DNA of 64,000 nt, taken from the NCBI RefSeq assembly GCF_963506605.1, contig NC_083281.1, forward strand, positions 26,784,001 through 26,848,000. Reading direction: 5' to 3'. Below are positions 1 to 64,000 of this stretch, piece by piece. The position numbers and the translations under genes were made by a program. The notes under the pieces are model-generated. The model made no database searches and had not been told where the DNA came from. It saw only the letters and a program-made list of their open reading frames with translations. The DNA is from Zootoca vivipara. Its lineage: Eukaryota. Position 1 is the first letter of the stretch, and each line of letters begins with the position of its first letter.

Positions 1-209
1 TTGAAAAATATATTGAATTTGCCATAAGCTCCCCATCACCATCTAGTGTCACATTTGTATAATGCACTTAAAACATTATATTTGCAACTGTATAGCTGAG
101 TCCCAAGTAACTGGGGTCTCCCCAGCACTATAATTTGCAGGGTGCCTGGGGGGGGAAATACTTTTTTGTTTTTAAAGGGAGAGGGAGCTGCAAGAGACAC
201 CATTAATTG

Positions 210-705
210 TTGTTGTTGTTGTTCTTGTTATTTTTGTATGTCACCCATCTGACTGGGTTGCAGCTCCCAACAGAATATTAAAAACATGATGAAACATCAA
301 ACATAAAAAACTTCCCTAAACAGGGCTGCCTTCAGATGCCTTCTAAAAGTCAAATAGTTGTTTATTTCCTTGACATCGGATGGGAGGGCGTTGACTACCG
401 AGAAGGCCCTCTGCCTGGTTCCCTGTAACCTCACTTCTTGTAGTTAAGGAACTGCCAGAAGGCCCTCAGTGCTTGATCTCAATGTCCAGGCTGAGCAATG
501 GTGGTGGAGACGCTCTTCGGGTATATAGGGCCAAAGTCGTTTAGAGCTTTAGAGGTCAGCACCAACACTTCGAATTGTGCTCGGAAACGTACTGAGAGCC
601 AATGTAGATCCTTTAAGACTGGTGTTATATGGTCCCAGCGGCTGCTCCCAGTCACCAGTTTAGCAGCCGCATTCTGGATTAATTGTAGTTTCCGAGTCAC
701 CTTCT
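210..705 (-). mobile_element. L2 LINE 3' fragment
   Basis: KLQLIQNAAAKLVTG..DHITPVLKDLHWL, an L2 ORF2 C-terminal motif, followed by 3' UTR. Confidence 0.85.
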
Positions 706-2242
706 CTATGCTTACACTAAGAAGTGTATTGTCCAGATAGATAGTCCAATTTTGAGAGCTAGGGAGGCAAGCTGCATGCAAAGCAAGAGTTGTCAGGAGT
801 TGCTGAGATTTGTGGAAATCTGTCCCATGTGGTAAATCACTGAACTGCAGATGGTGAAGTACTCTCAGGCCCTGGGCTGACTCCACCACCCCAGTCTGGG
901 CATTGGAAACTCTGGGATCTAGGAAGCAGTATCAGAGGATTTCCTGTGCCAAGAGAGCCTCGCTCAAGCCATGTTGTCTTCTTCAACTCAAATATGGTCC
1001 TGTATATTTGTTGCTCCTGACTTGTGCCTCAGTCCTGGTTTGTTCTTTGATCGTCTCTGGCAGGCACAGAGAAGAATCTTCCCCTGGCCGTGGCTCACAC
1101 AGCAAGTGCAACTCTTCCTGGAATGGAGATGAAGGGATGGGAGCAGCTCCAGCAGCTAGATAAGCCATAGGACGCAAGGGTCACTATTGCCAATGCAACA
1201 TTCTCCAGTGAATCATTAATAGAATCCATTGGGAAACAAAACCCCTTTAGAGTCGATCGTCTCTAATAATAAGCCATCCATTTCCCCTGCAGCTCAGGGT
1301 CTTAAAGTGCCATTGCTTAGCCTAAGGTTATCTGTCCATCCAGACAGGGGGTTCCCAAGTGACCAGAAACCCCCAGCCCAGCCTGCCTCTGTACCTTTAA
1401 CAGTGACTGTTTATACAGGAAACAGGATCGCCACATTTTCACACATGGAGATCAGCATCATCACCTGCTAATGTCCACAGTTCAAGTTTCTGATTGAGGC
1501 CTAGGAGCAGAACCCAATTTCTTAAAAAGCTGGTGAGCTGCTTCTAGATTGGGAGGTGAACTTGGCAGCCTGGAAACAAGGTGCATGTGGGGTTTCTCTC
1601 CCCCTTTCTTTGCTTAAGAAAGCAAACCCAAGCTATCCTGAGCAACAGCAGCAAAGGGAAACTCACCTGTGAATATATAAGCTGAGAACTGGCAGCTGTT
1701 CTTGCCTGGAAATGAAGAAGTTGCTAAGTTGAGGTATGTCACATGGAGGAATCAAGCATCAGTTTGTCCCTTTGGTGTGTGTGTTTTTCCCCAGATCAAA
1801 GGTTTGTATACGTGTTGGGGCTGGTCCAGGAATAAGTCAAGGACGGTTGTTGGCATCTCAATGGTTTGTATTATAATTGCATGGCCAAACATTCTTATTT
1901 TCCTCTTCTCCAACAAGCAGCTTCTGTACTGGTGCAACCAGACTTGTTTTTTGAGGAGGCTGCACAGAATTGGAGCGCCAAGTCTTCACAGTTTTGGCTG
2001 CTTATGTCATGTATCTCTGTTTCGCTCCTAATCTCTGTGTTGGAAGCCACTATAAACCTCCAGATCTTTCTGAGGCTATCCTGTGTGGTTAGTTACCAGA
2101 ACTACAATGTGGAGCCTCTTCCTGACATAAGGAGATGAGTTAGACCATCTTGCTCAGTGTTGTCCATACTGGATGGCAGTGGCTTCCAAGGGTTTCAGGT
2201 AGGGAACCCTGCCTGGAGATGCTGGGGGTTGAACATGGGGGT

Positions 2243-2622
2243 GCGGGTAGAGCTATGGGCTAAAACACTGAGCCTCTTGGGCTTGCTGATCAGAAGGTGG
2301 GCGGTTCAAATCCCTGCAATGGGGTGAGCTCCCATTGCTCTGTCCCAGCTCTTGCCAACCTAGCAGTTCAAAAGCACGCCAGTGCAAGTAGATAAATAGG
2401 TACCACTGTGGCGGGAAGGTAAATGGCGTTCTGTGCGCTCTGGTTTCCGTCACGGTGTCCCATTGCACCAGAAGCAGTTTAGTCATGCTGGCCACATGAC
2501 CTGGAAAGCTGCCTGTGGATGAATGCTGGCTCCCTCGGCCTAAAAGCAAGATTAGCAACGCAACTCCAGAGTCGCCTTTGACTGGACTTAACCATCCAGG
2601 GGTCCTTTACCTTTACCTTACC
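2243..2622 (+). mobile_element. Sauria SINE
   Basis: tRNA-like head, conserved core, (ACCTTT)n tail. Confidence 0.85.
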
Positions 2623-4681
2623 TGAACATGGGACCATTTGACCATGAAAAGCTTGATCACCACCCCACCCTGATTGGTCTCAAAAGCCCCACATGTCCCT
2701 CCCCCAAGAGAAACCATTTGAGGTTTGAGAAAAGGGGTATGTGGCAAAATAAACCCCACTTGGGAATGGAAATGGCATTTTCTGTTTACATATCGGCTGT
2801 GCACAGGCTCCAGGCTCCCAAAATTCTATTTGTTTCACATTTGCAATGGACAAATGATTGCTCTGAACACACCCATGAAAACGCCCCCTCCTGTGCAGGG
2901 GTAGCTGCCGAGGTGGTGCAGCAGAACTGATCACACAGCCTTGGACCTGGCAGCAGTCTCATTGTCACTTACCTGAGCAGGGCAGCAGTGAGGTCAGGGT
3001 GCCACAGGTGCAGTGACAGAGCCCAAGGCAGCTAACTATGCAAGCTAAGAGGAAACCAAGCACTGAAGGAGCTGCTCCTTCATCACCAGTAGATGGAGCC
3101 AAGCTGGTTTCATGTCCTGTGAAGCTGCCTTATTTATAGTGAGTCGGTCACCATTTTGTCTATCTCGTTTTGGACACCGCTCCCCCCCACACACACACAC
3201 CAGCACTACCTGGAAATGCCAGGGACCAAACCTGAGACCTTTTGCATACAAAGCATGTGCTCTGCCCCTGAGCCACAGCCCTTCTTATGTCAGTGCAGGG
3301 AATGGTTTTCCCAGAACCATTTCACTGGCTTAACATGGCTCTGTTGTCCTTGCAGATATATGAAGCCTTAACCGAGCGATGAACTTCTGGCTGCTTCCTC
3401 TGCCACTGGTCTCCCTTACTATACACACTAGGTGGTGCTGTCTGCATTCTAGCAGCATCTAGTAATGGGCATTAGAGGGAATCGATGGCCTTTTAAACTG
3501 TGGGTGGGGTGTTGTTTTTGTTTGTTATTATGGCATGCATTTTTGTCCTTTTATATTGTAAACCACCCTACGTTCCTCAGATGAAGGGCAGTATAGAAAT
3601 TTAATTAATTGTTGTTGCTCCTGCATGGATGGTGCATGGACCAGTGTAATTTTGTTATCTGGAGCTCATTGTTGCTATTTCTCCAGAACTGAAATGTATT
3701 TTCTCAATCGGCTCCTGGAACAGATAGACAGGAGTGTTCAGTTCATGTTTCCTCTGCCAGGATGTGCCCAAGGATGCCACTGTCCTAGGATTCCCCTGCC
3801 TTGTCACCTGTAACGCAGCCTGTTTCTGGGGATCCTGGTGTCTTTATTCTCCCAGGATGATGCCACTGCCAGTGGGGTGTAGTGGTTAGAGTATTGGACT
3901 TCGGACTCGGAAGTCCAGGTTTCAAATCCTCATTCAGCCATGAACCTCACTAGGTGACCTTGGGGCAGTCTCTCAGCCATAGCCTACCTTGCAGGTTGGT
4001 AGAGAGAATAACATTGGGGGGAGGGGCAGCCATATATGCTGCCTTGAGCTCCTTGGAGGAAAGCAATGGAATGCACAAATATAATATCACAGGTGACTAT
4101 TACAATTAATAATATTTTTGCGGAAATCAACCATAAATGTCCACAGCATGAAATGTATGATGACTCCCATTGATAATTGTATATTAATGATCGCTGTTTT
4201 TCAGGCCGTTGATGCTTTTCATGCATACATACAGATTCATCACAATTGTACTGCATTATGGGCTTTGCAGTCAACCCCCAGATGTTTTGACATGCATGTA
4301 TTTCAAGCACGGTCATAGTGCACCATAATTTTGGTATACTACAAAAGCCACCTATGTGGCGTGGTATGGTTGAAGTGTGCATATGTATGAAAACATTCAT
4401 GGGCCTAACTGCAAAGCCCATAATACAGTGCAACTGTAATTTAACATACACATCCAGAGCCTTGGTAATAATGAAACCTGGGGTTGGCCAGGATGCAGTG
4501 TGTTTCTATTTCTTATGGCTGATACCACCTCTTAATTTCCCCCCAGAAAATGACTGCTACTTACATCTAACATCTAACTAACATCTAACACCTGCCTATT
4601 CCCCACTGGGCAAGCTTGCCTGTGTTCCTCATGTAAAGCATACTAAAGTATGCAGTCAAACCCAGGTTCCAATTTTGAAGT

Positions 4682-4687
4682 TTTATT
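4682..4687 (-). terminator. Candidate polyadenylation signal of NCAM-like gene
   Basis: AATAAA on minus strand about 1.1 kb past the stop codon. Confidence 0.4.
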
Positions 4688-5811
4688 GAGATTCAGGATC
4701 AGGGATGATGGAGAAGAGGTAACATCAGAGGAATAAAAGTTTACTCTCTAAATGGCCGTACAATTCTACGGAGAAACTCCAGAACTTTTTTGCTTGACAC
4801 AAGGGCTCTGAGACAGCAGAATGAGGTGAGAATGAGGGGAAGGGGGATTTCCAGTCTGCTCCTGGTAGAGAGAAACCATGAAGGTGGGGTTGGGGAGTCT
4901 GTGGCCCTAATTCCTATCAGCCTCAGCTAGTATGGCCAGTGATCAAGGATGATGGGAGCTGTAGTCCAGCAACATTTGGAGGGTCAAAGGTTGACCCTCC
5001 CTACACTGGAGCAGTTTTCCCTCAACTTGATGCCTTACTGATGTCACTAAACTACAGAACCCATCACCGCTGACTAGGGATGGAGAAATATATCAATTTC
5101 AGTTTCTCTCAGTGTCTTGTTTATCTAATTTATCCAAAGTTCATTCCTCCATATTTCCGCATCAATTGGTGGTGATATATATATGACTCACGAAAGATCA
5201 TTAGGATAAATTTCTCCCATATGCATTTTTTGTTTACAATTTGGCCTAACATGAACATTTTTGACAAGCGGCTTTACCTAATATAAGGCATAACTGCATA
5301 TTAATGTATCTACACTAGTACATGCATTTTTGTACCCACTACTCAGCTGAGGCATGGCATTTCCAAAATTTGGAGACAGGCGGATTTCAAAGGATGCCTG
5401 GCTTTCCTTCTGCGTCTTGTTTTGGGAAGTGCAAATTAGGTAAGTTTGCTTTTAAATGAGAACAGAATCAAATTTCTCCCCCCAGCCCTACCCTTGACCA
5501 TTTGGGCCATGGTGGCTTGGAATGATGGGAGTTGGAATCCAACATCTAGAGAGCATAGAGTTGGAGAAGGTTGCATGAGGAGGGCGTTTGGCTCCCATTC
5601 AGCTATTCTGAAAGGGAGAGTTGGGTCACTGGGCCACAGACAGGAGGGTGTTAAGGAAAAAGTGAGATAAGAGAGCCAGACACTGTTTTCTCAGCTCTCC
5701 CATATGGGAAGTCGCCTTTGTGCTTCCATTTTTGATGAAGAGCTCATCCAATCTTGGCCATGGAGTCCCATCTCCATCCCTGCACAATCCAAGGTCATTG
5801 CTGTAGACTAA

Positions 5812-5872
5812 TCAGGCCTCAATGCCAGAAACATTCACCACTGTGCTTTTTCCTGACTTGGAGAGCATTTTC
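5812..5872 (-). CDS. NCAM-like last coding exon (KMLSKSGKSTVVNVSGIEA*)
   Basis: Acceptor TTTGTTTCCACAG; phase 2 joins in frame; TGA at 5814-5812. Confidence 0.7.
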
Positions 5873-8800
5873 CTGTGGAAACAAATAATGGAAAGATAGC
5901 ACATGGGTGAGCAGGGATAAAAATGCTTGTTTATCCAAACCATTTTTTTATCCCAACCTTCAGCTGAAAAAAAGGCTCCCAGAGCAACATACAGAGATCA
6001 AAAATAAGATAAGTCAGGTTAACCTACCCTATTTGAGGAAGCCAGTGTGGCGTAGTGCTTAAGATTGTCAGCCTAGGTCTTGGGAGAGACCAGGGTTCAA
6101 ATCCCCACTTGGCCATGAGGCTCACTGGGTGATCTTGAACCATTCACCATATGTCAGCCTAGCCTACCTCAAAGGGTGATTGTGATGATAAAATGGGGAG
6201 GATAACCATGAGTGCCACCTTGGGCTCCTTGAATGAAATATAAATGTGGTAATTAAATTTCTATCAGTGGGAGAGGCACAGTTGCCATTCAAAATCAGTT
6301 GGCGGGTGGGTGTTTTTTTTTGTTTTGTTTTTTTTAAGTCTGTGACATACCGGTATATGAAAGTATACTTGTGCCAAAGAAGAAAGAAACATGTAATAAA
6401 GAACAGGGATCAATAATATAAATAGGAACAACCGGTTATAAATCTTTTTCAGATATGTCCCAATTAGCCCTGAGTCCTTGGACTAACTGAACTACCGGTA
6501 CTAGATTCCAAGAATTTGTGATATACAACATAAGGTTGTGTTTGTAGAGAACAGGCTCTCGATAAAAGGAAAAGTGCTCAGCTAAAAGACCTATCCATTC
6601 TGAAGGAAATCAGCCCTGAGTGCTCACTGGAAGGACAGATCCTGAAGCTGAGGCTACAATACTTTGGCCACCTCATGAGAAGAGAAGACTCCCTGGAAAA
6701 GACCCTGATGTTGGGAAAGATGGAGGGCACAAGGAGAAGGGGACGACAGAGGATGAGATGGTTGGACAATGTTCTTGAAGCTACGAACATGAGTCTGGCC
6801 AAACTGTGGGAGGCAGTGGAATACAGGAGTGCCTGGCGTGCTCTGGTCCATGGGGTCACGAAGAGTCGGACACAACTAAACAACAACAAAAAAGACTTTT
6901 TATCGGCCACTGACACACTAGTGGAATTATTTGGACACATTCCCCAAAGCAGATGGAGAAGGTTTTCTAAGCCTCAGGACCAATTGGGACATATCTGAAA
7001 AAGTCTTAATGGTCAAAACATGTCTATAACTGATGGACCATGGAAATCACTACGAACTGCTATCACCAACATCCCAATCAGGCTGCTGTGGGTGCCAACT
7101 GAAACATGGGATGGGATCAGTAGGTGAAAGATTAGTGGAGGAAGCTCACCACTGGAGAAGGTTAAGAAGAGCTTCCCACCATTGCTATGCCAATATTTGG
7201 TCCTCATTTCCTACCATGGCTATCCTTCTCTCCCCCATACAAACTCACCCGTTGTTTTCTGTGCCTGCTCCAGAAGAGTTTTTGCCCGGGATATTGTTCC
7301 TACAGTACATCAGCAAGCCACGCTGGCGCTTGTAGTAGCAGAAGACATCCATCACCAGCAAAGCCACCAAGAGGATGATCAGCACAATGAGCACAATGAT
7401 GCCAGTTCCCAAACCTTGAGTGTCTGGAAAGAGGAGAAGGACATTCATTTGCAAGAGCAGATGGGAAGGACACCAGAATGCAGGAATCCTTTCACTAGCC
7501 TTGAGCAGAGGATGACCCCATTGTGTGCAAAGGCACCGGCCAAAGGGGGAAAGCTGAGGTGAAGGTAAGTCAGCACAGACATCCTGGCATGTACTGTGGC
7601 TGTAAGAAAGACAGCCATTGGGAGCAACAGGCAGGATTGTTGGCCGGGAGTGAGACATATTGTGGTTCTCACAAGTTCTCTAGGACCTTTGATAGAGTGC
7701 AACTTCTCAAGCTGCAATTCCTTTGGACCTATATAAGATTTTATGACTGGCCCTTGATCTATTGCTTTGTTACACAAAATAATTGAGTTTATTTTATCAT
7801 TTTTTAGTGAAGGGGACGGGACTGGTAGTACCTGAAAGAGATATGAGAATCTAAGCAATATAGACATTTTTATTACTGCTATAACTGAGCCAGCTTAGGT
7901 TAGTATGCTTCCATTTTATTTTATTTTATGCATGTTTTCATAAATATTTGTATAGTTTCTTCATCCTAACTATTTAATTTCAAATAAGATTTATTCCTAG
8001 GTATTTGAAGTCACCAAGGGCTATGGTTAGGAGCATGTTATGAGAAAAGCCAAATGAGATCCCTTGTGTTCAGGTTGACCAGAAGGATTGTTGATTTTGG
8101 AAAATTTATTCACAAACCTGCCACTTAATGAATTTGCTTACCGCCAGAAAGTTCTTAATTTTTAGTTGAAATCTCATTTCTTGTCATTTGAATCCATTGA
8201 CTCAGGTCCTACCTACCCACCTTCTAGAGCAGAAGAAAATAAGCTTGCTCCATCTTCCATGTGACAACCCTTCAGATATTTGAAGTTGGGTGTCATATCA
8301 CCTCTCAAAATAAAATAAACAAATAAATAATTGTCCAATAGCACCTTAGAGACCAACTAAGTTTGTTCTGGGTATAAGCTTTCATGTGCATGCACACTTC
8401 TTCAGATACAATGAAACAGAAGTCACCAGACCCTTATATATAGTGAGGGGGTGGGGTGGGGTTTTTTTAAGAGGGGTAGTAGGAGATGGGTGATTGACTC
8501 AATGGGCATGGTAAACCTGTTGATGACTGTTAACGACTGCAATTAGTCCTACAGGAAAAAGCAAGGGATAGTATGCAGATGACCAAAAGTAGCTTTAGCA
8601 TATGTAATGAGACAAGAATCCAATATCTCTATTCAGACCAGGTCTCTCCATAGTTTTCAGTTTAGTAATAAATTGTAATCCAGCAACTTCTCTTTCCAGT
8701 CTATTTCTATATATAAGGGTCTAGTGACTTCTGTTACAGTGTATCTGAAGAAGTGTGCATGCATACAAAACCTTATACCCAGAACAAACTTAGTTGGTCT

Positions 8801-11800
8801 CTAAGGTGCTACTGGACATTTTTTTTAATTTTTAAATTTATTTTGACTGTGTCAGACCAACACGGCTACCTACCTGAATCTAATATCACCTCTCAGTCTT
8901 CTCTTCTCTAGGTTAGTGTCAACATTCTGACTTTAAGCCAATTGTTTGCAACTCACCTTCTTGAAGAGTAACCTTCTTTTCGCTGCTACCCTGATCATTG
9001 GCAGCTGTTATTAGCAGTTCTGAGAGATCCTCTTGTGATGTTGGCGTGAACTAGAACCAAAATTTAAAAGGAGAATTTAAGATGCATCAAAATGTGAAGT
9101 GGAATAGTATTCTGCTATGACAAGTGAAGGCACACTTATGGGGTTTTCTTTTTCCAAAACTTGCACCTGCCTTCTCGAGCCTGGTGCCCTCCAGATACTG
9201 CTAGACTACAACTCCCAGCATTCCTGACCATGGGGTTATAGTCTGAAACATCTGGAGGGCACCAGGTTGCAGAGAAGAGTGGCTTACACTGCAGGTGTCC
9301 TCAGCGACCATTGGTGGCTTCATATTCTCTCTTACTAGGGCTCAGCAGAAATAGTGATCCAGTCTAAAATTCATGAACTTAACCCAACAATTCAAGGAGG
9401 GATGGTTTCATGGAGTAGCCCCTTACCCAACTCTTGTGGGGTTGAGTTTACCCTTTCATTGTGAAGTGAACAACTGGTCAGGGCCGGCTCATCATAGACC
9501 CCCGGTGGCGCAGTGCACCATGGCGCTGGGCTGGTAAGCTGGGCGCCGGCCTGGTAAGGCGGGCGCCGCGCGGCAAAGCCGCGCAGAAACCAATTGCACC
9601 CTGTGAGGGTGGGGCGGGCGGCGGAGCGATCTCCGCCCCTCAGCACCAGGGCAAGCGATCTGCTCAAGACGGCCCTGCAACTGGTGTATGTGGTGTGTGT
9701 GTGTGTGTGTGTGTGTGATCTTTCATTAAATGTTCATCAAATGCCCTGCAGCCTCCCTGGCTGCCACCACTTCCTTATCTGCAAATGCCTCAAGGGAAAA
9801 GTTAAGCTGCTAGAACCACCAAGGGCAATTTGTCCATCTGCCTTGCCCCATGCTCCATGTCTGGGTCCTTATAAGGTGACGACGCTGCTTAAGCATTCTT
9901 GTCTTCTCTTTGCCTTTTGGAGGATGTGTTTGGTTTTTAATACTTTTGAAATGCATTGAATTGGTATACTAATCTGTAGTGTTTGTTTTTATTGCATGCC
10001 GACAGCTTCTAGCAGCCACAAGTAAGAGCTCCGAGCAAAGGTGAATAAACTGCCCCAGAAGGAGCACAACGTGCCCCCCACCAGAGGAACTACCCCTCCC
10101 CTAACACCCCATACTATGTTAGGCAAAATTGCACTCCAAAATTCATATATATTCTGACAACTGCTCCCTAAAATGCTGCTGAATTTTCATGAAGACTTAA
10201 AAAAATAAATACAAACTGATAGAGAAAAGTGGAGAATTGAATTTAAGATTGGGGGAGTGGGGATGAGGAACTGAGAGAAACTGAAACTGACCAATTTGTC
10301 ATGGAATGAGTTGGCTGTTGACCAATGCTCAGGGATGATGCAAGTTGTAATCCAAAGCAGTCTTACCTCAAAGGAATACGTATGTCTGTCTTGGTCCTGC
10401 GCCACTTTCTTGATATCATCACCTGTAAAAACTTTTCCCTTCCAAGCAACGGAGACAGAGGGGGGAGGGTAAGCCCAGATGCTAAAGTTGTATTGGACAG
10501 GTGTCCCAATCTGTGTGGCGAATGGGTCACCTGTGAGGAGCTCTATCCTTGGAGCGACTGGGAAAGTAAGCCAGAGTGACAGTTTGTTACATAGGAAGCT
10601 AACTTTTGCCATTATTTTACCTCTGGATAAAACATAGTGACTGCCAAGTAATATATTTTCTGTTATTTCTGATGTACTTTGCTTTTGAAAAATTGTTTGC
10701 TGGTCTTTGGCTCTTAATAAAGAATGTGGGTATTTTCTATACTGACTGGCAGTAGCTCTCCAAGGCTTCAGGCAGGAATCTCTCTCAACCCTACCCCTTC
10801 TCTTTCCAAATCAAAAGACCCATCCACTCCTTGCTTCCTAAACTTTACCTATGGTTAGGTCTATCCACTCAGCATACAACCAAATCTACAACCCTGGCAG
10901 CCCAACATAGACCAAGGCTCCTATCTCCCAGCACTGTGCTGAGAGACCCAAAATATCTCTTACATTTAATATTGAGGGAGACAACCATGACAACAGTTTC
11001 ATTCCGCTCTTTAATACTGGCCTCGCAGGTATGGACACCAGCATCTGAGGGTTGGGAGTCCTTTACCACCAATGTCCCATTTGCAAGCACAGAGACTCGT
11101 CCTCCTGCCCAGAAAGGAGAAGCAAATTAGCAGTGGTGACAGTGGGATATATATACAGGTGAAACTCAGAAAATTAGAATATTGTCGAAAAGTGCATTTA
11201 TTTCAGTAATGCAACTTGTTTTTTTAATTATTTTTTTACAAATGCTTTCTTTTGGAAATTCCGCAGTAATAAAACAAATAGTTACAATAATTCAAAAATA
11301 AACATCACTATTACATTTCATTAATTACATTCCATTTATAATTGATCCACCTAATGACAAATAATTAAAATTACAACAAATAAAGACTTGACATATCTTG
11401 CTTTGCATGTCATGCATCTATCTCATATTTTAGTTTCACCTTTTAAGTTGCATTACTGAAATAAATGCACTTTTCGACAATATTCTAATTTTTCTGAGCT
11501 TCACCTGTATATGGCAGGTACATACTAGCAAAATATCATAACAAATGCCAAAAGCAAAAGGGATATCAGTTTGCATTATCCTGTACCTTATTGCTTCAAA
11601 ATAAATTAGAAAGAGACTTCATTTCTTCATAAAGACATTGTCTATCCTCTCTCTGGTTCTAACCATATGTATGAGCTTAGTTATCCATTCTCTGCCCCAC
11701 CCCCACCCCCAAGTTTTGTCAAATAATAACTTTGGCAGCGGTGAAGAGATGTTGCATTAATCCCTTGTCTTCTAATAGTACAGGAGAAGCAAATTAGCAG

Positions 11801-14800
11801 AGGTGCGAGTGGGTTTTCTATCTAGGGGCACCTTTGAACAGAATATCCTACTCACCATCTCCGATCTTACTGATTTCCTGGTTTCCAAAGGTCCACCGTA
11901 CAGCCGGTGGCGGGATTCCAGTGGCTTGGCAATCAAAGGCTACACTTGTGCCCTCAACAACTTCTTTTGTAGGCTCCATGGGGGTCACAAACCTTGGTCT
12001 CTCTATGGATAGGAACGTGGGAAGTTGATTTGTACCCAGCCAAGCCATGTAGCTGACTGGCAGTACCTCTCCAGGATTTCTGGCCCCAACTGAAGACGCT
12101 AAGGATTGAACCTGGGACCTTCCAGAGGCAAATCACAACTTGGGGGTAAAAAAATCAGGGTCAGGTGGACTGGACCACTTGGTGACATCATGGTATGATG
12201 AGCTATGTACATGCTGTTCAAACCCATGGGCAGAGGGAGCCTAACCTTACCTTTTGCATTGACCTTATTGCCTGCTGTTTTTAAGGATATGATGGGGGGG
12301 ACAGAGAGTGGTTTAACAGTTAATCTGTCTTCACAAGAAAATCTGGGAACTGTGGCTCGGGGGGGGGGGATGGGACCTCCTAACAGTAGTTTCGTAGCAC
12401 TTTAAACATATGGCGTAAACGTGACCTGTGGTGTGTTAATTTCACCTAACACGCCCAATTTATTGACCAGGACCATTTTCAATATGAGGGATGCATTCCC
12501 TAATGGGCAAGTTTCCATGGTCTACATGGCAAGCGAGGCCAGAGGCAAGAATTGGGGCAAATGTAGATGAGCCAGTCAACCAAGAGACATTATCACATTT
12601 CAGTAAGGAGAGAGCCCCTGAGGTTGCGTGGCCTTGGGGGGTCCCAAGGGCCAGATAGAGAGGCCTGATCCATCCCCTCCTCCCTGGATCTGAGGTTCTC
12701 GATCCCTGTTCAGGCATATTGCAGGAACGCTGATAGAATAATGTCACTTACGAACCACACGGATTCTGATCTGGGTAGCTGCCGTGTCTCCAGATTCAAA
12801 GTCCCCTTTGCAGGTGAAGATCCCTCCTGCCTGTGGATCAGGAAGAGTCATCTCCAGCCCCTTAGACTGCTCATCAATAGGCCGCAATGTGTACAGCTCC
12901 GAATCCTCGATGTCGGCATCCTCTGGGTCAGTCCAGGTCAAGGTAGCTTCCCCACCTGCTCTCACTGACATGCAGAGGAATTAAAATGCACAATTAATAG
13001 ATCGCCCAGATGGGGTGGTAGCAAGGGAGGGAGGGATGATGAGAAACCTGGCCTGATTGATAGGGCTATCCATCAAATCAGGGGTTGCTAAGAGGGTTGC
13101 CAAACCTTCAGGGATGACCTGAAATCTTCATGTTTGCCTGCCTCCACTCTGGGGGCAGGAGGAAGGCTTGTATCTCTAGGCACGTACGACTGCCTTAAAA
13201 GGGTTTAGTTTTTTTTTTAAAAAAAAAGCCCTGTTCAGGGAGGCTTTTAATGTTTAATAGATTATTGTGTTTTATTTTTCTGTTGGAAGCCACCCAGAGT
13301 GGCTGGGGAAACCCAGCCAGATGGGNNNNNNNNNNNNNNNNNNNNNNNNNNNNNNNNNNNNNNNNNNNNNNNNNNNNNNNNNNNNNNNNNNNNNNNNNNN
13401 NNNNNNNNNNNNNNNNNNNNNNNNNNNNNNNNNNNNNNNNNNNNNNNNNNNNNNNNNNNNNNNNNNNNNNNNNNNNNNNNNNNNNNATGATTGCCTAGAT
13501 CTCTGCGAGGGGTTCTGCCCTCCTCCACTCCCTCCCCACTTCTGCCAATTAACCTCCATTTCAACAGCTCAGTGATGGGAGGTAGCACAGAGGAAGAAAA
13601 AGGACTGGGCTGGGCTCAGGATAAAGAGAGGGTTATGAGTTTGCATGCACACCTGGAGCAAGGTGTAGAGCTCTGGATGCGGGTGAAGCAGGTGGAAAGC
13701 AGGAGGAGGAATNNNNNNNNNNNNNNNNNNNNNNNNNNNNNNNNNNNNNNNNNNNNNNNNNNNNNNNNNNNNNNNNNNNNNNNNNNNNNNNNNNNNNNNN
13801 NNNNNNNNNNNNNNNNNNNNNNNNNNNNNNNNNNNNNNNNNNNNNCAACAGTTTCTCTGTTTTGCAAACATGTCCACAGGCCCCCCCAAAGTTGGCAGCC
13901 CTTCCAACAAATGAATGGAGAGTTGTATAAGAGAAAAGTTGTGTACACACATACACACTATCTTAAAAAGTTGGATGAATGGGTGGGTTGTTGTTTTAAA
14001 GAAAGTCCAGATTTTCACCAAAACAGGAGCCACTCTGCTCTAGAAAGGGCAGTGACTATGTAGTTGTCAAACATATCCAATCATCTATTGAGGACCGAAG
14101 CTATGTACAATTAAAGTCTGCACAAATCCCACCAAGGATCCTAGGAAGCAACAGGGATTACCCCTTACAGAGCTACAATTCCCAGCTTCCTTAACAGTTC
14201 CCATTATTCTTTGGGGCGGGTGGGGGGGGGGATATGATTTAAATGCATACATGTGTACACAACTTGAGTGCAGGTGGGGAAGGAAGAGGTTCTGTGAATT
14301 TTAAACAAAAGGAAATGTGCAGATAGAACAGCGAGCGGCTGGGAGCCTGTCCCACCTCCAAGCCCTCTTCCTGTCTCCCCAAAGCCACAAACAATTGGAC
14401 TTTAAAAAACAAACAAACCAGATGCTGTATGGTTATTTAAATATATCAGCAGCAAACATGATTTTAACAGACCACACACACACACCCAGAAGCCGGCTGG
14501 GAGAGAGGCCAAACTGGCAATGCAAGCAACGTCCAGTGTGGAGGGAAGCAGGTGTGTCGTCTGAAGGGCCACGTCAGACCATTGCTCTATTTAGCTCAGT
14601 GCTGCCTACACTGACTGGCAGCCGCTCTCCGGGGACTCAGATGTGAGGTGAGCTTTCCCTGCCCTATCTCGAGATGCTGGGGGTTGAAGCTGCTTGCCGA
14701 AGATGTGCTCTGTCGCTGTGCTATGGACCTTTCCAATAGGAAGCTTCCTTATACCAACTCAGATCATTGGTCTGTCTTGCTCATTACTGTCTATCCCAGG

Positions 14801-15373
14801 GACTGGGAGCCTGAGGTCTTGCAGATGTTGTTGGGCTACAATGCCCATCATCTCTTGACTACTGGCCATGCTGGCTGTGGATCATGGGAATTAGAGTCCA
14901 CAAAAGGAGAACTGGTGCAAGTTCATTTGGCAAAGGCATTGAAGAAGCCACCATGGTGAGTCCCACAGGCCTATAGATTACAGGTGTATACAGAGGCATC
15001 CCTTAGCTTTACGCATGCATAGAATTTAAGGGCTCACCCACACTTCTGTTTTTCCTGCGATTCCTTCCATTTGGCCCATGATTCCTAGGCATGGGTCCAA
15101 GAGGTTTCTTTTTATGGGTCCCGCTGCTTTTCCTGGGAAAACCTGCTGTTTACCGCTGAAATGAAACAAATGCTGATCTTCTGCTGCAAACCCATTTGTT
15201 CTCATTGAGCAGTAAGCAGCCGGTTTTGCCCAGGACAAAAGAAAAAGAACCTCTCCTTCCCTTTCCAACTCTACAATTATGTGATAATCACAGGGCAAAC
15301 AGGACTGTGGATGTGCCCTAAGTCCTGTTCACGGAGGGAAAGTCACCCTGCGCCATCAGGGTGGAAGAAGAGG

Positions 15374-15420
<47 letters not shown>

Positions 15421-17559
15421 TTATTTATACCCCGCCCATCTGGCCGGGTTCCCCCAGCCACTCTGGGCGGCTTCCAACCAAACATTAAAATACAGCAATC
15501 AAACATTAATGTTAAATGTTAAAAATGTTAAAAGGATGCTCATTCTTATCAGGCTTTGTCAAGGTTGAGCTTTTCCTGCACATACGTCCTTGACGCACCT
15601 CCTTAATGCAGGCTGGGTAAGCAGATTCCCCTAACAATATCTTTAGAGTTGGAAGGGAACCCGGGGGTCATCTAGTCCAACCCCTTCAATGCAGGAATCT
15701 TTTGTCCAATGTGTTGGGAATTATAGGGCACAGAACTACCTAAGCTGTACAGAAACTTATTCATGTATGCTACCACAGCGGCAAGAATGTTACTTGCCCA
15801 GAAATGGAGAGAAGCAGAAGTCCCAGCAAAGGCAGAATGGATACAAAACCTTATGGAATATTCAGAAATGGCGAAACTTACCGGAAGATAACAAACTTTT
15901 TATATATATAAAAGAATTGAAATGTTCTATTGAATATTTACAGATTAATTGTAAACAGATAAGAACATGGGCAGGGTTATTGTATTAACCTGCAGTTTTA
16001 TATAAGAGTATATATTTAAAGTAGATAAATAAAAGAGCAAACTAATTTAATTTGAAGAAGATATTAAAAATAAATTTAAGGAACCACAGAAAGAGGGGAA
16101 AGGAAGACAAGTTTTAAAATGTTAAAATGATTGTAAAACTAGTGAAAAGTATAAACCTGAAAAGCATAAATAATTTTTTTTAAAAAAAATGGGGGGACTT
16201 GAACCCATGACCCTGAGGTGAAGAGTCTCATGCTCTTCCGGCTAAGCTATCCTAGACAGTCTGGGTAAGGGGAATCAACCAATTCCCCACTGCTGGTCTC
16301 CATTGACTGGCAGCAGCTCTCTCAGGTTTCAGGCAAGGAAGAGATGCTGGGGTTTTGAACCCAGGGCTTTCTGCATGCAAGCAGGTGCTCTGCCACTCAG
16401 ATCACCCTGCAGGGGCCCGAAATACTGTGCTGTCTCCTGCTTTGATGCATATTCGTGCATACACTCTCCATTATCCGCTTTCACCTTTGCACAAGAAATA
16501 CGTTTTCTCGCCCAGCTGCACATCCCCGTTGCCGGGAATGATCTCCAGAGACGTCTTGGCAGAGTGAACAGCCCCTAGGAAGAGGAAAGAAGAACATTGT
16601 TTGGTCCAATCACAAGGCAAAGTCATTTTTAGCTCAGAGCATCTAGTCAGGGCTGGCCGACCAGCACAAGCAAGCGTTCCAAGCAGCCACAGCCAGTGGC
16701 AATAGTGTTTAGGGCACCACTTAAGCAGCAGATTATTCAAGAGGCATCCCCCTCATGATCCTCGGCAACCTCACCATAATGACAGGGTGTAGCTTTATAA
16801 TTGCAACAACAAAACATGCCCTGGACCACTTTAGAGTCCAGTAAAAGTAAAAATGATGGGTCGGTTATCTACATTTCAGTCGCTACACTGGTGAGTCAGC
16901 TAAATGTAAACACGGGGTAAATAATTCAAAAGGGGGAGAAAGTGTGCTTTCTTTGACCCCACTCACACCATACATTTAAAGCATTATGATACAGCGGTAC
17001 ATCGACTTCCGACCTTCGGAAGTCGAAAAATTCGTAAGTCGAAGCCAATAGGGGGATTTTAAAAATTCCTAAGTCGAAAAAATCCTATCTAAACCGCATC
17101 CAAAATGGCAGATGGAACTCTGTTTGTAACTCGAAACATTCGTAGGTCGAGTCATTCGTAAGTCGAGGTACCACTGTATCACTATAAACATTCCCTCAAA
17201 GAATTCTAGGAGCTGTTGTTTGTTAAGGTGCTGAGTTGTTAGGAAAGGCTAATTCCCCCGCTGGAGCTACATTTCCCAGAGTGCTTTATCATTCCCTCTT
17301 CCCATGGACCTCTGGCCTCTGGGAACTGTAGTTCTGGGGTGTCTCTTAACAACCCTCAACCAAGTATGCTTTCCAGGAATCTGGAGCTGGGGAAAAGCAT
17401 GACCATTATAAGGGACATGATACTGTTTTGATTGTATAGTGCAGTTGGAACCTAAGTCATGTCAATTAATTTCACTGGGTCTACCCTGACTAGGACTAGC
17501 ATTGACTAGAACCCAAAATAGGTGTTGACTCATTCAAAACTATCCTGTTAGGCATTTAG

Positions 17560-17599
<40 letters not shown>

Positions 17600-18071
17600 T
17601 TTGCAGTTAGGAAAACGAAGCAAAACATTTGCTTGCAAGTTTGAGCTAGGACAAATGGCTGTTCAGCTGCCATCTCCAGTTAGCAGGATTGGAGAGCAAG
17701 TAACAGGGGAAAACCTTTTTCTGCCTTAGATGCTGGAGAGTACCTTAGCTGCCAGTCAGAGCAGACATTGCTGGGTTAGATGGACAAACTGGCCTGGTAA
17801 TCAAAACAAAATTAAAAAAAATTCTTTCCAGTAGCACCTTAGAGGCCATCTAAGTTTGTCATTGGTATGAGCTTTCATGTGCATGCACACTTCTTCAGAT
17901 ACACTGAAACAGAAGTCACCAGACCCCTATATATAGTGTAATATTCCTAGATTTTCTAGAGTTAGATTACTTGCAGAAGCCTTCAGTCTATCATGAACTC
18001 ATCCTCTGACTGTACTTACATAGCCCAAATGCCCAGGCAGCCAACGCTATCCCCATGCAAGAAGGAAACAT
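5812..18071 (-). CDS. NCAM-like Ig superfamily type I membrane protein (mini-NCAM), 9 coding exons, about 387 aa: join(18071-18020,16574-16485,12964-12752,12002-11856,11104-10964,10557-10367,9050-8957,7423-7249,5872-5812)
   Basis: All introns are GT-AG. Phases 1,1,1,1,1,0,1,2 join into one open frame of 1164 nt. Segments resemble NCAM1: LEIIPGNGDVQLGEKTYFLCKV (Ig1), GRVSVLANGTLVVKDSQPSDAGVHTCEASIKER (Ig2), FAPRI..IWAYP..YSFE/FTPTSQED..TAAN (Ig5), GTGIIVLIVLIILLVALLVMDVFCYY..GLLMYC..N..GK (TM/juxtamembrane). Confidence 0.9.
6590..6890 (+). mobile_element. BovB (RTE) LINE 3' fragment
   Basis: MRREDSLEKTLMLGK..RRRGRQRMRWLD; (CAA)n tail; flanking AAAAGAC repeat. Confidence 0.9.
7249..7423 (-). 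CDS. NCAM-like transmembrane exon
   Basis: DTQGLGTGIIVLIVLIILLVALLVMDVFCYYKRQRGLLMYCRNNIPGKNSSGAGTENNG; 175 nt, phase 1-2. Confidence 0.9.
8308..8882 (-). mobile_element. Penelope-like element with inverted pseudo-LTR, inserted into a CR1 fragment
   Basis: Inverted arms of about 110 bp (8333-8440 and 8708-8818); minus-strand NRLEREVAGLQFITKLKTMERPGLNRD resembles the GIY-YIG C-terminus; 13-bp TSD ATATCACCTCTCA (8295-8307, 8883-8895). Confidence 0.75.
8957..9050 (-). CDS. NCAM-like exon, C-part of Ig5-like domain (not in ORF track)
   Basis: TTCTAG|FTPTSQEDLSELLITAANDQGSSEKKVTLQE|GTGAGT; 94 nt, phase 0-1; resembles NCAM1 VTPDSENDFGNYNCTAVNRIGQES. Confidence 0.85.
9350..9690 (-). mobile_element. 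GC-rich LTR/DIRS-like repeat fragment
   Basis: Abrupt CpG-rich block in an intron with no NCAM coding similarity. Confidence 0.35.
10367..10557 (-). CDS. NCAM-like exon, N-part of Ig5-like domain
   Basis: FAPRIELL...VQYNFSIWAYPPPSVSVAW...TYSFE; 191 nt, phase 1-0. Confidence 0.85.
10964..11104 (-). CDS. NCAM-like exon, C-half of Ig2
   Basis: GRVSVLANGTLVVKDSQPSDAGVHTCEAS; 141 nt; GTAAGA donor. Confidence 0.9.
11156..11507. mobile_element. Tc1/mariner-type MITE
   Basis: TIRs of about 60 bp (CAGGTGAAACTC..GCAACTT), TA TSD; second copy at 31631-32008. Confidence 0.85.
11856..12002 (-). CDS. NCAM-like exon, N-half of Ig2
   Basis: QRPRFV...EVVEGTSVAFDCQATGIPPPAVRW, I-set motif; 147 nt; GTGAGT donor. 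Confidence 0.9.
12752..12964 (-). CDS. NCAM-like exon, C-half of Ig1
   Basis: VRAGGEATLTWTDP...AGGIFTCKGDFESGDTAATQIRIRVV with Ig Trp and Cys; 213 nt; GTAAGT donor. Confidence 0.9.
13326..13845. other. Two assembly gaps (13326-13486, 13713-13845) in the intron between the Ig1 half-exons
   Basis: N runs. Confidence 1.
15374..15421. repeat. (TAA)n microsatellite (L2 tail)
   Basis: Direct reading. Confidence 0.9.
15715..16185 (+). mobile_element. L1/Tx1 LINE 3' fragment
   Basis: LFMYATTAARMLLAQKW..EW motif; A-rich tail. Confidence 0.7.
16485..16574 (-). CDS. NCAM-like exon, end of signal peptide and N-half of Ig1
   Basis: AVHSAKTSLEIIPGNGDVQLGEKTYFLCK; TAG acceptor, GTGAAA donor; 90 nt, phase 1-1. 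Confidence 0.9.
16991..17177. mobile_element. Tigger/pogo-like MITE
   Basis: TIRs CAGCGGTACATCGACTT / AAGTCGAGGTACCACTG with TA flanks. Confidence 0.7.
17561..17596. repeat. (CAG)n microsatellite, intronic
   Basis: About 12 units. Confidence 0.9.
18020..18071 (-). CDS. NCAM-like exon 1b, signal peptide (MFPSCMGIALAAWAFGL)
   Basis: 52 coding nt; donor GTAAGT at 18019; pyrimidine-rich acceptor CAG ending at 18104. Confidence 0.6.
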
Positions 18072-18429
18072 TGTTGGGCTTAAGAGGACCCCCCAAAGTA
18101 CAACTGGGGCAGGGAGGTTGGAGGGGTAGGAAATATACCATAGATTAGAAGGCGAGAGAAGTCTGATTAGGGCCATGCATGGTCGGTAGCCACAAAGCAC
18201 TGAGGAAAATTGGAGGAAAGATAATGGGAGAAGGGGAGAAGGTACGCCAGACTGGCTGGGACCTTGAAGAGGGGCACTCCACACTGCAATATTTTGTTGC
18301 AAGTCTCACTTGCTCCATTAAAAAAAAAAGTCATAAAGAGGAAGGAACAAAATAGCCAAAGAGCTAATACCAAGGGACTGTGGGGGGTGCAGTCTAGACA
18401 CCCACAAACTCCCTTCATGGAACAGGACC

Positions 18430-18516
<87 letters not shown>

Positions 18517-18518
18517 TC
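18430..18518. repeat. (CTTT)n microsatellite just inside intron 1a
   Basis: About 22 perfect units. Confidence 0.95.
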
Positions 18519-18525
18519 ATCTTAC

Positions 18526-18565
18526 CTGCTGCAAACATGAAAATGAGGAATCTCCCTGGTTCCAT
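18526..18565 (-). CDS. Alternative first coding exon 1a of NCAM-like gene (MEPGRFLIFMFAA, phase 1)
   Basis: ATG at 18565; donor CAG|GTAAGA at 18525; 40 nt; about 80 nt downstream of a TATA box; hydrophobic. Confidence 0.6.
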
Positions 18566-18645
18566 CTTTAAAAGGTGGAGATAGCAATTGGGCTCCTTTG
18601 CCTTTCAGCACCAGCAGTTTGGAACAGGGACTCCTGAGTCCTGGG

Positions 18646-18700
18646 CTATTTATAAGGCTTTCTCGCCCGCCCACCCACCACCCTCCCTCCCCCTCCCACC
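18646..18700 (-). promoter_or_regulatory. Candidate promoter of NCAM-like gene: TATAAATA (also fits MEF2 YTAWWWWTAR) plus upstream GC box and G-rich tract
   Basis: TATAAATA at 18654-18647; GGGCGGGCG at about 18664-18672; correct spacing to exon 1a. Confidence 0.55.
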
Positions 18701-19782
18701 TTTTTCTTTCCTCCTCCCAGCTGTGTGCCCCTGTGGCATCAGTGGGGGGGGGGAGGAAAAGGGTTGGAGCAGGAAGTCAGGGTGGGAGGGGAGACAGAAA
18801 ATAGGAAGATTTGTGTACATGCACGCTTGTGCAGGCATGTGGATATGCATTTCCAAATGTGCATTTGCCTATATTTCAGCAAACTCAGGTGCTCAGCTAC
18901 AATGGCTACCTAGTCAAAACAGTACCATTAAGATGCAGCATGCTCAAGTGGGAGAACTCCAAGATTTGGAGGAGGAAGAGAGGGGGGGGGATTCAAACTA
19001 GAATAACTCAATGAGGATTGAGCATAATCCATTGCCACAGAATGCTGAGTGTTTGCTAGAGGAGGGTGGAATTAGGGGTGGCAGAATGGAATGGGATAAA
19101 CTCAAAAGAAACCTGGCTGTCTGGCCTAGCTGGAACTCTCAACAACAGCACTACGCACTGCAGCATTTTGTTGCACTCCACACTTGTTATTTAGCTAGTT
19201 AAGTGTTACATTTGTTAGTCGCTTTGTAAAAATAAACAGTGCTGGTGCAACTTAATAACAAAATACAGACAGATAAAATCAATTAAAAGCCTATTTAAAA
19301 AAAAAAACACAACCAAATGTACAATACAAATTCATTTAAAAGCTCACTCAATTATTGCAATAGGAAGGACAAGACCTAGTAGGGATATGTTTTTAAATAC
19401 TAATTTTTATTGGATTTTTAAAACATAATTAAGCAAATAAACATACAATATAACAAATATACCAACAAACACATACATAGAAAAACGGGGGGAGAAAAAT
19501 AAACTTTAAACTTTAAAACATCCATTTTAAAAATCATTATTTTATAGACTTCCCCTTCCCCCCTTTCTGATCTTCAATTTATAACCTTCTTTAGCAATAT
19601 CCTTTATCATAATTTTCCAATACTTAACTCAATTTTTATTACATATATTATACTGTCCCCCTCCCCCACCCCCTTCCCAAAGATCCCCCTGCCACCAAGG
19701 AATCCTCAGGTGTAGTAGGACGGAGGAGGAGGCAGTCCTTTTTCTCATTTTCTCTTTTAAAGCCATCCCAATTGGTGCCCGT

Positions 19783-19997
19783 TAGGGTTGCCAGACTCAA
19801 TAGTGGACAGGACTTCTGTGCCTTTAATTGCCCTGCTCTCTTTTGAGTGTGGAAACCTTAAAGAGAAACCAGCAGATCTTTTGTTTAATTTCCAAGCAAA
19901 GGGTCTGCTGGTTTCTCTTTAAGGTTTCCACACTCAAAAGAGAGCAGAGCAATTATAGGCACAGAAGTCCTGTCCTCTATTAAGTCTGGCAACCCTA
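19783..19997. mobile_element. hAT (Tip100-like) palindromic MITE
   Basis: Near-perfect 215-bp palindrome TAGGGTTGCCAGAC...GTCTGGCAACCCTA; 8-bp TSD GTGCCCGT/GTGCCCAT. Confidence 0.85.
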
Positions 19998-21065
19998 GTG
20001 CCCATCACTGCCTCCTGTGGGAGTGAATTCCACAGTTTAACTATGTACTGTGTAATTTTAAAACACTAATTAAACATAAAGTGTTGGTGGGAGAGAGATG
20101 CAGGGTCTCCTTCCCCCTCACCTGGCAGAGGTGTGGGGTTCGATCTCATGGGGCACTGATACTATTGTTTATATAAGAATATAAAGCTTTGGGGGGTGAG
20201 GTAGAGAGGAAATAGATAATTTACAATTACAAAACCCTTGGCCAGGTTCCTATGCAACTGAATAACGCGACAGACTAGTAAATCTAAATATTTCCTTTCC
20301 CCCATTATATATATAGGCACTTAAAACAAGCAACAACAATCTCAGCTGACTTGGGCCAATATCTAATCCTGCAGAACAGCTCATAAAACAAAGGATAGCC
20401 CCTTCCCTTTCCTGGACACAATGAATATATAAAAATACAACCTGACTCTGAGTTGAATGTGGTATTGCAAGTTTATGTTGAATGGGGGAGTTCTTGTTCC
20501 TGCCAGGGGTTTTAAAGTATATTTTACGTTTGTGAAATGTGCCTTTTTGAGTGATTTTTCCTGCATTGCTTCAGGGATCAAAGGGACCCCTTTGGCTCAT
20601 TTGCAAAGTAGGGGAACTTTTGTTCACACCAAAAATTAAACCCATGCTGTGATTAGCACACCAAAATTAACCCCATGCTGTGATTAGGCAGGCGAAGGCT
20701 TCCTTCAAACCTGATTCCAATGTTTGAGATTTCGTTTATTGGTTTATTTAAATTTATTTAACACTTAACTGTTTGTTTTTTTAAAAAAAACATCTCGAAG
20801 TAATTTACAAAAAAAAAGAATAGGAAAATGCAAGTATCAGTAAAAACAGTCCAAAACAGCTATTGAAAACATTATTTTAAAAAATGGAATCAACTATCAT
20901 CTAAAACCAAATTAAAAGACATCAGCATTCTTGCATTGAAGGGAGCTGAACCAGATGACCCTTGGGATTCCTTCCAACTCTACAATTCAATGATTCTATT
21001 AAAATTCTACATACCCAGGTAGGCTAAACAAAAATGTTGACTCCCCCACTCACAAGACCCTAGAC

Positions 21066-21201
21066 CAAGCATCCCCAAACTTCAGCCCTCCAGATGTTTT
21101 GAACTACAATTCCCATCATCCCTGACCACTGGTCCTATTAACTAGGGATCATGGGAGTTGTAGGCTAAAACATCTGGAGGGCCGCAATTTGGGGATGCCT
21201 G
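21066..21201. mobile_element. hAT MITE
   Basis: TIRs CAAGCATCCCCAAAC / TTTGGGGATGCCTG; perfect 8-bp TSD CCCTAGAC. Confidence 0.85.
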
Positions 21202-21235
21202 CCCTAGACCACTATGCCACTGTCCCTCACAGTCA

Positions 21236-21935
21236 GAAATCCTGGAGAGGTACTGCCAGTCAGCTACATGGCTTGGCTCAGTACAAATCAACTTCCCATG
21301 TTCCTATCCATAGAGAGACCGAAGTTTGTGACCCCCCATGGAGCCTACAAAGGAAGTTGTTGAGGGCACAAGTGTAGTTGATTGTCAAGCCACTGGAATG
21401 TCGCCACCGACTATACGGTGGACCTTTGGAAACCAGGAAATCAGTAAGATCAGAGATGGTGAGTAGGATATTCTGTTCAAAGGTGCCCCTAGATAGAAAA
21501 CCCACTCGCACCTCTGCTAATTTGCTTCTCCTGTACTATTAGAGGACAAGGGATTAATACAACATCTCTTGACCGCTGCCAAAATTATTAGACAAAACTT
21601 GGGGGGGGTGGAGAATGGATGACTAAAATCTTGACCGTTGTATGCAGGGTTAAGCTCATACATATGGTTAGAACCAGAGATTGGATAGACAATGTCTTTA
21701 TGGAGAAATGAAGTCTAATTTATTTTGAAGCAATAAGGTACTAATTTATTTTGAAGCAATAAGATAATGCAAACCCATTTGTGTGACTCGGAAATGTGTT
21801 ATATTGATCTGTCATTGGTTATTTGTTATTGGCTGATCTTGATTTATGTGCAGGTATTTGTCTTGCTCAATGTTCAGTTCTCGATACCCCTTTTGCTTTT
21901 GGCATTTGTTATGATATTTTGCTAGTATATACCTG
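21236..21935 (+). pseudogene. Inverted partial duplication of the NCAM-like Ig2a exon with flanking introns (pseudoexon about 21313-21458)
   Basis: Reverse complement of about 11515-12081. The copy has a +1 C in the C-run and a 3-nt deletion; splice sites are retained. Confidence 0.9.
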
Positions 21936-22679
21936 AGCTGGTCACTGACCATAATAAATTATGATGATGATGATGATGATGATGATGATACCTGCAAAAC
22001 ATATATCCCACTGCTGATTTGCTTCTCTTCTCTGGGCTGCAGGATGAGTCTCTGTGCTTGCAATCTACAGTCCTGTTCTCTGCCTCCATCCATCATTATG
22101 ATGGACATTTTGCTTATAATGTTTACAAGAGACAGCTCCTTATCTCCACAAGGATCCACCATCTCAGGAAAGCAGGGGAACTTGGGGACATGAAGGGGAG
22201 GAGAGCAGGAAAGACAGGGTCTGGTGATTGAGTTTCTTTTCAGAAAAGCTATTCGCTTCTTCCCCAGCCGCTGCCCATCCCAGCCCTTGCCACCACTCCT
22301 CTTCCTTCGAGACAGTGCCCCACCTAGTCAGCCTGTGGTGGCAAGTACATGATGGAAGAACTTATGGGAAAGGTCAGCATGGCGTCATGTGGAACAATGC
22401 CATTGTTAAGGGTGGCCCAGGTGGCCAAGCGCTGGGGCGTCGGCCCAGGTCCCCCTGCCTCTCCCCCGCTTTTAAACTTAAAGTTTTAATTTGGTAAAAA
22501 CGAGAAGACTGTACCTATACTTTGAACATGCTGTAAAATGCAATGCTGATGGGACATGCAGGCACCCAGACAGCTGCAATCTTAATTTGCTTAGACACCT
22601 AGCCTAGAAAGCACTAACTAGGCTTTGGGAAGGAGCCCTCATGCCTCTCTCCCAACATTGCTGACCCCCACCCTACCCC

Positions 22680-23400
22680 CGCTGCTTCTGCGGTCCCTGT
22701 CAGCTGGCCAGGAGAAATAGGGGTGCCCCGCAGTGGTGAACTTGGTTGCCTGGGGTGGCATCCCCTGGGGGCAGGGCGTCGCTCTGCAGCGTGCATGAGT
22801 CCTGGCGCATGCGCCGCGATGTCACGACACACGCCGCGTGCACCAGAATGAACAGTGCATGCACAGTCTGTCCAGGCTGGTGCTGCTGCTCCCGTGGCAA
22901 CCTTACAATCCGCCAAGCAAGCAGCAACTCATAAGGCTGCCATGTGCTAACAGCGCACGTAAGGCTACCCCATCCGTGCTGCTTTTCACACGCGGCAGCC
23001 TTAAGAGTTGCCGCTCATAAGGTTGCTGCAGGAGCAGCAGCAGCAGCCCAGATGGACTGCACATGCACAGTCCGTCCGGGTTGGTGCAGCTGCTCTGCTC
23101 GGCCGGCGCGCTCTGCTCCTTCCTGCTCAGGCGGAGGAGGTGAAGGGCAGGCCAGGGAGGGGTGTCAGCTGCCGCCGCTGACATCCCTCTCTGGCCCGCA
23201 CCTTGCTTCTGCCCGAGCAGGAAGCAGCAGAGCGTGCTACGGAGCGGGTTGCCGGCACAACATTGGGGCGTCTCCGCGATGGCAGTCGCGCCATGGCGGC
23301 CGTCGTCGGTGGAGGGTGGGGAGGGCCCGGGGGCACTGCCCCCCCCGAGTGCTGCCCGGGGTGCCCCGCCCCCATCGCCCCTCCCTTGCTACGCACATGG
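22680..23400. repeat. GC-rich repeat with internal duplications, probably a non-autonomous DNA element
   Basis: Repeated GGTGCAGCTGCTC and GCCGCTGACATCCC blocks; GCTACGC end shared with 47140-47425. Confidence 0.45.
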
Positions 23401-24049
23401 TGCCCTGGATCAACTCAGAAGCCGTAACGGCTTTAGAAATTCCTGCGCCATCCAGGAAAATTGTGACACTTGAAGAGTACATACCCTCCAGATGTCTCTA
23501 TTTTCCAGGGACAGTCCCAGATTTACAGAAGTTTCTGTAAATTTCCCAGTTTATTATTTGAACTTGGAATGTCCCACTTTTCCTTAGGATGTCCCTATTT
23601 TCATCAGAAAAACGTTGGATTGTATCATAGGATGTCCCTGTTTTCATTGGGGAAATGTTGGAGCGTATGGAGTTACCCAACCCTTTTTTTAAAAAAAAAC
23701 TTTTTTTAAAAAAAGTTTAATGTTATATTATGTCTTTATGTTGTAGGCCACCTACAGTGGCTGGGGCAACCCAGTCAGATGGGCGGGGTATAACAATAAT
23801 AATAATGAGGCTCAGAGCGGCTAACATCATATTAATAACACAATATAAATAAAAACAAGCAATCAATCGATTAAAATGCACCCCAAAATTAATTCAAATA
23901 AATTATAATTATAGTTAAACAAATGGCAGTCCTCAGGTTAAATTGAAAGCAGTTAATACTTGCCAGGACCAACTGTTTCCACTGATGTTAAAGGACCTGT
24001 GAGCAGGCTGCGGAACCTCCTTCGTGCTTGTTCTTATACAAAGAGAAAA

Positions 24050-24360
24050 TGAGTCAGACTAAAGCCTGGCCAAAGGCCTGGCGGAACAGCTCCATCTTGC
24101 AGGCCCTGCGAAAAGATGTCAAATCTATTATGGCATAGGTTGTCCCCATTTTCATCAGAGGAATGTTGGAGAGCCTCAAGTGACAGCAAAGGATCCAGAA
24201 GTACCCCAAGCTACCTATCTGCTCCTTCAGAGGGAGGGTGACCCCATCAAGAGCAGACCACCTTCCGTCCATCCAGTCTTGGGAACCATCTACCAACAGG
24301 GCCTCTGTCTTATCAGGACTGAGCTTCAGCTTCTTCGCCCTAACCCAGTCCAAAACTGAG
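24050..24360 (-). mobile_element. L2 RT fragment
   Basis: WVRAKKLKLSPDKTEALLV. Confidence 0.75.
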
Positions 24361-26685
24361 GCAAGTCCAGTACATCCATTTCACTTATATATGGTGAAAA
24401 AGGAAAACACTTGACATAAAACAACGTAGAAAAGTCATAAGAAAATACTCACAGAATAAAACTTCTGTTGGGCTGCAGCCAATGTTTTCGTCCTACTCAG
24501 CATAGAAATTAAATGGACATGGCTAACACTGGTTGATCAGTAGGTCTACTCTTGAGCAAAACCTATTTAGGTACAACCTATTATGTCTTTTAAGTCGGCA
24601 GAACAAAATGTATCAAGACAGGGATAAAACCAGCTGTTTTAAAAGGCAAGTGTTCATTTTACGTGTAATAAGATAATGTGCATGGTGGAAAGGGAATTAT
24701 TGGTTGGTTGGTTTTTGTTGACTTTATATTTTGTGTTTTCGTTTTGTATTTTTATGCTGTGAACCACCCTGCGATCTTCGTGTGAAGGGTGGTATACAAA
24801 TTTAATTAACTAATAATAATGTCGGCTGCCTGATCCCTTATATCCCAGCCCAATGACTGAGATCTTTAAGGGATTCTCTATTGGTGATCCCCTATGGTTT
24901 AGATGTACACAAGGCATTACCTCCTTTTCTTTCACATAGGAGGAGACGCCTCTCCTGAGATGGTGCCTGTTGTGACACGTATGAAAACAAATGAAGTATG
25001 CTTCTTGCTTCAGAAACAATGGCTGGCACCGTAAGGTAAAGGAGCCCAGGGCAATACTGGTGTTCTGCTGATATGTTTGCACACAAACTGAAAAGTCCCC
25101 AGTGCTCCCTGTTCCAAAGGAAACCAACTCTGGGTCTGTAGTGATAAGCCTGGAATTCTGCAACACTCAGGAGAGTATGGAATGCCCCACTATGTTATGG
25201 CTATGAGATTTCTGCAGCATTTTCAAGCTCTGTCCTCAAGCTCAACCATGTCTCCTGGAAGACATGGCTTATCTGCTTGGAACTGCTTCAACCCTCCTAT
25301 GTCAGTCATCCCCAACCTGGCATCTTCCAACTCCTATCAGCCCCAGCCAGTCTGGCCAATGGTCAGGGATGATGGGAGTCGTAGTCCAAAACGTTGAGAG
25401 GTCCTCATCAGGCTGGGGGAGCTTGTCCTAGGTAGAACTAACTGTATTGTTTCAGGGCACAATTAACTTTTCTGTGTGAAAACCAGTGTAGAATCTGGAA
25501 GTGCAAAGACCCTTTGTAGAGCATCACGGAACATTGGGTGGAAACTGCAGGAGAGCAGAGAGCTGTTGCATTCAGTTCTTGCTTCCAGGTTTCCCATAAG
25601 CATCTGTTTGGCCATTGTGAGAACAGGATGCTGGACTAGATGGGCCACAGGCCTGACCAGAAGGTTCTTCTTATGTTCTTAATAATTAAGTGCCTTTGGA
25701 TTCTTAAAAGTTTTGAGGAGAAAATGGACCCAGAGATTTGGAACTTGGAAGACAAGGCCTTTCACTTCCACATCTAAACAGCCGGTGCCAAGCTTATTTA
25801 CAAGGCCAAATGTTTTTCCTTGCGTCACCCAGGACCATATTACATTGTCCCCTTGCATATCTGGGTGTGGTTTCAGAGATGGGACAATAACCAGGATTGC
25901 TGAGGGAAAAACAAGACAGGATGTTTCTGTCTCCTGACAAAGCCCATTGTATGGTGGATGCTTTATTTATCTCTGCTGTCCTCTGCTCTGATGTTTACCA
26001 TGCACAGAGATGCAGATAATGGTTTTCCAACCTGTCTTTGCATCCAAGCCTGAAAGGGGCCCCTCCTCACCACCTGGGAGGGATGAGACCGCAGGCCTGC
26101 ATCATAGTAATCTCCCATTGTTTTCTGCGCCTTCATTCCAAATAGCACGTTCCCTAAGGGTTCCCTGTGGAATTATCCTGCGTCTATCCCAGTGGGGAGG
26201 GATTTTTACCCCTGAAGTGAAAACACTCGTAAGTTCAGCATGCAGCCCAACCTACTCTAGCAAAACATTCCCACCTTTAAAGCAAGTTTACAGCTACACT
26301 TTAAGCAAAAGAACAATAATAGTCCCTATTTATGCTGGGGGGGGGGCATTTGTGTCCAGACAAAAGAAGGGAGGGCAAGTTGCTAGGCATGTATGCCTAA
26401 TGGGTTGCATACCCTCCAACATTTCTCTGATGAAAATAGGGATATTCCATTCCATAATAATAATTTTATTATTTATACCCAACACATCTTACTGGGTTGC
26501 CCCAGCCACTCTGGGTGGCTTCCAATGTATGTATTTATTTTATTTTATTTATTGAATTTATTGAATTTATATACCGCCCTATACCTGGGGGTCTCAGGGC
26601 AGTTCACAGAAAAGATCACAATATATAAAATCAAAGTAAGAACAATAGCTCAATAACATCCCCCCAAAAAGAGCTACATTTTAAA

Positions 26686-26950
26686 AAGGTAAAGGACCCC
26701 TGACAGTGAAGTCCAGTCACGAACGACTCTGGGGTTTCAGCGCTCATCTCGCTTTACTGACCGAGGGAGCCGATGTTTGTCCGCAGTTCATGTGGCCAGC
26801 ATGACTAAGCCGCTTCTGGCAAAACCAGAACAGTGCATGGAAACGCCGTTTACCTTCCCACCAGAGCGGTACATATTTATCTACTTGCACTATGACATGC
26901 TTTCAAACTGCTAGGTTGGCAGGAGCTGAGACAGAGCAACGGGAGCTCAC
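26686..26950 (-). mobile_element. Sauria SINE (5'-truncated)
   Basis: Reverse complement of SINE core and tail. Confidence 0.8.
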
Positions 26951-27394
26951 TTACAGGTGTATAATGAAGGCACCAGGTGAACTTCCCTGGGGAGAGCATT
27001 CCACAAACAGGGAGCCACTGCAGAGAAGGCCCGTTTATATAAAAGCATAATAAAACATTAAACATTTTTTTTAAACTTCCCTAAACAGGGCTGCCTTTAG
27101 ATGCCCCAGGGGTTGGACAACTCTATACCTTTCAATATTTGTCCAATGAAAATAAGGGCATTTTACCATACCCTCCAACATTTCTCCAATGACAATAGGG
27201 ACACCCTAAGGAAATGTGGGACATTCCAGGATCAAATCAGAAACTGGGACGGCTTCTCTAAATCAGGGACATCCCTGGAAAATAGAGGCACTTGGAGGGT
27301 CTGGGGTTGCGCCAGTTCACTCTTAGATGTAGTGATAGCTACCAACTTGTGTGGTTGAAAGAAAAAATTACTTAGAGGAAACTATGACCACCAA

Positions 27395-27630
27395 TACTTT
27401 GGCCACCTCATGAGAAGAGAAGACTCCCTGGAAAAGACCCTGATGTTGGGAAAGATTGAGGGCACTAGGAGAAGGGGACAACAGAGGACGAGATGGTTGG
27501 ACAGTGTTCTCGAAGCTACAAACATGAGTTTGACCAAACTGCGGGAGGCAGTGCAAGAAAGGAGTGCCTGGCGTGCTATGGTCCATGGGGTCACGAAGAG
27601 TCGGACACGACTAAACAACTAAACAACAAC
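27395..27630 (+). mobile_element. BovB 3' fragment
   Basis: RTE C-terminal ORF; TSD ATGACCACCAA. Confidence 0.9.
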
Positions 27631-28207
27631 ATGACCACCAAAGTGGTATAATGATGCTTTAAATGTATGCTGTAGATGAGGCTTGATAAGATGAGGGAAG
27701 AGCTTGCGAAATTTTGTGTACCTTTCCTTAGTTTCATATACTACTCTTCAGTGCATAATTAAAAAGAAAGAAGACTAAAGAACTACCATTCGTACTAACT
27801 ATTGTTATTTTTGAAGAAGGGGATTGGAAGCCTCTCGGCCTGACAGGAAATCAAAGAGTTGGGGACAGCAAATGAAATGTTTGTGCCATAGATGTGCACA
27901 GTAGTGGGAAAGGAGGGGGAATTGGTTAAAAGAAAGCCATCCCTGTTAAAATGGTGTTCAAAAAGATAGTTCAGGACAGGGAAGAGAGCTTAAAGGGTTT
28001 GGCAGGCATCACTCTCAGTCTATACAGTTCAGTGAAGAGAAAAGTGGATTGATTGAAGACGAAAAGTTAGGACTGACCAGAAATTTATCAGGAAACATTG
28101 AAATATCAACTTCCTCTCCATTGCATTAAGATTAAAAAAATGGGCCCTGTTAATCTCACTACAGCCTGATGGTGAAATTCAGGTGAGCTTTTTAACTAGC
28201 AGCACTA

Positions 28208-28276
28208 CAACAATACAATACAATACAATACAATACAATACAATACAATACAATACAATACAATACAATACAATAC
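28208..28276. repeat. (ATACA)n microsatellite
   Basis: Direct reading. Confidence 0.9.
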
Positions 28277-28638
28277 CTCGGCTTACAAACACACTTGGTT
28301 CCGGAAGTCCACTCTTAACCTGAAGCGTACTTAACCTGAAGTGAACTTTCCCATTGAAAGTAATGGAAAGTGTATTAATTCGTTCCAGACGGTCCGTGGA
28401 GTACTTAAACTGAAGCGCACTTAACCTGAAGCGAACTTTCCCATTGAAAGTAATGGAAAGTGGATTAATCTGTTCCAGACGGGTCCTCAGAGTACTCAAC
28501 CTGAAGCGTACTTAACCTGAAGCAAACTTTCCCAATGAAAGTAATGGAAAGTGGAATAATCCGTTCCAGACAGGTCCACGGAGTACTTAAACTGAAAATA
28601 CTCAAACCGAGGCGTACTTAAACTGAGGTATGACTGTA
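28272..28638. mobile_element. Tigger-like MITE with internal 90-bp tandem units
   Basis: Same family as 41064-41580; adjoins (ATACA)n. Confidence 0.75.
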
Positions 28639-31630
28639 CAATACAATAATAGGCTCCATCTATACTGGCATTCCGTCCATTTTTGCAGATGCACCTGTTT
28701 ACATAGGCATTCCCTTGATCTCTCAACCCAAGTCTTCTGTTGCAATGTTGCTTTAATAGAATTAGTTGCTGCATGTTTTAATTGCATGTGCAGGGATTGT
28801 TTTGTGGTGTATTTTAAGTATGGATGATTATGTTTTATTTTTTAAAAAATACTTTTTATTAAATTTTCCAATTAAAACACAATTCAATTATTTCAATTAT
28901 ATCCAATTATACACATACATATCAATTAAGCCAAATATTATGCCAAATCATTAAAAAAAAATAGGCTTCCCATGCTTCAATGTCTGGGAATTCTAGATAA
29001 CTATTCGCACTGCCGGTTTAGCGCAGCACACGGGGTCTCGCCAAGCGGGCGGCTCGTGAACCGGTTAAACGACCCCTGTGGGCCGCTTGTGGCCCATGGG
29101 CCTTAGGTTGCCTACCCCTGTTTTAAACGTTGTGTAATTGGCTTTGGTATTTTATGAACCGCTTAGAAGCCTACTTTGCCACTTAGTAGCAAGCTGTTGT
29201 TGCTAGTTCTTTTTTTTTCCAGGCTTCCCACAAAGTGTGGTTTGATCGCCTGCTGAAGACAGCAATAGCTGTGACCTTTGCATCTTTCTGTTCTCCCTTA
29301 GCCCACTGCTTCCTTCATGCACTGAGGCAAACTAACATTTCATTCGAGCCAAAATTTCCCAGAAGGGACTTTTCTGGGGATTTTCTTTTCCCCCTGCCCA
29401 CCCATAAACTGTTGGAGATTTCCACCTCTCTCCAGAGAATATCATAGGAAGGTAGGAAGCTGCCTTAAACCAAGTCAGGTCATTCAGTTTGACCCCAGTA
29501 GGTTTGCAAACTTTTCTCTCCCCGGAAGAGGGGCAGAAGTTCAACTGCTGCAGCTTGTTCCCTGTCGAATTCCAAGGCATACGTGCCTCCACCACAACCC
29601 TGGCCCCTCTTTGCCAGCTTCCTCGCTCCTAAAACACTCGTGTTTGTGTGAGGGGGTTTGTCAGATCTCTTTCCACAGTTCCGTTTAGTGCTGCAGCTAA
29701 AAATAACAGTCCTGGAAGCCTTCCCATTTCCTGTGAAGCTGCACCCCCCCTTTTCAGCCCCTTCCTCTAAACTGCTTCCCTCTTTGCAATGATAGCTCTG
29801 TTGTGAGCCAGTAAAGTCTTCTGGGAAAGAGAATACAGAGTCAGAGGTGATCATGTAAACTGTTTAGCTTCAGTGTCTCTCTTTGGGGGAGACAAGGTGA
29901 CTGACAGATCAGGAAGTGAGATCTAGCAGTCAGAGGTGAGGTGGGGCTGATCTGCAATGGAATTGCATCTTGGAAAAGGGGGGGGGGAAGTAAAGTGGAT
30001 GAAGCCTAGGAGTCAGGGAGGGTCCTAAGTTTTATTTCAGGCTCCAGCGTCATGCAGAAACATGACAGTTGTCACCTGGCATCTGTCCAAGCCAGACAAT
30101 GTTCCCTGGCTTGCGGCCAGCTTTATGTTCCTCAAAGAAGAAACACAAACACACACACACCAATCTCCAGGATCCAGCTATTAATGCTTGACTTCTGCTT
30201 GTTGGAAGTGCCAACAGCAGAGATCATCCCATCTCTAACTAAAGGGTTAGTGTTAAAGTCAACTAGCCAAGAAGGGTACAGGTGGAAATGTTGCTTAGCA
30301 ACCAGACCGAGTGGCATGATGTTTGCTGAGACAATACACACCCTGATTGGCCATGTAGTTTGGAGGTAGTTTTCCTCTACATGTTTGATTCAATGTCTCC
30401 CTGCTATGCAAAAGGCCTGAAATAAAAAATTAAAAAGCCTCTCTGTTTATTTCTCCTAAAATTATACACTGCTTTTGTTCATTTTCCTCCCTAAAGTGTG
30501 AGCAACATTTATTTTCTCTCTGGACTCAGCATTATTTATGTGACTCTTGCAAGCACTGCTGTGGTCTTCCTTCTGTCCATAAATCCTCAGCAAATGGGGG
30601 TGTTGGGGTGGGCAAGATCCCTCTTCCGGAGCCGATATTTGTCTTTCAAGAATCCCCCGTTGGCCAAATGGGCATCTCATTCAAAAGCACAGAGAGGTTT
30701 CAGTCTATGAAGAGACCAAACATTTCCTACCCTAATGGCTAGCTCACTGTGATGAGACTTCAGTCCTATCACCCTGGGCTATGAATGTACAATCCACCTT
30801 GCAAAGAAATGCTGAGCTAACAGCCTTAAGGATCGAGCATAACTTATTCTAGTGACTATCTTCTTTCTAAAGTAACTCTGCATGCATATGAGAGGGCAGG
30901 AAAGTCTTTAGGGTAAACACTCCCTAGCATAGCATGAGAGTTGAAACAATCCTCTAAACCACAACAGCCAGAAGATAGCATATGTGTACTTCCTTCTTTC
31001 TCATGAACACACTATTATTATTATTTTTAATTCCTTTCTTATGACAGGGGAACTGAAAATGGCAAAACATTTGTGCAAAATGTCCATTTATCAGCCAGAT
31101 TCAAAATCTGGTATGACCCGGGTCTTCTCTGTAAAGCAGAGGTCCAGGGGTTCAAATAACCCTTCATTTCCACATCAGAGGATATTTCAGCTTGTGTGCT
31201 ACACGCACTGCAGCCCAGCCACCTTCCTCTTCGTGTTGTAAGCCCACATCCCATTTTTATTGGTTTGGTCTGTTGCATGAGTTGGTGGCTCAGGGTGGTT
31301 GAATGCAAACGTTGCAAAGTTAATGAAAGAAACAGTTGCGAAAGAATCAGAGAAAAACCCAGACAGGAGTTAATTCTAGAATGGGATAACTTCAAGTACT
31401 ACTTGAAAAATAGTTGTAATATAAGCACAGTAGTTGCCTTTGAATGATTTCTGTAAATGACATACATAAAGGAAAATGACATCAAAATAGAAAAGAGAAT
31501 TTTTACAAATAATAATGACAAATTAAAGTAATATGTTTATCACAAAGGGAAACGTGGAGAGAATGGGAGGACTTATGTTTGGGTAGAAAACGCATAGTTG
31601 AAATTATATGTAATTTTCTTTGTGAACATA

Positions 31631-32008
31631 CAGGTGAAACTCGGAAAATTAGAATATTGTCGAAAAGTGCATTTATTTCAGTAATGCAACTTAAAAGGTG
31701 AAACCAATATATGAGATAGATGCATGACATGCAAAGCAAGATATGTCAAGCCTTTATTTGTTGTAATTGTAATTATTTGTCGTTAGGCGGGTCAATTCTA
31801 AATGGAATGTAATTAATGAAATGTAATACTGATGTTTATTTGTGTTTTGGTTTTTTTTTTTTGCATTATTGTAACTATTTGTTTTATTACTGTGGAATTT
31901 CCAAAAGAAAGCATTTGTAAAAATTAAAAGAAAAATTAAAAATAATAAGTTGCATTACTGAAATAAATGCACTTTTCGACGATATTCTAATTTTCTGAGT
32001 TTCACCTG
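31631..32008. mobile_element. Tc1/mariner-type MITE (same family as 11156-11507, opposite orientation)
   Basis: Same TIRs, TA TSD. Confidence 0.85.
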
Positions 32009-33388
32009 TACCTGTAGATATCCTTATTGGACTGACTGAAATGAAGATAGCTACGTGTTGTGTGTATATGAAAAATGATTAATAAAGCATTTTTAAAAGA
32101 AAGGGGGGGATAAACAGTTGCAACAGATGTGATTGGCCACTGTGGGAAACAACACTTTTGACTGGCTCAGCACCCATCGCACCATAAAGGCATGTGAGGA
32201 GAGAGGAGGCTGGAGCTCGGTGGTAGAGCTAGGGATGTGAGAAAAATGCATTCGGGTGAACCTACCGAATTCGCACTTCCTGAACCAAACCACAAGTGAA
32301 ACATGGTTCTCCTTGGAAAGTCCATCTGAATTTAGTGACCTACTTCTCCAACCAAAGAATGTGCACAAAAATGCATAGCTTCATTTTTAAAAGTACACAT
32401 TCTTAAAAAAAAGAAAAAAGAAAAGTGTATGCCGCTTAAAATTAGATACAATAAGGCATTCTATTAGGGAGGAATTGCTTGCAAAAATTGCATATATACT
32501 AGGCAAAATTAGGCAGAACGATGTGCATATTAGGAGTGTCAAGTTTGCCCTGCCTAAGATCCCAATTTCATCCCAAGATTTATCCTGTCCTCCCTCCTTT
32601 TTTGTCATCTTTTCTTGGCTCATTACTGGAGTCAACGACCCTTTTTCTTCCCTTTCTCTCTTCCCAGTTCCTCGGCCCTTGATAAAGTAAGGCAACCTCC
32701 TTCCCTTGTTCCCTGCCTCCCCTGCTTATTCCCTCCTACTTTAATAAAGTCTTTTCTTGCTTTCCTCCTTCTCCTTGTGCCTGTGCCTGCCATTCTCCCC
32801 CTCCAATCAATCCTGAAGATCAGCCATTCTGGCTGCAGCTGATGGGACAAAGCAGGCTTAGGGAACTGGGTTAGGGAAGACTGCAGTCAGAGTAGACAAT
32901 GCTAAGCTTGCTGGATCAATGGTTTCATTCTGTATAGGGCAGCTTCTTACTCCTCTTTAAAACCAGGAGACTGGGGCAATGTATATCCAGTCCATGAAGC
33001 AGTCTGGAGAATAGAGCTATCTTGGAAAGACCTAAATCAGCTAACCCTGCTGGAGAAGATTCTTGCCTGAATGTGTCTGATTGAAAATGATTCAGACATT
33101 GAATGGTGACAACACCATGCAAGGGCAAAAATTAAGATAAGGTTGCCAACTGCTCTGGAGAGAACAAAAGAGGCTTTGACATAGAAACCAGCAGGCTAAA
33201 TAAGATAATATACTTAGTATTATTAATTAGGAATGTGGTGAACCCATAAAGACATGATGAATAAGTTGTATTGGAAGAAATATGAGGATTAACTCTATTT
33301 GATTAATTGGGAAGATAGTGAAATAGAAATCTATGCAGGCACTGAACATGCACAGTCGATGGGAAAAGAGAGCAGATGGGAAAGTATT

Positions 33389-34687
33389 GTTGTTGTTGTT
33401 TAGTCGTTTAGTCGTGTCCGACTCTTCGTGACCCCATGGACCATAGCACGCCAGGCACTCCTGTCTTGCACTGCCTCCCGTAGTTTGGTCAAACTCATGT
33501 TCGTAGCTTCGAGAACACTGTCCAACCATCTTGTCCTCTGTCGTCCCCTTCTCCTAGTGCCCTCAATCTTTCCCAACATCAGGGTCTTTTCCAAGGATTC
33601 TTCTCTTCTCATGAGGTGGCCAAAGTATTGGAGCCTCAGCTTCACGATCTGTCCTTCCAGGGAGCACTCAGGGCTGATTTCCTTAAGAATTGATAGGTTT
33701 GATCTTCTAGCAGTCCATGGGACTCTCAAGAGTCTCCTCCAGCACCATAATTCAAAAGCATCAATTCTTCGGCGATCAGCCTTCTTTATGGTCCAGCTCT
33801 CACTTCCATTCATCACTACTGGGAAAACCATAGCTTTAACTATACGGACCTTCGTCGGCAAGGTGATGTCTCTGCTTTTTAAGATGCTGTCTAGGTTTGT
33901 CATTGCTTTTCTCCCAAGAAGCAGGCGTCTTTTAATTTCGTGACTGCTGTCACCATCTGCAGTGATCAAGGAGCCCAAGAAAGTAAAATCTCTCACTGCC
34001 TCCATTTCTTCCCCTTCTATTTGCCAGGAGGTGATGGGACCAGTGGCCATGATCTTGGTTTTTTTGATGTTGAGCTTCAGACCATATTTTGCGCTCTCCT
34101 CTTTCACCCTCATTAAAAGGTTCTTTAATTCCTCCTCACTTTCTGCCATCAAGGTTGTGTCATCTGCATATCTGAGGTTGTTGATATTTCTTCCGGCAAT
34201 CTTAATTCCTGCTTGGGATTCATCTAGTCCAGCCTTTCGCATGATGAATTCTGCATATAAGTTAAATAAGCAGGGAGACAATATACAACCTTGTCGTACT
34301 CCTTTCCCAATTTTGAACCAATCAGTTGTTCCATATCCAGTTCTAACTGTAGCTTCTTGTCCCACATAGAGATTTCTCAGGAGACAGATGAGGTGATCAG
34401 GCACTCCCATTTCTTTAAGAACTTGCCATAGTTTGCTGTGGTCGACACAGTCAAAGGCTTTTGCATAGTCAATGAAGCAGAAGTAGACGTTTTTCTGGAA
34501 CTCTCTAGCTTTCTCCATAATCCAGCGCATGTTTGCTATTTGGTCTCTGGTTCCTCTGCCCTTTCGAAATCCAGCTTGCACTTCTGGGAGTTCTCGGTCC
34601 ACATACTGCCTAAGCCTGCCTTGTAGAATTTTAAGCATGACCTTGCTAGCGTGTGAAATGAGCGCAATTGTGCGGTAGTTGGAGCAT
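33389..34687 (-). mobile_element. BovB LINE, 5'-truncated, with intact 412-aa RT ORF
   Basis: RT motifs FIDYAKAFD, GVRQGCILSP, LRYADD; 12-bp TSD TGGGAAAGTATT (33377-33388, 34688-34699). Confidence 0.97.
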
Positions 34688-35387
34688 TGGGAAAGTATTA
34701 GGAATTAAGAAAAAGTATTTTATTGTGAGCAGCAAAGGATGGAGGGGAAAAGACATCTTGAAACGGCAGGGGGAGAGTCAATCTTTAAATTTGTGTTCAC
34801 TTTGAATTAAGTTGTTGTTCATCTGTTAAAAATCTAGAAAATTAATTTAAAAATGTGCAAAAAACAAACAAACCTAGAAACCAGCAGGTGAAGATTTCTA
34901 TGGATGAACTCACACATGCTCACCTGCCAATTGCCACAAAGAGGCACATGAGCAGGCAAGCAGTTGAAGAGCCACGACCACACTAACCCAGCCGGTGCAT
35001 GTGAGATTTGAGGAAGAGGCTTCCAGGCCATTAACTGCAACACCCTTCCCCAACCTGGTGCCCACCATATGTCTGCATCTCCCATCACCCCAGACTATTG
35101 ACTATGCTGGCTTGGGCTGATAGGAGCTGTAGTTCAAAACATCTGGAAGGTATCAGGTTGGGGAAGGCTAGGCTAAGGGTGCCCAACTGGACTCATCCCT
35201 GCCATGCCTTGATTGAGAAATTAATCTCTTGCTGCTACATGTTTTCTTAACCTCACTGGTTAAACAAATCTCTGGTTGTTTATCTGGGCTAAGAGCCCAG
35301 CAAAAAGCGGAGGTTATGGGATATGGTGAAAGAAAGCTAAAGACAGCTCAGTCCTTCTGAGCTTTCCCCCCTCTTCCTTTAAAAATT

Positions 35388-35388
<1 letters not shown>

Positions 35389-35432
<44 letters not shown>
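35389..35432. repeat. (CA)n microsatellite
   Basis: Direct reading. Confidence 0.9.
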
Positions 35433-35433
<1 letters not shown>

Positions 35434-35569
35434 ACTAGTCCTTGGAAAGAAATGTGTCATTGTAAGTTATGAGCAGGTACTGGAGAAACCGCCTCAAACT
35501 TAGGTACACACCTTGTAAATACAGCATGAACTTGAATGTAAGACGTCTCCTCCTTGCAGAGGGGAGGGG

Positions 35570-36285
35570 TTGTGAAGGAGAGCTGTTTCCCGTGCGTTAG
35601 CCTATCCCCGCTGCCACGCCAAGCCTCTCAGCTGGCCAATAGGGCCGGCTGGGGGGCGGGGTCTGGCTGCATTTAAGCAGCCGCGACAGCGTTAGAGCTG
35701 CATTCGGCTTCTGCGCTTCATCAGATCTCCCGCCCGCCCTCCCTTTAGGTCTGTTCTATGCTTTTGACCTTGCTATGGACTTTTGTTGGTTGCCTTGGTT
35801 GCCCAAGGGGCCTGGTAGGACTTTTTATCCATTTGGCTAATTGGCACCAGCCTCTTGGTTTTTCGCCTACCTCGTAGCAATTTGTCACAACTTTATGGTA
35901 TTGGTGATTAGGGATTGGAATATGTATATGTCTTCTGTGTTGGAGGACAGGTTGTGGCCATCATCCAACCCCTCGTCTTTTGGGCATCCCGTTAAAGGGA
36001 TCCGGCGGTCGTGGATCCTGTCCGATGCCCTGCTGGTGGCTAGGGCTATGGCACGACCCCCGGTGACGTCAGGGGAAGCTTCCAGTTGTATTTGCATCAA
36101 CAAGCTCCTCCCACTGCTTGTTAACCCCAAATGACTCCCCGCTGAGCAAGGTGGAGTCATGCTTGCTTGTGTTATCCAATGCCTAAGCCAATACCACTCA
36201 CTTGCTGTAAGCAATAAACCTAAATTCATGTGTCACTGTGTCTTATTTCACTCTATGCGGGTGGCAGGTCCTCGAATCGCAAACA
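35570..36285 (+). mobile_element. Solo LTR-like or DIRS/Ngaro-like terminal repeat
   Basis: CpG-rich block with CCAAT, GC box, TATA-like ATTTAAG and AATAAA in LTR order; TSD not convincing. Confidence 0.5.
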
Positions 36286-37289
36286 GTGGGGTTGGACTCA
36301 AGGGACCATGAACTCTACGTTTGGCAGGACAAAAAGCAGTGTGGGTTTCTTAGCAAAGGACGATTATTTAATGATTGTACTTTTTATCTTGGCCTTCTTG
36401 CAAAGGGAAGAGATAGGGGGAGAAATGCAAGGTTGTTTACATTTTGATGAGAAACCATCTGGTTTGCACTTTTCAAACCAAAGCATGAACAGTTGCCCTA
36501 TGAAATTCAAACGTCTCCAAATTATCAACTGGCAAGTAACAGGTGGAGATTTTCTGGGTAGACCAGGTGCTTGAAGTCTAAAGTGAGCAGAGTTGTATGT
36601 ACTATCAAAGGATTATTAAAAGGAACAAAAAGGGCAGCAAATATGAAATGATTTACAAACACCATATCCTTTGCTCCGAAAAGAAAAGCTTCAAAGTGCA
36701 AGCAGAGGCTTGGTCTTCAAATATCATCCACCAGACTTTAGGATATATTTTTGGCTCAAGCTACCTAAGCTTTACCTTTACCTTTACTTTTACCTTAGCT
36801 AAGTCCCAGAATGCAATACCGGTAGCAGAATTCAGATACATTAAAATGCACTGTGCTGCTTTAGTCTACAGATCATATTTTTGAAGCAAAACAATACAAA
36901 AAACTCCGTACAAATAGAAGACCACCATGGCAATCCAAGGACCCTTTATGCCAGACTGGAGCAGGGGTGGGTGAAATCTTTGCCCAGCCATCAAGTGGAT
37001 GCTGCACTTTGAGGCCTGACTGCTAGGACTTCAAAGCACTGTGAGGAGCTCTTTGAAAGCCCTTTTGCAAACAGCCCTGCACTGCTCATTAAATGGCAGA
37101 TTTTCAGAGGTTTAAAGAACAGCACAGGTCTGTTTGCAAAAGGGCTTTTAAACACTTCTTGGTGCCTTTTAAACATCTGGTTTTCAAAACACCCAATAGC
37201 ACCTGTCACAGATGGGTGTTGGCTACTCCCGAGTAAGCACTCCACACATCCTCTGGATTTTTCAGAGTTTTATTGTGCATGCTATATAC

Positions 37290-37615
37290 CAGGCATGTCC
37301 AACAGGTAGACCGTGATCTACTGGTAGATCACTGGACGTCTGTGGTAGATCACTGGTAGATCACTGGCTCCACCCAAATAAGCATAAGCTCAGCAACTTT
37401 GGCTCCCTCTACATCTTTGCCCTGAAGCCCCCAAAACAGGGCTTTCCTTCCTAAAAAAAAGCTCAACTTTGACCTGAACCCCCCCAAAACATGGATGGCT
37501 TTCCTTCCTAAAAAAGCTCAACAACCTCAACCTGAACCCCCCCCCCCAGGGTAGATCACTGCCAGTTTTTAACTCTGTGAGTAGATCACAGTCTCTTGGA
37601 AGTTGGACACCCCTG
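37290..37615. mobile_element. hAT non-autonomous element
   Basis: CAGGCATGTCCAAC...GTTGGACACCCCTG; TSD CTATATAC; inverted sibling at 46318-46658. Confidence 0.8.
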
Positions 37616-38096
37616 CTATATACAGTGATGAGATGTCTCAAATCATGTCTGCTCTGCATGGGGCAGAAGCCCACAATGGCGCCTCGTGGGCTCTGACCCC
37701 CCTTTTAAGACTGGGCATCCAAACGCCCCTCCTCCTTGCTCTATGGGTCCTCCGTGGTCCCAAACCAGGCTCCTGAGGTGCCGGTCTACCTCCTTTCCAG
37801 CCCCTGCTGAAGCTAGCTCCTCCCCTGCTTCCCTGCTACCAGCCTGGAGCTGAGCCACCAGGACTCTGCAGAGCCCTGGACCCGTCTTAACCCTTCCTGT
37901 TCCTGATTTAAACTCCCAGACTTGCTGCTGCTCTCCCATCTGATGGAAGTAAGCAGAGTGGGCGGCTCTCTGCAAGCCCTCTCTCTTACAGCACCCTATA
38001 CTATAGCACCCAAAACACCCAATAGCACCCTTCCCTCCTGCACATGATGGACAGGTGGGTGTGGTTTGAGGGGAAATGGCCTCTTTTGCCAGGTTA

Positions 38097-38400
38097 GAAT
38101 CATAGAATCATAGAGTTGGAAGAGACCACAAGGGCCATCCAGTCCAACCCCCGTCAAACAGGAAACACCATCAAAGCATTCCTGAGAGATTGCTGTCAAG
38201 CCTCCACTTAAAAACCTCCAAAGAAGGAGACTCCACCACACTCCTTGGCAGCAAAATCCACTGTCGAACAGCTCTTACTGTCAGGAAGTTCTTCCTAATG
38301 TTTAGGTGGAATCTTCTTTCTTGTAGCTTGAATCCATTGCTCCGTGTCCGCTTCTCTGGAGCAGCAGAAAACAACCTTTCACCCTCTTCTATATGACATC
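38097..38400 (-). mobile_element. CR1 LINE 3' fragment
   Basis: RSNGFKLQERRFHLNIRKNFLTVR; (TTCTATGA)n tail. Confidence 0.9.
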
Positions 38401-40539
38401 CTTTAGAGCCCTTCATGGGCCAAGACTGACCCACATGCCATAGGGTCCCTACCCACCTGTGTAGTAAATTGTCTCGGCTCTGAGTTGGAGGGAGACATTG
38501 GATAGATGTCCTCTTTTGGAATTTGAACCATTTTGGGAAACATACTGAGAAATCAAGTTACGGTAGGTGAAACAGGGCCTGCTAATAGTTTTTTGTTTGT
38601 TTTTTTGGCCTGCTAATAGTTAACAGAACAATAGGAAGTTCACTAGAGAGCACCACAGTTGTACAGCAATGTCGATGGATTTCTGTAGGGACGTTAACCA
38701 TCTGTTGTACACAAAAATCCAGGGGTAGCAAAAACCCAGCTCATTCCCCTCCATCAGAGTATCAGATTTATAACCATCCATGATGATCCCACCAGCACTG
38801 CCACCACTGAGCTCACAGAGAAGGGTGAGCCGGTGCTTGTCCTGAGCAGAGGCAGCTTTGAAGGAGCATCCTGTTGCCTCTCCATGGCCTCTCTGTGGCC
38901 ACCATTGCTGGCCTCCTCCCTTGGGGCAGCTTGTAGCGGTTGCTGCTGGAGAGCAGGTGAGGAAGAGGAGAGGTGGCAGCTGGTGGCAGAGGGCAGGGTT
39001 GCCCTGGGTGGGAATAAAGTGGAAGTAGAGCAGAGCACAAAGAGCCTTGATTTAAAGGAAAAAAATACATTGTATGTCAGTGTCTAATCTTGCCCCTTTC
39101 TAAAATTTATTTATTGGTGTGTGCTTTTCTTTTCTTTTCTTTTCAATCTACCAAAGAATCAAATCAAATCAGGATTAAGAGGCTTCCTCGGGACAGTGGG
39201 GGGGCATGTGACCTCTTGGTATAGCGGGGTGACACTCGCCCTTCTTCTAATAGGAAATGCTTGGGGGACACACACAAAAATGGGGTGTCAAGGAGGGTCG
39301 GGGGTGAGAAATGTCGCTACTTTCATCTGAGGAATGTTGGAGGGTATGATCTCCATTCATTGTTATTTTTAGCCACTGTCAATATGGAGACCAAATAAGG
39401 TCTCCTTACTAAATCATTTCAAACAGACCAGTCCAGTTGGGTTGGATTATATGAACCTGGGGCCCAGATTCAACATTCATGAAATCCAGCACAACATTCA
39501 CGCTAGCGGAAGTGGGTTGTTCAACAGGAAATATTGGCTGCGCAACCAGCCACAAGTACTGTGGTGGCTTTCTGAATCTTCTCTTGCACAAGCTATTCTG
39601 CTAGCACAACCAGCACACCACAAAGGGGCTTTAACTTAGCGTGACATTGAATTCCTTCCATTTATAGCATCTTAAAGTCACCATAAAGCAAACTGTCTGT
39701 CATTAAAGCATGTCAACAGTAATATAACCTGCAGCCACTATATGGCAGTAAAATGGGACCAAAACTAACAAAGTACATACAATGTCATAGTGCCTACAAA
39801 TCTAAAGTGCGCACAGTTAACGTATTACTTTAACCTTCATATCAAATGAAACAGTATTTGTTAAAAGAAGCAGACCTACAAGGCCACACACAGGAGATAG
39901 TCATTTGGATCAACCAGAAACACAGGCCACACACACAGCAGTAATCAATCCACATTTATTGTCCACCCTAAAAGTTTCAGATACAGGACAGAAAATTTTG
40001 GCACCAGTTCTTACTTTAGTCTACATTGCTGGGTTAAAGATTCTTCAAGCCATGTCATGCTAAGTTAAAGCCCCTTCGTGGTGTGCTGGTTGTGCTAGCA
40101 GAATGGCTTGTGCAAGAGAAGATTCAGAAAGCCACCACTGTATTTGTAGCTGGTTGCGCAGCCAATTGCTGTAGCCCCAACACTTCTTGTTGAACAACCC
40201 ACTTCTGCTAGCGCAAAACAAGGGTGAACTTTCCCAGAGCAGAGATGGAATAAAGCAGATGGGGTGTGTACTAAAATGCTGATGAGGATTTATTTTTTTT
40301 TAAGTAAACTGATGTGGAAGTAATCAATCAATCAATCAATCGTTTTATTTGTATGCCACCTTTCCAAGGTTAAAACCATGCTCAATGCAGCATACAATGA
40401 ATTAAAAAATTACATAATTACAGACATAACAAAAGAAGCCATAAACAATAAAGACATCAAAAAGTACATAACCAAATTGAACCAATTCCACATAAATCAT
40501 AAGAAGATCTAAAATCAGAAACTGAGTGAAACCACAACT

Positions 40540-41690
40540 GACAGTTGCACTCATCCTTAATCTCAGTGCATGGACACTATCCTCTCATGGAGTGTCTGTT
40601 CACTGTCTCGCCAGAGGGTACACGCTCTGGTCATCTCCGGCTTGGACTTCTGCAATGCACACTACGTGGGGCAACCTTTGAAGGCAACTCCGAAACTACA
40701 ATTAATCCAGATTGCAGCTGCCAGACTGGTGACTGGGAGCAGCTGCCAGGACCATATAACACTAAAAGAACTACATTGGCTTCCAGTACAATTCAACATG
40801 CTGGTATTGACCTTTAAAGTCCTAAACAGCTTTGGCTCTGTAAACCTGAAGAAGCATCTCCATCCCGATTGTTCAGCCCAGACACTGAGGTCCAGCTCCA
40901 ATGGCCTTCTGGTGGTTCCCTCATTGCAAGAAGTGAAGTTGCAGGGAACCCGGCAGAGGGCCTTCTCTGTAGTGGCACCCACCCTGTGGAATGCCCTCCC
41001 ATCAGAAGTCAAAGAGGTAAATAAGTATGTGACCTTCCGTAGACATCTGAAGGCAGCCTTGTACAGTGGTACCTCGGTTTAAGTACACAATTGGCTCCAG
41101 AAGTCTGTACTTAAACTGAAGCGTACTTAACCTGAAGTTAACTTTTCCATTGAAAGTAATGGAAAGTGGATTAATCCGTTCCAGATGGTCCGCGGAGTAC
41201 TTAAACTGAAGCATACTTAACCTGAAGCGAACCTTCCCATTGAAAGTAATGGAAAGTGGATTAATCCGTTCCAGATGGTCCGTGGAGTACTTAAACTGAA
41301 GCGTACTTAACCTGAAGCGAACCTTCCCATTGAAAGTAATGGAAAGTGGATTAATCCGTTCCAGACGGGTTCGTGGACTACTCAACCTGAAGCGTACTTA
41401 ACCCGAAGTATGAGTGTAATTGGTTCTGGAAGTCCGTACTTAACCTGAAGCGTACTTAACCTGAAGCGAACTTTCCCATTGAAAGTAATGGAAAGTGGAT
41501 TAATCCGTTCCAGACGGGTCCACAGAGTACTTAAACTGAAAGTACTCAAACCGAAATGTACTTAAACCGAGGTATGACTGTATTGGGAAGTTTTTTTATG
41601 TGTGATGTTCTGTTGTGTTTTTGTATGTTTTGTTGGAAGCCACCCAGAGTGGCTGGGGCAACCCAATAAGATGGACGGGCTACAGAAAAT
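40540..41690 (+). mobile_element. L2 3' fragment interrupted by a Tigger-like MITE
   Basis: HALVISGLDFCNA..KLQLIQ..WNALP ORF; 3' UTR resumes after 41582. Confidence 0.85.
41064..41580. mobile_element. Tigger-like MITE with about 5 internal 90-bp tandem units
   Basis: TIRs CAGTGGTACCTCGGTTTAAGTAC / GTACTTAAACCGAGGTATGACTG; TA TSD. Confidence 0.85.
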
Positions 41691-42535
41691 AATTTTTTTG
41701 TTGCTGCTGCTGCTGCTGTTGTTATTTCATACCCTGCTAAAAGACCATTTTGAGCAGTTGATATTGTAGGACAATTATTATTATTTTCTCCTAGGAAAAG
41801 AATTGCTCCCCCTTCAGCATTTTTCAATCAATGGAGGGCAGGGTTATTGAATAGTCAAGTAATACAGAAAGTGATGAAGAGCCTTTCATTGCTCTGAAAT
41901 GTGTTTTCACTTATTTTTAATTGTCTTCTTTTAACATCATAGTAATTATTACCGTTATTAATTACATTGATATACAACCTTTTCCTCCAAGCAGTTCAAG
42001 ATGGTAGAAATGTTTCTCCCCCTTCCACAACAACCCTGTGAGGTAGCTTAGGCTGAGAGGCAATGGCTGGCCCAAGGTCACCTCACTGACAAGAACTGCT
42101 TTCCTGTTTTAACCGAGTAACCACACCCGGTAACTGCTGGCTTGCTTGGATTTTTCATTACCTAACCCTTCATTCTACCCACTTCCCTTCCAGATAGTGA
42201 GAAACAGGAAAGTCACAGAATCAAAGAGCCCGAGTAATACCCAAGAGTCCATTGAGCAAAGAAGAAAAAGAGCCAGGAGCCTTTCGCTGCAAAAGGCAAG
42301 CATCCTGAAGGAAGAAGCTTCAGAGTGGTTGGCCAGGTACCACAACAGCAGGAAGGCAAAGTGCAAGGAAGGAATTGAAGGTACAGCGAGAGAGAGAGAG
42401 ACTGAGAGATTGCAGGTCACCCATCAGCTTATCGGGGCAGCCAGAACAGAAGGAGCGTGGAGGATGGAGACAGGAGAAGAAACTCTTGTTGCAGAGTTGC
42501 AAAGTGGGATAGAAGGAGGAGAGCAGGCAAACACC

Positions 42536-45507
42536 ATGAGCAATGAGAAGCCACCTATTCTCCCATCTGGAGAAGAACCCGCACAAGTGTTCGATCCACT
42601 GATGCCTCCTGCTGGGCCAGCACCACCCATGGATTATGGGGTACCCCCCACGGGCTATGGGGCACCTGCCCCCTTCCAACCCCCATACGCAGTTTATTAT
42701 TCCCCACCTGGTGCAGGGTCCACAGAAGATCCCATCCTTCAGCCACCACAGACCATCACCATCACACCTGTACAACCCTGCAATGAACCCGATCACCTGG
42801 GCTACTCCATCTTTACCATGCTCTGCTGCTGCCTACCCCTTGGTATTGCTGCCTTAGTTTACTCTATACAGGTGAGTGTGCAGGAAAGAAGGAGGGAAGG
42901 AGGGAGGGAAGCAGTGTTATGGGTACAAGGGGATTCCCTCATGATAAAATATCCAGGCCAACAGTTATGCTTTAGTTTTTACTAAATTCAAGCTTGTTTC
43001 TGTTTAGGTGAGTCAGAGCCTTCCATTCCCAGAGGGGGCCAAGCTCCCCACATTGTCCTCAGTCAATTGTCCATTCCTCCGGGGGGGGGGGGTCATTATC
43101 TTTGATTAACCAAGATCCTTACTGAAATTTGCGCACCCTGGAATCTAGTGCAGCCCGATAGTTGATCTACACCTCTTATGACATTATACAATGATGCATT
43201 GTATTATATTTTCCAATCATGCAGAGACAATGCAAAACAGAAGCCAAAGCAAACATTGAGGTAATAATGAAATAATAATAGTAATAGTAATAAAGTTTGC
43301 TATGTTGAACTTATCTGGATAAAGATCTCGAAGTATATGGATTTGATTGTCCTTGTTATACGAGTTCCTAATGAAAAGGCCCATTTTTCAGCAAAGTAAT
43401 CATAGTTCTGTCTGCCTCCTGTCACCCAAATCAGATTACCGGTAGTCCTTTTCACCATCGAGGCTGTGTGCCAGACTTCAATCAGTCGATATTTCAAGGT
43501 CGGCAATTGAATTTCCCCCGAATTATAACCATAAGCCTAACTTATGGGGATGCTTACAAGGGAGCCCAACTCCGTGAGCATGAAAGGAACCCTGGCCGAG
43601 GGGTCCTACTTTGCACCCCAAGTCCCATTTTTAAGATAAAGGAAGGAAGAGGAGGCAGTTGAAGTTGCCCTCCAACAGTGAGCAACTGGACAGCAGACTA
43701 AGCAGGAGTGATGCTTGAGACCCACCTTGGATGCTCCACCCTGGTCATTTTCCTTTTGCCCACGCCCTTCTTTCTCTTGCTGCTGTAGTCGCCCAAAAGT
43801 TGCCTCAAGCAACATCTGGCTGCCTTGAGTCCTTGGGACCCTCCCTGGGAGTGGGGTAGTCAAGGTTTTCTTGGTTGTCAGGAGAAGCCCAAGTCGGTAC
43901 CTTTCTGGGGTCAAATCCAGCAGAGTGAGTTGTGCTGGACCATAGCAGCAAAAAAGGAAAACTCCACCTGCCCTCCTCGGGAGCTGCACAGATCCTGGAC
44001 CAAAGACTTCCCCACCTTAAAGCCTGACTGGCTTATTGTGTGGATGCCACATGAAGGGCCACCATCGCCAGCCTTGTGATGGGGGGCTTTCCCCCCGGAG
44101 TTGTGCAGCTCCCGCAGACGAGAGGGTGTGTGCAAGAAAGCCTGGAGTTGGGATCCAGTCCAGCCTCCTTCAGAGAAGCAGACACGGAGCAATGGATTCA
44201 AGCTACAAGAAAGAAGATTCCACCTAAACATAAAAAAAACATTAGGAAGAACTTCCTGACAGTAAGATCTGTTCGGCAGTGGAATTTGCTACCAAGGAGT
44301 GGGGTGGAGTCTCCTTTTTTGGAGGTCTTTAAGCAGAGGCTTCACAGAATATGTCAAGAATGCTTTGATGGTGTTTCCTGCTTGGCAGGGGGTTGGACTG
44401 GATGGCCCTTGTGGTCTCTTCCAACTCTATGATTCTTTTATTCTAATGGCCCAAGCTGCAGCCTGTCTCTGTCTTTCTCCTGCAACCTCTACGGTGGAAA
44501 TGCTTTGGAACTGAGTGTTCAAAGGCACCCTGGTGGTTCCCTGCAAGGAAGAGCCTTTTGCGGTTGGCTGCTCTGCCCTAACTCCTCTTAAGGGGGCTCT
44601 GATCAAAGGGGGGGGCTCTTGTGGCTGCTGCTCCCCACGCACAGCAGCTTCCAGATTGTGAAGGAAGAGGGGCAGGGCCCACACAGATTCAGCCATGACA
44701 TGAGGGGCATAGCTAGGCAGCAGGTCTAGGCTGACTCCTCAGTTCCTGGTCTTGGGAGCCCTACTGCCATTAGGAGATTGGGTGAGGTGGGGCACAGCCT
44801 CTTGAACAGCACACAAAAAAGTATGCAGGCCCTGGAGTGAGGGGGCAGCTCTGTGGGCTGAAACTCTTGAGAATCATAGAATAATAGAATTGTCAAGTTG
44901 GAAGGAACCCCAAGAGTCCAACCACCTGGAATGCAGAAATCTCAATGAGGTCATACATGACAGGTGGCCACCCAACCTCTACTTAAAAACCTCCAGTGAA
45001 CGAAAGTCCACCACCTCTCGTGGGAGTCCATCCCACCGTCAAACAGCTCTTACTGTTAGCAAGTTTGGTCAGAATCTCCTTTCTTGTAATGTGAAGCCAT
45101 TGGTTCAGGTCCTACCCTCGGGAGCGGGAGAAAACAAGCTGCTTGCTCCATCCTCCAAGCTTGGGCTTGCAAGCTTTAGGACCATTATTGGAAATCCATG
45201 TCTCTCATGGAAGGTGTGGAGATGTTGGAGATGGCGCAGGTATGCCAGGTGAGCATGCGAGGCTGGAGTGCCCTTGTACCCTGTGGACAATAGGCCAGGC
45301 CAGGGAAGAAAGACTATCCAATTCAGCCCAGGCTCCTTCACTTATCTCTCTTCCCAGACCCGGAATGCCAACCTCATGGGAAGGACCATTGTTGCAAAGC
45401 AAAAATCCAGGCGGGCACTGAACTTCGCCCACTCAGCGGTTTGCGTGGGGATCGTATTCATCATTCTGAACATCATCCGACTGGTGGTTTGCCGTGACAA
45501 GTACTGA
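42536..45507 (+). CDS. CD225/dispanin paralogue A (PRRT1/SYNDIG1-like), 161 aa: join(42536-42871,45358-45507)
   Basis: Kozak-like CACCATG; Pro-rich N-terminus; EPDHLGYSIFTMLCCCLPLGIAALVYSIQ|TRNANLMG...SRRALNFAHSAVCVGIVFIILNII; phase-0 GT-AG intron; AATAAA near 45764. Confidence 0.92.
44176..44437 (+). mobile_element. CR1 3' fragment in intron of paralogue A
   Basis: Near-identical to 38097-38400 in the opposite orientation; another minus-strand CR1 at 44870-45155. Confidence 0.85.
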
Positions 45508-46317
45508 AGATAAACTGCATTGTTCATATTTGTAATGCGCCACACTCATGCACACACACACATATTCATGACACACTGCTTTTCAGCCTAATCTACCACG
45601 CAGGGTTGTTGCGGGGATTCATGGGGAGGCCTGGGACAGAAGCACCAGAATGGGGTGGAAGATGCCTTGGACTCCAATGCTGCACCACAGTGGGGTACAA
45701 GACCCTCTTGAGATGCAAATGCCGTAAACTCTGCACTCCCGACATTGAAAGCTTCCAGTGTAGAATAAACCAAACTTCTTAAAGATACTACAGTCTCTGC
45801 TGCATGGCTCACATGGGCGTAGGCAGGCGGGCAGGGGGGGCAGCTGCCCCCCAGAAGCAAAAAATTAATGTATTTTACAAACCATAACCAGCACTTTTCC
45901 CCTCCAAAAACTGAAGTGGAAAGGGCTTTGCTTTAGCGAGGACAGCTCGGTCTCTGCCTGCTGGGGGGGCAGGAACACAGCTGTAACAAAAACACATCAA
46001 ATAAATAAAGCAAAGTGGCTACCGGTAGTTAAGCAGTTAAGACAATGGAGCAGATTGTCCATTGCCTCTCAGGCAAGATTTGATAGCTCACCACTTCACC
46101 CTATTGTTCTTCAGTGGGAGTTGTTAATGAGTATTCAGGGATCTCATTAAGAGTTCTATTGGCGATTTAATGAGGGTGCATTGACTAAGGTGGCTCTGCA
46201 AGGCTAAAAGGAAGTGAATAAGAAAAGGGGGGCTGTAGCTTTGATAGACACAGTGATGTTTATAAAAAGCAGTGGTGTTCCAGTCTGCCCCTTCTCCTGC
46301 ATCTGTACACTGTAAAT

Positions 46318-46658
46318 CAGGGGTGGCCACCTCCCAAGAGACTCTGATCTACTCACAGAGTTAAAAAACTGGGAGTGATCTACCCCCTTTTGGGGGGTTC
46401 AGGTCAAAGCTGTTGAGTTTTTTTTTTTTAAGGAAGGAAGCCCTGTTTTTTTGGGTTTAGGTCAAACTTGTTGAGCTTCTTTTAGGAGGGAGGGAGGACC
46501 ATTTTTGTTTAGGGCTTCAGGTCATAGTTCAGCTTTTTTTAGGGAGGAGGAAAATTTTGGGTGAGCTTTTTTTAGGGGTGCCAGTGATCTAGCAGTGATC
46601 TACCACAGATATCCAGTGATATACTGGTAGATCACAATCTACCTGCTGGGCGTGCCTG
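46318..46658. mobile_element. hAT non-autonomous element (sibling of 37290-37615)
   Basis: TSD CTGTAAAT; AGATCACT/AGTGATCT subterminal repeats. Confidence 0.8.
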
Positions 46659-47499
46659 CTGTAAATCAAGCAGAGAGAAAGCTGCTTACAAGGCTCCTGT
46701 ACAGGTGTACCGGTATCTTCCTCTTGCTGCAGAGTTCTAGCATCACAGCGTCACCCAGAGGCACCCACAAATGTGAGTTATCCCTCTCTCTATTTCTTCC
46801 TTCCTTTCCTCCCTCTTCCATCCTCAATAAAATACTGGGGGGGGGCAGATAAGCCCCACATAGAAAGCCCATCAACTTGGGGGGTTGACTCTTTCAAATA
46901 CGGTATTTACCAGTAATTGGGGGGCACCTAGGCCTCTAGGAGTTGGCTGCTATGCCTAGGAGTAGGACAATTCAAGAAAGCAGAATGATGCATATGCTAT
47001 GGTAATATATCAATAGAATCATAGAATTGTGGTCGGAAGGGACCACAAGGGTCATCTAGTTCAATCCCCTGCAATGCAGGAATTTTTACCTAAGGTGGGG
47101 CTTGAACCCACGACATGGTTGAAATATTATGCTGATATGCAGCAACACCTTGGAGCCGTTGTGACTGCGGCCGTGCCTTGCCTCGCCCTCGCCCGTGCTG
47201 CCACTCCCTCTCGCCTGCCCGACCCTCCCGTCCTCTCCAGCCAAGCCGGGTAGCCGCCGATGCTGCCAGCCCCAGAAGCACAAGGTGGCTGCTGCCGCCG
47301 CCACCACGATGTTGTCGGGCCCACTGGCCCTGTAGCCCCGCCCATGTTCCCACTTCGTGGCCCCGCCCCGCCCCTGAACGACCATGGCTCCCCCCCCCCT
47401 AGTTTTTATCCTGGCTACGCCCCTGATGGCTCAGCATCTGGAACCCCTGATATCTTGCTACCGCCCAGCAGAGTGGGGGGGCGGGGGGGACACAATCTT

Positions 47500-49880
47500 T
47501 GTAGCTATATAAGCTTTGTAAAATTTTCTGTTTTACAATTTAAAGTCCTCATTTCTACATCCTTAAGATAGCAATGACTTCCCTTCTTCTCTTTCCATGG
47601 TTCATTTTACATATCATAAATCCCTGCGTATTTTACAGAAACTATACCATTCAGTATTCCATTATTACGTCCATCATAACTTATTTACGCAGTTGAATTT
47701 ATCTTAGTGCTGCCAGCATTTTCAGCTATACACAGTTATTTCCCATATATTCAATAAAGGTTTTTCAATCTTCTCTAAACATATGTTCTTCTTGTTCTCT
47801 TGTTCTATATGTTAAGCCTGCAGGCTGCGCATATTCTGTCAACTGAAGTTGCCACTCTTCTTTGGTTGGGACCTCACTCGTTTTGGGGCTAATGAAACAC
47901 GGGCCGCAGTAGTGGCATACATGCAAGACATGTTCATTCACTCCAATGAATTCCTAATTCTGCAAATTGACCCATACTTTCCTTTCCTTTTCATATATCT
48001 CAGTGCTGTCCTCCTTCTGCTGCCAGCAAGGTTGTAAGTTCAGCCTTGGTGGAGGATCTTGATGAAAGCTGTTCTTTGGCAGCAGCCAGCTCCCAGCAAG
48101 GGGAGATTTGCCTTCCTCGATAACAGGCTGAATAAATTCCAGCTGCTCAGCTTGAAGCCGTCATTTCGGCAGCAATCGTGCTGCAGGGAAAGGACCTTGG
48201 GGCTGAGGTCTTGGGGGGTGAGGGGGGCAGCTCTATATGACCACCAAGATGCATTATATTGTGGGAATTTGCTTGCAGAAATACGTGTATTAATCCAAAC
48301 AGAATACGGAACTATGTTTCTTGGGAGAAATTCACACTAACTAAAGTATGGGTGAATTTTCATGATGATTTTTTTAAAAAAAAAAATCAAATCAAATCGT
48401 TGCAGAAATGTGGAGAACTGAATTTACGACTGGAAAAATACAGAACCTGGAGAACCAAAATTGACAATTTGCCCATTCCTGGCCAGCATTCGTGCCAACT
48501 CCATTGGGGGCCTGGGTGCTCGAGCACCCACAAAATTCCCCATGAAGGGGCTGGGTACCTACAAATTTTGGTGACAGGGCTATGCACGCTGCATAGCACC
48601 CACGGCCCTGGGCACCCACAGTTGTGGAGCCAAGTTGGCACTCCTACTGGCCAGGACAGAAGCTATCCCTTACTGTGACTCAGGAGACACTGCCTGGGTT
48701 TCCTCCAGGGGGCAGAGCCTTACACTGAACACCTCAAGCATTTACCAGTTTATTTTTATTTATTTCTCCATAATTTTTATTAAATTTTCTATTTTACATT
48801 TTAGAAGATTCATTTTTACATCCTTAAAGTATCAATGACTTCCCTTCTTCTCTTTCCATGGTTCATTTCACATAAAATAAATCCCTGCATATTTTATGTA
48901 AACTAAATCATTGAGTATTCCATTATTATATCCATCAAAACTTATTTACACTGTTGAATTTTTCTTAATGCTGCCCACATTTTCAAATATACACAATTTC
49001 CCCCATAAACATTTTCCAATCTTCTTTAAACATATGTTCTTCTTGTTCTCTTATTCTATATGTTCTATATGTTAGCCAAAATGTGTAAATGAGAAATGTG
49101 ATGAGAAATGTTGTAGGTGCCAAAATGAGACTGGCAGTTATATTCATATTTGGTGGAAATGCAGCAAAATTAAACCCTATTGGTATATGGTCTATAAAGA
49201 AATGAAAAAAATACTTAAAGTATTCCTTCAAAAAGAACCCTGAATTATTTCTCCTTGGGATGCTCCATGATGAAATTCGGCCAAAAGATAGAAATATCGT
49301 AATGTATGCAGCGACAGCAGCTAGGATATTAATTGGGAAAAAATGGAAGAGCAAAAAGATACCGAGCAAAGAGGACTGGCAAATTAAAATATTAATATAT
49401 TATAATTCCGCGACGGAAATGGCAGAAGTTAAAGGGATAAATGAGGTTAGAAGAGATAAAGATTGGGGAAAATTTAGAAATTATTTAGCTACAATGGTGG
49501 AAACGCCTCTCTTGCAGAAGGCATATGAAGACTCAGAAATAAAAGGGTTTTTTTTTCAATTGAGAAAATAAGAAATCAGATATACAGACACATGACAGAA
49601 AATGAAAGGCGCAGGACAAAAATGGCTGGAAGTTTGTAATCACTTAGGGTGGGTGGAGGTGAGGGTGGTGGGATATTGAAAAGAGGTATATTTTGATTTG
49701 ATTTGATGTTATTAGAGGAGATTTTATTTCATTTTTTTTCATTTTTTCTTTTTGTGCGTGTAAAAATTACTTTTTATGTTTTGCTCTTGTTTTGTCTCCA
49801 TTTCTATTTCATCCTTATTTTTTGTTTGTGTTTATATGATTTGTAATGTTTGAAAGTAAACAAATAAAGAATTTAATTTG
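47500..49880. mobile_element. Cluster of L1/Tx1 3' fragments (minus 47500-47920 and 48745-49070; plus 49090-49880)
   Basis: MYAATAARILIGKKWKSKKIPSKEDW motif; the two minus copies are similar to each other. Confidence 0.7.
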
Positions 49881-51194
49881 CACACACAAAAAGAACTTGG
49901 CACCCTGGCGCCCTGCACCACCAGTGTCTATGGGTAAGACGGTCCTGGTTCCAAGTAAATCACATAAAATTCCCTGGCTCAGAAGCCTCTGAAATCTAAA
50001 TAGTGCAAAGGGGTTAAACGGCATCATAGCTGCCAAGTTATCCCTTTTTTAAAGGGATTTTCCCTTATGCTGAATAGGCTTCCTCGCGAGAAAAGGGAAA
50101 ACTTGGCAGCTATGAACGGCATATGGAGGCACATGGGAGTCTGCATTATTTCAAATAGCCCCTGGAAAACAATCTCATTAATCTAATTGGCTTCATTAAG
50201 ACAGAGCTGAAACAGTGGAGGTAACTGAACATAATGTGGCGTGCAAATATGCTCCCTTAAAATGGTCGCATGGCCAGGGTTCCTGTTTTATTTTCTATCT
50301 CTACTAGTGAATCAGCAAAAGCTTTCAGATTATTTCCTAAGGAATCCTAAAAGAGCTTGGATCATTTCAGGTATGCTTCAAATGGTGCTGGATTACCCAA
50401 TAAACAGATTAAACACATGCTCAGGACAGCAGCAAAATAAGGGCAACCCCATTTGGGGGGAAAAGAATTTGACATTTGTTATTTCAGAAAAAGTAGTCAT
50501 CATTTTCTGATGTTGATGATTAATAACTTTCATCAGAACACTCTTTTCCTCACCTGGGGGGGGGGGGAACCCTCAGAGAGCAACCATGTTTTCCGTACTC
50601 TGTATGGAATCAGACATGTTTCGTCAGGTGACTTCAATGAACTTATCCAGAATTTGGAAATCAGAAAACTGAGAAAAAAGAAGATATTTTAATTGTAGCA
50701 TACATGTACGTTTTGTGTCATTTCAAAAAAAGCTTTTTTATTTTAGGTTTTAGGTTTTATTTTGGATTACCTATCTGCAGGGGGCACTATAATCTCTTCA
50801 ATGCTGAGAAGCTCTCAAACTCTTAATCCAGCTCTGGCTTCAAAATGCAGTATCTCGGGAATGTTTAAACCACTCCTGATCTCCAGTTGCATAGCAAAGC
50901 AGCCCAGCCGTAAAGCAGCTTGTTTATGTCTTACTTTAACCATCATATTAAAGTAAATACAGGCCTTCAGAAGCAATAAATCCTGCATGCTACATGCTGG
51001 AGGGAGCCATTTCGATGGGTTATATAAACACAGTCGCACAGTATCACAAACAATCTTTATTTACATTTCTACCTACTCTTTGACATCAGCACTGTTGGCC
51101 AAGACTCTTTTTATGCATTAACTTTTTGGTTTTTTTAAAGCATGGGAGATCTGATCAGAGAAAAGACCGTAACTCAGTGGCAGAGCATCTGCAT

Positions 51195-52219
51195 TAGGGT
51201 GATGACTTTTTTACAACCTCATTTCCCTGTATCATAATTTGATGAGCTTTCATTAACAATTAGATTAAATCCTACTTTCAAAGAGATTTGATTTTTTTAA
51301 AAAACCTCACGCACAACATGATTTAAAAAAAATTATTTATCAGTTTTTTGACCATTTTTGAAGTCACTGTAAGCAGATATAAAATTGAACCCAAGCTTTA
51401 AAGGTTAAGGTAAAGGTAAAGGGACCCCTGACCATTAGGTCCAGTCGTGACCGACTCTGGGGTTGCGCGCTCATCTCGCATTATTGGCCGAGGGAGCCGG
51501 CGTACAGCTTCCAGGTCATGTGGCCAGCATGACAAAGCCGCTTCTGAAGAACCAGAGCAGCGCACGGAAATGCCGTTTACCTTCCCGGTGTAGCGGTTCC
51601 TATTTATCTACTTGCATTTTGACGTGCTTTCGAACTGCTAGGTTGGCAGGAGCTGGGACCAAGCAACGGGAGCTCACCCCATCACAGGGATTCGAACCGC
51701 CGACCTTCTGATCAGCAAGTCCTAGGCTCAGTGGTTTAATATAAAATTGAACCCAAGCTTTAGAGACACATATATACAACATTATATAGGGCCATCAAAC
51801 ACACAAGGAAGCTTTTTTTAGCTGCGGTAACAGTATAGACGCCGCTAGAGGACAATGTTTTGCTACCTCTCCTTTTCCCAGCATGCCCGGCAGGGTCTGC
51901 TGGCTGAGTTTTGAGGTCCCCAAAAGAGGCTTTTACTTTGCGCAGGTGTGACATTTGTATACCCTATGTTGCTAAGAACACTCCCCATTGTGCAATGTGG
52001 TGTTGTGTCCAAATTTGATACGATATATATATAGAATTGTTAATACAATTTTATGAAATGGTAAAACGGCATACAAAAAAATTAAAAACGGTTTGTGTGT
52101 AACCTTTTTTAATATTTCAATGGAATATACCTCATTTTAGTCATTAATAGGCAAAAGTTCATCCATTTGTGCTACAGGAAATAATTCTGGAGAAAAAAAG
52201 TGAAAAAGTCACCACCCTA
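51195..52219. mobile_element. hAT element (TAGGGTG..CACCCTA) carrying a nested Sauria SINE
   Basis: 8-bp TSD ATCTGCAT (51187-51194, 52220-52227). Confidence 0.8.
51401..51737 (-). mobile_element. Sauria SINE
   Basis: Flanked by a direct repeat of about 24 bp, ATATAAAATTGAACCCAAGCTTTA. Confidence 0.9.
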
Positions 52220-54354
52220 ATCTGCATACATGCAGAAGAGCCCAGTTTTAACCCCCATCATCTTCAGGTAAGGCTGGGACAGAACCCTGCCTGACACCTT
52301 AGAGAATCACTGCCAATCAGTGACTGAGCTAGATGGATCAATGGTCATATTTGGAATAAGTCATCTACTGCCACCTAGTGAGGGTCTCCCTGCATTCTGC
52401 CCTACCAGTTCCATTGGACAGCAGCCACCAAAGGTTGTATTTGGGGGGGGGGCTTTTCACAGGACTTTTCCCTTGATCCTGTAGCCCGAGACCTCCGTGT
52501 TCAATCCAAAAGTCATGACTGCAGGGAGATAAGGGGGGGGAACGCAACTAGGAACAGACTGCTGGTTAATGACCCTGAATATAATGTCACCGAATTTGTG
52601 GAAAACAAGTTTCATTATAGCTATGATAAGAAGTTTCCTGTTGCATCACACCTATTGCATCAGACAGCTGTCCAGCACAAGGCTTTCTTCCCAGAAGTGT
52701 TGCTCAGAAGCTTCTGGGACAGGAAAGGGGAATTTTTGTCCCTTGGTTTGTTGTTGAACCCCAACTCTCCTCATCTCTGATAAGAGGTGGAATCCAAAAC
52801 CAACTGGAGGACCACCAGAGATTTCCCATCCCTTCTTCTAGAAGGTCACAAGCAGGATATAAAGACAAATCCCATCGCTCACTGTTGCCCCCACTGCAAT
52901 TGGTCTTCTAAGATATTGTGCCCCTAAGCATGGAGGTTCCTTGTTGCCATTGCTGCTAATTTATGTCTGTCTGCTTACATTGATTTATAATTGCTTTGCC
53001 CAGTTCTTCAGCCAAAAACAGCTCCCAGAGCAGCTCACAGGTAAATTTCATAAAAGCCAAACAAAGCAATCTCAGCCCTCAGGCTTACGATCTAAAAGGC
53101 ACAAAAGGAAAAGGAATGGGGAGGGAGGAGGAAAACTCAGCATTAGTTCTCGAAAGCTCTCCAGGTATCCTTTTATTTATATACTGCAATCTCTGGGTGG
53201 TTCACGACAACAAAACGTAAAGCAATACAATTCGATCATTAAAATGCCTGGCTAGTCAGAAAAAAAAGGAAAAAGCTTCAAGCAGCCACATAGACCTGTC
53301 AGCATAAAATAACAAAAGTATCCAAAGGAAAACTGAAATCAAAAGTGAGGATGCCTGCTGAATCTTTGCTGGAAGAAGGTCCCACATCATAGGACCGGCA
53401 GCCCCAAATCTCTGACCTCTGGTTTAACAATCAGTCCCTTTCCCGGGGGAAACAGAGCTGGCCCAAGACATTTTGGAACCTAAGGCAAACTGCAAAAACG
53501 GGAGGAGGGGGGGGATGAAGATCTGCACCAGGAACAAGGGAAGGAATCAAATCAACATTGAGAAGGGTTAGGGGTGAAGGAACAAAGGGGTGGGACTGGG
53601 GGGATACCAGCAGCAGCTCCTATTTGCCAAGAGGCTGGTGGGGAGGCAACATTGGGGAGGGACTGCTGAGGAGGCAGCAGGCCAGGCCGACCCTGTCAGG
53701 GGGAATTGTAGGAGCCAACTCCTAAGGGCCAAAATCCCTTTGCCCCCCCCCCAAAAAAAATTTGAGGGGGCCACCCCCTCCCAAAGTTGAAGGGAATTCC
53801 CATTCAAATGGTGGGTGGGTGCCACGACATGTGATTGATTATGTGAGTGGGACTTACCTGCCCCCCCTATTTTATTCAAGTTGGCACCCCTGCTGGGAAT
53901 TGTAGCTCTGGGAGGGGAGAATCAGTCTCCAAAGAACTCTCGACGCCCTTAACAAACTGGGGGGGGGGCCCTTTGGGAGAAAACAATGACTGTTTAAAGT
54001 GGTATAATAGTGCTTTATATGTACAGTATAGTGTGACTGTGACCCAAGTTTCTCATTTCTCCAAACTTAAGTTCAGTTCTCCATATTTCTGCAGCAATTT
54101 GTAGTTTCTTTTTTTCAAAACCTCATATATATTCATTTCAGTGTTAATTTTTCTCAATGAACACATTTTGATTAATGCACATATTTCTGCAAGCAATTTT
54201 CCCCCATTGTATAATACAGTTTTGTATATTATTTTCACTGAAACAATGCGTCTTTAGGCACCTCTCACCCTAATGTATGGATATTGTTTGGCTGGAGAAC
54301 TGCTTTGCAAAATCTGGAGAAGTGTATATTGGTTTGGGAAGTACAGTTTAGGTA

Positions 54355-55420
54355 GGGCCAACCCAAAATTAAAAATTGGAAATCAAGTAATAATTTGGCA
54401 AAATTGGATGAAAAAGGGTATTTTGACATTGAATCAGTTAATTGATGAAAATAACAAATTTATAGAATATAAGACTTTGCAAGTAAAATATGGATTAGCT
54501 AGTGAAACACAAATGGCAAAGTCAAACATACGTTGGAAAGGCAGTTTGGCCCTGACGCTATAGCAGCATCAGAAACACCCATGCTGCTACAAGATTTAAT
54601 CTCTGCAATAAAAACAAAAAACCCTACACTTGCATTATATAAAACCTTACTCAACAGGAAGAAATATGATTTAGAATATGATAGACAAAAATGGAGTGAA
54701 GAGTTAGGGGTACAGATAACAAATGATATATGGGAGTCAAGTATAAAATCAACAGAAATAGTCTCTATGGATCTAAGACTAAGACTTATTCAACAGAAAA
54801 TAATATTCAGAGTCCACTGGACTCCAGCAAAATTATACAAGAAGAAAATAACAAGTGTAGATAACTGCTGGAGGTGTGGGAGTGAAAATGCTGTGAACTT
54901 AGTACCGTATATATGTTGATCATTCTGGTGCGAGGTGAGAATATTTATAGAAAGAGTAATAAAAAGAAATTGTTATCTAAGGGAACTGAATTTAATTCTA
55001 AATTATATTCCGGAAACGTGGGAGATTTCAAGGGGTCAAAAAAAAATAATGGATGTACTGTGCTATATTAGAAGCAAAAAAACTTGTTTTGGTGAGTTGG
55101 AAGAGCCGCAAAAAGATTCCATTGAGCACATGGATTGATAATATGGACAGATTAGCTACATACGAATGAATTGCATGTCAACGCAAAATAAGAATGGATA
55201 AATATGAAGAAATCTGGAACAAATATTTAAGTGATAAGGCAGATAGCGGTGGGAAGTGGGGGAAGGAGAGAGAGGTGGGAAAATATTGTTAAAGGGTCAG
55301 AGGTATATATCAGCATGCTTAAATCTGAAATGTCAAAGTGTGTTGTTGTGGTTTTTGTTGTATGTGTTTTTTGCAGTTGTTGTTTGTGTTGAAGAAATGA
55401 TTAAATAAATAGAATTTTAA
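54355..55420 (+). mobile_element. L1/Tx1 ORF2 C-terminal fragment
   Basis: QKWSEELG..W..RLIQQKIIFRVHWTP..CWRCG zinc-knuckle region; flanking AAGTACAGTTTAGGTAG repeat. Confidence 0.8.
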
Positions 55421-55934
55421 AAAGTACAGTTTAGGTAGTTCTGCATAAAAATGCAAAGAAAAATTAATTTATCTTCTATTCCTAGGGAAGGATAAGGGGA
55501 TATCAAATGCTCGCTGGCATTCTTACATTCGGTATCAATCAGCTGGGGTTATTCATTATCTAATTCCTCGTTCCAAACACCCACACATTTTGCAGGGTGG
55601 GAGGGAGGACCACGGTGCACAGTTCTTTCGTCCAAGGGCAGAGCATTGCACACAGCTACCCTAAAGCAGAGAGCCAAGCAGATCAGCCTAGGTTATAGAG
55701 CAAGGACTCTTCTGAAAGAATATTCAGATCGGTGGGTCTGGTACCACTACAGGAGGAGGGGAAAGGAGGGGAAAGGGCTGGAGGTGCAACCGACTGAGGA
55801 GAGACGGGGTCTGCAGGTCACACAACAGCTCATCCACACAACCCAAGAAGCAGGGATATCGAGAGAAAAGGAAGAGAGACTTCACTGGCAGAACAGCAAG
55901 CCAGGGGAGAAAGGAGGAGAGGCAGACCTGCACC

Positions 55935-57505
55935 ATGAGTGGCATCAAATATGAGAGGATGAACGAATATGCTCTGGACATGGACAATCCACCACCCTAC
56001 TCTGAAAAGAATGAGGAGCCTGGTCCTTCTCCTTGGATGGCACCCACCACGGGCAGCAGAGAAACTCCCGCTGTGCCACACCAGTACACCCCTTACTATG
56101 GTCCAGCCAGCACAGCACAAACTACGCAAACCATCGTCATCAGTTCCATGCAGGCCAGCCGTGAACCAGACTACCTGGCGTATTCCATCTTCACCATGCT
56201 CTGCTGTTGCCTCCCCTTGGGTGTTGCTGCCCTTGCGTACTCGATACAGGTGAGTGGGAGCTGAGTGAGTGTTTGAGACAGGAGAGGGAGACCTTAAAGG
56301 GCTGGGTCATTGGCCTGTGCTGACATCTAAGGCCCTATCTGCATTATACACTTAAAACAGTATCATACCACTTTAAACAGTTGTGGTTTCCCCCTCCCCC
56401 AAAGAATCCTGGGGACTGTAACTTCTTAAGGGTGCTAAGCAGTGCTGTTTTTCAAGAAAAAGAGGTGCCGGAACTCACCACGAATGCCTCCCTTGTTCTC
56501 TTATGATGGCAATGGCGCCCACCTGGGGGGGGGACAGGGACCCTGGTGCTGAGAGTTGTTAAGAGTCCCCTAGATAGAGCTAAAACAGGGCCTTAGCTAC
56601 AGGGGAGCTAGCCAGGTATTTTGCCCTGTATGAACCCTCAAGGGGGAAGCCCCGGCCCAGTTTTCCTCTGAGACAATCTAGGCTACTCAGAGAAAAACTG
56701 GGTGGGGGCTTCCCCCTCAAGTGCGTGGCGCTGTGGGTTAAACCACAGAGCCTAGGGCTTGCCAATCAGAAGGTCGGCGGTTCGAATCCCCGCAACGGGG
56801 TGAGCTCCTGTTGCTCGGTCCCTGCTCCTGCCAACCTAGCAATTTGAAAGTACGTCAAAGTGCAAGTAGATAAATAGGTACCACTGCGGCGGGAGGGTAA
56901 ACGGCATTTCTGTGTGCTGCTCTGGTTCGCCAGAAGCGGCTTAGTCATGCTGGCCACATGACCCGGAAGCTGTAGACTGGCTCCCTCAGTCAGTAAAGCG
57001 AGATGAGCACCGCAACCCCAGAGTCGTCCGCAACTGGACCTAATGGTCAGGGTCCCTTTACCTTTACCTTTACCGCATGTTACGACTGGACTAGATGATC
57101 ATCTGGAACCTCCTGTCAAACAGCAAGGAGAATTGAACCTCTGCCTTATATCTTTGGTTCAGGAGATGGTTCTTGCCATGATGTTACAGTGGTCAGTTAT
57201 GCCCCTGCAGACTGGGGCAAGTTACCACTTTGTACATGGATGTCTGATTTCACCCTATGCCACACACATTCGGGAAAAGGTAAGGGGTCAGTGTGCTCTT
57301 CCCCGATCCAGTTTCTTCTCTTTCTCCCCAGACCCAAAATGCCAACAATAATGGAAACCACATAAGCGCTCGACGAAACTCCAGGCTGGCACTCATATTG
57401 GCTCACACGGCACTCGGAGTGGGTCTTGGGTGCCTGATTATATACATCATCTTCTGGATGAATATTTCTCACCAGATAATTGAAGTGCCAACCATCAGCC
57501 CCTGA
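55935..57505 (+). CDS. CD225/dispanin paralogue B, 162 aa: join(55935-56249,57332-57505)
   Basis: EPDYLAYSIFTMLCCCLPLGVAALAYSIQ|TQNANNNG...SRLALILAHTALGVGLGCLIIYIIF; same intron position as A; AATAAA near 58053. Confidence 0.92.
56722..57073 (+). mobile_element. Sauria SINE in intron of paralogue B
   Basis: Full head, core and (ACCTTT)n tail. Confidence 0.9.
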
Positions 57506-58857
57506 GGATGCACAATGTTCATATGCTAAAAGACCTTCCCTGCCCAAGATGCCCAAGTCTGAGAAGTCCTCCTAAATTGACGTCGTGCTCTTTGAATCGT
57601 TCTGTAAAGCGGCACGCTCTGAGCTGGCTCGGACGCATGTGCATCATGTCGCTTCTATGCCCTTGTTCCAACTAGGGATAGATTTACAATATCAAGCGAT
57701 GAACATCATGTGTGAGCCAACTCTGTGATACCCAAAGATCTCAAACTCCTTCCAGGAGTATCTCTCCCCTTTCTCATTCTCCCACCCAGAGTTATTTCGA
57801 GAGTCCTCTGGTCTTGCCCTGTTCCTCTTGACTGCTGACCATTCTCCCAACATTTCACAGATAATAATTGGGACATGCATATAACACAACTGTTGTCAGA
57901 GGTCAAATTTCAACCCAAGCCCTGTCCTTGACACCCACCCCATTCCTCATTGTCCTACTTCTTTGGTCTTGTTTATCCTGCGAGAACTTATCCCATGTGT
58001 TTTTAATGCAAAGAAGGCATTTGTGAGATGCTTAGAGAGCCATCTGAGGCAAAATAAATAAAATATACACTGAGATCACCATGATTATGTGTTGTGCAAT
58101 GTCTTCACAAAACTGCTATTGGTTCCACATAGAGAAAGGAAAGTGGGATAAATGATAAATGGCCATTATCTGTCACATGCAGCTCTTTCTCCATTCTGCT
58201 GCAGTTCACCTTCTGCCCCAAACTGTGTTATTCTAGGGTTGTTATATCTTGAAGAGCAAAAAAGAGGACAGCCTGAGCCAGGGAAAAAGGTAGGTGGGTG
58301 CACCTCTTTCCCCAGCTCAGACTGGCAGCGGCCATGGCATGCAGAGCACCCATGTGCTTCTTTCCCAGGCTCAGACTGGCAGCCCAAGCCGCCCAAGCCC
58401 AAGCCACTGCCAAAAAAACAAAACAAAAATCCCGAACATTTCCTTTAAAATGTAAAAATCCACCCTGATGGGCATGTTGGCCCTCCAAAAGAGGACGTGT
58501 CTGTGTTTTCCCAGACGTATGGCAACCCTAGTTATTCGTCTTACTGTCCACTGTGGTGAAATTACATGAATTACTTACGTTACATTGTCATTGCATCATT
58601 CCACCCCATTCATTTTGATGCAAAGGAAACACAATGCAAATGGGGGTGGGTGGGGAGAGGGGATGTAATTTGTAGATCGAAAGCAGCAGCAACAGTGAAC
58701 ACTGACTTTTCCTGCTGGAGTGGCTTCCATTGCAGATATGGGGGCGAATGAGCCAACATTGGCCATCTCAGTTCTCGTTTCTGTTTTCATCAGAATTCCC
58801 TGACATGCCTAATCATGACACCTTCATGGCAGATTCACTGACTTCAGCTGTGAAGGT

Positions 58858-59095
58858 AGAACAAAGCCATCATGCCTAGCAGCTTTTGATAGCCCTCTCC
58901 TCCATGAAATTGTCTAGTCCTCTTCTTTAAAGCCGTCTAAGTCTGTGGCCATTCCTGCCTCCTGGGGGACCAAGTTCCATAGTTTGACTAGGCACTGCAT
59001 GAAGAAGTACATTCTGTTATCTCTCCTAAATGATCCAACTTTCAACTTTATTGGAGATCCATGAGTTCTAGTGCTATGGGAGAGGAAGAAACCCC
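58858..59095 (-). mobile_element. Old CR1 3' fragment
   Basis: TRTHGSPIKLKVGSFRRDNRMYFFMQCLVKLWNLVP. Confidence 0.7.
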
Positions 59096-59809
59096 ACAAA
59101 CTGCAACGACTGTCCTTCTGGACTGTCCTTATTCCAGGAGGGGGTTCCATCAATCACATAGCAGCAGTTTTGGTGCTCTTCTGCAATGAACCCACTTCTC
59201 CCAATAATCAGACTTTTTGCAATACAGGAAGAAATGAGGCAATGCACTGCAACTTCATCTAACCTTTCGCCATTCAAATAAAAGCATGCACCATATAAAT
59301 GTTCCATTAGCAGCTGATGACATCAACGTCTCCCTGCAATTGTTGTGCAAATATATGAGGGTGAATGGTGCAATAAACAGGTCATCTAGAAAAGCAGCAG
59401 TGGTCAAGGGTCCCAGCAGAGTCTCCGTCTCCAGTGTCCCAGAACCTCCCGAACAGCATGGAGGGGGTTTGTTTTTTGAGCACTGAAAAGAGCTCTTTTC
59501 CACCATTTATGTTGATTATAACCAATCAGAATGGAAATAGGTGAGTTAGGATTGGCTTCCAGGGTCACTCTGGAGAAGGTGTGTGGGAAGAAGAATTTAA
59601 GGGACACTGAAAACACAAGGTGCTAAAACCTTTCCAGTCAGAGCAGAAATAATGGGAGTGTGGGGGCAGGGAGAGGTCTCTCACTTTCATGTATTTCCTA
59701 GCCCATCGAAAGCAATCCTATGGGTGGTTTTACCTTCCCTCTGGATGAAATGGGGGTGGGGGCGGGGAAAAGAGAGATCAGCTTTCAGAATGTTGCAAAA
59801 AGTGAGGAG

Positions 59810-60800
59810 GGATGTGTCGGAGGGATGAGTGAGCCGCTTGACACGTGCACTGCTGTGATCTGAATTAAGATCGTGCAACACGCCGATCTCCCTGGGGCTG
59901 TCTCGGGAGCGAGGTGGTGAGTGAGTGCATTGCTGTGCACGTGCTTATGTGCTCTTCTTATGCGAATGTATAGATGCGCAGCGCACCCATTTCCACATGC
60001 GTTGCAAACCGATCTGTCTCCAGTTTCTGTGAGCCTCTCCTCCAGTTGGCTGCTCATCCTCCCTCTCCTCCCGTCCCCACCGCTCCCAAGTGCGGGGTGG
60101 TAGAAATGGCTAGGAAAGAGTGGACGTTTCTGCGCCTTTCCCCACTTTCTCCCTCCGTCCCCCTTGCCCGCTCCTGCTGCGCTTTTGCGCCAAGCGGTAA
60201 AGGCCAGCGGGGTAGTCATTTATGCAACTAACCTAGGGATGTCCCTAGTTCTCCTTCGCAACCCTACATGCCCACTCTTGTTTCTCCCCATCCTTGCCCA
60301 GCTTCTCTTCCTGGGCTCCAGCGACAGCAAGCCACGGGGGGGGGGGGGGAGCACAAGTCCCGCATCCACGGCTTCCCCCCTCTCTCTCTCGCTCACACAC
60401 CCCGCCGTGGCGCCGGCAGGAACTGGGAGCGCAGCAGCGGGTGTCGTCTGTTCAGGCTCCGGCTCTGCAAAGACGACGTGGCGGACTCGGATAACATTGG
60501 ACTCCGCCACCTCCCATTTCCAAACTTTGGGAAGAAGGCGTAAGCTTCTGGCATGGTCCTAAAGCCGTCCGGTCTCCTTCCCAAGGCCTCCCTTACCTGG
60601 ATTTGAAAAGGCTCCCCCCTGGCTCAGCGCCCAGTTCGTGTCGCACTGCCCTAAATCCGTACTTACTAAAGGCTTATCCACACTCTGGAAAACCAAACCG
60701 CAAAGCATGGAAAATCCGAGTTGACCGAGCGCTAAAGTTTGGGGGGGGCGCACTCCAATGTGAAGATTTGAAAAGAGCTAGGAAAAAGTTAGGTGCGAGT
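59810..60800. promoter_or_regulatory. CpG island between paralogues B and C
   Basis: Dense CpGs and high GC in an otherwise CpG-depleted background; no TE hallmarks recognised. Confidence 0.6.
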
Positions 60801-61878
60801 GAGCCCTAAGACAGTATGGGCTACAGGAGCAGCCATCATGGCTACATTCCCTCCAACAGTCCCAGCTCCAGCACCGGCTTTAGGGCGCTGCAGACAGCTT
60901 CCCTGAGTTGGGATCCTTGCTTTGGGTTTTGTACCATATGGATCTAAGAATGTCTATAGTGGAAAATGAGATCTGAGTTGGCACTCTGTCAAGTATGGGA
61001 TAACGTTTTCACCATGCAACGTCTTCTGATCTCCTAACAAGCGGGATGAGTGATTACTTAATAAACAGCTGCTGTCATCTTAATTTCCCCCATAAACTTT
61101 GTGCAAACAAATCAGGATGGGTGGCCAATAAGCGAGTCAGCTGGAAGCAACCTTTATCTGTTTCTCAAAAGGCAATCTGTCCTTTGTTTGCTGAAACCTG
61201 GGCTACAACCCGTTCCCAGTCAGGAGTACTTGGAGACAGGATTGGTGGGCAGAGAGAGATTTCCTAGCCATTCGAAAAACTACTCCTTGGGAGTGACCAG
61301 CCAGTCTCCAAAACGAAAGGAAGGTTTTTGGCAATTCTGCCAGGACTACTAAAGCAATTTCCAGCACCAGGCCTGGTTCCAGCAACCAATTTTTGCCTCA
61401 ATTTCTGACTTTGCAATAACATAAAATATGGAAGCATGTGCCCATTTGCACCTTTGAAATGGTGCGGGGTGTGCTCTGTGTGTGTGCATGCGTGCCTATT
61501 CAGCCACACAGAAAATATGGGGAAAGTGAAGGCCACACTCAGTTTTAATCTGACTGCTTTGGGTTACCAATTTCCTCGTTCCTAGCCTCTCGTACTTCTG
61601 GGATGGAAGACCCGGTGGAGCTGCTGTTATATTCTCCCACAGCTAGAGCCCTGACTAGGGGTCACTTGAGAGAGCAGCCGGCAATGTAAAGCTAGCTCCC
61701 AGGCAAAAAAAAGACTGATTTTTTGTAGAAAGAGGAGGGGGGCTGGAGGAGTGGCCAAGGGGAGGAAGCGTAGAGCGCCAGCAGCTAATCACAGACAGCT
61801 GAGGAGGAACAGAGTGAAAGACTTTAGAGGCTGCGTTCAGGGAACACCAAAAAGGAAAAGGAGAGCAGGCCGTTCACC

Positions 61879-62223
61879 ATGAGCAACTACGAGAAGCTGA
61901 AAGAGGACCCCATCACTCAGGATCCACCTCCTTACTCTGACAAAGACTCACAACCAACTAAAGACCCTAAGCCAACTAAATCTCTTTCTGGATCAGAACC
62001 CCATTGCATGGGCTGGCCCTCTAACCCTGTGCCATCCCAGTACCAACATTATGTTGCAGCTGGTACAGGATCCCACCAAGTTTCGATCCTTCAACCTCCG
62101 CAGGCCACCATCATCATTCGTGGTCCACCTGCCAATGAGCCTGATTACTTGGCCTACTCTATCTGTACCATGCTTTGCTGCTGCCTCCCCCTAGGCATTG
62201 CTGCCTTGGTTTACTCTATCAAG
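61879..62223 (+). CDS. CD225/dispanin paralogue C, exon 1 (115 aa; exon 2 beyond window)
   Basis: EPDYLAYSICTMLCCCLPLGIAALVYSIK|GTAAGT, same phase-0 donor as A and B. Confidence 0.9.
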
Positions 62224-63083
62224 GTAAGTGAGCCCCTCCCTCTTTTTCTTTGGGCTGGGGGAGATGTAGTGCTATAATAACAGAGGGTCCAAGAGGCCCC
62301 ATGGCCTTTTAGCAGAGGCCTGTAGAAGGCTACAGGGTGGCTTGTGGTGTAGCCGATATTCAGGGGGGCAGGTGAGCCTAAGGCTTCTGGATTTCAAGGT
62401 TTGGGGGCCATTTCCCCACCCCAATAATTCAAGCCACTGTGTTGTCTACAGGGACAGGGAGAAATGGCAGAGCACAAAGTGGGTGGTTGTTTCAAAGAGA
62501 ACAGTATAAGGGGATCGCTAAGGTGCTGCTTTTGCTCAGTCGAGGCAAAACTCGGGCAGGGTGAGGTTCAAAGACGGGACTGAGTCATGTCTGTGTGCAG
62601 GAGGGTTCCAGCTGGCTGGAGGGGCTCAAGCTAAGATCTGCAACTCTGAATCTCCTACGCTTCAGCAGGAAATAAAATGAGCCTCACCACCTAAAGAGGA
62701 CTTGACTCCTGTTCCCTGGCAGGCACAGGATGACTCTCAGGCAGCCAACATCCAGAGAGGTAGATGGGTTAGCCTGTTGCAGCAAAACAGGAAAGAGTTT
62801 CTGATGACTACTTCAAAGTTGCATGGATTCTTTGGGACATTTGTTTTCACAAACTAGGCGTTGTCTAAGCTTCTGGGCAGCTTTCTGAGTTAGGGGTGGG
62901 TGGCACTGTTTTGTGGTGGTCCAGGTCCTACTTGGATGGTCATTTCTAGAGGGTGATGCTTAGGGAGTGCTCTTCGACCCCCTGGACCCTTCAGTGTGGG
63001 GTTCCTCAGGGTTTGATTTTATCCCCTCTGCTGTTTAACAGTGGCATAAAACCACTGAGTGGGGTTATCTGGAGTTTTGGAGT

Positions 63084-64000
63084 ACAGTGGTACCTTGGTT
63101 GTCGAACTTAATCCATTCCGGAAGTCCACTGGACTCCCAGAACTGTTCAAAAACCAAGGTGCGGCTTCCTGCACTCAATACCGTGTTTCTCATATTTTAA
63201 GGCATCCCCAAAAAATAAGCCATGACAGGATTTCTAAGGGTTGGTGAAAAATAAGACATACCCCGAAAATAAGCCATGTCGTGTAGCCCCGACCGAGCGA
63301 GAGGCGAAGGCGCGGGACCCAGCAGGAGCTCCCTGCCTGCTTCCCCGAGCCGTCGCGCATCGGGGGACAGAGCCGAAGATCGGCGGGCGCTCCTTGCTGG
63401 GCTTGACAAGCCCGGCAAACAGCGCCCGCCGATCTTCGGACCTGTCCTGTGTGACAGGCGGGGGTGGGGGGGGAAGCGGAGATCGTTCTCCGCTCTCCCC
63501 CCACCCCCGCCTGTCACCGAAGATCGGCGGGCGCTGTTTGCTGGGCTTGACAAGCCCGGCAAACAGCGCCCGCCGATCTTCGGCCCTGTGCTGTGTGACA
63601 GGCGGGGGTGGGGGGGAAGCGGAGATCGTTCTCCGCTCTCCCCCCACCCCCGCCTGTCACCGAAGATCGGCGGGCGCTCCTTGCTGGGCTTGACAAGCCC
63701 GGCAAACAGCGCCCGCCGATCTTCGGACCTGTCCTGTGTGACAGGCGGGGGTGGGGGGGAAGCGGAGATCGTTCTCCGCTCTCCCCCCACCCCCGCCTGT
63801 CACCAAAGATCGGCGGGCGCTGTTTGCTGGGCTTGACAAGCCCGGCAAACAGCGCCCTCCGACCTGTGCTGTGTGACAGGCGGGGGTGGGGGAGAAGCGG
63901 AGATCGTTCTCCGCTCTCCCCCCATCCCCGCCTGTCACCGAAGATCGGCGAGCGCTCCTAGCTGGGCTTGACAAGCCCGGCAAACAGCGCCCGCCGACCT
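63084..64000. mobile_element. Tigger-like MITE end with a nested TA-flanked element containing a GC-rich tandem array
   Basis: TA-CAGTGGTACCTTGGTT at 63082; TA-CCGTGTTTCTC at 63179; array from 63373. Confidence 0.6.
63373..64000. repeat. Tandem array of about 143 bp; each unit contains two palindromes
   Basis: Unit starts 63373, 63517, 63660, 63803, 63938. Confidence 0.95.

Follow-up and report, generated by a model that had tools for sequence, protein, structure and literature searches.

A short NCAM-family gene of Zootoca vivipara, a likely squamate member of a third old vertebrate lineage

Introduction

A stretch of 64,000 nucleotides from the lizard Zootoca vivipara (contig NC_083281.1; hereafter the window) carries a gene that resembles those for the neural cell adhesion molecules (NCAMs) and appears to be missing several of their domains. 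Is it an intact gene, or the remnant or splice form of a longer one, and where in the NCAM family does it belong? The earlier note on this DNA had taken it for an additional NCAM paralogue with the layout Ig1-Ig2-Ig5 followed by a transmembrane (TM) segment, shortened by the loss of phase-1 exon blocks.

Results

Gene structure and transcripts

The Zootoca vivipara NCAM-family gene runs in nine exons on the minus strand, from 18565 to 5812, with these features:

18526..18565, minus strand: exon 1, coding part; 13 codons plus 1 nt, from the start codon through most of the signal peptide
16485..16574, minus strand: exon 2; end of the signal peptide and first half of Ig1, with the first cysteine, C42; Ig1 profile match
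13326-13486 and 13713-13845, no strand: two assembly gaps in intron 2, between the Ig1 halves
12752..12964, minus strand: exon 3; second half of Ig1, with C95; covered in three species by contig pieces 12752-12966
11856..12002, minus strand: exon 4; first half of Ig2, C139; Pfam I-set 2e-08 with the exon alone; joint 12002/12752-12754
10964..11104, minus strand: exon 5; second half of Ig2, C190; joint 11103/11856 in contigs
10558..10963, minus strand: intron 5; 406 bp, gap-free; position of the Ig3 and Ig4 exons in long family members
10367..10557, minus strand: exon 6; first half of the Ig5-like domain, F236 replacing the B-strand cysteine; donor phase 0
8957..9050, minus strand: exon 7; second half of the Ig5-like domain, I288 replacing the F-strand cysteine; contig joints 9050/10367 and 7423/8957
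7424..8956, minus strand: intron 7; 1533 bp, gap-free; position of the FN3 exons in long family members
7249..7423, minus strand: exon 8; transmembrane helix and NCAM-type juxtamembrane segment; donor phase 2
5812..5872, minus strand: exon 9, coding part; short tail ...VVNVSGIEA and TGA stop
4682..5811, minus strand: 3'UTR; at least 858 nt within the spliced contig; AATAAA at 4687-4682 by motif scan

All introns are of the GT..AG type, as read directly in the sequence, and the joined exons amount to 1152 nt, that is 383 codons and a stop, with no internal stops; the uninterrupted nine-exon frame described earlier stands, at 383 aa instead of about 387. Exon 1 ends in a phase 1 donor (G/GTAAGA) and is preceded by a 5'UTR of ~46 nt, to judge from the length of the spliced contig, and the N-terminus of the product (MGPGRFLIF...) agrees with that of the orthologues. 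The splice sites and their phases give two exons to each Ig domain and phase-1 borders between domains, which bears out the two-exons-per-Ig layout attributed to the gene; the Ig domains of NCAM1 are likewise split over two exons and bordered by phase-1 introns. The two introns at which domains are missing have the lengths listed, in keeping with the earlier description, and contain neither gaps nor an FN3 exon; intron 7 is mostly high-copy repeat, with a repeat depth of up to thousands over 8185-8972. Close to the gene is an inverted copy of exon 4 with a frameshift.

No coding exon lies in the intron 2 gaps and the frame is unaffected by them, because a spliced contig of 2056 nt (run X1, Zootoca vivipara) sums exactly to the nine exons plus UTRs. 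At the exon 2/3 junction, phase 1 meets phase 1 to give K-V-R-x-G-G, a stretch which every squamate orthologue conserves, and the 383-aa orthologues from other lacertid assemblies align collinearly and have nothing inserted at this junction. Both the contig arithmetic and these orthologues uphold the view that the gaps hide no domain.

Spliced contigs of three lizard species (Zootoca and two relatives) show all the junctions predicted between exons 3 and 9. Among these junctions are the Ig2-to-Ig5 junction 10964/10557 and the Ig5-to-TM junction 8957/7423, which the earlier note had singled out for checking in RNA and which are both present in contigs of all three; no Ig3, Ig4 or FN3 exon, nor any extra exon, occurs in the spliced contigs of these species. 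The joint skipping the 406 nt of intron 5 is found in runs X1 and X7, with an equivalent one in X6, and a contig joint skips the 1533 nt of intron 7; a loose contig end of X7 at 7248 is the reverse complement of the start of exon 9. That X1, X6 and X7 are RNA is a guess, for which exon-only coverage and exact intron removal argue. In the 6% of one raw RNA run of Zootoca vivipara that was read, no reads fell on the exons. We conclude that the gene is intact and transcribed in Zootoca vivipara.

RefSeq XP_034974494.2, entitled 'neural cell adhesion molecule 1 [Zootoca vivipara]', matches the product at 383 of 383 residues, so that the gene model was already known to databases. The name favors the view that this is a short splice form of true NCAM1, the missing Ig3, Ig4 and FN3 exons lying elsewhere in the locus. 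However, intron 5 measures only 406 bp, and tblastn detects no coding relics of Ig3, Ig4 or FN3 in the introns or anywhere in the 64-kb window; caecilian or coelacanth queries likewise give no tblastn match to FN3 in intron 7. The position of the protein among its relatives, taken up below, bears on the same question.

Domain identity and family membership

In place of the NCAM ectodomain of five Ig and two FN3 domains, the gene, its transcripts and all squamate orthologues have three Ig domains and no FN3. Profile comparison aligns these three domains with Ig1, Ig2 and Ig5 of the coelacanth, ncam1b, NCAM2 and amphioxus proteins. The squamate profiles of the first two have their best matches in Ig1 and Ig2 of the coelacanth protein, ncam1b and shark NCAM2; that of the third prefers Ig5 to Ig3, with 50.8 as against 9.9 bits in the coelacanth relative, and does so also in ncam1b, shark NCAM2 and amphioxus. 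Profile comparison, transcripts and tblastn thus agree on the Ig1-Ig2-Ig5-TM architecture first proposed, with no Ig3, Ig4 or FN3. Pfam at strict thresholds recognizes Ig2 alone. AF2, a check suggested from the start, predicts three Ig sandwiches with confidence, followed by a TM helix at 312-336; the top Foldseek match is NCAM2 Ig1-3 (2wim), with NCAM1 Ig1-3 third, and the sequence match of Ig1-Ig2 to 2wim and 1qz1 is collinear.

The Ig5 domain is without its canonical cysteine pair in the Zootoca protein, all squamates, caecilians and coelacanth, whereas ncam1b, NCAM2 and amphioxus retain both cysteines; bichir and sucker proteins gave no Ig5 match. Since both are already absent from the coelacanth protein, their lack is a lineage trait and not decay, and their loss is ancestral to the whole third lineage described below. 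Of the features tied to polysialylation, FN1 is absent and the F-strand sequon of Ig5 is lost; one putative Ig5 sequon, N234-F-S, lies two residues off the NCAM B-strand site.

Exon 8 bears the NCAM-type residues D331, C334, Y335, G341, M344 and C346. Searched by phmmer against 1.84 billion proteins, the TM exon has 10 matches, of which seven are long proteins with NCAM-type names and three are short, unnamed ones with a VVDVTCYY-type motif; the TM signature had been correctly recognized as that of the NCAM family. The tail of 47 aa ends in VVNVSGIEA, and the C-terminus VVN[VI]SGIEA is conserved in all tetrapod members. With the gene also falling inside the vertebrate NCAM clade (100/99), amphioxus and molluscs outside, the Zootoca protein belongs to the NCAM family by its Ig1/Ig2, TM segment, exon layout and tree placement.

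Membership in another three-Ig family, such as the IgLONs (NEGR1, OPCML, LSAMP, NTM, IgLON5), would reduce the NCAM resemblance to general I-set similarity. IgLONs, too, have three I-set Ig domains, a cell-surface location and a similar shape; their structures are among the Foldseek matches, and the PDB sequence matches are mostly to generic multi-Ig proteins (titin, ROBO, DCC, contactins). Nevertheless, the TM/juxtamembrane exon is NCAM-specific, the domains match NCAM Ig1, Ig2 and Ig5 in order, and full-length relatives in the clade have five Ig plus two FN3 domains. Further, IgLONs are GPI-anchored, whereas the Zootoca protein spans the membrane by a TM helix, carries an NCAM cytoplasmic tail and has no GPI signal, and no IgLON-specific relation appears among the specific matches to the TM exon, the domain profiles or the protein relatives. 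We find such an affiliation barely credible.

Constraint and rate of change

Squamate orthologues of 365-388 aa, inconsistently named, are found in about 20 species, and relatives occur also in amphibians. Identity between squamate families is 55-64%, and lacertids differ among themselves by 22-26 changes/383; for an NCAM, this is fast evolution. This rapid change, the missing domains, the two absent Ig5 cysteines and the exon 4 copy nearby would suit an NCAM pseudogene, or a partial duplicate in decay, in which the open frame is a leftover. Yet the frame is intact across those squamates and amphibians, spliced transcripts come from three species, the coelacanth protein already lacks the cysteines and so marks their loss as ancestral, the Ig folds are confidently predicted and synonymous change is in excess. 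The 26 listed differences between species comprise 17 synonymous and nine nonsynonymous ones (pN/pS 0.16; binomial p 6.6e-6 versus neutrality); a cruder count, which assumes that one compared organism is close to Podarcis, gives a pN/pS nearer 0.3, with changes mostly in the first half of domain 3. Overall, pN/pS is about 0.16-0.35, and we regard decay as highly improbable.

A third NCAM lineage

In a tree where teleost ncam1b stands for NCAM1 and one shark protein for NCAM2, tetrapod NCAM1/NCAM2 and zebrafish ncam3 being left out, the Zootoca protein belongs to a third clade apart from ncam1b plus shark NCAM2 (100/99 on 481 columns; 97/93 on Ig1-Ig2 alone), which takes in coelacanth, bichir, sucker and lungfish proteins. 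The shark protein, P0077, is a true NCAM2, with 421 bits on human NCAM2 Ig1-3 against 79 for the lizard protein; the coelacanth member has 178 bits on NCAM1 and 159 on NCAM2. The lizard protein shows ~25% identity to ncam1b, the teleost stand-in for NCAM1, and lies outside the NCAM1-type clade, which argues against its being an NCAM1 orthologue. We therefore consider a splice form of NCAM1 very unlikely; the RefSeq label NCAM1 is a misnomer, and the earlier call of an additional NCAM paralogue is supported by the clade. Zebrafish ncam3 is probably of the same lineage, for which 'NCAM3' is a candidate name, to go by the cypriniform gene in the clade; the literature on it uses it merely as an expression marker.

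The coelacanth member P0066 ('neural cell adhesion molecule 1 isoform X2', 777 aa) shares with the squamate proteins the clade, an I-D-E motif in Ig1, an Ig5 without both cysteines and a similar TM motif, but keeps five Ig and two FN3 domains and differs at the C-terminus. The amphibian short forms (caecilian XP_033770262/3, Xenopus XP_041427690, Pleurodeles XP_069057259, Discoglossus KAM4651041) fall into the tetrapod clade (99-100 support), with the same Ig1-Ig2, TM segment and C-terminal VVN[VI]SGIEA. They differ in what else was kept: the caecilians retain Ig1-Ig2-Ig5-FN3, with one FN3 after Ig5, and frogs and a salamander retain Ig1-Ig2-Ig3, the third domain being Ig3 with its cysteines and not Ig5.

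Such a distribution might reflect two old tetrapod paralogues, one of type Ig1-Ig2-Ig5(-FN3) in caecilians and squamates and one of type Ig1-Ig2-Ig3 in frogs and salamanders, with no independent pruning in each lineage. Indeed, the all-column tree unites caecilians and squamates (100/99) to the exclusion of the frogs and the salamander, and the two groups have in common the Ig2-to-Ig5 junction and the cysteine-less Ig5. However, Ig1-Ig2 columns alone leave the tetrapod lineages as an unresolved fork in which amphibian monophyly is not rejected (p-AU 0.27), so the caecilian-squamate grouping may come from the non-homologous third domains; moreover, in none of the species searched do both types occur together. 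We hold two paralogues to be possible, if rather doubtful.

Discussion

Taken as a whole, the analysis makes it likely that the gene is intact and transcribed, that its 383-aa product is an NCAM-family membrane protein of type I, and that it represents, in squamates, an old third lineage of vertebrate NCAMs. The squamate form probably lost the exons for Ig3 and Ig4, as one block, and those for FN3; phase-1 introns flank all of them, and the observed exon phases fit the exon-block loss suggested at the outset.

The protein is like NCAM1 (CD56) in its homologous Ig1 and Ig2, its Ig5-type domain with the L-x-[VIF]-T-P motif, its two-exon Ig domains with phase-1 borders and its TM/juxtamembrane motif (helix D, C-Y, G-L-x-M, G-K); a segment of the tail resembles the EPIVEV region of NCAM. 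It differs in the absence of Ig3, Ig4 and FN3, in an Ig5 without a disulfide, in a 47-aa tail ending in SGIEA as against the long tails of NCAM140/180, and in its low identity to ncam1b and separate clade. The same family features and the same differences apply to NCAM2 (OCAM), which provides the best structural match (2wim) and the collinear Ig1-Ig2, and to which the lizard protein scores 79 bits versus 421 for the true orthologue.

The predicted layout, comprising a signal peptide, Ig1, Ig2, a disulfide-less Ig5-type domain, an NCAM-type TM/juxtamembrane segment and the 47-aa tail, suggests, by analogy with its relatives, a plasma-membrane protein that would act as a short receptor for adhesion or recognition. 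The roles put forward in the earlier note, short-range adhesion and modulation of NCAM cis-dimers, are likewise hypothetical. In NCAM1 and NCAM2, Ig1-Ig2 makes homophilic contacts; here, adhesion would use this module, with the cysteine-less Ig5 serving as a stalk. In NCAM1, FN1 docks polysialyltransferases and loops of FN3 bind FGFR. As the FN3 domains are missing, the Zootoca protein has neither this docking site nor these loops, and both polysialylation docking and FGFR-type signaling would be missing from its repertoire. Membrane-raft targeting and partner binding would proceed through two conserved elements, the juxtamembrane cysteines and the C-terminal motif. The third NCAM branch is old, and it has been trimmed differently in different land vertebrates.

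Gene model and transcripts

The NCAM-family gene lies on the minus strand and is composed of nine exons, whose positions, read from the sequence at the locus, are as follows:

18565-18526, minus strand, exon 1 (coding part)
16574-16485, minus strand, exon 2
12964-12752, minus strand, exon 3
12002-11856, minus strand, exon 4
11104-10964, minus strand, exon 5
10557-10367, minus strand, exon 6
9050-8957, minus strand, exon 7
7423-7249, minus strand, exon 8
5872-5812, minus strand, exon 9 (coding part)

All introns are bounded by GT...AG, with splice sites mostly near consensus (GTAAGT or GTGAGT; a pyrimidine tract followed by CAG or TAG), and their phase is 1 at every domain border, 0 within the third Ig domain and 2 ahead of the last exon. 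Joined from the window sequence, the exons amount to 1152 nt, an uninterrupted frame of 383 codons closed by a TGA, so that the approximately 387 residues of the earlier note were a slight overestimate. An AATAAA is found 1124 nt 3' of the stop codon. Translation from an in-exon ATG at 16626 was rejected, as the orthologues support the exon-1 start at 18565. An (AAAG/AAGG)-type microsatellite in intron 1 (approximately 18430-18520), a few bases past the exon-1 donor, reads in frame as (KERK)n, and the stop-to-stop ORF therefore appears longer than the real exon. The joined model is identical at 383/383 residues to XP_034974494.2, 'neural cell adhesion molecule 1 [Zootoca vivipara]'; the exact gene model is already in RefSeq, under a misleading name.

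Four runs were compared with positions 7200-13100. In X1, a Zootoca vivipara contig run guessed to be RNA, one contig of depth 22.7 covers the locus in consecutive pieces (12966-12752, 12002-11856, 11103-10964, 10557-10367, 9050-8957 and 7423-7248). This spliced contig measures 2056 nt (86 + 90 + 213 + 147 + 141 + 191 + 94 + 175 + 919 nt), which is the sum of the nine exons including 46 nt of 5'UTR and 858 nt of 3'UTR. The joints are identical in X6 and X7, the contig runs of two related species, and a loose end at 7248 in X7, the reverse complement of the exon 9 start, confirms the last junction. The two junctions for which the earlier note had asked for RNA-seq evidence are both in use with nothing spliced in between: 10964/10557, from Ig2 to the third Ig domain (406 nt skipped), and 8957/7423, from the latter to the TM exon (1533 nt skipped). 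Repeats excepted, coverage outside the exons is zero, consistent with RNA. In the raw RNA-seq run X15 of Zootoca vivipara, no exon reads occur in the approximately 6% of the run that was read, which suggests that expression is low or not ubiquitous.

The only runs of N in the window (13326-13486 and 13713-13845) both fall in intron 2, between the halves of Ig1. They hide no coding exon, because the exon 2/3 junction yields a ...FLCK-V-RAGG... stretch conserved across all squamate orthologues, the 383-aa orthologues of four other lacertid assemblies align collinearly and without an insertion here, and the contig sum is exact. Introns 5 and 7 are gap-free, at 406 and 1533 bp, in agreement with the earlier note.

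Repeats and neighboring genes

Further features of the window include repeats in and around the gene, as well as its coding neighbors:

8185-8972, very high-copy repeat forming the bulk of intron 7 (Ig5 to TM)
11151-11512 (intron 4) and 31628-32010, MITE-like element
21234-22063, plus strand, inverted partial copy of the exon 4-5 region (11081-12082), 87% identity
33400-34638 (minus strand), 6675-6998 (plus strand) and 27410-27622 (plus strand), BovB/RTE-type LINE pieces
42146-42985, 55935-56264 and 61879-62277, plus strand, first exons of three tandem CD225/dispanin-type genes
63190-63990, GC-rich tandem repeat of period ~150 nt, with long overlapping ORFs on both strands

The intron 7 repeat reaches a summed contig depth of tens of thousands in X7, with many loose ends. 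The MITE-like element (~360 bp, 67-bp terminal inverted repeats) has two copies of 88% identity and heavy coverage in all RNA-type runs. The inverted copy, ~2.7 kb upstream of exon 1, carries a 1-bp insertion and a 3-bp deletion in its version of exon 4, which is thus a frameshifted pseudo-exon; it lacks the repeat now at 11151-11512 and hence is older than that insertion. One of the LINE pieces is a 412-aa open reverse-transcriptase fragment, and the C-terminal motif ...MRREDSLEKTLMLGK.EGTRRRG... occurs three times. The CD225/dispanin-type exons encode a proline-rich N-terminus followed by ...EPD[HY]L.YSI.TMLCCCLPLG.AAL.YSI...; their array is the nearest coding neighbor, ~24 kb upstream of the NCAM-like gene, and offers potential synteny markers.

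Domain identity and fold

Single exons were poorly informative: Pfam recognized only the Ig2 exons (as I-set or Ig_3), and in sequence searches of the PDB exon 3 had no match with phmmer, exon 6 returned noise only and exon 4 matched generic I-set proteins. Domain profiles were obtained by cutting the family alignment at the exon-defined borders and were scored against long relatives. Domain 1 falls on Ig1 (63.5 bits in the coelacanth protein; 38-40 bits in ncam1b, the teleost NCAM1-type representative) and domain 2 on Ig2 (64.8 and 46-56 bits, respectively, with Ig4 second at ~35 bits). The third domain of squamates and caecilians, encoded in the lizard by exons 6 and 7, falls on Ig5, scoring 50.8 bits at coelacanth 400-483 versus 9.9 for Ig3, and 26-29 versus 10-11 in ncam1b; shark NCAM2 and amphioxus give 32 and 23 bits. 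The equivalent profile from frog and salamander sequences falls instead on Ig3 (83 bits in coelacanth, 66-68 in ncam1b). The Ig1-Ig2-Ig5 reading of the earlier note is thus right for squamates. No relic of Ig3, Ig4 or FN3 was detected in introns 5 or 7 by tblastn with coelacanth, FN3-bearing caecilian, salamander, frog, bichir, sucker, lungfish, ncam1b and NCAM2 proteins, which recovered the nine exons only.

An AlphaFold2 model of the Podarcis orthologue (93.5% identical to the window protein), built on a 26-sequence family alignment, has a mean pLDDT of 83.4 and comprises three beta sandwiches (10-residue block means of 81-96; 88-96 in the third), a helix at 312-336 and a disordered tail. 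Foldseek against the PDB places NCAM2 Ig1-3 at rank 1 and NCAM1 Ig1-3 at rank 3, with many generic multi-Ig proteins besides. The protein begins with a signal peptide, bears ectodomain N-glycosylation sequons at N172, N198 and N234, and has a single TM helix with a conserved aspartate and a conserved C-terminus, V-V-N-V-S-G-I-E-A.

A cysteine-less third domain and selection

The six cysteines of the protein comprise the Ig1 pair (42, 95), the Ig2 pair (139, 190) and two conserved juxtamembrane residues (334, 346). The canonical positions in the third domain are occupied by F236 in the B-strand and I288 in the F-strand, and both cysteines are absent in all squamates and caecilians of the family alignment. 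When aligned to the domain-3 profile, coelacanth Ig5 is also devoid of both (...VNVTILF..., ...SYELIAKN...), and the loss is therefore a lineage trait older than tetrapods and not decay in lizards. Ig5 of ncam1b, shark NCAM2 and amphioxus retains both, in N-[IL]-[ST]-C and Y-N-C-T-A, and squamates, caecilians and the long relatives all have L-x-[VIF]-T-P at the position of the exon 6/7 border.

At 26 listed exon sites differing in the two related species, a subset of the ~34-41 differences per species, 17 changes are synonymous and nine are not, giving pN/pS = 0.16 (225 synonymous and 732 non-synonymous sites; binomial p = 6.6e-6 for the synonymous excess). A cruder count, from per-exon totals against Podarcis amino-acid differences and assuming that organism C is near Podarcis, gives ~0.3. 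Exon 6, which encodes the first half of domain 3, has most of the replacements and exon 5 very few, and identity between squamate families is only 55-64%, a fast change for an NCAM over long times. Together, these values point to selection that is purifying but relaxed relative to NCAM1, with domain 3 possibly under a different pressure. A pseudogene, which the missing cysteines might bring to mind, was rejected in light of the lineage-wide nature of that loss, the pN/pS of 0.16 and the spliced transcripts.

Relatives and phylogeny

The 57-aa TM exon is highly specific: phmmer against 1.84 billion representative proteins returned 10 matches only. Seven are long, all with NCAM-type names, namely a Hemicordylus lizard protein ('NCAM1-like', 375 aa), caecilian and frog short proteins, a coelacanth protein (722 aa), and chiton and amphioxus NCAM-like proteins; three short fragments, all unnamed, make up the rest and carry the same motif. 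An IgLON-type identity was accordingly rejected, since the TM exon matches the NCAM family and the profiles fit NCAM Ig1, Ig2 and Ig5. A word-index search with the Hemicordylus protein recovered orthologues of 365-388 aa in ~20 squamates (iguanians, geckos, a skink, lacertids, Varanus, Rhineura and many snakes) and amphibian relatives (caecilians, a salamander and frogs); no member turned up in birds, turtles, crocodilians or mammals, which is to be read as 'not found' rather than 'lost'. Word-index searches with the coelacanth protein and a four-protein alignment returned ncam1b, hemicentins, titins and L1-type CAMs; neither a tetrapod NCAM1 or NCAM2 nor any entry called ncam3 was among the matches. 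Source names range over NCAM1-like, NCAM1-B-like, NCAM2-like, neogenin-like, IGSF10-like and hemicentin-2-like, an inconsistency that is a practical hazard for orthology-based work.

An IQ-TREE phylogeny was computed from 27 proteins over 481 columns: the window model, eight squamates, five amphibians, lungfish, coelacanth, bichir, a cypriniform, four ncam1b, an Arapaima NCAM1-like protein, shark NCAM2, amphioxus and two molluscs. Squamate sequences that were redundant, models that were only partial and hits outside the NCAM family were excluded, and tetrapod NCAM1, NCAM2 and zebrafish ncam3 are not among the rows. Within a vertebrate NCAM clade (100/99), the ncam1b-type sequences and shark NCAM2 form one clade (91/88), and the coelacanth, bichir, sucker and lungfish proteins with all tetrapod short forms form another (100/99). 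On the Ig1-Ig2 columns alone the latter retains 97/93, with a tetrapod clade at 99/99. The shark sequence is a genuine NCAM2 (421 bits with human NCAM2 Ig1-3 versus 280 with NCAM1), and the coelacanth protein is neither NCAM1 nor NCAM2 (178 and 159 bits). The earlier proposal of an additional NCAM paralogue is thereby borne out, in that the gene belongs to a clade separate from ncam1b and NCAM2 in a tree that represents NCAM1 by teleost ncam1b-type sequences and NCAM2 by a shark protein. Four of five NCAM-family features are present in the lizard protein, the exception being the 5 Ig + 2 FN3 layout; the gene is a member of the NCAM family and not an orthologue of NCAM1 or NCAM2. With its separate clade and the absence of Ig3, Ig4 and FN3 relics by tblastn, a splice form of NCAM1 was rejected.

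On all columns caecilians and squamates group together (100/99). On the Ig1-Ig2 columns only, the tetrapod lineages are a fork without resolution and monophyly of the amphibians is compatible with the data (p-AU 0.27), which would allow for independent domain losses from one tetrapod gene; two old tetrapod paralogues might have existed instead.

Domain layouts in the third NCAM lineage and, for tetrapods, the losses that a single gene would entail

Coelacanth: 5 Ig + 2 FN3
Bichir, sucker: Ig5 apparently absent
Caecilians: Ig1-2-5-FN3; loss of Ig3-Ig4 and one FN3
Frogs, salamanders: Ig1-2-3; loss of Ig4-Ig5 and the FN3 domains
Squamates: Ig1-2-5; loss of Ig3-Ig4 and the FN3 domains

The Polypterus (P0123) and Xyrauchen (P0134, P0238) proteins have four I-set stretches and FN3, with no Ig5 match to the domain-3 profile; domain loss in the third lineage thus seems not to be confined to tetrapods. 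As a cypriniform gene sits in this clade, zebrafish ncam3 is probably its orthologue.

Functional and evolutionary implications

In NCAM1 and NCAM2, the Ig1-Ig2 module makes the homophilic contacts and zipper arrays require Ig3, while FN1 is the docking site of the polysialyltransferases acting on Ig5, the FGFR-binding loop sits in FN2 and the juxtamembrane cysteines are palmitoylated. Applied to the lizard layout, this knowledge predicts a short membrane protein that serves in adhesion or recognition and carries no polysialic acid. By analogy, its Ig1-Ig2 might bind itself or NCAM1 or NCAM2, the binding module would be placed approximately three domains above the membrane, and intracellular coupling would occur only via the juxtamembrane segment and the C-terminal motif.

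A 2021 review gives the NCAM family two members, NCAM1 and its paralogue NCAM2 (PMC8471948), and zebrafish ncam3 appears in papers as an expression marker only (gill lamellar endothelium and dorsal neural keel). Our literature search found no paper on a third NCAM lineage or paralogue, or on short reptile or amphibian forms. The gene model itself is known; the novelty lies in interpreting it as a third-lineage NCAM that has been pruned of domains, differently in different tetrapods. A bolder proposal, which we regard as unlikely in its full form, is that of a third vertebrate NCAM ohnologue, missed by the two-member view and pruned repeatedly and lineage-specifically (not found in mammals, birds, turtles and crocodilians), whose squamate form would, via Ig1-Ig2, either partner in cis or compete with NCAM1 or NCAM2 dimers and so tune adhesion while bearing no polysialic acid.

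This gene shows that a third NCAM lineage has persisted since before the coelacanth/tetrapod split, and that its modular exons with phase-1 borders allowed the loss of different blocks of domains in different lineages, with Ig1-Ig2, the TM motif and the conserved C-terminus being kept. The result is a series of natural deletions in which the need for individual NCAM domains can be compared: the Ig1-Ig2 form without Ig3 is a test of the zipper model of adhesion, and the Ig5 form without FN1 one of the polysialylation rules.

What the first reader, a model, noticed from the sequence alone, without database searches (positions are those of the whole stretch)
42536..62223. Tandem array of three or more CD225/dispanin genes: a candidate second IFITM-like cluster
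Seen: three same-strand genes with the same intron position and a near-invariant core EPD(H/Y)L(G/A)YSI(F/C)TMLCCCLPLG(I/V)AAL(V/A)YSI(Q/K), but strongly diverged Pro/Tyr-rich N-termini and C-tails. The array may continue past the window. Known: CD225 proteins regulate membrane fusion. IFITMs block viral entry and occur in tandem clusters, whereas PRRT1, PRRT2, SYNDIG1 and TRARG1 are single-copy trafficking regulators. The core (TMLCCCLPLG; exon 2 T.NAN..G...A...SR.AL..AH.A..VG) does not match mammalian IFITM or PRRT1/SYNDIG1 (CCFWP) closely. Inference: a subfamily with no clear mammalian member that expanded locally, a pattern typical of host-defence genes.
Basis: partly seen in the sequence, partly recalled or inferred. 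Interest (0 to 1): 0.78.

Follow-up and report, generated by a model that had tools for sequence, protein, structure and literature searches.

The report
Lizard tandem array of dispanin genes
Three neighbouring lizard genes encode small two-span membrane proteins of the CD225/dispanin family; they belong to an old, poorly named branch seen here in fishes, amphibians, turtles and squamates, and nothing found here shows that they are interferon-driven antiviral genes.

Summary
The + strand carries three CD225/dispanin genes. Genes A (42536-45507) and B (55935-57505) are complete two-exon genes. Gene C has only exon 1 (61879-62223) in the window. All three share the phase-0 intron that is conserved across dispanins.

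A and B are already annotated in Zootoca vivipara as 'SYNDIG1-like'. Spliced contigs show that B is transcribed.

The genes belong to a large subfamily with a very conserved core. It occurs in a shark, teleosts, amphibians, turtles and squamates, under at least nine inconsistent database names. No mammal, bird or crocodilian appeared in any list I could read. However, I obtained no mammalian anchor sequences, so the subfamily assignment stays open (IFITM side, or PRRT1B/PMIS2 kin).

The squamate copies come from old duplications. B's lineage is shared with an amphisbaenian, a monitor, iguanians and a snake, and synonymous sites between the paralogues are near saturation. The core is under strong purifying selection.

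Evidence against an IFITM-like defence role:
- No ISRE lies near any 5' end.
- The second glycine of the IFITM3/PRRT2 GxxxG motif is absent.

Nearly all members carry a PPxY motif in the N-terminus. Gene A has lost it.

Most likely these are palmitoylated trafficking or fusion regulators.

The parts
42536..42871 (+). Gene A, exon 1 CDS (112 codons): Pro-rich N-terminus without PPxY, first hydrophobic segment with CCC
   Evidence: ATG and GT donor read. PF04505 43.2 bits. 100% identical to residues 1-112 of P0032, Zootoca vivipara 'SYNDIG1-like'.
45358..45507 (+). Gene A, exon 2 CDS (49 codons + TGA): loop and second transmembrane segment
   Evidence: AG acceptor and stop read. PF04505 profile 31-67 at 21.8 bits. 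Matches the rest of P0032.
55620..58079 (+). Gene B transcript span as seen in assembled contigs of two runs (two exons, one intron)
   Evidence: contigs cover 55620-56246 and 57329-58079 (X1), and 55952-56246 joined to 57329-58044 (X2). The joint skips 1082 bases, GT..AG with cut +3, which places it at 56249|57332.
55935..56249 (+). Gene B, exon 1 CDS (105 codons): YxxPhi (YERM), PPPY, first hydrophobic segment with CCC
   Evidence: PF04505 40.5 bits. 104 of 105 residues identical to P0046.
57332..57505 (+). Gene B, exon 2 CDS (57 codons + TGA)
   Evidence: PF04505 profile 31-68 at 26.1 bits. 100% identical to P0046 residues 105-162.
58053..58062 (+). AATAAATAAA polyadenylation signal of gene B
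   Evidence: Read. Contigs end at 58044 and 58079.
61879..62223 (+). Gene C, exon 1 CDS (115 codons): YEKL, PPPY, first hydrophobic segment with CCC. Exon 2 lies outside the window.
   Evidence: PF04505 41.9 bits. Best hits are Lacerta agilis P0001 (87%) and Podarcis muralis P0002 and P0003. No exon-2 match downstream.

Best explanation
The array consists of paralogues from one old dispanin (CD225) subfamily. This subfamily has kept an almost ancestral core (DYLxYSIFTMLCCCLPLGIAALVYSIxTRxAN..G). It is seen here in a shark, teleosts, amphibians, turtles and squamates, and it duplicated in tandem within squamates.

Shown:
- Each gene encodes a protein of about 160 aa. It has a Pro/Tyr-rich N-terminal domain, a first hydrophobic segment with three cysteines, a short conserved loop, a second transmembrane segment and a short variable tail.
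- The intron lies in the loop.
- Gene B is transcribed and spliced.
- The core is under purifying selection.

Inferred from what is known of other CD225 proteins (IFITM3, PRRT2, PRRT1, TRARG1):
- The N-terminus faces the cytosol.
- The cysteines are S-palmitoylated.
- The PPxY motif recruits NEDD4-type ubiquitin ligases.
- The N-terminal YxxPhi motif recruits AP-2.
- The proteins therefore cycle between the plasma membrane and endosomes, where they tune membrane fusion or the trafficking of partner proteins.
- The paralogues differ mainly in the N-terminal sorting code and the C-tail. This suggests subfunctionalisation by location or partner. Gene A lost both PPxY and the YxxPhi tyrosine and evolved fast, so it probably stays at a different membrane.

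Nothing tested here marks the genes as interferon-stimulated.
For: - Family membership: PF04505 hits by exon; two hydrophobic segments per protein; conserved loop intron (PMC3282796 passages).
- Identity: A equals Zootoca P0032, and B equals P0046 except for one residue.
- Breadth of the subfamily: 80 hits; 1161 hits at E<=0.1; 66 clusters at E<=1e-30 and 1501 at E<=1e-10.
- Taxa of the 26 organism-labelled clusters among the 30 I looked up: 4 teleost, 1 shark, 6 salamander, 4 frog, 1 turtle, 3 squamate, 1 amphioxus, 6 other invertebrate.
- Old duplications: the B lineage groups with Rhineura (100/99), and then with Varanus, Phrynosoma, Anolis and Erythrolamprus (97/82). C groups with Rhineura (100/99). 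Turtles fall outside the squamate copies. Paralogue dS is 0.7 to saturated.
- Purifying selection: dN/dS of about 0.07-0.11 on the 28 CD225 codons of exon 1.
- Motifs: PPxY in 132 of 138 family N-termini; the six exceptions include A and its Podarcis orthologue.
- Expression and structure of B.
Against: - No experiment bears on function.
- Topology, palmitoylation and motif use are inferred by analogy.
- The tissue of expression is unknown because run labels are coded. One raw RNA run showed only low depth and another none.
- A YxxPhi motif within the first 16 residues occurs in only 40 of 138 members.
- Subfamily placement relative to mammalian dispanins is unresolved, because no mammalian sequences could be fetched.
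- Physical adjacency of the copies in other species was inferred only from shared contig lengths and neighbouring locus tags, not from the DNA itself.
Confidence: 0.6

Rival explanations
1. The array is a second, IFITM-like antiviral cluster. The proteins are interferon-induced restriction factors that stiffen membranes and block virus fusion, and the tandem expansion reflects an arms race.
For: - The two-coding-exon gene structure is the DSPA/DSPB type (PMC3282796 passages).
- There is a Cys cluster next to the first hydrophobic segment, and PPxY plus YxxPhi in B and C, as I recall for IFITM3.
- Frog and fish proteins that sources call 'dispanin subfamily A member 2b-like' or IFITM-like score close to the family profile.
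- There are lineage-specific duplications in geckos and in Podarcis, and fast evolution of A.
- N-terminal flanks show dN/dS up to 0.88.
Against: - No ISRE core lies within 1.5 kb of any ATG. The nearest matches are 47983-49810, and the window total of 8 is not above chance (mean 4.56).
- Only one GAS-like site was found, 43 bp before C's ATG.
- A second Gly of the GxxxG motif is present in only 5 of 138 members. The motif is needed for IFITM3 oligomerisation and entry restriction (PMC7665892 passages).
- The orthogroups are old and stable and the core is strongly constrained.
- Published IFITM inventories count three IFITMs of 120-135 aa in the anole, at other loci (PMC3499546 and PMC3424830 passages).
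Confidence: 0.15
2. The genes are co-orthologues of a named mammalian dispanin, either PRRT1B (DSPD2) or the sperm protein PMIS2. The subfamily would then have a mammalian member, and its function would follow that gene.
For: NCBI names without '-like' are used for members of this family: PRRT1B for Pogona vitticeps and Chanos chanos, and PMIS2 for Tiliqua, Vipera latastei and Ahaetulla. From recall, such names follow NCBI's computed orthology. PMIS2 is a two-exon CD225 gene (PMC3395656 passages).
Against: - The two names fall on near relatives in one part of the tree (Tiliqua P0011 and Pogona P0020 lie close to lacertid gene D). At least one of the names therefore cannot be simple orthology.
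- At least nine different names are used across the family.
- A search limited to proteins of 246 aa or more with a typical family core found 9 proteins among 283 candidates, none mammalian. PRRT1B's length of about 263 aa is recalled.
- PMC3282796 calls DSPD2 mammal-specific.
- Mollusc, annelid and urchin proteins score 90-110 bits on the family profile, whereas the PRRT1 chain held in the PDB scores 38.8 bits.
Confidence: 0.15
3. The genes are neuronal PRRT1-like trafficking regulators, like the pufferfish prrt1l gene, whose knockout shortens the circadian period.
For: [quoted passage not shown] PRRT1 is the only solved relative found (E 1e-8).
Against: I could not check that the puffer prrt1l sequence belongs to this subfamily. 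The preprint targets a first, second and third exon, whereas the lizard genes have two exons. One fish paralogue says little about four squamate paralogues.
Confidence: 0.1

Closest known systems
IFITM1/2/3 (dispanin subfamily A)
   Same: CD225 domain, two coding exons with the loop intron, a Cys cluster at the first hydrophobic segment, PPxY and YxxPhi in the N-terminus of B and C, and a tandem arrangement.
   Different: The N-terminus is longer and Pro-rich (161-162 aa against the 120-135 aa reported for lizard IFITMs). No ISRE was found. The second glycine of GxxxG is missing. The locus is different from the published IFITM clusters. The core motif is CCCLPLG. The IFITM3 motif details are recalled.
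Non-human DSPA clades Dspa4, Dspa5 and Dspa6 of Sallman Almen et al. 2012 (PMC3282796)
   Same: They are described as dispanins with no clear human orthologue, and Dspa4a-f expanded in Xenopus. Frog proteins named 'DSPA2b-like' score high on this family's profile.
   Different: I could not match sequences to those names, because the paper's Table S1 is a closed supplement. Lizards were not in that study.
PRRT1/SynDIG4 (DSPD1) and SYNDIG1/TMEM91 (DSPC)
   Same: Pro-rich N-terminus with PPPY, and the CD225 domain. PRRT1 is the only solved structure matched (9zks_M, E 1.1e-8). Many database names for the family point here.
   Different: Those genes have an extra N-terminal coding exon, whereas the lizard genes have two exons. 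PRRT1 has CCFWPTG where this family has CCCLPLG. It scores only 38.8 bits.
PRRT1B and PMIS2
   Same: NCBI gives these names to some squamate and fish members. PMIS2 is a two-exon CD225 protein.
   Different: Orthology was not tested, because no sequences were available to me. The naming is inconsistent within a single clade.

Membership tests
CD225/dispanin (PF04505) | Match to the Pfam CD225 profile above the gathering score | tested here: met
   Exon 1 peptides score 43.2, 40.5 and 41.9 bits against a cut-off of 27.1 (profile 3-30). Exon 2 peptides continue at profile 31-68 with 21.8 and 26.1 bits, below the cut-off when taken alone. Exons were scanned separately.
CD225/dispanin (PF04505) | Two hydrophobic segments with a short loop, and cysteines in the first segment | tested here: met
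   Two Kyte-Doolittle segments in A, B, D and C's Lacerta orthologue. CCC is present in all three exon 1 copies.
CD225/dispanin (PF04505) | Conserved splice site in the loop between the two segments | tested here: met
   Phase-0 GT/AG intron after YSI(Q/K) in A, B and C. Confirmed by spliced contigs for B. The feature is stated in PMC3282796.
IFITM / DSPA | Only two coding exons (DSPA and DSPB), with no separate N-terminal exon | tested here: met
   In A, B and C the ATG and the first hydrophobic segment lie in one exon. B's transcript has two exons in total.
IFITM / DSPA | Interferon-stimulated response element at the promoter | tested here: not met
   No GAAANNGAAA within 1.5 kb upstream of any ATG, including about 1.2 kb upstream of B's 5' end at 55620. 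This is a consensus scan only. Induction itself was not tested.
IFITM / DSPA | GxxxG motif in the loop (G91/G95 of IFITM3) | tested here: not met
   The first G is kept in 133 of 138 members. The +4 position is G in only 5 of 138 and is V, S and V in A, B and C's orthologue. The motif's role comes from PMC7665892. The column match to IFITM3 rests on my recall of its sequence.
IFITM / DSPA | Position in the conserved IFITM loci | tested here: inconclusive
IFITM / DSPA | Restriction of virus entry | not testable with these tools
   This needs cell assays.
PRRT1 / SYNDIG1 / TMEM91 (DSPD1, DSPC) | Additional exon coding the N-terminus | tested here: not met
   The genes have two exons. The feature is stated in PMC3282796.
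PRRT1B or PMIS2 orthologue | Reciprocal closest relative and shared flanking genes | not tested
   No mammalian sequences or flanks could be fetched. The long-protein search found no mammal.

The most novel reading that the evidence does not exclude
An ancient dispanin subfamily was lost or changed beyond easy recognition in mammals and archosaurs, and was multiplied in squamates into a set of membrane-fusion regulators with different sorting codes. Gene A, stripped of PPxY and the YxxPhi tyrosine, would act at the cell surface, and B, C and D in endosomes. Together they would serve as a constitutive, interferon-independent barrier to enveloped viruses, parallel to the canonical IFITMs.
Probability: 0.12. 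Interest if true: 0.6.

Novelty: new member of a known kind. Interest (0 to 1): 0.33.

Why it matters
CD225 proteins control membrane fusion in antiviral defence, synaptic release and glucose-transporter traffic. How the shared domain does this is still debated.

This subfamily keeps a near-ancestral domain. Invertebrate relatives score far higher on its profile than the PRRT1 chain held in the PDB does. It exists as several old paralogues that differ mainly in their sorting motifs, which makes it a natural series for asking what the N-terminal code does.

In practical terms, the family carries at least nine contradictory database names, so a proper phylogeny and a single name would prevent wrong functional transfer. 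As a genome feature, however, it is an ordinary annotated gene cluster.

Tried and rejected
- Further copies or pseudogenes in the window: none (tblastn). A Pro-rich ORF at 47260-47571 gave only E 0.2-0.5 and was dropped.
- NCBIfam: nothing relevant.
- Rfam on 42000-64000: nothing.
- ESM Atlas: only generic CD225 clusters, no help with placement.
- PDB: only PRRT1.
- Mammalian anchors for a full dispanin tree: three routes failed.
  - The best 120 were all squamates, turtles and teleosts (9 of the 120 rows carry no name).
  - The best 150 carry no names, and I could name only 30, which I chose by eye as the most divergent-looking. They are not a random sample.
  - A search with a 448-aa fish model, used to shift the length window, found no mammal.
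  The statement 'no mammal or bird seen' is therefore limited to these lists. Of the 1161 and 6671 hits, most were never shown to me.
- Orthologue dN/dS: not possible, because the coding DNA of other lacertids could not be fetched. Only paralogue comparisons were made.
- Tissue of expression: run labels are coded.
- Literature searches: CD225+PRRT1B+PMIS2 (one paper with two or more of the terms), PRRT1B (11 papers, gene lists only by title and abstract), prrt1l (one preprint), annotation names.
- Closed supplements: Table S1 of PMC3282796 and Fig. S5 of the preprint could decide the subfamily.

Full report
**What is there**

The window is lizard DNA. Gene A's two exons translate exactly to the two parts of P0032, a Zootoca vivipara protein. 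Gene B's translate to P0046 of the same species with one residue different.

Motif scans of all six frames found the core EPD[HY]L...CCCLPLG three times, at 42785, 56163 and 62137, all on the + strand. The matching second-exon motif T.NAN..G occurs twice, at 45358 and 57332.

Reading the DNA gives these models:
- Gene A: ATG at 42536, exon 1 to 42871, then GTGAGT. Acceptor AG, then exon 2 from 45358 to the TGA at 45505-45507.
- Gene B: ATG at 55935, exon 1 to 56249, then GTGAGT. Exon 2 from 57332 to the TGA at 57503-57505.
- Gene C: ATG at 61879, exon 1 to 62223, then GTAAGT.

All three introns are phase 0 and lie after YSI(Q/K). C's second exon is not in the remaining 1.8 kb, which ends in a 143-bp tandem repeat. 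A tblastn search with 12 family proteins found no other copy or remnant in the 64 kb.

I scanned the exons separately, and did not join them. Full-length comparisons used the stored database proteins.

**Family**

Each exon 1 peptide passes Pfam CD225 (PF04505) on its own, at 40.5-43.2 bits against a cut-off of 27.1, on profile positions 3-30. The exon 2 peptides continue at positions 31-68.

Each protein has two hydrophobic segments and a triple cysteine in the first. The intron sits at the splice site that Sallman Almen et al. describe as conserved in eukaryotic dispanins (PMC3282796, passages read).

The same paper states that DSPA (IFITM) and DSPB genes have only these two coding exons. 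DSPC and DSPD1 (SYNDIG1, TMEM91, PRRT1) have an extra N-terminal exon. The lizard genes are of the two-exon type.

**Expression**

Contigs assembled from two public runs of the same organism label, from two studies, join 56249 to 57332. Together they cover about 55620 to 58079. That end lies just after an AATAAATAAA at 58053-58062.

The service only guesses that these runs are RNA, but a precisely spliced form argues for it. Of two raw RNA-seq runs, one showed low depth on both exons, on the strand expected for a + strand gene. The other showed none.

Sample labels are coded, so the tissue is unknown.

**The wider family**

C's exon 1 found 80 proteins. A profile of 17 members found 1161 proteins at E<=0.1, of which the best 120 were shown. 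Nine of the 120 rows carry no name, and the rest are squamates, turtles or teleosts.

The names given by the sources are inconsistent:
- TMEM91-like
- PRRT1-like
- SYNDIG1-like
- TRARG1-like or TUSC5 homolog
- PRRT1B and PRRT1B-like
- PMIS2
- IFITM-like
- 'dispanin subfamily A member 2b-like'
- CYSTM1-like
- several others that are clearly wrong

A full HMMER search of 1.84 billion cluster representatives gave 6671 hits at E<=1e-3, 1501 at E<=1e-10 and 66 at E<=1e-30. I could put names on 30 of the best 150. I picked these because they looked most divergent. Twenty-six had an organism:
- 4 teleosts
- 1 shark
- 6 salamanders
- 4 frogs
- 1 turtle cluster
- 3 squamates
- 1 amphioxus
- 6 other invertebrates (limpets, an annelid, an urchin)

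No mammal, bird or crocodilian appeared in any list. A further search was restricted by query length to proteins of 246 aa or more. It found 9 proteins among 283 candidates, none mammalian.

On the same profile, the PRRT1 chain held in the PDB (9zks_M) scores 38.8 bits, while invertebrate proteins score 90-110 bits. The family therefore keeps a near-ancestral CD225 domain, and mammals have no close, slowly evolving counterpart in what I could see.

I could not obtain mammalian IFITM, PRRT1B or PMIS2 sequences from any tool. The placement among the published subfamilies is therefore open. PMC3282796 mentions DSPA clades (Dspa4-6) without clear human orthologues and a Xenopus expansion. Frog 'DSPA2b-like' proteins score high here. 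The paper's Table S1, which would allow a match, is a closed supplement.

**History of the array**

I built a maximum-likelihood tree of 83 rows: squamates, turtles, two salamanders, a caecilian and two teleosts. C was represented by its exon 1 only. I left out isoforms, fragments and unnamed rows. The careful IQ-TREE run had rough bootstraps.

The tree gives four lacertid lineages:
- A groups with Podarcis muralis P0047 (100/100) on a long stem of 0.61.
- B groups with Podarcis lilfordi (100/97), then Rhineura (100/99), then Varanus, Phrynosoma, Anolis and a snake (97/82).
- C groups with Lacerta and two Podarcis copies, then Rhineura (100/99).
- D is a fourth Zootoca protein, P0096, which is not in the window. 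It groups with two Podarcis copies (100/100).

Geckos form their own multi-copy clade (94/83). The sampled turtles form one clade with one sequence per species (99/97).

The expansion therefore took place within squamates, but much of it is old. It continued in single lineages.

Between A, B and C, synonymous divergence is 0.7 to saturated. The 28 CD225 codons of exon 1 have dN of 0.065-0.10, giving dN/dS of about 0.1. The 16 codons before them have dN/dS of 0.26-0.88. Exon 2 of A against B is about 0.4. The near-identical core is thus kept by selection, not by recent duplication or gene conversion.

In many squamates several members sit on one contig or carry neighbouring locus tags. Examples are Phrynosoma JD844_005674, 005675 and 005679; Naja E2320_000581 and 000583; and three members on a 690-kb Varanus contig.

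**Tests of the host-defence idea**

- No ISRE core (GAAANNGAAA) lies within 1.5 kb upstream of any of the three ATGs. For B, that range includes about 1.2 kb upstream of the mapped 5' end. The window's 8 matches are not more than chance (mean 4.56), and the nearest lie at 47983-49810.
- One GAS-like site lies 43 bp before C's ATG.
- The GxxxG motif of the loop is needed for IFITM3 oligomerisation and entry restriction, with G95 playing the main role, and is shared with PRRT2 (PMC7665892, passages read). Here it is reduced to its first glycine. The +4 residue is G in only 5 of 138 members and is V, S and V in A, B and C's orthologue. The column match to IFITM3 rests on recall.
- Published inventories count three IFITMs of 120-135 aa in the anole, in the conserved IFITM loci. 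This family was not among them.

None of this excludes an antiviral role, but nothing supports one.

**Sorting motifs**

PPxY occurs in the N-terminal part of 132 of 138 members. B has YERM and PPPY. C has YEKL and PPPY. A and its Podarcis orthologue have neither and are two of the six PPxY exceptions.

The PRRT1 chain in the PDB also shows PPPY, so the motif is not specific to IFITMs.

**Reading**

The array is an annotated but misnamed set of old paralogues of a non-mammalian dispanin subfamily. By analogy with studied CD225 proteins, they are probably palmitoylated two-segment membrane proteins. Their cytosolic N-terminus would set their trafficking through NEDD4-type ligases and AP-2, and their conserved domain would tune membrane fusion or partner trafficking.

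A preprint reports that knockout of a pufferfish 'prrt1l' gene shortens the circadian period. If that gene is a member, which I could not check, at least one member has a neuronal role.

Noticed in passing
window 56684-57111 (intron of gene B) and 51600-51782: A tRNA-like SINE. The copy in B's intron collects very deep read and contig cover from many loci (word depths of 10,000-40,000). A second copy lies in reverse orientation between A and B (18-base motif, 2 matches against 0 expected). ARAGORN calls no tRNA there.
   Followed up: partly
window 63373-63997: A GC-rich tandem repeat with a 143-bp unit and at least 4.4 copies at 93% match. It runs to the end of the window, inside what should be gene C's intron.
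   Followed up: partly
window 33400-34638 (- strand) and 54273-55138 (+ strand): A 412-aa reverse-transcriptase-like ORF of a LINE, and LINE-tail ORFs directly upstream of gene B's 5' end. The 24 kb between the NCAM-family gene and gene A looks like repeats only.
   Followed up: no
P0096 (Zootoca vivipara, 163 aa; not in the window): A fourth family member of the same species, orthologous to Podarcis P0010 and P0136. In its N-terminus the YxxPhi tyrosine is replaced by cysteine (NCEQL). Its genomic position relative to the array is unknown.
   Followed up: partly
window 61879-62223: No Zootoca protein identical to gene C's exon 1 appeared among proteins of 63-201 aa (best hit Lacerta agilis, 87%). 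Gene C may be unannotated, or modelled differently, in this species.
   Followed up: partly
window 56179 region (gene B, codon for the residue after DYL): The window encodes Ala where the database protein P0046 has Val, probably an allelic difference. Run X1 also differs at a synonymous site, 56168, and at several UTR sites.
   Followed up: no
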